Positions 1 to 64,000 of a stretch of 64,000 nt of DNA are shown here, in pieces. The stretch is from the NCBI RefSeq assembly GCF_009914755.1, contig NC_060933.1. The stretch is one strand, 5' to 3'. Below the pieces are notes generated by a model. That model was not told where the DNA came from, ran no database searches, and was given only the letters and a program-made list of their open reading frames with translations. The DNA comes from the human T2T-CHM13v2.0 reference genome, Homo sapiens. Within the stretch, counting starts at the first letter, position 1. Every line of letters begins with the position of its first letter. The position numbers and the translations under genes were made by a program.

Positions 1-33
1 GAATGGAATGGAATGGAATGGAATGGAATCAAC

Positions 34-47
34 TCGATTGCAATCGA
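34..47. other. 14-bp perfect palindrome TCGATTGCAATCGA (representative of a recurrent cassette)
   Basis: Self-reverse-complementary. Recurs on both arms, e.g. near 2660, 4381, 7604, 20695, 23528, 29869. Confidence 0.9.
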
Positions 48-330
48 ATGGAATGGAATGGAATTAACCCGAAAAGAATGGAATGGAATGGAATGGAACG
101 GAACCGAATGGAATGGAATGGAATAGAATGGAACGGAAAGGAATGGAATGGAATGGAATGGAATGGAATGGAATGGAATGGAATCAACGCGAGTGCAGGG
201 GAATGGAATGGAATCGAATGGAATGGAAAGGAATGGAATGGAATCAACCCGAGTGCAGGGGAATGTAATGGAACGGAATACAATGGAATGGAATCATCTG
301 GAATGGAATGGAATGGAATGGAATGTAATC

Positions 331-640
331 AACCCGAGTGCAATGGAATGGAGTGGAATGGAATGGAATGGAATGGAACAACCCGAATGGAATGGAATGT
401 AATGGAGAGTAAGGGAATTGAAAAGAATCAATCCGAATGTAATGGAATGGAATGGAACGGAATGGAATGGAATGGAATGGAATGGAATTAACCCGAGTGC
501 AATGGAATGGAGTGGAATGGAATGGAATGGAATGGAACAACCCGAATGGAATGGAATGTAATGGAGAGTAAGGGAATTGAAAAGAATCAATCCGAATGTA
601 ATGGAATGGAATGGAACGGAACGGAATGGAATGGAATGGA
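331..640 (+). repeat. 159-bp tandem duplication
   Basis: AACCCGAGTGCAATGG at 331 and 490. The hybrid variant GAGAGTAAGGGAATTGAAAAG appears at ~405 and ~564 (offset 159). Confidence 0.85.
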
Positions 641-2410
641 ATGGAATGGAATGGAATGGAGTGGAACGGAAAGGAAAGGAATGGAATGGAATAGAATGGA
701 ATGGAATGGAATCAACGCGAGTGCAGGGGAATGGAATGGAATGGAATGCAATGGAATGGAATTTTCCGGAATGGAATGGAATGCAATGGAATGGAATGGA
801 ATGGAATCAACCCGAGTGCAATGGAATGGAGTGGAATGGAATGGAATGGAATGGAACAACCCGAATGGAATGGAATGTAATGGAGAGTAAGGGAGTTGAA
901 TAGAATCAATCCGAATGTAATGGAATGGAAGGGAACGGAATGGAATTGAATGGAATGGAATGGAATGCAATGGAATGGAATCAACCCGAGTGCTATGGAA
1001 TGGAGAGAAATGGAATGGAATGGAATGGAAACTACCCGAATGGAATGGAATGTAATGGAGTGTAAGGGAATTGAATAGAATCAATCCGAATGTAATGGAA
1101 TGGAATGGAACGGAATGGAACGGAATGGAATGGAATGGAATCAACCCGAGTGCAGGGGAATGGAATGGAAAGGAATGCAATGGATTGGAATCATCCGGAA
1201 TGGAATGGAATGGAATGCAATGGAATGGAATGGAATGGAATCAACCCGAGTGCAATGGAATGGAGTGAAATGGAATGGAATGGAAACAACCAGAATGGAT
1301 TGGAATATAATGGAGTGTAAGGGAATTGAATAGAATCAATCTGAATGTAATGAAATGGAATGGAACGGAATGGAATGGAATGGAATGGAATGGAATGGAA
1401 TGCAATGGAATGGAATCAACCCGAGTATAGGGGAATGGAATGGAATGGAATGCAATGGAATGGAATCATCAGTAACGGAATGGAAAGGAATAGAATGGAA
1501 TGGAATGGAATGGAATGGAATCAACTCGATTGCAATTGAATGGAATGGAATGGAATTAACCCGAATAGAATGGAATGGAATGGAATGGAACGGAACGGAA
1601 CGGAACGGAATGGAATGGAATGGAATGGAATGGAATGGAATGGAGTGGAACGGAAAGGAAAGGAATGGAATGGAATAGAATGGAATGGAATGGAATCAAC
1701 GCGAGTGCAGGGGAATGGAATGGAATGGAATGCAATGGAATGGAATTTTCCGGAATGGAATGGAATGCAATGGAATGGAATGGAATGGAATCAACCCGAG
1801 TGCAATGGAATGGAGTGGAATGGAATGGAATGGAATGGAACAACCCGAATGGAATGGAATGTAATGGAGAGTAAGGGAGTTGAATAGAATCAATCCGAAT
1901 GTAATGGAATGGAAGGGAACGGAATGGAATTGAATGGAATGGAATGGAATGCAATGGAATGGAATCAACCCGAGTGCTATGGAATGGAGAGAAATGGAAT
2001 GGAATGGAATGGAAACTACCCGAATGGAATGGAATGTAATGGAGTGTAAGGGAATTGAATAGAATCAATCCGAATGTAATGGAATGGAATGGAACGGAAT
2101 GGAACGGAATGGAATGGAATGGAATCAACCCGAGTGCAGGGGAATGGAATGGAAAGGAATGCAATGGATTGGAATCATCCGGAATGGAATGGAATGGAAT
2201 GCAATGGAATGGAATGGAATGGAATCAACCCGAGTGCAATGGAATGGAGTGAAATGGAATGGAATGGAAACAACCAGAATGGATTGGAATATAATGGAGT
2301 GTAAGGGAATTGAATAGAATCAATCTGAATGTAATGAAATGGAATGGAACGGAATGGAATGGAATGGAATGGAATGGAATGGAATGCAATGGAATGGAAT
2401 CAACCCGAGT
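612..2410 (+). repeat. 984-bp-period tandem duplication
   Basis: Identical ORF translations at offset 984 (712/1696, 1071/2055, 1100/2084). Shared private variants GGAATTTTCCGG, GAGTGCTATGG, GGAGAGAAATGG. Confidence 0.92.
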
Positions 2411-2854
2411 GCAATCGAATGGAATCGAATGGAATGGAATGCAATGGAATGGATTCAACTTGAATGGAATGGAAAGAATGGAATCAACACGAGTGGAATG
2501 GCATGGATTGGAATGGAATCGAATGGAATCAACCCGAGTACAGGGGAATGGAATGGAATGGAATGCAATGGAATGGAATCATCCGTAATGGAATGGAAAG
2601 GAATGGAATGGAATGGAATGGAATGGAATGGAATGGATTGGAATGGAATGGAATCAACTCGATTGCAATCGAATGGAATGGAATGGAATTAACCCGAATA
2701 GAATGGAATGGAATGGAATTGAACGGAACGGAATGGAATGGAATGGAATGGAATGGAATGGAACGGAACGGAATGGAATGGAATGGAATGGAATGGAATG
2801 GAATGGAATCAACGCGAGTGCAGGGGAATGGAATGGAATGGAATGCAATGGAAT

Positions 2855-2869
2855 GGAATCTTCCGGAAT
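2855..2869 (+). promoter_or_regulatory. Perfect three-unit heat-shock element (representative of ~50 copies in the window)
   Basis: gGAAt-cTTCc-gGAAt matches nGAAnnTTCnnGAAn exactly. HSF1 binding to satellite III in nuclear stress bodies is established, but occupancy of this copy is untested. Confidence 0.6.
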
Positions 2870-4129
2870 GGAATGGAATGGAATGGAATGGAATGGAATG
2901 GAATGAAATGCAATGGATTCAACTCGATTGCAATGGAATGGAATAGAATGGAATGGAATGGAATGGAATGGAATGGAATTAACCCGAATAGAATGGAATG
3001 GAATGGAATGGAACGGAATGGAAAGGAATGGAATGGAATGGAATGGAATGGAATTGTACGGAATGGAATTGAATGGTACGGAATAGAATGGAATGGAACG
3101 AATTGTAATGGAATGGAACTGAATGGAATGGAATGGATTGGAATGGAATCAACGCGAGTGCAGGGGAATGTAATGGAACGGAATGCAATGGAATGGAATC
3201 ATCCGGAATGGAATGGAATGGAATGGAATGGAATGGAATGGAATGGAATCAACCCGAGTGCAATGGAATGGAGTGGAATGGAATGGAATGGAATGGAATG
3301 GAACAACCCGAATGGAATGGAATGTAATGGAGAGTAACGGAGTTGAATAGAATCAATCCGAATGTAATGGAATGGAATGCAACGGAATGGAATGGAATGG
3401 AATGGAATGCAATGGAATGGAATCAACCCGAGTACAATGAAATGGAAAGGAATGGAATGGAATGGAATGTAATGGAATGGAATGTAATGGAATGGAATGG
3501 AATGCCTTCAAACCGAATGGAATGGAAAGGAATGGAATCAACACGAGTGGAATGGAATGGAACGGAACGGAATGGAATGGAATGGAATGGAATCGTTCCG
3601 AGTGGAATAGGAGGCAATGTATTCGAGTGGAATGGAAAGGAATGGAATCAACCAGAGTGGAATGGAAGGGAATGAAATGGATTGGAAACTAATAGAATGG
3701 AATCAACCCGAGTGGAATGGAATGGAAAGGACTGGAATACAATGGAATGGAATGGAATCAACTCGATTGTAATGGAATGGAATGGAATGGAATGGAATGG
3801 AATCAACCCGAGTGCAATGGAATGGAGTGGAATGGAATGGAATGGAATGGAACAACCCCAATGGAATGGAATGTAATGGAGAGTAAGGGAGTTGAATAGA
3901 ATCAATCCGAATGTAATGGAATGGAATGGAACGGAATGGAATTGAGTGGAATGGAATGGAATGCAATGGAATGGAATCAACCCGAGTGCAGTGGAATGGA
4001 GAGGAATGGAATGGAATGGAATGGAAACTACCCGAATGGAATGGAATGTAATGGATTGTAAGGGAATTGAATAGAATCAATCCGAATGTAATGGAATGGA
4101 ATGGAATGGAATGGAATGCAATGGAATGG

Positions 4130-6035
4130 AATCAACCCGAGTGCAATCGAATGGAATCGAATGGAATGGAATGCAATGGAATGGATTCAACTTGAATGCA
4201 ATGGAAAGAATGGAATCAACACGAGTGGAATGGCATGGATTGGAATGGAATGGAATGGAATCAACCCGAGTACAGGGGAATGGAATGTAATGGAATGCAA
4301 TGGAATGGAATCATCCGTAATGGAATGGAAAGGAACGGAATGGAATGGAATGGAATGGAATGGCATGGAATGGAAACAACTCGATTGCAATCGAATGGAA
4401 TGGAATGGAATTAACCCGAATAGAATGGAATGGAATGGAATGGAACGGAACGGAATGGAATGGAATGGAATGGAATGGAATGGAACGGAACGGAATGGAA
4501 TGGAATGGAATGGAATGGAATCAATGCGAGTGCAGTGGAATGGAATGGAATGGAATGCAATGGAATGGAATCTTCCGGAATGTAATGGAATGGAATGGAA
4601 TGGAATGCAAAGCAATGGAATCAACTCGATTGCAATGGAATCCAATGGAATGGAAAGGAATACATTGCAATCAACCCGAGTGGAATGGAATGGAAAGGAC
4701 AGGAATGGAGTGGAATGGAATGGAATGGAATGGAATGCAATGGAATCAACTCGATTGGAATTGAATGGAATGGAATGGAATGGAATTAACCCGAATAGAA
4801 TGGAATGGAATGGAACGGAACGGAATGGAAAGGAATGGAATGGCATTGAATGGAATGGAATGGAATCAACCCGACTGCAGGGGAATGGAATGGAATGGAA
4901 TGCAATGGAATGGATTCAACTTGAATGGAATGGAAAGAATGGAACCAACACGAGTGGAATGGCATGGATTGGAAAGGAATGGAATGGAATCAACCCGAGT
5001 GCAGGGGAATGTAATGGAACGGAATGCAATGGAATGGAATCATCCGGAATGGAATGGAATGGAATGGAATGGAATGGAATCAACCCGAGTGCAATCGAAC
5101 GGAATCGAATGGAATGGAATGCAATGGAATGGATTCAACTTGAATGCAATGGAAAGAATGGAATCAACACGAGTGGAATGGCATGGATTGGAATGGAATG
5201 GAATGGAATCAACCCGAGTACAGGGGAATGGAATGGAATGGAATGCAATGGAATGGAATCATCCGTAATGGAATGGAAAGGAACGGAATGGAATGGAATG
5301 GAATGGAATGGCATGGAATGGAATCAACTCGATTGCAATCGAATGGAATGGAATGGAATTAACCCGAATAGAATGGAATGGAATGAAATGGAACGGAACG
5401 GAATGGAATGTAATGGAATGGAATGGAATGGAACGGAACGGAATGGAATGGAATGGAATGGAATGGAATCAATGCGAGTGCAGGGGAATGGAATGGAATG
5501 GAATGCAATGGAATGGAATTTTCGGAATGGAATGGAATGGAATGGAATGGAATGCAAAGCAATGGAATCAACTCGATTGCAATGGAATGCAATGGAATGG
5601 AAAGGAATACATTGCAATCAACCCGAGTGGAATGGAATGGAAAGGACTGGAATGGAGTGGAATGGAATGGAATGGAATGGAATGGAATGGAATCAACTCG
5701 ATTGGAATTGAATGGAATGGAATGGAATGGAATTAACCCGAATAGAATGGAATGGAATGGAACGGAACGGAATGGAATGGAATGGAATGGCATGGAATGG
5801 AGTGGAATGGAATCAACCCGACTGCAGGGAAATGGAATGGAATGGAATGCAATGGAATGGATTCAACTTGAATGGAATGGAAAGAATGGAACCAACACGA
5901 GTGGAATGGCATGGATTGGAAAGGAATGGAATGGAATCAACCCGAGTGCAGGGGAATGTAATGGAACGGAATGCAATGGAATGGAATCATCCGGAATGGA
6001 ATGGAATGGAATGGAATGGAATGGAATCAACCCGA
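4130..6035 (+). repeat. ~948-bp tandem duplication
   Basis: ORF offsets 4196/5144 (948) and 4765/5712 (947, after a 1-bp loss at ~5521). Shared variants AATACATTGCAATC, CCCGACTGCAGG, GGAACCAACACG. Confidence 0.9.
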
Positions 6036-9000
6036 GTGCAATGGAATGGATTGGAATGGAATGGAATGGAATGGAACAACCCGAATGGAATGGAATGTAA
6101 TGGAGAGTAAGGGAGTTGAAAAGAATCAATCCGAATGTAATGGAATGGAATGGAACGGAATGGAATGGAATGGAATGCAATGCAGTGGAATGGAATCAAC
6201 CCGAGTACAATGGAATGGAATGGAATGGAATGGAATGGAAGGGAATGGAATGGAATGGAATGGAATGCAATGGAATGGAATCTTCCGGAATGGAATGGAA
6301 TGGAATGGAATGGAATGGAATGCAATGGATTCAACTCGATTGCAATGGAATGGAATAGAATGGAATGGAATGGAATGGAATGGAATGGAATGGAATTAAA
6401 CGGAATAGAATGGAATGGAATGGAATGGAACGGAACAGAACGGAACGGAACGGAACGGAGTGGAATGGAATGGAATGGAATTGTATGGAATGGAATGGAA
6501 TTGTACGGAATAGAATGGAATGGAAAGAATTGGAATGGAATGGAATCGAATGGAATGGAATGGAATGGAATGGAATCAACCCGAGTGCAGGGGAATGTAA
6601 TGGAACGGAATGCAATGGAATGGAATCATCCGGAATGGAATGGAATGGAATTGAATGGAATGGAATGGAATGGAATCAACCCGAGTGCAATGGAATGGAG
6701 TGGACTGGAATGGAATGGAATGCAATAACCCGAATGGAATGGAATGTAATGGAGAGTTAGGGAGTTGAATAGAATGAATCCGAATGTAATGGAATGGAAC
6801 GGAATGGAATGGAATGGAATGGAATGGAATGGAATGCAATGGAATGGAATCAACCCGAGTACAATGGAACGGAATGGAATGGAATGGAATGGAATGGAAT
6901 GGAATGGAATGGAATGGAATGGAATCAACCCGAGTGCAATGGAATGGAGAGGAATGGAATGGAATGGAATGGAAACTACCCGAATGGAATGGAATGTAAT
7001 GGAGTGTAAGGGAATTGAATAGAATCAATCCGAATGGAATGGAATGGAACGGAATGTAATGGAATGGAATGGAATGGAATCCACCCGAGTGCAGGGGAAT
7101 GGAATGGAAAGGAATGCAATGGAATGGAATCATCCGGAATGGAATGGAATGGAATGCAATGGAATGGAATGGAATGGAATCAACCCGAGTGCAATGGAAT
7201 GGAGTGAAATGGAATGGAATGGAATGGAAACAACCAGAATGGATTGGAATATAATGGAGTGTAAGGGAATTGAATAGAATAAATCTGAATGTAATGAAAT
7301 GGAATGGAACGGAATGGAATGGAATGGAATGGAATGCAATGGAATGGAATCAACCCGAGTGCAATCGAATGGAATCGAATGGAATGGAATGCAATGGAAT
7401 GGATTGAACTTGAATGGAATGGAAAGAATGGAATCAACACGAGTGGAATGGCATGGATTGGAATGGAATGGAATGGAATCAACCCGAGTACAGGGGAATG
7501 GAATGGAATGGAATGCAATGGAATGGAATCATCCGTAATGGAATGGAAAGGAATGGAATGGAATGGAATGGAATGGAATGGAATGGAATGGAATGGAATC
7601 AACTCGATTGCAATCGAATGGAATGGAATGGAATTAACCCGAATAGAATGGAATGGAATGGAATGGAACGGAACGGAATGGAATGGAATGGAATGGAATG
7701 GAATGGAATGGAACGGAACGGAACGGAATGGAATGGAATGGAATGGAATGGAATCAACGCGAGTGCAGGGGAATGGAATGGAATGGAATGCAATGGAATG
7801 GAATGTTCCGGAATGGAATGGAATGGAATGGAATGGAATGAAATGCAGTGGATTCAACTCGATTGCAATGGAATGGAATAGAATGGAATGGAATGGAATG
7901 GAATGGAATGGAATGGAATTAACCCGAATAGAATGGAATGAAATGGAATGGAACGGAATGGAACGGAATGGAATGGAATGGAATGGAATGGAATGGTATG
8001 GAATGGAATGGAATGTTACGGAATAGAATGGAATGGAACGAATTGTAATGGAATGGAATTGAATGGAATGGAATGGAATGGAATGGAATCAACGCGAGTG
8101 CAGGGGAATGTAATGGAACGGAATGCAATGGAATGGAATCATCCGGAATGGAATGGAATGGAATGGAATCGAAAGGAATCAACCCGAGTGCAATGGAATG
8201 GAGTGGAATGGAATGGAATGGAATGGAATGGAACAACCCGAATGGAATGGAATGTAATGGAGAGTAAGGGAGTTGAATAGAATCAATCCGAATGTAATGG
8301 AATGGAATGCAACGGAATGGAATGGAATGGAATGGAATGGAATGCAATGGAATGGAATCAACCCGAGTACAATGAAATGGAATGGAATGGAATGGAATGG
8401 AATGGAATGGAATGGAATGGAATGGAATGGAATGGAATGCCTTCAAACCGAATGGAATGGAAAGGAATGGAATCAACACGAGAATAATGGAATGGAATGG
8501 AATGGAATGGAATGGAATGGAATGATACGGAATAGAATGGAATGGAACGAAATGGAATGGAATGGAATGGAATGGAATGGAATGGAATGGAATGGAATGG
8601 AATGGAATGGAATTGTTGCGAGTGGAATAGGAAGGAATGTATTCGAGTGGAATGGAAAGGAATGGAATCAACCAGAGTGGAATGGAAGGGAATGGAATGG
8701 ATTGGAAACTAATAGAATGGAATCAACCTGAGTGGAATGGAATGGAAAGGACTGGAATGGAAAGGAATGGAATGGAATGGAATAGAATGGAATGGAATCA
8801 ACGCGAGTGCAGGGGAATGGAATGGAATCGAATGGAATAGAATGGAATGGAATGGAATCAACCCGAGTGCAGGGGAATGTAATGGAAAGGAATGCAATGG
8901 AATGGAATCATCCGGAATGGAATGGAATGGAATGGAATGGAATCAACCCGAGTGCAATGGAATGGAGTGGAATGGAATGGAATGGAATGGAACAATCCGA

Positions 9001-11639
9001 ATGGAATGGAATGTAATGGAGAGTAAGGGAGTTGAAAAGAATCAATCCGAATGTAATGGAATGGAACGGAATGGAATGGAATGGAATGGAATGGAATGCA
9101 ATGGAATGCAATGGAATGGAATCAACCCGAGTACAATGGAATGGAATGGAATGGAATGGAATGGAATGGAATGGAATGATACGGAATAGAATGGAATGGA
9201 ACGCAATGAAATGGAATGGAATGGAATGCAATGGAATGGAATGGAATGGAATGGAATCGTTCCGAGTGGAATAGGAGGGAATGTATTCGAGTGGAATGGA
9301 AAGGAATGGAATCAACAAGAGTGGAATGGAAGGGAATGGAATGGAATGGAAACTAATAGAATGGAATCAACCCGAGTGTAATGGAATGGAAAGGACTGGA
9401 ATAGAATGAAATGGAATCGAATCAACTCGACTGTAATGGAATGGAATGGAATGGAATAGAATGGAATGGAATGGAATGGAATCAACCCGAGTGCAATGGA
9501 ATGGAGTGGAATGGAATGGAATGGAATGGAACAACCCGAATGGAATGGAATGTAATGGAGAGTAAGGGAGTTGAATAGAAGCAATCCGAATGTAATGGAA
9601 TGGAATGGAACGGAATGGAATGGAATGGAATGGAATGGAATGCAATGGAATGGAATCAACCCGAGTTCAATGGAATGGAGAGGAATGGAATGGAATCGAA
9701 TGGAAACTACCCGAATGGAATGTAATGTAATGGAGTGTAAGGGAATTGAATAGAATCAATCCGAATGTAATGGAATGGAATGGAACGGAATGGAATGGAA
9801 AGGAATGGAATGGAATGGAATGGAATGGAATGGAATGGAATCAACTCGATTGCAATCGAATGCAATGGAATGGAATTAACCCGAATAGAATGGAATGGAA
9901 TGGAATGGGACGGAACGGAATGGAATGGAATGGAATGGAATGGAATGGAATGGAACGGAGCGGAATGGAATGGAATGGAATGGAATGGAATCAATGCGAG
10001 TGCAGTGGAATGGAATGGAATGGAATGCAATGGAATGGAATCTTCCGGAATGGAATGGAATGGAATGGAATGGAATGGAATGAAATGCAATGGATTCAAC
10101 TAGATTGCAATGGAATGGAATAGAATGGAATGGAATGGAATGGAATGGAATTAATCCGAATAGAATGGAATGGAATGGAATGGAACGGAATGGAACGGAA
10201 TGGAATGGAATGGAATGGAATGGTATGGAATGGAATGGAATGGTACGGAATAGAATGGAATGGAACGAATTGTAATGGAATGGAATTCAATGGAATGGAA
10301 TGGAATGGAATGGAATCAACGCGAATGCAGGGGAATGTAATGGAACGGAATGCAATGGAATGGAATCATCCGGAATGGAATGGAATGGAATGGAATCAAC
10401 CCGAGTGCAATGGAATGGAGTGGAATGGAATGGAATGCAATGGAACAAACCGAATGGAATGGAATGTAATGGAGAGTAAGGGAGTTGAATAGAATCAAAC
10501 CGAATGTAATGGAATGGAATGCAACGGAATGGAATGGAATGGAATGGAATGGAATGGAATGGAATGGAATGGAATGCAAAGGAATGGAATCAACCCGAGT
10601 GGAATGGCGTGGAATGGAATGCAATGGAATGGAATGGAATGGAATCAACTCGAGTGGAAAGGAATGGAATGGAATGGAAAGGCATGGAATGAAATCAACT
10701 CGAGTGGAATGGAATGGAATGGAATGGAATGGAATGGATTGCAATGGAATGAAATGGAATGGAATGGAATGGAATCAATCATTCCGACTGGAATGGAAGG
10801 GAATGTAATGGAGTGGAAAGAAGGGAATGGAATCAACCGAATTGGAATGCAAGGCAATGGAATGGAATGGAAAGGAATGGAATGGAATCAACTCGATTGG
10901 AATGGAATGGAATGGAATGGAATGGAATGGAATTAACCGGAATAGAATGGAATGCAATGGAATGGAACGGAATGGAATGGAAAGGAAGGGAATGGAATCA
11001 ACACGAGTGCAGGGGAATGCAATGGAATGGAATGCAATGGAATGGAATCATCCGGAATGGAATGGAATGGAATGGAATGGAATCAACTCCATTGCAATGG
11101 AATGGAATGGAATGGAATGGAATAGAATGGAAAGGAATTAACCCGAATAGAATGGAATGCAATAGAATGGAATGGAACGGAACTGAATGGAGTGGAATGG
11201 AATGGAATGGAATCAACCTGAGTGCAGGGGAATGGAATGGAATGGAATGCAATGGAATGGAATCATCCGGAATGGAATGGAATGGAATGGAATGGAATCA
11301 AACCGAGTGCAATGGAATGGAGTGAAATGGAATGGAATGGAATGGAAACAACCAGAATGGATTGGAATATAATGGAGTGTAAGGGAATTGAATAGAATCA
11401 ATCTGAATGTAATGAAATGGAATGGAACGGAATGGAATGGAATGGAATGGAATCGAATGGAATGGAATGGAATGGAATCAAGCAGAGTGCAATGGAATGG
11501 ATTCGAATGGAATGGAATGGAGTGGAATGGATTCAACCCGAATGGAATGGAAAGGAATGGAATCAACGCGAGTGGAATGGCATGGAATGGAATGGAATGG
11601 AATGCAATGGAATGGAATGGAACGGAACGGAATGGAACG

Positions 11640-13440
11640 GAACGGATCGGAGTGGAATGGAATGGAATGGAATTGTATGGAATGGAATGGAATGTTACGG
11701 AATAGAATGGAATGGAAAGAATTGGAATGGAATGGAATCGAATGGAATGGAATGGAATGGAATGGAATCAACCCGAGTGCAGGGGAATGTAATGGAACGG
11801 AATGCAATGGAATGGAATCATCCGGAATGGAATGGAATGGAATGGAATGGAATGGAATAAATCCGAGTGCAATGGAATGGAGTGGAATGGAATGGAATGG
11901 AATGGAACAACCCGAATGGAATGGAATGTAATGGAGAGTAAGGGAGTTGAATAGAATCAATCCGAATGTAATGGAATGGAATGCAACGGAATGGAATGGA
12001 ATGGAATGGAATGGAATGCAATGGAATGGAATCAACCCGAGTACAATGGAATGGAATGGAATGGAATGGAATGGAATGGAATGGAATGGAATGGAAGGGA
12101 ATGCCTTCAAACCGAATGGAATGGAAAGGAATGAAATCAACACGAGTGGAATGGAATGGAATGGAATGGAATGGAATGATACAGAATAGAATGGAATGGA
12201 ACGAAATGGAATGGAATGGAATGGAATGGAATGGAATGGAATGGAATGGAAAGGAATCGTTCCGAGTGGAATAGGAGGGAATGTATTCGAGTGGAATGGA
12301 AAGGAATGGAATCAACCAGAGTGGAATGGAAGGGAATGGAATGGAATGGAAACTAATAGAATGGAATCAATCCGAGTGGAATGGAATGGAAAGGACTGGA
12401 ATGGAAAGGAATGGAATGGAATGGAATGGAATGGAATGGAATCAACGCGAGTGCAGGGGAATGGAATGGAATCGAATGGAATGGAATGGAATGGAATGGA
12501 ATGGAATGGAATCAACCCGAGTGCAGGGGAATGTAATGGAACGGAATGCAATGGAATGGAATCATCCGGAATGGAATGGAATGGAATGGAATGGAATGGA
12601 ATCAACCCGAGTGCAATGGAATGGAGTGGAATGGAATAGAATGGAATGGAACAACCCGAATGGAATGGAATGTAATGGAGAGTAAGTGAGTTGAAAAGAA
12701 TCAATCCGAATGTAATGGAATGGAATGGAACGGAATGGAATGGAACGGAATGGAATGGAATGGAATGGAATGGAATGGAATGCAATGGAAAGGAATCAAC
12801 CCGAGTACAATGGAATGGAATGGAATGGAATGGAATGGAATGGAATGGAATGCAATGGAATGGAATCTTCCGGAATGGAATGGAATGGAATGGAATCGAA
12901 TGCAATGGATTCAACTCGATTGCAATGGAATGGAATAGAATGGAATGGAATGGAATGGAATGGAATTAAACCGAATAGAATGGAATGGAATTGAATGGAA
13001 CGGAACGGAACGGAACGGAACGGAACGGAGTGGAATGGAATGGAATGGAATTGTATGGAATGGAATGGAATGTTACGGAATAGAATGGAATGGAAAGAAT
13101 TGGAATGGAATGGAATCGAATGGAATGGAATGGAATGGAATGGAATCAACCCGAGTGCAGGGGAATGTAATGGAACGGAATGCAATGGAATGGAATCATC
13201 CGGAATGGAATGGAATGGAATGGAATGGAATGGAATAAATCCGAGTGCAATGGAATGGAGTGGAATGGAATGGAATGGAATGGAACAACCCGAATGGAAT
13301 GGAATGTAATGGAGAGTAAGGGAGTTGAATAGAATCAATCCGAATGTAATGGAATGGAATACAACGGAATGGAATGGAATGGAATGGAATGGAATGGAAT
13401 GCAATGGAATGGAATCAACCCGAGTACAATGGAATGGAAT
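11640..13440 (+). repeat. Direct duplication of ~0.4 kb at offset 1378 (~11640-12060 and ~13020-13440)
   Basis: GGAATAAATCCGAG at 11854 and 13232, with TGTTACGG and GGAAAGAATTGG in the same order in both copies. Confidence 0.75.
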
Positions 13441-16400
13441 GGAATGGAATGGAATGGAATGGAATCAATGCGAGTGCAGGGGAATGGAATGGAATGGAAT
13501 GCAATGGAATGGAATCTTCCGGAATGGAATGGAATGGAATGGAATGGAATGAAATGCAATGGATTCAACTCGATTGCAATGGAATGGAATAGAATGGAAT
13601 GGAATGGAATGGAATGGAATTAACACGAATAGAATGGAATGGAATGGAATGGAATGGAATGGAATGGAATCAACTCGATTGCAATCGAATGGAATGGAAT
13701 GGAATTAACCCGAATAAAATGGAACGGAATAGAACGGAACGGAACGGAAAGGAATGGAATGGAATGGAATGGAACGGAATGGAAGGGAATGGAATGGAAT
13801 AGAATGGAATGGAATGGAATGGAATCAACGCGAGTGCAGGGGAATGGAATGGAATGGAATGCAATGGAATGGAATCTTCTGGAATGGAATGGAATGGAAT
13901 GGAATGGAATGCAATGGATTCAACTCGATTGCAATAGAATGGAATAGAATGGAATGGAATGGAATGGAATTAACCCGAATAGATTGGAATGGAATGGAAT
14001 GGAACGGAACGGAACGGAACGGAATGGAATGGAATGGAATGGAATGGAATGGAATGGAATTGTATGGAATGGAATGGAATGGTACGGAATAGAAAGGAAT
14101 GGAAAGAATTGGAATGGAATGGAATCGAATGGAATGGAATGGAATGGAATGGAACGGAACGGAACGGAACGGAATGGAATGGAATGGAATGGAATGGAAT
14201 GGAACGGAAAGGAATGGAATGGAATGGAATGGAATGGAATGGAATCTTCCGGAATGGAATGGAATGGAATGGAATGGAACGGAATGGAATGCAATGGATT
14301 CAACTCGATTGCAATGGAATGGAATAGAATGGAATGGAATGGAATGGAATGGAATAGAATGGAATGGAATGGAATGGAATGGAATTAACCCGAATAGAAT
14401 GGAATGGAATGAAATGGAACGGAACGGAACGGAACGGAATGGAATGGAATGGAATGGAATGGAATGGAATGGAATTGTATGGAATTGAATGGAATGGTAC
14501 GGAATAGAATGGAATGGAATGGAATGGAATGGAATGGAATGGAATGGAATGGAATGGAATCAACCCGAGTGCAATGGAATGGAGTGGAATGGAATGGAAT
14601 GGAATGGAACAACCCGAATGGAATGTAATGTAATGGAGAGTAAGGGAGTTGAATAGAATCAATCCGAAAGTAATGGAATGGAACGGTATGGAATGGAATG
14701 GAATGGAATGGAATGGAATGGAATGGAATGGAATGGAATGCAATGGAATGGAATCAACCCGAGTACAATGGAATGGAATGGAATGGAATGCAATGGAATA
14801 TAATGGAATGGAATGGAATGGAATCAACCCGAGTGCAATGGAATGGAGAGGAATGGAATGGAATGGAATGGAAACTACCCGAATGGAATGGAATGTAATG
14901 GAGTGTAAGGGAATTGAATAGAATCAATCCGAATGGAATGGAATGGAATGGAACGGAATGTAATGGAATGGAATGGATTGGAATGGAATCAACCCGAGTG
15001 CAGGGGAATGGAATGGAATGGAATGCAATGGAATGGAATCATCCGGAATGGAATGGAATGGAATGGAATGGAATGGAATGGAATGGAATGGAATCAACCC
15101 GAGTGCAATGAAATGGAGAGGAATGGAATGGAATGGAATGGAAACTACCCGATTGGAATGTAATGTAATGGAGTGTAAGGGAATTGAATAGAATGAATCC
15201 GAATGGAATGGAATGGAATGGAACAGAATGGAACGGAATGCAATGGAATGGAATGGAATGGAATGGAATGGAATGGAATGGAATGGAATGGTATGGAATG
15301 GAATGGAATGGTACGGAATAGAATGGAAAGGAAAGAATTGGAATGGAATGGAATGGAATGGAATGGAATGGAATGGAATGGAATGGAATGGAATCAACCC
15401 GAGTGCAGGGGAATGTAATGGAACGGAATGCAATGGAATGGAATCATCCGGAATGGAATGGAAAGGAATGGAATGGAATGGAATGGAATGGAATGGAATA
15501 GAATGGAATAGAATGGAATCAACTCGATTGCAATCGAATGGAATGGAATGGAATTAACCCGAATAGAATGGAATGGAATGGAATGGAACGGAACGGAATT
15601 GAATGGAATGGAATGGAATGGAACGGAAAGGAATGGAATGGAATGGAATGGAATGGAATGGAATGGAATGGAATGGAATCAACGCGAGTGCAGGGGAATG
15701 GAATGGAATGGAATGGAATGGAATGGAATGGAATGGAATCAACCCGAGTGCAATGGAATGGAGTGGAATGCAATGGAATGGAATGGAACAAGCCGAATGG
15801 AATGGAATGTAATGGAGAGTAAGGGAGTTGAAAAGAATCAATCCGAATGTAATGGAATGGAATGGAACGGAATAGAATGGAATGGAATGGAATGGAATGG
15901 AATGGAATGCAATGGAATGTAATCAACCCGAGTGCAATCGAATGGAATCGAATGGAATGGAATGCAATGGAATGGATTCAACTTGAATGGAATGGAAAGA
16001 ATGGAATCAACACGAGTGGAATGGCATGGATTGGAATGGAATGGAATGGAATCAACCCAAGTACAGGGGAATGGAATGGAATGGAATGCAATGGAATGGA
16101 ATCATCCGTAATGGAATGGAAAGGAATGGAATGGAATGGAATGGAATGGAATGGAATGGATTGGAATCAACTCGATTGTAATCAAATGGAATGGAATGGA
16201 ATTAACCCCAATAGAATGGAATGGAATGGAATGGAACGGAACGGAATGGAAGGGAATGGAATGGAATGCAATGCAATGGAACGGAAAGGAATGGAATGGA
16301 ATGGAATGGAATGGAATGGAAAGGAATGGAATGGATTCAACGCGAGTGCAGGGGAATGGAATGGAATGGAATGCAATGGAATGGAATCTTCCGGAATGGA

Positions 16401-17139
16401 TTGGAATGGAATGGAATGGAATGCAATGGATTCAACTCGATTGCAATGGAGTGGAATAGAATGGAATGGAATGGAATGGATTTAACCCGAATAGAATGGA
16501 ATGGAATGGAATGGAACGGAACGGAACGGAACGGAACGGAATGGAATGGAATGGAAAGGAATGGAATGGAATTGTATGGAATGGAATGGAATGGTACGGA
16601 ATAGAATGGAATGGAAAGAATTGGAATGGAATGGAATCGAATGGAATGATATGGAATGGAATGGAATGGAATGGAATCAACCCGAGTGCAGGCGAATTTA
16701 ATGGAACGGAATGCAATGGAATGGAATCATCCGGAATGGAATGGAATGGAATGGAATGGATTGGAATCAACCCGAGTGCAATGCAATGGAGTGGAATGGA
16801 ATGGAATGGAATGGAACAGCACGAATGGAATGGAACGTAATGGAGAGTAAGGGAGTTGAATAGAATCAACCCGAATGTAATGGAATGGAATGGAACGGAA
16901 TGGAATGGAATGGAATGCAATGGAATGGAATCAACCCGAGTACAATGGAATGGAATGGAATGGAATGGAATGGAATGCAATATAATGGAATCAACCCGAG
17001 TGCAATCGAATGGAATCGAATGGAATGGAATGCAATGGAATGGATTCAACTTGAATGGAATGGAAAGAATGGAATCAACACGAGTGGAATGGCATGGAAT
17101 GGAATGGAATGGAATGGAATCAACCCGAGTACAGGAGAA

Positions 17140-17720
17140 TGGAATGGAATGGAATGCAATGGAATGGAATCATTAGTAATGGAATGGAAAGGAATGGAAT
17201 GGAATGGAATGGAATGGAATGGAATGGAATGAACTCGATTGCAATCGAATGGAATGGAATGGAATTAACCCGAATAGAATGGAATGGAATGGAATGGAAC
17301 GGAACGGAATGGAATGGAATGGAATGGAATGGAACGGAACGGAACGGAATGGAATGGCATGGAATGGAATTGAATGGAATGGAATCAACGCGAGTGCAGG
17401 GGAATGGAATGGAATGGAATGGAATGGAATGCAATGGAATGGAATCATTAGTAATGGAATGGAAAGGAATGGAATGGAATGGAATGGAATGGAATGGAAT
17501 GGAATGAACTCGATTGCAATCGAATGGAATGGAATGGAATTAACCCGAATAGAATGGAATGGAATGGAATGGAACGGAACGGAATGGAATGGAATGGAAT
17601 GGAATGGAACGGAACGGAACGGAATGGAATGGCATGGAATGGAATTGAATGGAATGGAATCAACGCGAGTGCAGGGGAATGGAATGGAATGGAATGGAAT
17701 GGAATGCAATGGAATGGAAT
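17140..17720 (+). repeat. 275-bp tandem duplication
   Basis: Rare variant CATTAGTAAT at 17171 and 17446, each followed by GAATGAACTCG. ORF offset 17204/17479. Confidence 0.92.
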
Positions 17721-20184
17721 CTTCCGGAATGGAATGGAATGGAATGGAATGGAATGCAATGGATTCAACTCGATTGCAATGGAATGGAATAGAATGGAAT
17801 GGAATGGAATGGAATGGATTTAACCCTAATAGAATGGAATGGAATGGAATGGAATGGAACGGAATAGAACGGAATGGAAAGGAATGGAATGGAATGCAAT
17901 GGAATGGAATGCTATGGAATGGAATGGAATGGTACGGAATAGAATGGAATGGAACGAATTGGAATGGAATGGAATCGAATGGAATGGAATGGAATGGAAT
18001 GGAATCAACGCGATTGCAGGGGAATGTAATAGAACGGAATGCAATGGAATGGAATCATCCGGAATGGAATGGAATGGAATGGAATGGAATGGAATGCAAT
18101 GGAATGGAATCAACCCGAGTGCAATGGAATGGAGTGGAATGGAATGGAATGGAATGGAAGAACCCGAATGGAATGGAATGTAATGGAGAGTAAGGGAGTT
18201 AAAAAGAATCAATCCGAAAGTAATGGAATGGAATGGAACGGAATGGAATGGAATGGAATGGAATGGAATGGAATGGAATGGAATGGAATCAACCCGAGTG
18301 CAATCGAATGGAATCGAATGGAATGGAATGCAATGGAATGGATTCAACTTGAATGGAATGGAAAGAATGGAATCAACACGAGTGGAATGCCATAGATTGC
18401 AATGGAATGGAATGGAATAAACCTGAGTACAGGGGAATGGAATGGAATGGAAAGCAATGGAATGGCATGATCCGAAATGGAATGGAAAGGAATGGAATGG
18501 AATTGAATGGGATGGAATGGCTTCAAACCGAATGGAATGGAAAGGAATGGAATCAACACGAGTGGAATGGAATGGAATGGAATGGAATGGAATGGAATGG
18601 AATGGAATGGTATGGAATAGAATGGAATGGAACGGAATGGAATGGAATAGAATGCAATGGAATGGAATGGAATTGTTCCGAGGGAATAGGAGGGAATGTA
18701 TTCGAGTGGAATGGAAAGGAATGGAATCAACCAGAGTGGAATGGAAGGGAATAGAATGGAATGGAAACTAATAGAATGGAATCAACCCGAGTGGAATGGA
18801 ATGGAAAGGAATGGAATGGAATGTAATGGAATGGAATGGAATATAATGGAATGGAATGGAATGGAATGGAATCAACTCGATTGTAATGGAATGGAATGGA
18901 ATGGAATGGAATGGAATGGAATGGAATGGAATGGAATTAACCCGAATACAATGGAATGGAATGCAATGGAACGGAATGGAGTGGAATGGAATGGAATCAA
19001 CCCGAGTGCAGGGGAATGGAATGGAATGGAATGCAATGGAATGGAATCATCCGGAATGGAATGGAATGGAATGGAATGCAATGCAATGGAATCAACTCGA
19101 TTGCAATGGAATGGAATGGAAAGGAATAGAATGGAATCAACCCGAGTGGAATGGAATGGAAAGGACTGGAATGGAGTGGAATGGAATGCAATGGAATGGA
19201 ATTAACTCGATTGGAATGGAATGGAAAGGAATGGAATGGAATTAACCCGAATAGAATGGAATGGAATGGAATGGAACGGAATGGAATAGAATGGAATGGA
19301 ATGGAATGGAATGGAATGGAATCAACCCGAGTGCAGGGGAATGGAATGGAATGGAATGCAATGGAATGGAATCATCCGGAACGGAATGGAATGGAATGTA
19401 ATGGAATCAACTCGATTGCAATGGAATGGAATGGAATGGAATGGAATGGAATGGAATGGAATTCACCCGAATAGAATGGAATGGAATGGAATGGAAAGGA
19501 ATGGAAGGGAAGGGAATGGAATGTAATCAACCCGAGTGCAGGGGAATGGAATGGAATGGAATGCAATGGAATGGAATCATCCGGAATGGAATGGAATTGA
19601 ATGGAATGGAATGGAATGGAATGGAATGGAATAGAATGCAATGGAATGGAATCAACCCGAGTACAATGGAATGGAATGGAATGGAATGGAATGGAGTGGA
19701 ATGGAATGGAATTGAATGGAATGGAATGCCTTCAAACTGAATGGAATGGAAAGGAATGTAATCAACACGAGTGGAATGGAATCGAATGCAATGGAATGGA
19801 ATGGAATGGAATGGTACGGAATAGAATGGAATGGAACGAAATGGAATGGAATGGAATGGAATGGAATGGAATGGAATGGAATGGAATGGAATGGAATCGT
19901 TCCGAGTGGAATAGGAGGGAATGTATTCGAGTGAAATGGAAAGGAATGGAATCAACCAGAGTGCAATGGAAAGGAATGGAATGGAATGGAAACTAATAGA
20001 ATGGAATCAACCCGAGTGGAATGGAATGGAAAGGACTAGAATGGAATGGAATGGAATGGAATGGAATGGAATGGAATCAACTCCATTGTAATGGAATGGA
20101 ATGGAATGGAAAGGAATGGAATGGAATGCAATGGAATTAACCCGAATACAATGAAAAGGAATGGAATGGAACGGAATGCAAAGC

Positions 20185-20212
20185 AATGGAATCAACTCGG
20201 GTTGATTCCATT
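20185..20212. other. Strand-inversion junction of the satellite array
   Basis: AATGGAATCAAC-TCGG-GTTGATTCCATT: 12-bp perfect inverted arms (20185-20196, 20201-20212) around a 4-nt spacer. Array orientation flips here with no foreign insert. Confidence 0.97.
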
Positions 20213-23200
20213 CCCTTCTTTCCATTCCATTCCATTCCATTCCATTCCGTTCCATTCCATTCCATTACATTCGGATTGATTCTATTCAATTCCCTTACAC
20301 TCCATTACATTCCATTCCATTCGGGTAGTTTCCACTCCATTCCATTCCCCTCCTCTCCATTCCATTGCACTCGGGTTGATTCCATTCCATTGCATTCCAT
20401 TCCATTCCATTCAATTCCATTCCGTTCCATTCCATTCCATTACATTCGGATTGATTCTATTCAACTCCCTTACTCTCCATTACATTCGATTCCATTCAGG
20501 TTGTTCCATTCCATTCCATTCCATTCCACTCCACTCCATTGCACTCGAGTTGATTCCATTCCATTCCATTCCATTCCGGAAGATTCCATTCCATTCCATT
20601 CCATTCCATTCCATTCCATTCCATTCCGTTCCGTTCCGTTCCGTTCCATTCCATTCCATTCCATTCTATTCGGGTTAATTCCATTCCATTCCATTCGATT
20701 GCAATCGAGTTGATTCCATTCCATTCCATTCCATTCCATTCCATTCCATTCCTTTCCTTTCCATTACGGATGATTCCATTCCATTGCATTCCATTCCATT
20801 CCATTCCCCTGTACTCGGGTTGATTCCATTCCATTCCATTCCAATCCATGCCATTCCACTCGTGTTGATTCCATTCTTTCCATTCCATTCAAGTTGAATC
20901 CATTCCATTGCATTCCATTCCATTCGATTCCATTCGATTGCACTCGGGTTGATTCCATTCCATTACATTCCATTCCATCCCATTTCATTCCATTCCATTC
21001 CTTTCCATTCCATTCCATTCCATTCCATGCGATTGCAATCGAGTTGATTCCATTCCATTCCTTTCCATTCCATTCCATTGCCTTGCATTCCACTCGGGTT
21101 GATTCCATTCCCTTCTTTCCACTCCATTACATTCCCTTCCATTCCACTCGGAATGATTGATTCCATTCCATTCCATTCCATTTCATTCCATTGCAATCCA
21201 TTCCAATCCATTCCATTATATTCCATTCCACTCGAGTTGATTTCATTCCATTCCTTTCCATTCCATTCCATTCCTTTCCACTCGAGTTGATTCCGTTCCA
21301 TTCCATTCCTTTGCATTCCATTCCATGCCATTCCACTCGGGTTGATTCCATTCCATTCCATTCCATTCCATTCCATTGCATTCCATTCCATTCCTTTCCC
21401 CTGCACTCGGGTTGATTCCATTCCTTTCCATTCCATTTAATTCCATTCCATGCCATTCCCTTCCATTCCAATCCATTCCATTCCACTGCATTCTATTCCA
21501 CTGCAATCGACTTGATTCCATTCCATTCCATTCTATTCCATTCCATTCCATTCCATTCCATTCCATTCCATTCCATTTTGTTCCAATCCATTCTATTCCG
21601 AACTATTCCATTCCATTCCATTCCATTCCATTGCATTCCATTCCATGCCATTCCACTCAGGTTGATTCCATTCCATTCCATTCCATTCGATTCCATTCCA
21701 TTCCATTCCATTCCGTTGCACTCCATTTCATTACATTCAGATTGATTCTATTCAATTCCCTAACACTCCATTATATTCCAATCCATTCTGGTTGTTTCCA
21801 TTCCATTCCATTCCATTTCACTCCATTCCATTGCACTGGGTTTGATTCCATTCCATTCCATTCCATTCCATTCCGGATGATTCCATTCCATTGCATTCCA
21901 TTCCATTCCATTCCCCTGCACTCAGGTTGATTCCATTCCATTCCATTCCAATCCATTCGGTTCCGTTCCATTCCATTCTATTGCATTCCATTCTATACGG
22001 GTTAATTCCATTCCATTCTATTCCATTCCATTCCACTCCATTCCATTCCATTGCAATGGAGTTGATTCCATTCCATTCCATTTCATTCCGGATGATTCCA
22101 TTCCATTGCATTCCATTCCATTCCATTCCCCTGCACTCGTGTTGATTCCATTACCTTCTATTCCATTCCATTCCGTTCCATTCCATTGCATTCCATTCTA
22201 TTGCAATCGAGTTGATTCCATTCCATTCCTTTCCATCCCATTCCATTGCCTTGCATTCCAATCGGGTTGATTCCATTCCCTTCTTTCCACTCCATTACAT
22301 TCCCTTCCATTCCACTCGGAATGATTGATTCCATTCCATTCCATTCCATTTCATTCCATTGCAATCCATTCCAATCCATTCCATTCCATTCCACTCGAGT
22401 TGATTTCATTCCATTCCTTTCCATTCCATTCCATTCCTTTCCACTCGAGTTGATTTCTTTCCATTCCATTCCATTGCATTCCATTCCATGCCATTCCACT
22501 CAGGTTGATTCCATTCCTTTGCATTCCATTCCATTCCATTGCATTCCATTCCATTCCATTCCGTTGCATTCCATTCCATTACATTCCGATTGATTCTATT
22601 CAACTCCCTTACTCTCCATTACATTCCATTCCATTCGGGTTGTTCCATTCCATTCCATTCCATTCCACTCCATTCCATTGCACTCGGGTTGATTCCATTC
22701 CATTCCATTCCATTCCATTCCATTCCATTCCATTCCATTCCGGATGATTCCATTCCATTGCATTCCGTTCCATTACATTCCCCTGCGCTCGCGTTGATTC
22801 CATTCCATTCCATTCCATTCCATTCAATTCCATTCCATTACAATTCGTTCCATTCCATTCTACTCCGTACCATTCCATTCCATTCCATACCATTCCATTC
22901 CGTTCCATTCCATTCCATTGCATTCCATTCCATTCCATTCCATTCCGTTCCATTCCATTCCATTCCATTCTATTCAGGTTAATCCCATTCCATTCCATTC
23001 CATTCTATTCGGATTAATTCCATTCCATGCCATTCCATTCCGTTCTATTCCATTCCATTGCAATCGAGTTGAATCCATTGCATTTCATTCCATTCCATTC
23101 CATTCCATTCCATTCCGGAAGTTTCCATTCCATTGTATTCCATTCCATTCCATTCAATTCCATTCCGTTCCATTCCATTCCATTACATTCGTATTGATTC

Positions 23201-23869
23201 TATTCAACTCCCTTAGTCTCCATTACATTCCATTCCATTCGGGTTGTTCCATTCCATTCCATTCCATTCCACTCCATTCCATTGCACTCGGGTTTATTCC
23301 CTACCATTCCATTCCATCCCATTCAATTCCATTCCATTCCGGAAGATTCCATTCCATTGCATTCCATTCCATTCCATTCCGCTGCACTCGCGTTGATTCC
23401 ATTTCATTCCATTCCATTCCATTCCATTCCGTTCCGTTCCATTCCATTCCATTCCATTCCATTCCATTCCGTTCCGTTCCATTCCATTCCATTCCATTCT
23501 ATTCGGGTTAATTCCATTCCATTCCATTCGATTGCAATCGAGTTGATTCCATTCCATTCCATTCCATTCCATTCCATTCCATTCCATTGCATTCCTTTCC
23601 ATTCCATTACGGATGATGCCATTCCATTGCATTCCATTCCATTCCATTCCCCTGTACTCGGGTTGATTCCATTCCACTCCATTCCAATCCATGCCATTCC
23701 ACTCGTGTTGATTCCATTCTTTCCATTCCATTCAAGTTGAATCCATTCCATTGCATTCCATTCCATTCGATTCCATTCGATTGCACTCGGGTTGATTCCA
23801 TTCCATTGCATTCCATTCCATTCCATTCCATTCCATTCCATTCCATTCCGTTCCATTCCATTCCATTAC

Positions 23870-26800
23870 ATTCGGATTGATTCTATTCAATTCCCTTACA
23901 CTCCATTACATTCCATTCCATTCGGGTAGTTTCCATTCCATTCCATTCCATTCCTCTCCATTCCATTGCACTCGGGTTGATGCCATTCCATTGCATTCCA
24001 TTGCATTCCATTCAATTCCATTCCATTCCATTACATTCGGATTGATTCTATTCAACTCCCTAACTCTCCATTACATTCCATTCCATTCGGGTTGTTCCAT
24101 TCCATTCCATTCCATTCCACTCCATTCCATTGCACTCGGGTTGATTCCATTCCATTCCATTCCATTCCATTCCGGAAGATTCCATTCCATTGCATTCCAT
24201 TACATTCCATTACCCTGCACTCGCGTTGATTCCATTCCATTCCATTCCATTCCATTCCGTTCCATTCCATTCCTTTCCGTTCCATTCCATTCCATTCCAT
24301 TCCGTTCCGTTCCGTTCCGTTCCATTCCATTCCATTCTATTCGGGTTAATTCCATTCCATTCCATTCGATTGCAATCGAATTGATTCCATTCCATTCCAT
24401 TCCATTCCATTCCATTCCATTCCATTCCATTCCTTTCCATTCCATTACGGATGATTCCATTCCATTGCATTCCATTCCATTCCATTCCCCTGTACTCGGG
24501 TTGATTCCATTCCATTCCATTCCAATCCATGCCATTCCACTCGTGTTGATTCCATTCTTTCCATTCCATTCAAGTTGAATCCATTCCATTGCATTCCATT
24601 CCATTCGATTCCATTCGATTGCACTCGGGTTGATTCCATGGCATTGCATTCCATTCCATTCCATTCCATTCCATTCCATTGCTTTCCATTCCATTCCATT
24701 CGGATTCATTCTATTCAATTCCCTTACACTCCATTACATTCCATTCCATTCGTGTAGTTTCCATTCCATTCCATTCCATTCCTCTCCATTCCATTGCACT
24801 CGGGTTGATTCCATTCCATTCCATTCCATTCCATTCCATTCCATTCCATTCCATTCCATTCCGGATGATTCCATTCCATTGAATTCCATTCCATTCCATT
24901 CCCCTGCACTTAGGTTGATTCCATTCCATTCCATTCCATTCCTTTCTGTTCCATTCAATTCCATTCCATTCCATTCTATTCGTGTTAATTCCATTCCATT
25001 CTATTCCATTCCATTCCATTGAAATCGAGTTGATTCCATTCCATTCCATTCCATTCCATTCCATTCCATTCCATTCCGGATGATTCCATTCCATTGCATT
25101 CCATTCCATTCCATTCCCCTGCACTCAGGTTGATTCCATTCCATTCCATTCCATTACATTCCATTCCATTCCGTCCCATTTCATTCTATTCGGGTTAATT
25201 CCATTCCATTCCATTCCACTCCATTCCAGTCCTTTCCATTCCATTCCACTCGGGTTGATTCCATTCTATTCCTTTCAATTCCATTCCATTCCATTGCAAT
25301 CGAGTTGATTCCATTCGAGTTGAATCCATTCCATTCCATTCCATTCAATTCCATTGCACACGGGTTCATTCCATTCCATTCCATTCCATTCCGTTCCATT
25401 CCATTCCATTCCATTTCATTCCATTCCATTCTATTCCGTACCATTCCATTCCATCCCATTCCATTCTGTTCCATTCCATGCCATTACACTCGGGTTGATT
25501 CCATTCCTTTCCATTCCATTCTTATTGAATCCATTCCATTCCAATCCATTCGAATCCATTCCATTGCACTCGGGTTGATTCCATTCCATTCCATTCCATT
25601 CCATTCCATTCCATTCCATTACATTCGGATTGATTCTATTCAATTCCCTTACACTCCATTACATTCCATTCCATTCGGGATGTTTCCATTCCATTCCATT
25701 CCATTCCACTCCATTCCATTGCATCAGGTTGATTGCATTCCATTCCATTCCATTCCATTCCGGATGATTCCATTCCATTGCATTCCATTCCATTCCATTC
25801 CATTCCCCTGCACTCGGGTTGATTCCATTCGATTCCATTCCATTCCATTCCATTCCATTCCGTTCCATTCCATTCCATTGCATTCTATTCCGGTTAATTC
25901 CATTCCATTCCATTCCATTCCATTCCATTCCATTCCATTCCATTCCATTCCATTCCATTGCCATCGAGTTGATTCCATTCCATTCCATTCCATTCCGTTC
26001 CGGATGATTCCATTCCATTCCATTCCATTCCCCTGCAGTCGGGTTGATTCCATTCCATTCCATTCCATTCCATTCCATTCCATTCCATTGCATTCCATTC
26101 TGTTCCATTCCATTCCATTCCATTCCATTCTATTCAGGTTAATTCCATTCCATTCCATTCCATTCCATTCCATTCCAATCGAGTTGATTCCATTCCATTC
26201 CATTCCATTCCACTACATTCCAGTCCTTTCCATTCCATTACACTCGGGTTGATTCCATTCTATTCCATTCTATTCCATTCCATTCCATTGCAATCGAGTT
26301 GATTCCATTGCTTTGCATTCCATTCCATTCCATTCCATTCCGGATGATTCCATTCCATTGCATTCCATTCCATTCCATTCCCCTGCACTCGGGTTGATTC
26401 CATTCCATTCCATTCCATTACATTCCATTCCATTCCGTCCCATTTCATTCTATTCGGGTTAATTCCATTCCATTCCATTCCACTCCATTCCAGTCCTTTC
26501 CATTCCATTCCACTCGGGTTGATTCCATTCTATTCCTTTCAATTCCATTCCATTCCATTGCAATCGAGTTGATTCCATTCGAGTTGAATCCATTCCATTC
26601 CATTCCATTCCATTCCATTGCACACGGGTTCATTCCATTCCATTCCATTCCATTCCGTTCCATTCCATTCCATTCCATTTCATTCCATTCCATTCTATTC
26701 CGTACCATTCCATTCCATCCCATTCCCTTCTGTTCCATTCCATGCCATTACACTCGGGTTGATTCCATTCCTTTCCATTCCATTCTTATTGAATCCATTC

Positions 26801-29800
26801 CATTCCAATCCATTCGAATCCATTCCATTGCACTCGGGTTGATTCCATTCCATTCCATTCCATTCCATTCCATTCCATTCCATTCCATTACATTCGGATT
26901 GATTCTATTCAATTCCCTTACACTCCATTACATTCCATTCCATTCGGGATGTTTCCATTCCATTCCATTCCATTCCACTCCATTCCATTGCATCAGGTTG
27001 ATTGCATTCCATTCCATTCCATTCCATTCCGGATGATTCCATTCCATTGCATTCCATTCCATTCCATTCCATTCCCCTGCACTCGGGTTGATTCCATTCG
27101 ATTCCATTCCATTCCATTCCATTCCATTCCGTTCCATTCCATTCCATTGCATTCTATTCCGGTTAATTCCATTCCATTCCATTCGATTCCATTCCATTCC
27201 ATTCCATTCCATTCCATTCCATTCCATTGCCATCGAGTTGATTCCATTCCATTCCATTCCATTCCGTTCCGGATGATTCCATTCCATTCCATTCCATTCC
27301 CCTGCAGTCGGGTTGATTCCATTCCATTCCATTCCATTCCATTCCATTCCATTCCATTCCATTCCATTGCATTCCATTCCGTTCCATTCCATTCCATTCC
27401 ATTCCATTCTATTCAGGTTAATTCCATTCCATTCCATTCCATTCCATTCCATTCCAATCGAGTTGATTCCATTCCATTCCATTCCATTCCACTACATTCC
27501 AGTCCTTTCCATTCCATTACACTCGGGTTGATTCCATTCTATTCCATTCTATTCCATTCCATTCCATTGCAATCGAGTTGATTCCATTGCTTTGCATTCC
27601 ATTCCATTCCATTCCATTCCGGATGATTCCATTCCATTGCATTCCATTCCATTCCATTCCCCTGCACTCGGGTTGATTCCATTCCATTCCACTCCATTCC
27701 TTTCCATTCCATTCCATTCCATTGTATTCGGGTTAATTCCATTCCATTCCATTCCATTCCATTCCATTCCAATACATTCCTTTACAATCGAGTTGATTCC
27801 ATTCCATTCCATTCCATTCCATTCCACTCCAGTCCTTTCCATTCCATTCCACTCGGGTTGATTCCATTCTATTAGTTTCCATTCCATTCCATTCCCTTCC
27901 ATTCCACTCTGATTGATTCCATTCCTTTCCATTCCACTCGAATACATTCCCACCTATTCCACTCGGAACGATTCCATTCCATTCCATTCCATTCCATTCC
28001 ATTCCATTCCATTCCATTCCAGTTCGTTCCATTCCATTCTATTCCGTACCATTCCTTTCCATTCCATTCCTTTCCACTCGTGTTGATTCCATTCCTTTCC
28101 ATTCCATTCGGTTTGAAGGCATTCCATTCCATTCAATTCCATTCCATTCCATTCCATTCCATTCCATTCCATTCCATTCCATTCCCCTGTACTCGGGTTG
28201 ATTCCAATCCATTCCATTCCAATCCATGCCATTCCACTCGTGTTGATTCCGTTCTTTCCATTCCATTCAAGTTGAATCCATTCCATTGCATTCCATTCCA
28301 TTCGATTCCATTCGATTGCACTCGGGTTGATTCCATTCCATTGCATTCCATTCCATTCCATTCCGTTCCATTCCATTCCATTACATTCGGATTGATTCTA
28401 TTCAATTCCCTTACACTCCATTACATTCCATTCCATTCGGGTAGTTTCCATTCCATTCCATTCCATTCCTCTCCATTCCATTGAACTCGGGTTGATTCCA
28501 TTCCATTGCATTCCATTCCATTCCATTCCATTCCATTCCGTTCCATTCCATTCCATTACATTCGGATTGATTCTATTCAACTCCCTTACTCTCCATTACA
28601 TTCCGTTCCATTCGGGTTGTTCCATTCCATTCCATTCCATTCCACTCCATTCCATTGCACTCGGGTTGATTCCATTCCATTCCATTCCATTCCATTCCAT
28701 TCCATTCCATTCCATTCCGTTCCGGAAGATTCCATTCCATTGCATTCCATTCCATTCCATTCCCCTGCACTCGCGTTGATTCCATTCCATTCCATTTGAT
28801 TCCATTCCATTCCATTCCATTCCATTCCGGAAGATTCCATTCCATTGCATTCCATTCCATTCCATTCCCCTGCACTCGCGTTGATTCCATTCCATTCCAT
28901 TCCATTCCATTCCATTCCGTTCCGTTCCGTTCCATTCCATTCCAATCCATTCCATTCCATTCCATTCCATTCCGTTCCGTTCCATTCCATTCCATTCCAT
29001 TCTATTTGGGTTAATTCCATTCCATTCCATTGGATTGCAATCGAGTTGATTCCATTCCATTCCATTCCATTCCATTCCATTCCATTCCATTCCTTTCCAT
29101 TCCATTACGGGTGACTCCATTCCATTGCATTCCATTCCATTCCATTCCCCTGTACTCGGGTTGATTCCATTCCATTCCATTCCAATCCATGCCATTCCAC
29201 TCGTGTTGATTCCATTCTTTCCATTCCATTCAAGTTGAATCCATTCCATTGCATTGCATTCCATTCGATTCCATTCGATTGCACTCGGGTTCATTCCATT
29301 CCATTCCATTCCATTCCATTCCATTCCGTTCCGTTCCATTCCATTCCATTCTATTCGGATTGATTCTATTCAATTCCCTTACACTCCATTACATTCCATT
29401 CCATTCGGGTAGTTTCCATTCCATTCCATTCCATTCCTCTCCATTCCATTGCACTCGGGTTGATTCCATTCAATTGCATTCCATTCCATTCCATTCAATT
29501 CCATTCCGTTCCATTCCATTCCATTACATTCGGAATGATTCTATTCAACTCCCTTACTCTCCATTACATTCCATTCCATTCGGGTTGTTCCATTCCATTC
29601 CATTCCATTCCACTCCATTCCATTGCACTCGGGTTGATTCCATTCCATTCCATTCCATTCCATTCCGGAAGATTCCATTCCATTGCATTCCATTACATTC
29701 CATTACCCTGCACTCGCGTTGATTCCATTCCATTCCATTCCATTCCATTCCGTTCCATTCCATTCCTTTCCGTTCCATTCCATTCCATTCCATTCCATTC

Positions 29801-32300
29801 CATTCCGTTCCGTTCCGTTCCGTTCCATTCCATTCCATTCTATTCGGGTTAATTCCATTCCATTCCATTCGATTGCAATCGAGTTGATTCCATTCCATTC
29901 CATTCCATTCCATTCCATTCCATTCCATTCCTTTCCATTCCATTACGGATGATTCCATTCCATTGCATTCCATTCCATTCCATTCCCCTGTACTCGGGTT
30001 GATTCCATTCCATTCCATTCCAATCCATGCCATTCCACTCGTGTTGATTCCATTCTTTCCATTCCATTCAAGTTGAATCCATTCCATTGCATTCCATTCC
30101 ATTCGATTCCATTCGATTGCACTCGGGTTGATTCCATGGCATTGCATTCCATTCCATTCCATTCCATTCCATTCCATTCCTTTCCATTCCATTCCATTCG
30201 GATTCATTCTATTCAATTCCCTTACACTCCATTACATTCCATTCCATTCGTGTAGTTTCCATTCCATTCCATTCCATTCCTCTCCATTCCATTGCACTCG
30301 GGTTGATTCCATTCCATTCCATTCCATTCCATTCCATTCCATTCCATTCCATTCCGGATGATTCCATTCCATTGAATTCCATTCCATTCCATTCCCCTGC
30401 ACTTAGGTTGATTCCATTCCATTCCATTCCATTCCTTTCTGTTCCATTCAATTCCATTCCATTCCATTCTATTCGTGTTAATTCCATTCCATTCTATTCC
30501 ATTCCATTCCATTGAAATCGAGTTGATTCCATTCCATTCCATTCCATTCCATTCCATTCCATTCCGGATGATTCCATTCCATTGCATTCCATTCCATTCC
30601 ATTCCCCTGCACTCGGGTTGATTCCATTCCATTCCATTCCATTCCATTCCATTCCATTCCATTCCACTCGGGTTGATTCCATTCTATTCCTTTCAATTCC
30701 ATTCCATTCCATTGCAATCGAGTTGATTCCATTCGAGTTGAATCCATTCCATTCCATTCCATTCCATTGCACACGGGTTCATTCCATTCCATTCCATTCC
30801 ATTCCGTTCCATTCCATTCCATTCCATTTCATTCCATTCCATTCTATTCCGTACCATTCCATTCCATCCCATTCCATTCTGTTCCATTCCATGCCATTAC
30901 ACTCGGGTTGATTCCATTCCTTTCCATTACATTCTTATTGAATCCATTCCATTCCAATCCATTCGAATCCATTCCATTGCACTCGGGTTGATTCCATTCC
31001 ATTCCATTCCATTCCATTCCATTCCATTCCATTACATTCGGATTGATTCTATTCAATTCCCTTACACTCCATTACATTCCATTCCATTCGGGATGTTTCC
31101 ATTCCATTCCATTCCATTCCACTCCATTCCATTGCATCAGGTTGATTGCATTCCATTCCATTCCATTCCATTCCGGATGATTCCATTCCATTGCATTCCA
31201 TTCCATTCCATTCCCCTGCACTCGGGTTGATTCCATTCCATTCCATTCCATTCCATTCCATTCCATTCCATTCCGTTCCATTCCATTCCATTGCATTCTA
31301 TTCCGGTTAATTCCATTCCATTCCATTCGATTCCATTCCATTCCATTGCATTCCATTCCATTGCCATCGAGTTGATTCCATTCCATTCCATTCCATTCCG
31401 TTCCGGATGATTCCATTCCATTCCATTCCATTCCATTCCATTCCCCTGCAGTCGGGTTGATTCCATTCCATTCCATTCCATTCCATTCCATTCCATTCCA
31501 TTGCATTCCATTCCGTTCCATTCCATTCCATTCCATTCCATTCTATTCAGGTTAATTCCATTCCATTCCATTCCATTCCATTCCATTCCAATCGAGTTGA
31601 TTCCATTCCATTCCATTCCATTCCACTACATTCCAGTCCTTTCCATTCCATTACACTCGGGTTGATTCCATTCTATTCCATTCTATTCCATTCCATTCCA
31701 TTGCAATCCAGTTGATTCCATTGCTTTGCATTCCATTCCATTCCATTCCATTCCGGATGATGCCATTCCATTGCATTCCATTCCATTCCATTCCCCTGCA
31801 CTCGGGTTGATTCCATTCCATTCCACTCCATTCCTTTCCATTCCATTCCATTCCATTGTATTCGGGTTAATTCCATTCCATTCCATTCCATTCCATTCCA
31901 TTCCAATACATTCCTTTACAATCGAGTTGATTCCATTCCATTCCATTCCATTCCATTCCACTCCAGTCCTTTCCATTCCATTCCACTCGGGTTGATTCCA
32001 TTCTATTAGTTTCCATTCCATTCCATTCCCTTCCATTCCACTCTGGTTGATTCCATTCCTTTCCATTCCACTCGAATACATTCCCTCCTATTCCACTCGG
32101 AACGATTCCATTCCATTCCATTCCATTCCATTCCATTGCATTCCATTCCATTCCATTCCAGTTAGTTCCATTCCATTCTATTCCGTACCATTCCTTTCCA
32201 TTCCATTCCTTTCCACTCGTGTTGATTCCATTCATTTCCATTCCATTCGGTTTGAAGGCATTCCATTCCATTCAATTCCATTCCATTCCATTCCATTCCA
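23870..32300 (-). repeat. ~5.5-kb-period duplication (~23870-28170 and ~29360-32300); the first copy contains the 1.27-kb duplication
   Basis: ORF offsets 24445/29943 (5498), 25354/30767 (5413) and 27517/31651 (4134). Shared markers ATTACCCTGCAC, CCATGGCATTG, CACTTAGGTTG, AATACATTCCTTTACAATCG. Confidence 0.85.
25080..27660 (-). repeat. ~1.27-kb tandem duplication
   Basis: ORF offsets 25181/26445 (1264) and 25636/26905 (1269). Shared markers CCGTCCCATTTC, GCACACGGGTTC, CTTATTGAATC, GCATCAGGTTG. Confidence 0.92.
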
Positions 32301-33462
32301 TTCCATTCCATTCCATTCTTTTCCATTCCATTGCAATCGAGTTGAATCCATTGCCTTTCATTCCATTCCATTCCATTACATTACATTCCGGAAGATTCCA
32401 TTCCATTGCATTCCATTCCATTCCATTCCCCTGCACTCGCGTTGATTCCATTCCATTCCATTCCATTCCATTCAATTCCATTCCATTCCATTCCTTTCTA
32501 TTCCATTACGGATGACTCCATTCCATTGCATTCCATTCCATTCCATTCCCCTGTACTCGGGTTGATTCCATTCCATTCCATTCCACTCCATTCGGTTCCG
32601 TTGCATTCCATTCTATTGCATTCCATTCTATTCGGGTTAATTCCATTCCATTCTATTCCATTCCATTCCATTCCATTCCATTGCAATGGAGTTGATTCCA
32701 TTCCCTTCCATTCCATTCCGGATGATTCCATTCCATTGCATTCCATTCCATTCCATTCCCCTGCACTCGTGTTGATTCCATTCCCTTCCATTCCATTCCA
32801 TTCCGTTCCATTCCCTTCCTTTCCGTTCTATTCCGGTTAATTCCATTCCATTCCATTCCATTCCATTCCATTCCACTCCATTGCAATCGAGTTGATTCCA
32901 TTCCATTCCTTTCCATTCCATTCCATTGCCTTGCATTGCACTCGGGTTGATTCCATTCCTTTCTTCCCACTCCATTACATTCCCTTCCATTCCACTCGGA
33001 ATGATTGATTCCATTCCATTCCATTCCATTTCATTCCATTGCAATCCATTCCAATCCATTCCGTTCCATTCCATTCCACTCGAGTTGACTTCATTCCATT
33101 CCTTTCCATTCCATTCCATTCCTTTCCACTCGAGTTGATTCCATTCCATTCCATTCCATTGCATTCCATTCTATGCCATTCCACTCGGGTTGATTCCATT
33201 CCTTTGCATTCCATTCCATTCCATTGCATTCCATTCCATTTCATTCCGTTGCATTCCATTCCATTACATTCGGATTGATTCTATTCAACTCCCTTACTGT
33301 CCATTACATTCCATTCCATTCGGCTTGTTCCATTCCATTCCATTCCATTCCACTCCATTGCATTGCACTCGGGTTGATTCCATTCCACTCCATTCCATTC
33401 CATTCCATTCCGGATGATTCCATTCCATTGCATTCCGTTCCATTACATTCCCCTGCACTCGC

Positions 33463-36400
33463 GTTGATTCCATTCCATTCCATTCCATTCCATTCAATTC
33501 CTTTCCATTACCATTCGTTCCATTCCATTCTATTCCGTACCATTCCATTCCATTCCATACCATTCCATTCCATTCCATTCCATTCCATTCCATTCCATTC
33601 CATTCCATTCCATTCTATTCCATTCCACTGCAATCGAGTTGAATCCATTGCATTTCATTCCATTCCATTGCATTCCATTCCATTCCGGAAGATTCCATTC
33701 CATTGCATTCCATTCCATTCCATTCCCCTGCACTCGCGTTGATTCCATTCCATTCCATTCCATTCCATTCCATTCCATTCCATTCCGTTCCGTTCCGTTC
33801 CTTTCCATTCCATTCCATTCCATTCCATTCCATTCCGTTCCGTTCCATTCCATTCCATCCCATTCTATTCGGGTTAATTCCATTCCATTCCATTCGATTG
33901 TAATCGAGTTGATTCCATTCCATTCCATTCCATTCCATTCCATTCCATTCCTTTCCATTCCATTACGGATGATTCCATTCCATTGCATTCCATTCCATTC
34001 CATTCCCCTGTACTCGGGTTGATTCCATTCCATTGCATTCCAATCCATGCCCTTCCTCTCGTGTTGATTCCATTCTTTCCATTCCATTCAAGTTGAATCC
34101 ATTCCATTGCATTCCATTCCATTCGATTCCATTCGATTGCACTCGGGTTGATTCCATTCCATTGCATTCCATTCCATTCCATTCCATTCCATTACATTCG
34201 GATTGATTCTATTCAATTCCCTTACACTCCATTACATTCCATTCCATTCGGGTAGTTTCCATTCCATTCCATTCCATTCCTCTCCATTCCATTGCACTCG
34301 GGTTGATTCCATTCCATTGCATTCCATTCCATTCCATTCAATTCCATTCCGTTCCATTCCATTCCATTACATTCGGATTCATTCTATTCAACTCCCTTAC
34401 TCTCCATTACATTCCATTCCATTCGGGCTCTTCCATTCCATTCCATTCCATTCCACTCCATTCCATTGCACTCGGGTTTATTCCATTCCATTCCATTCCA
34501 TTCCATTCCATTCCATTCCATTCCGGAAGATTCCATTCCATTGCATTCCATTCCATTCCATTCCCCTGCACTCGGGTTGATTCCATTCCATTCCACTCCA
34601 TTCCGTTCCATTCCATTCCATTCCATTGTATTCGGGGTAATTCCATTCCATTCCATTCCATTCCATTCCATTCCATTCCATTACAATCGAGTTGATTCCA
34701 TTCCATTCGATTCCATTCCAGTCCTTTCCATTCCATTCCACTCGGGTTGATTCCATTCTATTAGTTTCCATTCCATTCCATTCCCTTCCATTCCACTCTG
34801 GTTGATTCCATTCCTTTCCATTCCACTCGAATAAATTCCCTCCTATTCCACTCGGAACGATTCCATTCCATTCCATTCCATTCCATTCCATTCCATTCCA
34901 TTTCGTTCCATTCCATTCTATTCCGTATCATTCCATTCCATTCCATTCCATTCCATTCCATTCCACTCGTGTTGATTCCATTCCTTTCCATTCCATTCGG
35001 TTTGAAGGCATTCCATTCCATTCCATTCCATTCCATTCCATTCCATTCCATTGTACTCTGGTTGATTGCATTCCATTGCATTCCATTCCATTCCATTCCG
35101 TTGCATTCCATTCCATTACATTCGGATTGATTCTATTCAACTCAATTACATTCCATTACATTCCATTCCATTCGGGTTGTTCCATTCCATTCCATTCCAT
35201 TCCACTCCATTCCATTGCACTCGGGTTGATTCCATTCCATTCCATTCCATTCCATTCCATTCCATTCCATTCCGGATGATTCCATTCCATTGCATTCCGT
35301 TCCATTACATTCCCCTGCACTCGCGTTGATTCCATTCCATTCCATTCAATTCCATTAAATTACAATTCGTTACATTCCATTCTATTCCGTACCATTCCAT
35401 TCCATTCCATTCCATTCCGTTCCATTCCGTTCCATTGCATTCCATTCCATTCTATTCGGGTTCATTCTATTCCATTCCATTCCGTTCCATTCTATTCCAT
35501 TCCATTGCAATCGAGTTGAATTCATTGCGTTTCATTCCATTCCATTCCATTCCATTCCATTCCATTCCGGAAGATTCCATTCCATTGCATTCCATTCCAT
35601 TCCATTCCCCTGCACTCGCGTTGATTCCATTCCATTCCATTCCATTCCATTCCATTCCATTCCGTTCCGTTCCATTCCACTCTATTCCATTCCATTCCAT
35701 TCCATTCCATTCCGTTCCTTTCCATTCCATTCCATTCTATTCTATTCGGGTTAATTCCATTCCATTCCATTCGATTGCAATCGAGTTGATTCCATTCCAT
35801 TGCATTCCATTCCATTCGATTCCATTCGATTGCACTCGGGTTGATTCCATTCCATTGCATTCCATTCCATTCCATTCCCCTGCACTCGGGTTGATTCCAT
35901 TACATTCCATTCCATTACATTCCATTCCATTCCGTTCCATTTCATTCTATTCGGGTTAATTCCATTCCATTCCATTCCACTCCATTCCAGTCCTTTCCTT
36001 TCCATTCCACTCGGGTTGATTCCATTCTATTCCTTTTAATTCCATTCCATTCCATTGCAATCGAGTGGATTCCATTCGAGTTGAATCCATTCCATTCCAT
36101 TCCATTCCATTCCATTCCATTCCATTCCATTCTATTCCATTTCATTCCATTCCGTTCTATTCCGTACCATTCCATTCCATCCCATTCCATTCCGTTCCAT
36201 TCCATGCCATTACACTCGGGTTGATTCCATTCCTTTCCATTCCATTCTTGTTGAATCCATTCCATTCCATTCCATTCCATTCCATTCGAATCCATTCCAT
36301 TGCACTCGGGTTGATTCCATTCCATTCCATTCCATTCCATTTCATTCCATTCCATTCCATTACATTCGGATTGATTCTATTCAATTCCCTTACACTCCAT

Positions 36401-39400
36401 TACATTCCATTCCATTCGGGATGTTTCCATTCCATTCCATTCCATTCCACTCCATTCCATTGCATCAGGTTGATTGCATTCCATTCCATTCCATTCCATT
36501 CCGGATGATTCCATTCCATTGCATTCCATTCCATTCCATTCCATTCCGTTCCGGATGATTCCATTCCATTCCATTCCATTCCATTCCATTCCCCTGCAGT
36601 CGGGTTGATTCCATTCCATTCCATTCCATTCCATTCCATTTTATTCCATTCCGTTCAATTCCATTCCATTCCATTCTATTCGGGTTAATTCCATTCCATT
36701 CCATTCCATTCCATTCTGTTCGGGTTAATTCCATTCCATTCCATTCCATTCCATTCCATTCCATTCTATTCCATTCCATTGCAATCGAGTTGAATCCATT
36801 GCATTTCATTCCATTCCATTCCATTCCATTCCATTCCATTCCATTCCGGAAGATTCCATTCCATTACATTCCATTCCATTCCATTCCCCTGCACTCGCGT
36901 TGATTCCATTCCATTCCATTCCATTCCATTCCATTCCGTTCCGTTCCGTTCCGTTCCTTTCCATTCCATTCCATTCCATTCCATTCCGTTCCGTTCCATT
37001 CCATTCAATTCCATTCTATTCGGGTTAATTCCATTCCATTCCATTCGATTGCAATCGTGTTGATTCCATTCCATTCCATTCCATTCCATTCCATTCCATT
37101 CCATTCCATTCCATTCCTTTCCATTCCATTACGGATGATTCCATTCCATTGCATTCCATTCCATTCCATTCCCCTGTACTCGGGTTGATTCCATTCCATT
37201 GCATTCCAATCCATGCCATTCCACTCGTGTTGATTCCATTCTTTCCATTCCGTTCAAGTTGAATCCATTCCGTTGCATTATATTCCATTCGATTCCATTC
37301 GATTTCACTCGGGTTGATTCCATTCCATTGCATTCCATTCCATTCCATTCCATTCCATTCCGTTCCATTCCATTCCATTACATTCGGATTGATTCTATTC
37401 AACTCCCTTACTCTCCATTACATTCCATTCCATTCGGGTTGTTCCATTCCATTCCATTCCATTCCACTCCATTCCATTGGACTCGGGTTTATTCCATTCC
37501 ATTCCATTCCATTCCATTCCATTCCGGAAGATTCCATTCCATTGCATTCCATTCCATTCCATTCCCCTGCACTCGCGTTGATTCCATTCTATTCCATTCT
37601 ATTCCATTCCTTTCCCTTCCTTTCCGTTCCATTCCGTTCCATTCCGTTCAGTTCCGTTCCACTCCATTCCATTCCATTCTATTCGGGTTAATTCCATTCC
37701 ATTCCATTCGATTGCAATCGAGTTGATTCCATTCCATTCCATTTCATTCCATTCCATTCCATTCCATTCCATTCCATTCCTTTCCATTCCATTACGGATG
37801 ATTCCATTCCATTGCATTCCATTCCATTCCATTCCCCTGTACTCGGGTTGATTCCATTCCATTCCATTCCAATCCATGCCCTTCCACTCGTGTTGATTCC
37901 ATTCTTTCCATTCCATTCTAGTTGAATCCATTCCATTGCATTCCATTCCATTCGATTCCATTCGATTGCACTCGGGTTGATTCCATTCCATTGCATTCCA
38001 TTCCATTCCATTCCATTCCATTCCATTCCATTCCGTTCCATTCCATTCCATTACATTCGGATTGATTCTATTCAACTCCCTTACTCTCCATTACATTCGA
38101 TTCCATTCGGGTTGTTCCATTCCATTCCATTCCATTCGACTCCATTCCATTGCACTCGGGTTGATTCCATTACATTCCATTCCATTCCGGAAGATTCCAT
38201 TCCATTGCATTCCATTACATTCCATTCCCCTGCACTCGCGTTGATTCCATTCCTTTCCATTCCATTCCATTCCATTCCATTCCATTCCGTTCCATTCCAT
38301 TCCATTCCATTCCATTCCATTCCATTCCGTTCCGTTCCATTCCATTCCATTCCATTCTATTCGGGTTAATTCCATTCCATTCCATTCCATTGCAATCTTG
38401 TTGATTCCATTCCATTCCATTCCATTCCATTACATTCGGATTGATTCTATTCAACTCCCTTACTCTCCATTACATTCCATTCCATTCGGGTTGTTCCATT
38501 CCATTCCATTCCATTCCACTCCATTCCATTGCACTCGGGTTTATTCCATTCCATTCCATTCCATTCCATTCCATTCCATTCCGGAAGATTCCATTCCATT
38601 GCATTCCATTCCATTCCATTCCCCTGCACTCGCGTTGATTCCACTCCATTCCATTCCATTCCATTCCATTCCATTCCATTCCATTCCTTTCCGTTCCATT
38701 CCATTCCATTCCATTCCATTCCATTCCGTTCCGTTCCGTTCTATTCTATTCCATTCCATTCTATTCGGGTTAATTCCATTCCATTCCATTCGATTGCAAT
38801 CGAGTTGATTCCATTCCATTCCTTTCCATTCCATTCCATTCCATTCCATTCCATTCCTTTCCATTCCATTACGGATGATTCCATTCCATTGCATTCCATT
38901 CCATTCCATTCCCCTGTACTCGGGTTGATTCCATTCCATTCCATTCCATTCCATTCTATTCCATTCCATTCCATTCCATTCCGGAAGATTCCATTCCATT
39001 GCATTCCATTCCATTCCATTCCCCTGCACTCGCGTTGATTCCATTCAATTCCATTCCATTCCATTCCATTCCATTCCATTCCGATCCGTTCCGTTCCATT
39101 CCATTCCATTCCATTCCATTCCGTTCCGTTCCATTCCATTCCATTCCATTCCATTCCATTCCATTCCATTCTATTCGGGTTAATTCCATTCCATTCCATT
39201 CAATTGCAATCAAGTTGATTCCATTCCATTCCATTCCATTCCATTCCATTCCTTTCCATTACATTACGGATGATTCCATTCCATTTAATTCCATTCCATT
39301 TCATTCCATTCCATTCCATTCCCCTTTACTCGGGTTGATTCCATTCCATTCCATTCCAATCCATGCCATTCCACTCGTGTTGATTCCATTCTTTCCATTC

Positions 39401-42400
39401 CATTCAAGTTGAATCCATTCCGTTGCATTCCATTCCATTCGATTCCATTTGATTGCACTCGGGTTGATTCCATGGCATTGCATTCCATTCCATTCCATTC
39501 CATTCCATTCCATTCCATTCCATTCCTTTCCATTCCATTCCATTCCATTCCATTCGGATTCATTCTATTCAATTCCCTTACACTCCATTACATTCCATTC
39601 CATTCGTGTAGTTTCCATTCCATTCCATTCCATTCCTCTCCATTCCATTGCACTCTGGTTGATTCCATTCCATTCCATTCCATTCCATTCCATTCCATTC
39701 CGGATGATTCCATTCCATAGAATTCCATTCCATTCCATTCCCCTGCACTTGGGTTGATTCCATTCCATTCCATTCCATTCCTTTCTGTTCCATTCCATTC
39801 CATTCCATTCCATTCTATTCGTGTTAATTCCGTTCCATTCTATTCCATTTCATTCCATTGAAATCGAGTTCATTCCATTCCATTCCTTTCCATTCCATTC
39901 CTTTCCATTCCATTACTAATGATTCCATTCCATTCCATTCCATTCCATTCCATTCCCCTGCAGTCGGGTTGATTCCATTCCATTCCATTTCATTCCATTC
40001 CATTCCATTCCATTCCATTCCGTTCCATTCCATTCCTTTCAATTCTATTTGGGTTAATTCCATTCCATTCCATTCCGTTCCGTTCCATTCCATTCCATTC
40101 CATTCCATTCCGTTCCGTTCCATTCCAATCCATTCCATTCTATTCGGGTTAATTCCATTCCATTCCATTCGATTGCCATCAAGTTGATTCCATTCCATTC
40201 CATTCCATTCCATTCCATTCCTTTCCATTCCATTACGGATGATTCCATTCCATTGCATTCCATTCCATTCCATTCTCCTGTACTCGGTTTGATTCCATTC
40301 CATTCCATTCCAATCCATGCCATTCCACTCCTGTTGATTCCATTCTTTCCATTCCATTCATGTTGAATCCATTCCATTGCATTCCATTCCATTCGATTCC
40401 ATTCGATTGCACTCGGGTTGATTCCATTCCATTGCATTGCATTCCATTCAATTCCATTCCATTTCATTCTATTCCGTTCCATTCCATTCCATTACATTCG
40501 GATTGATTCTATTCAATTCCCTTACACTCCATTACATTCCATTCCATTCGGGTAGTTTCCATTCCATTCCATTCCATTCCTCTCCATTCCATTGCACTGG
40601 GGTTGATTCCATTCCATTGCATTCCATTCCATTCCATTCAATTCCATTCCGTTCCATTCCATTCCATTACATTCGGATTGATTCTATTCAACTCCCTTAC
40701 TCTCCATTACATTCGATTCCATTCGGGTTGTTCCATTCCATTCCATTCCATTCCACTCCATTCCATTGCACTCGGGTTTATTCCATTCCATTCCATTCCA
40801 TTCCATTCCATTCCATTCCATTCCATTCCGGAATATTCCATTCCATTGCATTCCATTCCATTCCATTCCCCTGCACTCGCGTTGATTCCATTCCATTCCA
40901 TTCCATTCCATTCCATTCCATTGCATTCCTTTCCTTTCCATTCCATTCCATTCCATTCCAATCCATTCCATTCCGTTCCGTTCCGTTCCATTCCATTCCA
41001 TTCCATTCTATTCGGGTTAATTCCATTCCATTCCATTCGATTGCAAACGAGTTGATTCCATTCCATTCTATTCCATTCCATTCCATTCCTTTCCATTCCA
41101 TTACGGATGATTCCATTCCATTGCATTCCATTCCATTCCATTCCCCTGTACTCGGGTTGATTCCATTCCATTCCATTTCACTTCTTGCCATTCCACTCGT
41201 GTTGATTCCATTCTTTCCATTCCATTCAAGTTGAATCCATTCCATTGCATTCCATTCCATTCCATTCCCCTGCAGTCGGGTTGATTCCATTCCATTCCAT
41301 TCCATTCCATTCCATTCCATTCCGTTCCGTTCCGTTCCATTCCATTCCATTCCATTCTATTCAGTTAATTCCATTCCATTCCATTCCATTCCATTCCAAT
41401 CGAGTTGATTCCATTCCATTCCATTCCATTCCATTCAATTCCTTTCCATTACCATTCGTTCCATTCCATTCTATTCCGTACCATTCCATTCCATTCCATA
41501 CCATTCCATTCCATTCCATTCCATTCCATTCCATTCCATTCCATTCCATTCCATTCTATTCCATTCCACTGCAATCGAGTTGAATCCATTGCATTTCATT
41601 CCATTCCATTGCATTCCATTCCATTCCGGAAGATTCCATTCCATTGCATTCCATTCCATTCCATTCCCCTGCACTCGCGTTGATTCCATTCCATTCCATT
41701 CCATTCCATTCCATTCCATTCCATTCCGTTCCGTTCCGTTCCTTTCCATTCCATTCCATTCCATTCCATTCCATTCCGTTCCGTTCCATTCCATTCCATC
41801 CCATTCTATTCGGGTTAATTCCATTCCATTCCATTCGATTGTAATCGAGTTGATTCCATTCCATTCCATTCCATTCCATTCCATTCCATTCCTTTCCATT
41901 CCATTACGGATGATTCCATTCCATTGCATTCCATTCCATTCCATTCCCCTGTACTCGGGTTGATTCCATTCCATTGCATTCCAATCCATGCCCTTCCTCT
42001 CGTGTTGATTCCATTCTTTCCATTCCATTCAAGTTGAATCCATTCCATTGCATTCCATTCCATTCGATTCCATTCGATTGCACTCGGGTTGATTCCATTC
42101 CATTGCATTCCATTCCATTCCATTCCATTCCATTACATTCGGATTGATTCTATTCAATTCCCTTACACTCCATTACATTCCATTCCATTCGGGTAGTTTC
42201 CATTCCATTCCATTCCATTCCTCTCCATTCCATTGCACTCGGGTTGATTCCATTCCATTGCATTCCATTCCATTCCATTCAATTCCATTCCGTTCCATTC
42301 CATTCCATTACATTCGGATTCATTCTATTCAACTCCCTTACTCTCCATTACATTCCATTCCATTCGGGCTCTTCCATTCCATTCCATTCCATTCCACTCC

Positions 42401-56949: not shown

Positions 56950-59900
56950 CATTCCATTCCAATCAAGTTGATTCCATTCCATTCCATTCCATTCCATTCC
57001 ATTCCATTCCACTCCATTCCAGTCCTTTCCATTCCATTCCACTCGTGTTGATTCCAATGTATTCCTTTCCATTCCATTCCATTCCATTGCAATCGAGTTG
57101 ATTCCATTGCTTTGCATTCCATTCCATTCCATTCCATTCCGGATGATTCCATTCCATTGCATTGCATTCCATTCCATTCCCCTGCACTCGGGTTGATACC
57201 ATTCCATTCCACTCCATTCCGTTCCATTCCATTCCATTCCATTGTATTCGGGTTAATTCCATTCCATTCCATTCCATTCCATTCCATTCCATTCCATTCC
57301 ATTACAATCGAGTTTATTCCATTCCATTCCATTCCATTCCAGTCCTTTCCATTCCATTCCACTCGGGTTGATTCCACTCTATTAGTTTCCATTCCATTCC
57401 ATTCCCTTCCATTCCACTCTGGTTGATTCCATTCCTTTCCATTCCACTCGAATACATTCCCTCCTATTCCACTCGGAACGATTCCATTCCATTCTATTCC
57501 ATTCCATTCCAATCCATTCCATTCCATTTCGTTCCATTCCATTCCATTCCGTATCATTCCATTCCATTCCATTCCATTCCATTCCATTCCATTCCATTGT
57601 ACTCGGGTTGATTCCATTCCATTGCATTCCATTCCATTCCATTCCATTCCATTCCATTCCGTTGCATTCCATTCCATTACATTCGGATTGATTCTATTCA
57701 ACTCCCTTACTCTCCATTACATTCCATTCCATTCGGGTTGTTCCATTCCATTCCATTCCATTCCATTCCATTCCATTGCACTCGGGTTGATTCCATTCCT
57801 TTCCATTCCATTCCATTCCATTCCGGATGATTACTTTCCATTGCATTCCGTTCCATTACATTCCCCTGCACTCGCGTTGATTCCATTCCATTCCATTCCA
57901 TTCCATTCAATTCCATTCCATTACAATTCGTTCCATTCTATTCTATTCCGTACCATTCCATTCCATTCCATGCCATTCCATTCCATTCCACTCCATTCCA
58001 TTCCGTTCCATTCCGTTCCATTCCATTCCATTCCATTCTATTCGGATTAATTCCATTCCATTCCATTCCATTCCATTCCATTCTATTCCACTCCATTGCA
58101 ATCGAGTTGAATCCATTGCATTTCATTCCATTCCATTCCATTCCATTCCATTCCATTCCATTCCATTCCGGAAGTTTCCATTCCATTGCATTCCATTCCA
58201 TTCCATTCCCCTGCACTCGCGTTGATTCCATTCCATTCCATTCCATTCCATTCCGTTCCCTTCCATTCTATTCCATTCCATTCCGTTCCGTTCCATTCCA
58301 TTCCATTCCATTCTATTCGGGTTAATTCCATTCCATTCCATTCGATTGCAATCGAGTTGATTCCATTCCATTCCATTCCATTCCATTCCATTCCATTCCA
58401 TTCCATTCCTTTCCATTCCATTACGGATGATTCCATTCCATTGCATTCCATTCCATTCCATTCCCCTGTACTCGGGTTGATTGCATTCCATTCCATTCCA
58501 ATCCATGCCATTCCACTCGTGTTGATTCCATTCTTTCCATTCCATTCAAGTTGAATCCATTCCATTACATTCCATTCAATTTGATTCCATTCGATTGCAC
58601 TCGGGTTGATTCCATTCCACTGCATTCCATTCCATTCAATTCCATTCCATTCCATTCCATTCCAATCCATTCCATTCCATTCCATTACATTACATTCGGA
58701 TTGATTCTATTCAATTCCCTTACAGTGCATTACATTCCATTCCATTCGGGTAGTTTCCATTCCATTCCATTCCATTCCTCTCCATTCCATTGCACTCGGG
58801 TTGATTCCATTCCATTGCATTCCATTCCATTCCTTTCAATTCCATTCCGTTCCATTCAATTCCATTACATTCGGATTGATTCTATTCAACTCCCTTACTC
58901 TCCATTCCATTCCATTCCATTCACGTTGTTCCATTCCATTCCATTCCATTCCACTCCATTCCATTGCACTCGGGTTGATTCCATTCCATTCCATTCCATT
59001 CCATTCCATTCCATTACAATTGAGTTGATTCCATTCCATTCCATTCCATTCCATTCCAGTCCTTTCCATTCCATTCCACTCGGGTTGATTCCATTCTATT
59101 AGTTTCCATTCCATTCCATTGCCTTCCATTCCACTCTGGTTGATTCCATTCCTTTCCATTCCACTCGAATACATTCCCTCCTATTCCACTCGGAACGATT
59201 CCATTCTATTCCATTCCATTCCATTCCATTCCATTCCATTCCATTTCGTTCCATTCCATTCTATTCCGTATCATTCCATTCCATTCCATTCCATTCCATT
59301 CCATTCCATTCCATTCCATTCCATTGTACTCGGGTTGATTCCATTCCATTGCATTCCATTCCATTCCATTCCATTCCATTCCATTCCATTCCATTCCGTT
59401 CCATTCCATTATATTCGGATTGATTCTTTTCAACTTCCTTACTCTCCATTCCATTCCATTCCATTCGGATTGTTCCATTCCATTCCATTCCATTCCACTC
59501 CATTCCATTGCACTCGGGTTGATTCCATTCCATTCCATTGCATTCCATTCCGGATGGTTCCATTCCATTGCATTCCGTTCCATTACATTCCCCTGCACTC
59601 GGGTTGATTCCATTCCATTCCATTCCATTCCATTCCATTCCATTCCATTCCATTCCTTTCCATTCCATTACGGATGATTCCATTCCATTGCATTCCATTC
59701 CATTCCATTCCCCTGTACTCGGGTTGATTCCATTCCATTCCATTCCAATCCATGCCATTCCACTCGTGTTGATTCCATTCTTTCCATTCCATTCAAGTTG
59801 AATCCATTCCATTGCATTCCATTCCATTCCATTCCCCTGCAGTCGGGTTGATTCCGTTCCCTTCCATTCCATTCCATTCCATTCCATTCCGTTCCGTTCC

Positions 59901-62900
59901 GTTCCATTCCATTCCATTCCATTCTATTCGGGTTAATTCCATTCCATTCCATTGCATTCCATTCCAATCGAGTTGATTCCATTCCATTCCATTCCATTCC
60001 ATTCCACTCCATTCCAGTCCTTTCCATTCCATTCCACTCGGGTTGATTCCAATGTATTCCTTTCCATTCCATTCCATTCCATTGCAATCGAGTTGATTCC
60101 ATTGCTTTGCATTCCATTCCATTCCATTCCATTCCGGATGATTCCATTCCATTGCATTCCATTCCATTCCATTCCATTCCATTCCATTCCATTCCATTCC
60201 GTTCCATTCCATTCCATTACATTCGGATTGATTCTATTCAATTCCCTTACACTCCATTACTTTCCATTCCATTCGGGTAGTTTCCATTCCATTCCATTCC
60301 ATTCCTCTCCATTCGATTGCACTCGGGTTGATTCCATTCCATTGCATTCCATTCCATTCCATTCAATTCCATTCCGTTCCATTCCATTCCATTACATTTG
60401 GATTGATTCTATTCAACTCCCTTACTCTCCATTACATTCCATTCCATTCGGGTTGTTCCATTCCATTCCATTCCATTCCACTCCATTCCATTGCACTCGG
60501 GTTTATTCCATTCCATTCCATTCCATTCCATTCCATTCCAATCCATTCCATTCCGTTCCGTTCCGTTCCATTCCATTCCATTCCATTCTATTTGGGTTAA
60601 TTCCATTCCATTCCATTCGACTGCAATCGAGTTGATTCCATTCCATTCTATTCCATTCCATTCCATTCCATTCCATTCCTTTCCATTCCATTCCATTACG
60701 GATGATTCCATTCCATTGCATTCCATTCAATTCCATTCCCCTTTACTTGGGTTGATTCCATTGCATTGCATTCCAATCCATGCCATTCCACTCGTGTTGA
60801 TTCCATTCTTTCCATTCCATTCAAGTTGAATCCATTCCATTGCATTCCATTCCATTCCATTCCCCTGCAGTCGGGTTGATTCCATTCCATTCCATTCCAT
60901 TCCATTCCATTCCATTCCATTCCGTTCCGTTCCATTACATTCCATTCCATTCTATTCGGGTTAATTCCATTCCATTCCATTCCATTCCATTCCAATCGAG
61001 TTGATTCCATTCCATTCAATTCCATTCCATTCCACTCCATTCCAGTCCTTTCCATTCCATTCCACTCTGGTTGATTCCAATCTATTCCTTTCCATTCCAT
61101 TCCATTCCATTGCAATCGAGTTGATTCCATTGCTTTGCATTCCATTCCATTCCATTCCATTCCGGATGATTCCATTCCATTGCATTCCATTCCATTCCAT
61201 TCCCCTGCACTCGGGTTGATTCCATTCCATTCCACTCCATTCCGTTCCATTCCATTCCATTGTATTCGGGTTAATTCCATTCCATTCCATTCCATTCCAT
61301 TCCATTACAATCGAGTTGATTCCATTCCATTCCATTCCATTCCAGTCCTTTCCATTCCATTCCACTCGGGTTGATTCCATTCTATTAGTTTCCATTCCAT
61401 TCCATTCCCTTCCATTCCACTCTGGTTGATACCATTCCTTTCCATTCCACTCGAATACATTCCCTCCTATTCAACTCGGAACGATTCCATTCCATTCCAT
61501 TCCATTCCATTCCATTCCATTCCATTCCATTTCGTTCCATTCCATTCTATTCCGTATCATTCCATTCCATTCCATTCCATTCCATTCCATTCCATTCCAT
61601 TCCATTCCATTGTACTCAGGTTGATTCAATTCCATTGCATTCCATTCCATTCCATTCCATTCCATTCCATTCCATTCCATTCCGTTCTATTCCATTCCAT
61701 TACATTCGGATTGATTCTATTCAACTCCCTTACTCTCCATTACATTCCATTCCATTCGGGTTGTTCCATTCCATTCCATTCCATTCCACTCCATTCCATT
61801 GCACTCGGGTGTATTCCATTCCATTCCATTCCATTCCATTCCCTTCCTTTCCATTCCATTACGGATGATTCCATTCCATTGCATTCCATTCCATTCCATT
61901 CCCCTGTACTCGGGTTGATTCCATTGCAATCCATGCCATTCCACTCGTGTTGATTCCATTCTTTCCATTCCATTCAAGTTGAATCCATTCCATTGCATTC
62001 CATTCCATTCCATTGCCCTGCATTCGGGTTGATTCCATTCCATTCCATTCCATTCCATTCCATTCCATTCCATTCCGTTCCTTTCCGTTCCATTCCATTC
62101 CATTCCATTCTATTCGGGTTAATTCCATTCCATTCCATTCCATTCCATTCCAATCGAGTTGATTCCATTCCATTCCATTCCATTCCATTCCACTCCATTC
62201 CAGTCCTTTCCATTCCATTCCACTCGTGTTGATTCCAATGTATTCCTTTCCATTCCATTCCATTCCATTGCAATCGAGTTGATTCCATTGCTTTGCATTC
62301 CATTCCATTCCATTCCATTCCGGATGATTCCATTCCATTGCATTGCATTCCATTCCATTCCCCTGCACTCGGGTTGATACCATTCCATTCCACTCCATTC
62401 CGTTCCATTCCATTCCATTCCATTGTATTCGGGTTAATTCCATTCCATTCCATTCCATTCCATTCCATTCCATTCCATTCCATTCCATTACAATCGAGTT
62501 TATTCCATTCCATTCCATTCCATTCCAGTCCTTTCCATTCCATTCCACTCGGGTTGATTCCATTCTATTAGTTTCCATTCCATTCCATTCCCTTCCATTC
62601 CACTCTGGTTGATTCCATTCCTTTCCATTCCACTCGAATACATTCCCTCCTATTCCACTCGGAACGATTCCATTCCATTCCATTCCATTCCATTCCATTC
62701 CAATCCATTCCATTCCATTTCGTTCCATTCCATTCCATTCCGTATCATTCCATTCCATTCCATTCCATTCCATTCCATTCCATTCCATTCCATTGTACTC
62801 GGGTTGATTCCATTCCATTGCATTCCATTCCATTCCATTCCATTCCATTCCATTCCATTCCGTTGCATTCCATTCCATTACATTCGGATTGATTCTATTC

Positions 62901-64000
62901 AACTCCCTTACTCTCCATTACATTCCATTCCATTCGGGTTGTTCCATTCCATTCCATTCCATTCCACTCCATTCCATTGCACTCGGGTTGATTCCATTCC
63001 TTTCCATTCCATTCCATTCCATTCCGGATGATTACTTTCCATTGCATTCCGTTCCATTACATTCCCCTGCACTCGCGTTGATTCCATTCCATTCCATTCC
63101 ATTCCATTCAATTCCATTCCATTACAATTCGTTCCATTCTATTCTATTCCGTACCATTCCATTCCATTCCATGCCATTCCATTCCATTCCACTCCATTCC
63201 ATTCCGTTCCATTCCGTTCCTTTCCATTCCATTCCATTCTATTCGGATTAATTCCATTCCATTCCATTCCATTCCATTCCATTCTATTCCACTCCATTGC
63301 AATCGAGTTGAATCCATTGCATTTCATTCCATTCCATTCCATTCCATTCCATTCCATTCCATTCCATTCCGGAAGTTTCCATTCCATTGCATTCCATTCC
63401 ATTCCATTCCCCTGCACTCGCGTTGATTCCATTCCATTCCATTCCATTCCATTCCGTTCCCTTCCATTCCATTCCATTCCATTCCGTTCCGTTCCATTCC
63501 ATTCCATTCCATTCTATTCGGGTTAATTCCATTCCATTCCATTCGATTGCAATCGAGTTGATTCCATTCCATTCCATTCCATTCCATTCCATTCCATTCC
63601 ATTCCATTCCTTTCCATTCCATTACGGATGATTCCATTCCATTGCATTCCATTCCATTCCATTCCCCTGTACTCGGGTTGATTGCGTTCCATTCCATTCC
63701 AATCCATGCCATTCCACTCGTGTTGATTCCATTCTTTCCATTCCATTCAAGTTGAATCCATTCCATTACATTCCATTCAATTTGATTCCATTCGATTGCA
63801 CTCGGGTTGATTCCATTCCATTACATTCCATTCCATTCAATTCCATTCCATTCCATTCCATTCCAATCCATTCCATTCCATTCCATTACATTACATTCGG
63901 ATTGATTCTATTCAATTCCCTTACAGTGCATTACATTCCATTCCATTCGGGTAGTTTCCATTCCATTCCATTCCATTCCTCTCCATTCCATTGCACTCGG
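56950..64000 (-). repeat. ~5.2-kb-period duplication (~56950-58800 and ~62140-64000, continuing beyond the window)
   Basis: ORF offsets 57112/62293 (5181) to 58107/63308 (5201). Markers GGTTGATACC, GATTACTTTCC, CCGGAAGTTTCC, CTTACAGTGCATTAC. Confidence 0.88.

What the first reader, a model, noticed from the sequence alone, without database searches (positions are those of the whole stretch)
20165..20230. Three breakpoints within ~50 bp, including a 30-bp segment with an exact copy 897 bp away: template-switching signature
Seen: (1) At ~20178 GGAACGGAATG joins directly to CAAAGCAATGG, whereas the homologue at 49516-49640 has ~100 bp more in between (CAACCCGAGTGCAGGGG and CATCCGG cassettes). 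(2) The inversion lies at 20195-20199. (3) 20195-20224 (ACTCGGGTTGATTCCATTCCCTTCTTTCCA) matches 21092-21121 exactly, while related copies at ~10820, ~22261 and ~32940 carry mismatches. After 20224 the sequence abandons that cassette's usual continuation (CTCCATTACATTCCCTTCC). Inference: serial microhomology-mediated template switching (MMBIR/FoSTeS) or polymerase-theta templated insertion, rather than a simple crossover.
Basis: partly seen in the sequence, partly recalled or inferred. Interest (0 to 1): 0.8.

Follow-up and report, generated by a model that had tools for sequence, protein, structure and literature searches.

The report
Amplified ancient inversion junction in HSat3
The three-breakpoint join is real, but it is one old strand-switch junction of the chromosome 9 satellite that has been copied at least 53 times, and only one or two of the three breakpoints belong to the inversion itself.

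Summary

The window's own assembly changes the interpretation. The whole composite junction recurs at at least 53 places on chr9 (51.07-75.68 Mb), in both orientations. 44 of these are verified across all three breakpoints at 98-100% identity. It is therefore an old founder junction carried along by segmental duplications, some of them megabases long. It is not a private local event.

The same short cassette occurs in 10 non-inverted places, one of them 225/229 identical to the left arm.
- **Breakpoint 2 is a true head-to-head join.** It has 5-6 nt of microhomology (ACTCG) at the centre of a 28-nt near-palindrome.
- **Breakpoint 3 travels only with the junction lineage.** 39 of 42 chr9 occurrences are at junction copies. 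It could be a short templated insertion made with the inversion, or a private patch of the founder unit. I could not separate these.

A tail-to-tail junction 117 kb to the left has 80 exact copies, so most chr9 HSat3 strand switches look like copies of a few founder junctions.

The parts
1..20198 (+). Left arm: HSat3B5 array read on its GGAAT strand (the inverted orientation relative to the right arm).
   Evidence: Strand profile. 20 of the 60 HSat3B5 diagnostic 24-mers in the window are on the minus strand.
20199..64000 (+). Right arm: HSat3B5 array read on its ATTCC strand. No further strand switch occurs up to the end of the window.
   Evidence: The next switch, a tail-to-tail junction, lies at chr9:55311640, 5.6 kb beyond the window end.
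20185..20212 (.). 28-nt near-palindrome at the head-to-head junction. The axis lies between 20198 and 20199, and 13 of 14 pairs are complementary (T20197 opposite G20200 is the exception).
   Evidence: Read. It folds as a 12-bp stem hairpin, -13.2 kcal/mol, z = -4.85 against shuffles.
20194..20199 (.). Microhomology at the inverted join: ACTCG (20195-20199), or AACTCG if the right parent carried the A variant.
   Evidence: The left-arm 27-mer 20173-20199 (9 other copies) and the right-arm 21-mer 20194-20214 (3 copies) overlap here. Uninverted left parents read ..CAACTCG|ATTGC. Normal right-type heads read ..CCACTCG|GGTTG.
20147..20199 (+). Short-form cassette. It lacks 100 nt relative to the common form, and the gap maps within GGAATG 20173-20178. 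It is a pre-existing subfamily, not a product of the inversion.
   Evidence: in-window comparison; 10 non-inverted copies elsewhere on chr9, with L040 identical at 225/229.
20195..20224 (+). 30-mer identical to the head of the 'X' cassette at 21092-21121. Only CTTCTTTCC (20215-20223) distinguishes it from the ordinary 172-nt-unit head.
20220..20334 (+). Body of an ordinary ~172-nt sub-unit, with a 115-nt exact match to 23821-23935. It overlaps the 30-mer by TTCCA (20220-20224).
21092..21140 (+). Complete X cassette 897 nt downstream, in the same orientation. It is the possible donor of the 30-mer.

Best explanation
This is one copy of a founder head-to-head strand-switch junction of the chr9 HSat3B5 array.

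Shown:
- The identical composite junction is present at >=53 places on chr9, in both orientations, so it arose once and was spread by segmental duplication.
- The spacing pattern of the copies repeats at offsets of about 10.58 Mb and 8.74 Mb.
- The left 'deletion' is an older cassette subfamily that also exists uninverted.

Inferred:
- The inversion join was a single microhomology-mediated inverted joining. The GGAAT strand of a short-form cassette ended in ..CAACTCG. The ATTCC strand of a unit head began ACTCGGGTTG... They joined on the 5 nt ACTCG.
- That motif core, ACYCGRGT, is nearly self-complementary, so two direct copies of the motif offer an inverted microhomology.
- The junction did not come from a long fold-back, because the arms are not mirror images beyond 14 nt.

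Open:
- The CTTCTTTCC patch 16-25 nt to the right belongs to the founder lineage only.
- I put about 55% on a separate short exchange (conversion or unequal crossover with an X cassette) in the founder unit before amplification.
- I put about 40% on a second template switch in the same event, that is, a 24-29-nt templated insertion from the X cassette 0.9 kb away.
For: Copy number and identity:
- A 121-nt query spanning all three breakpoints gave 40 full-length hits at 98-100%, 11 of them at 100% including the window's own. Only 40 of 273 first-look candidates were scored.
- The exact core 18-mer has 47 chr9 hits. Six further copies have one-base core variants.
- 44 of the 53 copies are verified across the whole composite.
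- The 30 fetched loci represent 27 distinct places. All show the strand switch, the short cassette and the patch.

Single origin rather than a hotspot:
- GAATCAACYCGRGTTGATTC has 44 sites genome-wide. All are on chr9 and all are the TCGG/CCGA form.

Spread by large duplications:
- The spacing series of the copies repeats.
- The neighbouring tail-to-tail junctions lie at -117,431 and +49,450 nt from this copy, and at -117,341 and +49,471 nt from the copy at 65.84 Mb.

Deletion pre-existing.

No mirrored arms.

Patch confined to the junction lineage:
-.
- The two non-inverted hybrids (L052, L056) sit in a tandem duplicate of the 977-nt junction-proximal unit, which matches at 909/940.
Against: - 9 of the 53 copies are known only from partial exact patterns.
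- The counts are lower bounds from exact-pattern searches, and the tool states that repeat counts are lower bounds.
- Against the 'separate patch' leaning: the patch abuts the junction. On chr9 its join is absent from uninverted sequence except for two derived duplicates and one independent site. An exact donor lies 897 nt away. At J = 3 the clustering is unique in the window.
- The topology of the founder event (simple inversion, inverted insertion or other) is unresolved. The left flank of the 80-copy tail-to-tail family matches the uninverted continuation of the left parent only at background level, 168-177 of 202-205 aligned bases.
Confidence: 0.75

Rival explanations
1. One reading: one replicative event (MMBIR/FoSTeS or polymerase theta) made all three breakpoints by serial template switching at this locus.
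For: - Three copying-model jumps lie within 52 nt.
- Each join has 5-6 nt of overlap: GGAATG, AACTCG and TTCCA.
Against: - The short cassette with the same join exists uninverted in 10 places, one of them 225/229 identical over 229 nt.
- The composite is an amplified founder, not a local event.
- Overlaps of 5 nt are trivial in a pentamer satellite.
- At J = 2, five other three-jump clusters occur in uninverted sequence nearby.
Confidence: 0.03
2. A two-step template switch in the founder event. The nascent GGAAT strand ending in ..CAACTCG annealed through ACTCG to an X cassette about 0.9 kb away and copied 24-29 nt. It then switched through TTCCA into the ATTCC run of a 172-nt unit. Breakpoints 2 and 3 would then be one event and breakpoint 1 would be older.
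For: - An exact 30-nt donor lies 897 nt away in the right orientation.
- The join CCCTTCTTTCCATTCCATTCCATTCC occurs 42 times on chr9. 39 are at junction copies, 2 are in a derived tandem duplicate and 1 is elsewhere.
- No junction copy seen lacks the patch.
Against: - Any private variant of the founder unit would show the same exclusive linkage.
- The neighbourhood is highly mosaic.
- L053 shows that a similar join forms without an inversion.
- The equally close left breakpoint proved to be unrelated.
Confidence: 0.4
3. Recurrent, independent inversions at a hotspot created by the quasi-palindromic CAACYCGRGTTG motif.
For: - The junction lies exactly on the dyad of the motif.
- It folds as a hairpin with z = -4.85.
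- Tail-to-tail joins at the same motif exist at 14 sites on chr5, 9, 13, 14 and 21.
Against: - All 44 genome-wide sites matching the degenerate head-to-head pattern are the same TCGG/CCGA form on chr9.
- All 27 distinct fetched copies share the same idiosyncratic flanks for hundreds to thousands of bases.
Confidence: 0.02
4. An assembly artefact at the strand switch.
For: None from my calls. Satellite arrays are hard to assemble.
Against: - The same junction sits in >=53 places with diverged and differently sized flanks.
- Published work reports many strand switches in this array in several assemblies.
Confidence: 0.01

Closest known systems
Strand switches ('inversion breakpoints') of the chr9 HSat3B5 array. 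Altemose et al., bioRxiv 10.1101/2021.07.12.452052, section 7 read. 10.64898/2026.09.03.749043 and 10.64898/2026.07.22.740206, passages read.
   Same: This is one of those switches. The papers report over 200 breakpoints (HSat3B5 plus beta satellite), about 129 switches per haplotype on chr9, and a count that scales with array length (r = 0.90).
   Different: In the text I could see, the switches are counted but their junction sequences are not described. One preprint calls them randomly distributed stochastic by-products of expansion. Here at least 53 head-to-head and 80 tail-to-tail switches fall into just two junction families, identical by descent. The supplements of these preprints were not readable here and may bear on this.
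Replicative template-switch rearrangements (FoSTeS/MMBIR) and polymerase-theta templated insertions. These names and their properties are recalled, not taken from a call.
   Same: An inverted join on 5 nt of microhomology, with a possible 24-29-nt insertion copied from a site 0.9 kb away and a second short overlap.
   Different: A single-event origin cannot be shown. One of the three proposed switches is an older variant. Microhomology is uninformative in a pentamer repeat.
Fold-back inversions and palindromic amplification junctions (recalled).
   Same: A head-to-head join with a short palindromic centre that can form a hairpin.
   Different: The arms are not mirror images beyond 14 nt. The best reverse-strand matches of each arm lie kilobases away at 82-87% identity.

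Membership tests
HSat3 subfamily B5 (chr9 pericentromeric satellite) | Carries the subfamily's diagnostic 24-mer listed in Altemose et al. 2014 (PMC4022460 table, seen). | tested here: met
   60 exact copies in the window: 40 on the plus strand and 20 on the minus strand.
HSat3 subfamily B5 (chr9 pericentromeric satellite) | Located in the large chr9 array. | tested here: met
   The window is G000:C9:55242001-55306000. The hub annotation says the same.
Complex template-switch junction (FoSTeS/MMBIR type) | Two or more joins created in one event, that is, none of the joins exists apart from the rearranged allele. | tested here: not met
   The left join exists in 10 uninverted places. The right join is confined to the junction lineage, 39 of 42 chr9 occurrences. 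The criterion therefore fails for three joins and stays open for two.
Complex template-switch junction (FoSTeS/MMBIR type) | Microhomology at each join. | tested here: met
   GGAATG, AACTCG and TTCCA overlaps. This is expected by chance in this repeat.
Complex template-switch junction (FoSTeS/MMBIR type) | The inserted segment has an identifiable nearby template. | tested here: met
   20195-20224 equals 21092-21121 exactly, 897 nt away and in the same orientation.
Fold-back (palindromic) inversion | The two arms are reverse complements of each other outward from the junction. | tested here: not met
   Complementarity ends after 14 nt. No reverse-strand match of either arm lies next to the junction.
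Simple two-break inversion whose partner is the 80-copy tail-to-tail family | The flank of the partner junction continues the uninverted parent of this junction's arm. | tested here: inconclusive
   168-177 of 202-205 aligned bases match, which is background level for this satellite.

The most novel reading that the evidence does not exclude
Nearly all strand switches of the 27.6-Mb chr9 satellite block are identical-by-descent copies of a handful of founder junctions. Array growth, not recurrent inversion, would then explain why the switch count tracks array length. The founder head-to-head junction would itself have been made by a two-step replicative template switch, seeded by the self-complementary ACYCGRGT core of the HSat3 motif and leaving a 24-29-nt templated insertion.
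Probability: 0.35. Interest if true: 0.6.

Novelty: new member of a known kind. Interest (0 to 1): 0.45.

Why it matters
Strand switches in the chr9 heterochromatin block have been counted, but in the texts I could read their junctions are not described. One recent preprint treats them as random by-products of expansion.

If most are copies of a few founder junctions, two things follow:
- They become markers of descent for reconstructing how the largest human satellite array grew, including duplications of about 10 Mb.
- Counts of 'inversions' in such arrays greatly overstate the number of inversion events.

For the finding itself there is a caution. Breakpoint clusters read from one window of a satellite can mix an old cassette variant with a true rearrangement join.

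Tried and rejected
- **First BLAST of the arms.** A blastn run with short words timed out. I replaced it with megablast.
- **Uninformative patterns.** Two pattern searches had a badly chosen last or first letter, which excluded every real copy. I repeated them correctly.
- **Generic head-to-head pattern.** AATGGAATN{0,14}ATTCCATT returned 394 sites genome-wide, but the listing stopped before chr9. It gave no count of other chr9 junction families.
- **Tail-to-tail switch at the midpoint.** I looked at the midpoint of the 29.6-kb pair of junction copies. The midpoint is all GGAAT strand, and the switch lies off-centre at 53795432.
- **Reciprocity test.** I asked whether the 80-copy tail-to-tail junction is the reciprocal end of the same inversion. 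Identity was at background level, so the result is inconclusive.
- **Single-deletion reading of the hybrid unit.** I asked whether 20195-21130 is the next unit (21092-22300) minus one clean deletion. The alignment gives 819/906 matches with many indels, so there is no clean answer.
- **chr10 hits.** The four chr10 hits to the core 18-mer have ATTCC strand on both sides. They are not strand switches.
Full report
**What is in the window**

The 64-kb window is chr9 HSat3B5 satellite. It holds 60 copies of the subfamily's diagnostic 24-mer. There is exactly one strand switch: GGAAT strand up to about 20197, ATTCC strand afterwards.

The join reads ..GGAATGCAAAGCAATGGAATCAACTCG|GGTTGATTCCATTCCCTTCTTTCC... 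It is the centre of a 28-nt near-palindrome (20185-20212), in which 13 of 14 pairs are complementary. It folds as a 12-bp hairpin, -13.2 kcal/mol, z = -4.85.

Longest exact matches elsewhere in the window:
- The left-arm sequence reaches 20199. The 27-mer 20173-20199 has 9 other copies.
- The right-arm sequence starts at 20194. The 21-mer 20194-20214 has 3 copies.
- The two therefore overlap by AACTCG.

- *Shorter cassette.* The focal copy of the cassette GTTGATTCCATTGCTTTGCATTCC is 100 nt shorter than the copy at 49505. It has 26 nt before TTCGGGTTAA, against 121-181 nt in nine of the ten other in-window copies.
- *The 30-mer.* 20195-20224 equals 21092-21121 exactly and extends on neither side.
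- *Unusual continuation.* The other three exact copies of ATTCCCTTCTTTCCA continue CTCCATTACATTCCCTTCC, and the focal one does not.
- *What follows.* From 20220 the sequence is an ordinary ~172-nt sub-unit, with a 115-nt exact match at 23821. Overall the right flank aligns well to 23782-24100, apart from an 11-nt indel exactly at CTTCTTTCC.

**Chance**

An exact 30-mer match means little here, because 83% of the window's 30-mers have another exact copy.

I ran a copying model over the whole window (mismatch cost 1, jump cost J, self within ±100 nt excluded).

| J | Jumps in window | Clusters of 3 jumps within 52-60 nt | Focal site |
|---|---|---|---|
| 2 | 273 | 6, all between 17.8 and 21.5 kb, 5 of them in uninverted sequence | 3 jumps |
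| 3 | 227 | 1, the focal site only | 3 jumps (20172, 20194, 20223) |
| 5 | 195 | none | 2 jumps |

The clustering is therefore real but not robustly exceptional. The neighbourhood is simply very mosaic.

**The decisive evidence came from the window's own assembly**

- A 121-nt query (20140-20260) covering all three breakpoints found 40 full-length matches at 98-100% identity on chr9. Eleven are at 100%, including the window's own. Only 40 of 273 candidates were scored.
- The core 18-mer AATCAACTCGGGTTGATT has 47 exact chr9 hits between 51.07 and 75.68 Mb, in both orientations.
- It also has 4 chr10 hits. These have ATTCC strand on both sides and are unrelated.
- Six more chr9 copies have a one-base variant of the core.
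- That gives at least 53 copies. 44 are verified across the whole composite and 9 are known from partial patterns only.
- I fetched 30 loci representing 27 distinct places. Every one shows the strand switch, the short cassette and the patch.
- Identity to the window stays at 95-99% for 0.5 to more than 5 kb on either side, depending on the copy.
- The degenerate pattern GAATCAACYCGRGTTGATTC has 44 sites in the genome. All are on chr9 and all are of this one form. That argues for one origin rather than a hotspot.
- The order and spacing of the copies repeat at offsets of about 10.58 Mb and 8.74 Mb. Very large duplications therefore carried the junction.

**Breakpoint 1 (the deletion)**

The 26-mer ACGGAATGCAAAGCAATGGAATCAAC, which spans the join, has 61 hits.
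- 42 hits are followed by the inverted continuation.
- 19 hits are followed by the normal TCGATTGCA.
  - 9 of these are the ordinary long cassette with a T>C change.
  - 10 are the same short cassette.

L040 matches window 19971-20199 at 225/229 without a gap. The short family also has internal variants: GAAAAGG, GGAATGG and GAAATGG..GGT forms. The short cassette is therefore an established subfamily, and the inversion happened in one of its members.

**Breakpoint 3 (the 30-mer)**

- GTTGATTCCATTCCCTTCTTTCCATT occurs in 14 uninverted places. Of these, 11 are normal X cassettes with a C>T change.
- Two (L052, L056) carry the same hybrid as the focal right flank. They lie 977 nt from junction copies, inside a tandem duplicate of the junction-proximal unit (909/940 identity), so they are derived.
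- One (L053) is a different local duplication. It shows that the X-start-to-ATTCC-run join can arise on its own.
- The 26-mer join CCCTTCTTTCCATTCCATTCCATTCC occurs 46 times genome-wide. 42 are on chr9, and 39 of those are at junction copies.

The patch is thus private to the junction lineage. It was made either with the inversion, or in the founder unit shortly before or after it. Every copy descends from that founder, so the linkage cannot tell these apart.

**Mechanism**

- The parents read ..CAACTCG|ATTGC on the left (uninverted copies) and ..CCACTCG|GGTTG on the right. They share ACTCG.
- The motif core ACYCGRGT is nearly its own reverse complement. A 3' end ..ACTCG on the GGAAT strand can therefore pair with CGAGT on another GGAAT strand and be extended as GGTTGATTCC. 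That gives exactly the observed join.
- This step is inferred.
- The arms are not mirrored, so it was not a long fold-back.

**Wider context**

- Between this junction and the copy 197.5 kb to the left there is a single switch at 9-kb resolution.
- It is a tail-to-tail join..CCATTCCATTGCAC|ACGGAATGGAATGG.., at chr9:55144759. Its 28-mer has 80 exact copies, all on chr9. One lies 5.6 kb beyond the window end.
- A second tail-to-tail join, inside a 29.6-kb pair of junction copies, has only 2 copies.
- When all 135 junctions are ordered along the chromosome, 81 of 134 neighbouring pairs alternate. There are 41 tail-tail and 12 head-head adjacencies, which imply further unassigned switches.
- Published texts report more than 200 breakpoints (with beta satellite), about 129 switches per haplotype, and a correlation with array length that one preprint interprets as stochastic by-products.
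- I found no description of junction families in two searches or in the passages I read. The supplements of those preprints were not available to me.
- Whether the 80-copy tail-to-tail family is the reciprocal end of this junction could not be settled.

**Verdict**

One breakpoint is an older variant, one is a true microhomology join, and one may or may not be a templated insertion. The whole composite is an old junction that has been amplified many times.

Noticed in passing
G000 chr9:55144759-55144786 (117 kb left of the junction); another copy at chr9:55311640, 5.6 kb beyond window position 64000: The tail-to-tail strand switch CCATTCCATTGCAC|ACGGAATGGAATGG has 80 exact copies, all on chr9 between 52.34 and 76.36 Mb (47 forward, 33 reverse).
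   Followed up: partly
G000 chr9, junction coordinates listed: The order and spacing of the junction copies repeat at offsets of about 10.58 Mb (55.06-60.83 vs 65.64-71.44 Mb) and about 8.74 Mb (52.35-54.28 vs 61.09-63.08 Mb). This indicates multi-megabase duplications inside the array.
   Followed up: partly
G000 chr9:53795432 and chr9:62555509 (L089 positions ~583-609): A different tail-to-tail join, ..CCATTCCATTCCGTAATGGAATGG.., lies off-centre within a 29.6-kb pair of oppositely oriented junction copies. It has only two copies in the genome.
   Followed up: yes
G000 chr9, ordered list of 135 junctions: There are 41 adjacent tail-tail pairs and 12 adjacent head-head pairs. These imply at least 41 head-to-head and 12 tail-to-tail switches that belong to other families or to diverged copies.
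   Followed up: no
L069 (G000 chr9:58699600-58701899): In this junction copy, and in its duplicate at 69.32 Mb, the 977-nt unit next to the junction is tandemly duplicated (909/940 identity). The boundary appears to lie at the shared 30-mer.
   Followed up: yes
G000 chr5, 9, 13, 14, 21: Tail-to-tail joins centred on the same quasi-palindromic motif (ATTCCACYCGRGTGGAAT) occur at 14 sites. Most are on the acrocentric short arms, and only one is on chr9 (48.81 Mb).
   Followed up: no
window ~34500-48700: This stretch is very young duplicated sequence. The copying model needs only 5 jumps in 36001-48000, and identical hit statistics recur 7941 nt apart. This suggests a recent ~8-kb tandem duplication.
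   Followed up: no
L064-L067 (G000 chr10:42.22-42.34 Mb): Four copies of the core 18-mer sit in uniformly ATTCC-strand HSat3 (..CCCTTCC AATCAAC TCGGGTTGATTCC..). This is a tiny local oddity, not a strand switch.
   Followed up: partly

What the first reader, a model, noticed from the sequence alone, without database searches (positions are those of the whole stretch)
20185..20212. Clean satellite inversion joined through 5-bp microhomology between two different cassette types
Seen: the left arm ends in the CAACTCG(ATTG) cassette and the right arm begins in the reverse complement of the CAACCCGAGT cassette, (C)ACTCGGGTTG. ACTCG (20195-20199) can be read as part of either arm. The product is a 12-bp perfect hairpin with a TCGG loop. 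Known: strand inversions have been reported within HSat3 arrays in complete human assemblies. Inference: the cassettes give an otherwise strand-asymmetric array built-in inverted microhomology, so inversions may be steered to cassettes rather than occurring at random.
Basis: partly seen in the sequence, partly recalled or inferred. Interest (0 to 1): 0.75.

Follow-up and report, generated by a model that had tools for sequence, protein, structure and literature searches.

The report
One inversion join copied 53 times
This strand flip in the giant chromosome 9 satellite is joined at a shared 5-base stretch and recurs 53 times in the array; it likely arose once and was then copied, and just five such joins make up most of the array's roughly 200 flips.

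Summary
Observation confirmed. The window's only strand switch is at 20195-20199, and both unrearranged parents survive elsewhere on chr9 (AATCA-ACTCG-ATTG and TTCC-ACTCG-GGTTG), fixing a 5-bp microhomology between two cassette types.

It is not a one-off event. The exact 28-mer occurs 42 times, 53 with variants, all in the chr9 HSat3B5 array; all 20 copies examined with flanks share a private 100-bp core. I catalogued 212 switches in 10 junction classes. Five classes (85, 53, 31, 20, 11 copies) give 200 of them, and polarity alternates at 198 of 211 neighbour pairs. Each major class sits in both orientations and all arm pairings, and 28 of this class remain after removing megabase duplications.

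Best reading: rare microhomology joins, then copying and flipping by homologous recombination. Cassette steering is only weakly supported: 6 of 6 resolved classes touch a cassette (p 0.02-0.05), and summed microhomology is not enriched (p 0.14-0.21). The hairpin is a by-product of a shared cassette prefix. The switches and the large duplication are published; I did not find the few-classes picture in nine searches, but key supplements were closed.

The parts
1..20194 (+). Left arm: HSat3B5 satellite, GGAAT strand on +; the block runs about 117 kb back to a tail-to-tail junction at chr9:55,144,765
   Evidence: subfamily marker 24-mer on the - strand here
20150..20196 (+). Private left flank (47-mer) shared by junction copies and by three unrearranged parent loci
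20185..20212 (.). Head-to-head junction class H1; 28-mer with 12-bp stem and TCGG loop; 42 exact copies, 53 with variants
20195..20199 (.). 5-bp microhomology ACTCG shared by both parents
20200..20225 (-). Private right flank: reverse complement of a CAACCCGAGT cassette; 10 unrearranged parent copies on chr9
20200..64000 (-). Right arm: inverted HSat3B5 block, ending 5.6 kb past the window at a tail-to-tail junction (chr9:55,311,646; block 49.5 kb)
21087..21120 (-). In-window unrearranged cassette of the right-parent type
4603..4632 (+). In-window unrearranged cassette of the left-parent type (one of several)

Best explanation
The junction joins two ordinary HSat3B5 cassettes head to head at a shared 5-bp ACTCG and occurs 53 times in the chr9 array; it likely formed once by microhomology-mediated joining and was then likely copied by duplications and flipped by homologous recombination between oppositely oriented satellite blocks. 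Shown: the overlap, both parents, the copy number, shared private flanks, both orientations, all arm pairings with the commonest opposite junction, and megabase duplications. Inferred: a single origin, and end joining or template switching as the first step (these two cannot be told apart here). Also inferred: once opposite blocks exist, a crossover between them inverts the segment and carries the old junction along without making new junction sequence. That would explain why 212 catalogued switches fall into 10 classes.
For: 42 exact copies, all chr9 51.07-75.68 Mb, control 0; 9 point variants and 2 more. 20 of 20 copies examined share a 100-bp core, 0-2 differences from the window copy, mean pairwise 2.1 (9 of the 20 were picked for having variants). 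Shared flanks run about 800 bp in most copies but break down within about 100 bp on the right in L004, L005, L008 and L009, as later crossovers predict. Catalogue of 212 switches: T1 85, H1 53, H3 31, H2 20, T2 11, T3 6, four minor classes 6. Arm pairings H1 x T1 are 15, 15, 16, 24 (uniform p 0.35), and 8, 7, 6, 13 without duplicated blocks; a single inversion would give one fixed pairing. Junction strings repeat over 34, 31, 12 and (inverted) 10 junctions. Published: switch number tracks array length, r = 0.90 (bioRxiv 2026.07.22.740206).
Against: Only 20 of 53 copies were examined with flanks. 13 neighbour pairs share a polarity, so classes are missing, and orientation data imply hidden pairs near 64.1-64.2 Mb; the five-class share (94% of catalogued, 89% if each gap hides one) could fall further. 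No reciprocal junction of H1 was found among the 102 tail-to-tail sites catalogued, so the founding event may not be a simple balanced inversion. Unrearranged parents with private flanks could partly be products of later crossovers rather than relics. One haploid assembly, no reads. Gene conversion could also spread a junction.
Confidence: 0.8

Rival explanations
1. Cassette steering as a general rule for founding events: new inverted joins form preferentially at CCG-bearing cassettes because they supply inverted microhomology or are fragile. This is compatible with the best explanation; it concerns only where the about 10 founders arose.
For: 6 of 6 resolved classes touch a cassette (null 0.53-0.61, p 0.02-0.05) and 4-5 of 6 lie within 2 bp of a CpG (null 0.23-0.25, p 0.005-0.03). 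By eye, T3 and H7 also break at CCG/CGG cassettes.
Against: n = 6, the CpG test was chosen after seeing the data, and three thresholds were tried. Summed microhomology p 0.14-0.21. H2, H3 and H4 show 0-2 bp and only H1 and T2 join cassette to cassette. With permissive parent choice, 15.5% of random joins look like 5 bp or more. H6 and H8 look like plain or blunt joins by eye.
Confidence: 0.4
2. The 53 copies formed independently at the same cassette pair (a hotspot).
For: Both cassette types are very common: the shared 12-base prefix occurs 2,058 times in 340 kb.
Against: All 20 copies examined carry the same rare flank variants on both sides. The private left 47-mer is unrearranged at only 3 loci and the right flank at 10, among thousands of available cassettes.
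Confidence: 0.04
3. Fold-back (hairpin-capped break or inverted template switch) made the palindrome.
For: Perfect 12-bp stem, stable fold. Class H3 does show mirrored arms.
Against: H1 arms are not mirror images: 80-83% identity over 3 kb, 7-8% substitutions with about 30-40 gaps, at background level. The stem follows from the prefix both cassettes share.
Confidence: 0.04
4. Assembly chimera or artefact.
For: No reads were available here.
Against: Copies carry independent point variants, alternate in polarity with other classes at 198 of 211 pairs, and similar switch densities are reported in hundreds of assemblies.
Confidence: 0.02

Closest known systems
HSat3B5 strand-switch breakpoints on chr9 (Altemose et al., bioRxiv 2021.07.12.452052; passages seen)
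   Same: This is one of the 'over 200 inversion breakpoints' reported for the chr9 HSat3B5 and beta-satellite arrays; my count of 212 on chr9 fits.
   Different: The passages seen count breakpoints but do not group them by junction sequence or give microhomology.
Strand switches as by-products of array expansion (bioRxiv 2026.07.22.740206; 2026.09.03.749043; passages seen)
   Same: Switch number scales with array length (r = 0.90); about 129 switches per haplotype.
   Different: Described as randomly placed, stochastic by-products; here they resolve into a few copied junction sequences.
[quoted passage not shown]
   Same: The junction strings recover a duplication of about 54.6-60.8 Mb at 65.2-71.4 Mb, likely this one, that includes this window.
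   Different: It explains only part of the copies: 125 of 212 switches and 28 of 53 H1 copies remain after dropping second copies of three blocks.
Microhomology-mediated end joining / template switching (recalled)
   Same: Clean join with a short shared tract and no insertion.
   Different: Pathway not testable from sequence; other classes show only 0-2 bp.

Membership tests
HSat3B5 | (CATTC)n-derived array carrying the subfamily marker 24-mer | tested here: met
   60 exact matches in the window, 0 in shuffles; marker from the table in PMC4022460
HSat3B5 | Location in the chr9 pericentromeric block | tested here: met
   Window at C9:55.24-55.31 Mb
Microhomology-mediated junction | Short tract shared by both parents, no insertion | tested here: met
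   ACTCG with both parents found
Microhomology-mediated junction | Overlap longer than chance | tested here: inconclusive
   0.13% with known parents, but the site was chosen after the fact; across 6 classes p 0.14-0.21
Microhomology-mediated junction | Dependence on polymerase theta or a replication template switch | not testable with these tools
   Needs experiment
Fold-back inversion | Arms are colinear mirror images across a short spacer | tested here: not met
   H1 arms at background similarity
Balanced inversion | Reciprocal junction present | tested here: inconclusive
   Not among 102 catalogued tail-to-tail sites; 10 gaps unresolved
Recurrent breakpoint hotspot | Same breakpoint in unrelated flanking haplotypes | tested here: not met
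   20 of 20 copies share a private core

The most novel reading that the evidence does not exclude
The largest satellite array in the human genome owes its 200-plus strand switches to about ten founding joins, five of them dominant and formed mostly at CCG cassettes. These joins behave as heritable units shuffled by recombination between inverted blocks, so five short k-mers give a readable barcode of 9qh structure and history, and this has not been described.
Probability: 0.4. Interest if true: 0.7.

Novelty: new variant of a known kind. Interest (0 to 1): 0.5.

Why it matters
It changes what the chr9 HSat3 'inversions' measure: mostly copies of a few junctions rather than hundreds of breakage events. 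That explains why switch number scales with array length, and it warns that breakpoint statistics on this array are pseudo-replicated. Five short junction words would give landmarks in a 27-Mb array that cannot be aligned, usable for dating duplications, checking assemblies and counting copies in short reads across populations. The single junction and its hairpin are ordinary by themselves.

Tried and rejected
1) My own idea that the left parent was a CAACCCGAG cassette, giving only a 2-bp overlap (suggested by cassette order): rejected by exact parents. 2) Fold-back origin of H1: rejected. 3) T1 and H2 as a reciprocal pair: the flanks did not line up in held sequence; not supported. 4) Permissive parent inference gave unstable overlaps (H2 0, H4 -2, T2 7) and an inflated null; replaced, where H1 and H2 also fail to resolve at the strictest threshold. 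5) repeat finder on the window was swamped by the pentamer. 6) Generic gap patterns missed H1, H2 and most H3 copies and were cut at 100 rows. 7) Four switches outside 51.0-76.45 Mb (one at 48.7 Mb, three at 76.54-76.57 Mb) were dropped before the count of 212. 8) Flanks of T3 and H5-H8 were not obtained, so these were judged only from short matched strings and left out of the statistics. 9) The journal version of the centromere paper was not held and bioRxiv supplements are closed; a junction clustering could be there. PMC11526998 and bioRxiv 2026.05.15.725544 (passages) had nothing on junction classes.

Full report
Observation. The window is HSat3B5 (marker 24-mer 60 times, 0 in shuffles; marker from PMC4022460, passages seen). 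It has one strand switch, GGAAT to ATTCC, at 20195-20199. The 28-mer, the 12-bp stem and the TCGG loop are as described.

Parents. Cassette order in the window first suggested a different left parent. A genome search with the private left 47-mer gave 206 matches at up to 3 mismatches, 100 of them listed. I fetched the 19 listed matches with at most 2 mismatches that were not exact junction copies, plus one with 3. Three exact and seven two-mismatch loci are unrearranged and continue ACTCG-ATTG; nine are junction copies with point changes; one is an unrelated cassette. For the right side, 10 of 49 matches are unrearranged, TTCC-ACTCG-GGTTG, and 39 are junction type.

Copy number. The exact 28-mer occurs 42 times, all on chr9 between 51.07 and 75.68 Mb, with 0 for the reversed control. 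With 9 variants and 2 further hits (flanks not seen) the class, H1, has 53 members, 19 on + and 34 on -. All 20 copies examined share a 100-bp core with 0-2 differences from the window copy. Flanks stay near-identical for about 800 bp in most, but diverge within about 100 bp on the right in four. I infer one origin followed by copying and later crossovers.

The array as a whole. Head-to-head and tail-to-tail switches must alternate, so gaps pointed to missing types. Counts: T1 85, H3 31 (plus one variant), H2 20, T2 11, T3 6, H4 1, H5 2, H6 2, H7 1. That is 212 switches in 51.0-76.45 Mb, after dropping four outside this range. Five classes give 200 (94%); 198 of 211 neighbour pairs alternate; 13 gaps remain (89% if each hides one, lower if they hide pairs). 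Strings of class and orientation repeat: 34 junctions at 54.61-60.21 Mb recur at 65.18-70.85 Mb, with 12 more beyond; 31 at 52.13-54.58 recur at 61.04-63.39; 10 at 64.99-65.89 recur inverted at 71.57-72.44. The window's junction has twins at 65.84 Mb (+) and 71.62 Mb (-). Dropping second copies leaves 125 switches, 28 of them H1. All four arm pairings between H1 and T1 occur at similar rates (15, 15, 16, 24), likewise for H2 and H3. I infer that junctions are shuffled by recombination within their arms.

Steering test. With true parents known, random inverted joins have 5 bp or more of overlap in 0.13% of cases, nearly all at cassettes, and 36% touch a cassette. Parent inference inflates these figures: 15.5% and 64% under a permissive rule. 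Under stricter rules applied equally to 6 real classes and about 650 simulated joins per threshold, overlaps at the loosest threshold were H1 5, H2 2, H3 2, H4 2, T1 4, T2 6. Cassette contact was 6 of 6 (p 0.052, 0.031, 0.021), CpG proximity 5, 4 and 4 of 6 (p 0.005, 0.029, 0.032; post hoc), and summed overlap p 0.16, 0.14, 0.21. Only H1 and T2 join cassette to cassette. None of the six breaks in TTCCGGAA. Steering is plausible but not shown.

Hairpin. Both cassettes begin with the same 12 bases (2,058 copies in 340 kb, followed by CCGAG 914 times and TCGAT 400 times), so any such join gives this stem. H1 arms are not mirror images. H3 is different: its arms align from 121 bp out at 4.1% substitution with shared rare variants (score 1426; background mean 1089, sd 160, maximum 1720 of 60 pairs), suggestive of a fold-back.

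Mechanism. Shown: overlap, parents, copies, orientation mix, duplications. Inferred: a single microhomology-mediated join, amplified by duplication and reoriented by homologous recombination between inverted blocks, which moves old junctions without making new ones. Confidence 0.8.

Literature. Over 200 breakpoints in chr9 HSat3B5 and beta satellite are reported (bioRxiv 2021.07.12.452052, passages). Switch number correlates with array length and is called a stochastic by-product of expansion (bioRxiv 2026.07.22.740206, passages); about 129 switches per haplotype (bioRxiv 2026.09.03.749043, passages). A multi-megabase duplication in CHM13 is known (bioRxiv 2021.05.26.445798, passages). Nine searches (listings only, except the papers named) showed no grouping by junction sequence. 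The journal version and supplements of the centromere paper could not be seen and may contain it.

Verdict. Real junction, correct anatomy, partly right interpretation. The noteworthy result is the collapse of the array's switches into a few copied junctions. New variant of a known kind; interest 0.5.

Noticed in passing
L038:3565-3587 and L047:1981-2003 (chr9 52.96 and 52.94 Mb): Junction class H3 (31 copies) has mirrored arms across a spacer of about 120 bp with shared rare variants, suggestive of a fold-back origin, unlike H1.
   Followed up: partly
chr9 52.13-54.58 Mb vs 61.04-63.39 Mb; 64.99-65.89 Mb vs 71.57-72.44 Mb: A second megabase direct duplication and an inverted one of about 0.9 Mb, read from junction strings alone; sequence identity not checked.
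   Followed up: partly
L036:1496-1515 (class T1) and L049:8393-8409 (class H2): Both join the CGG end of a cassette to a plain pentamer through GG; reciprocity was not supported by the flanks.
   Followed up: partly
G000 C7 58.73-59.04 Mb: The chr7 satellite also shows repeated junction words of both polarities in both orientations, hinting that the same copying holds there.
   Followed up: no
L037:186-1341 (chr9 70.854-70.855 Mb): Shortest inverted block seen, 1.1 kb between a T1 and an H2 junction, next to a T1 repeated 9.5 kb away.
   Followed up: no
L065:1500-1524 (chr9 64.84 Mb): Singleton junction H4; its right arm carries variants like those of the H3 left arm, so it may derive from that locality.
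   Followed up: no
chr9 48.7-52.1 Mb and beyond 76.45 Mb: The array ends hold few or none of the major junction classes and have their own singleton switches, suggesting older flanks around an expanded core.
   Followed up: no
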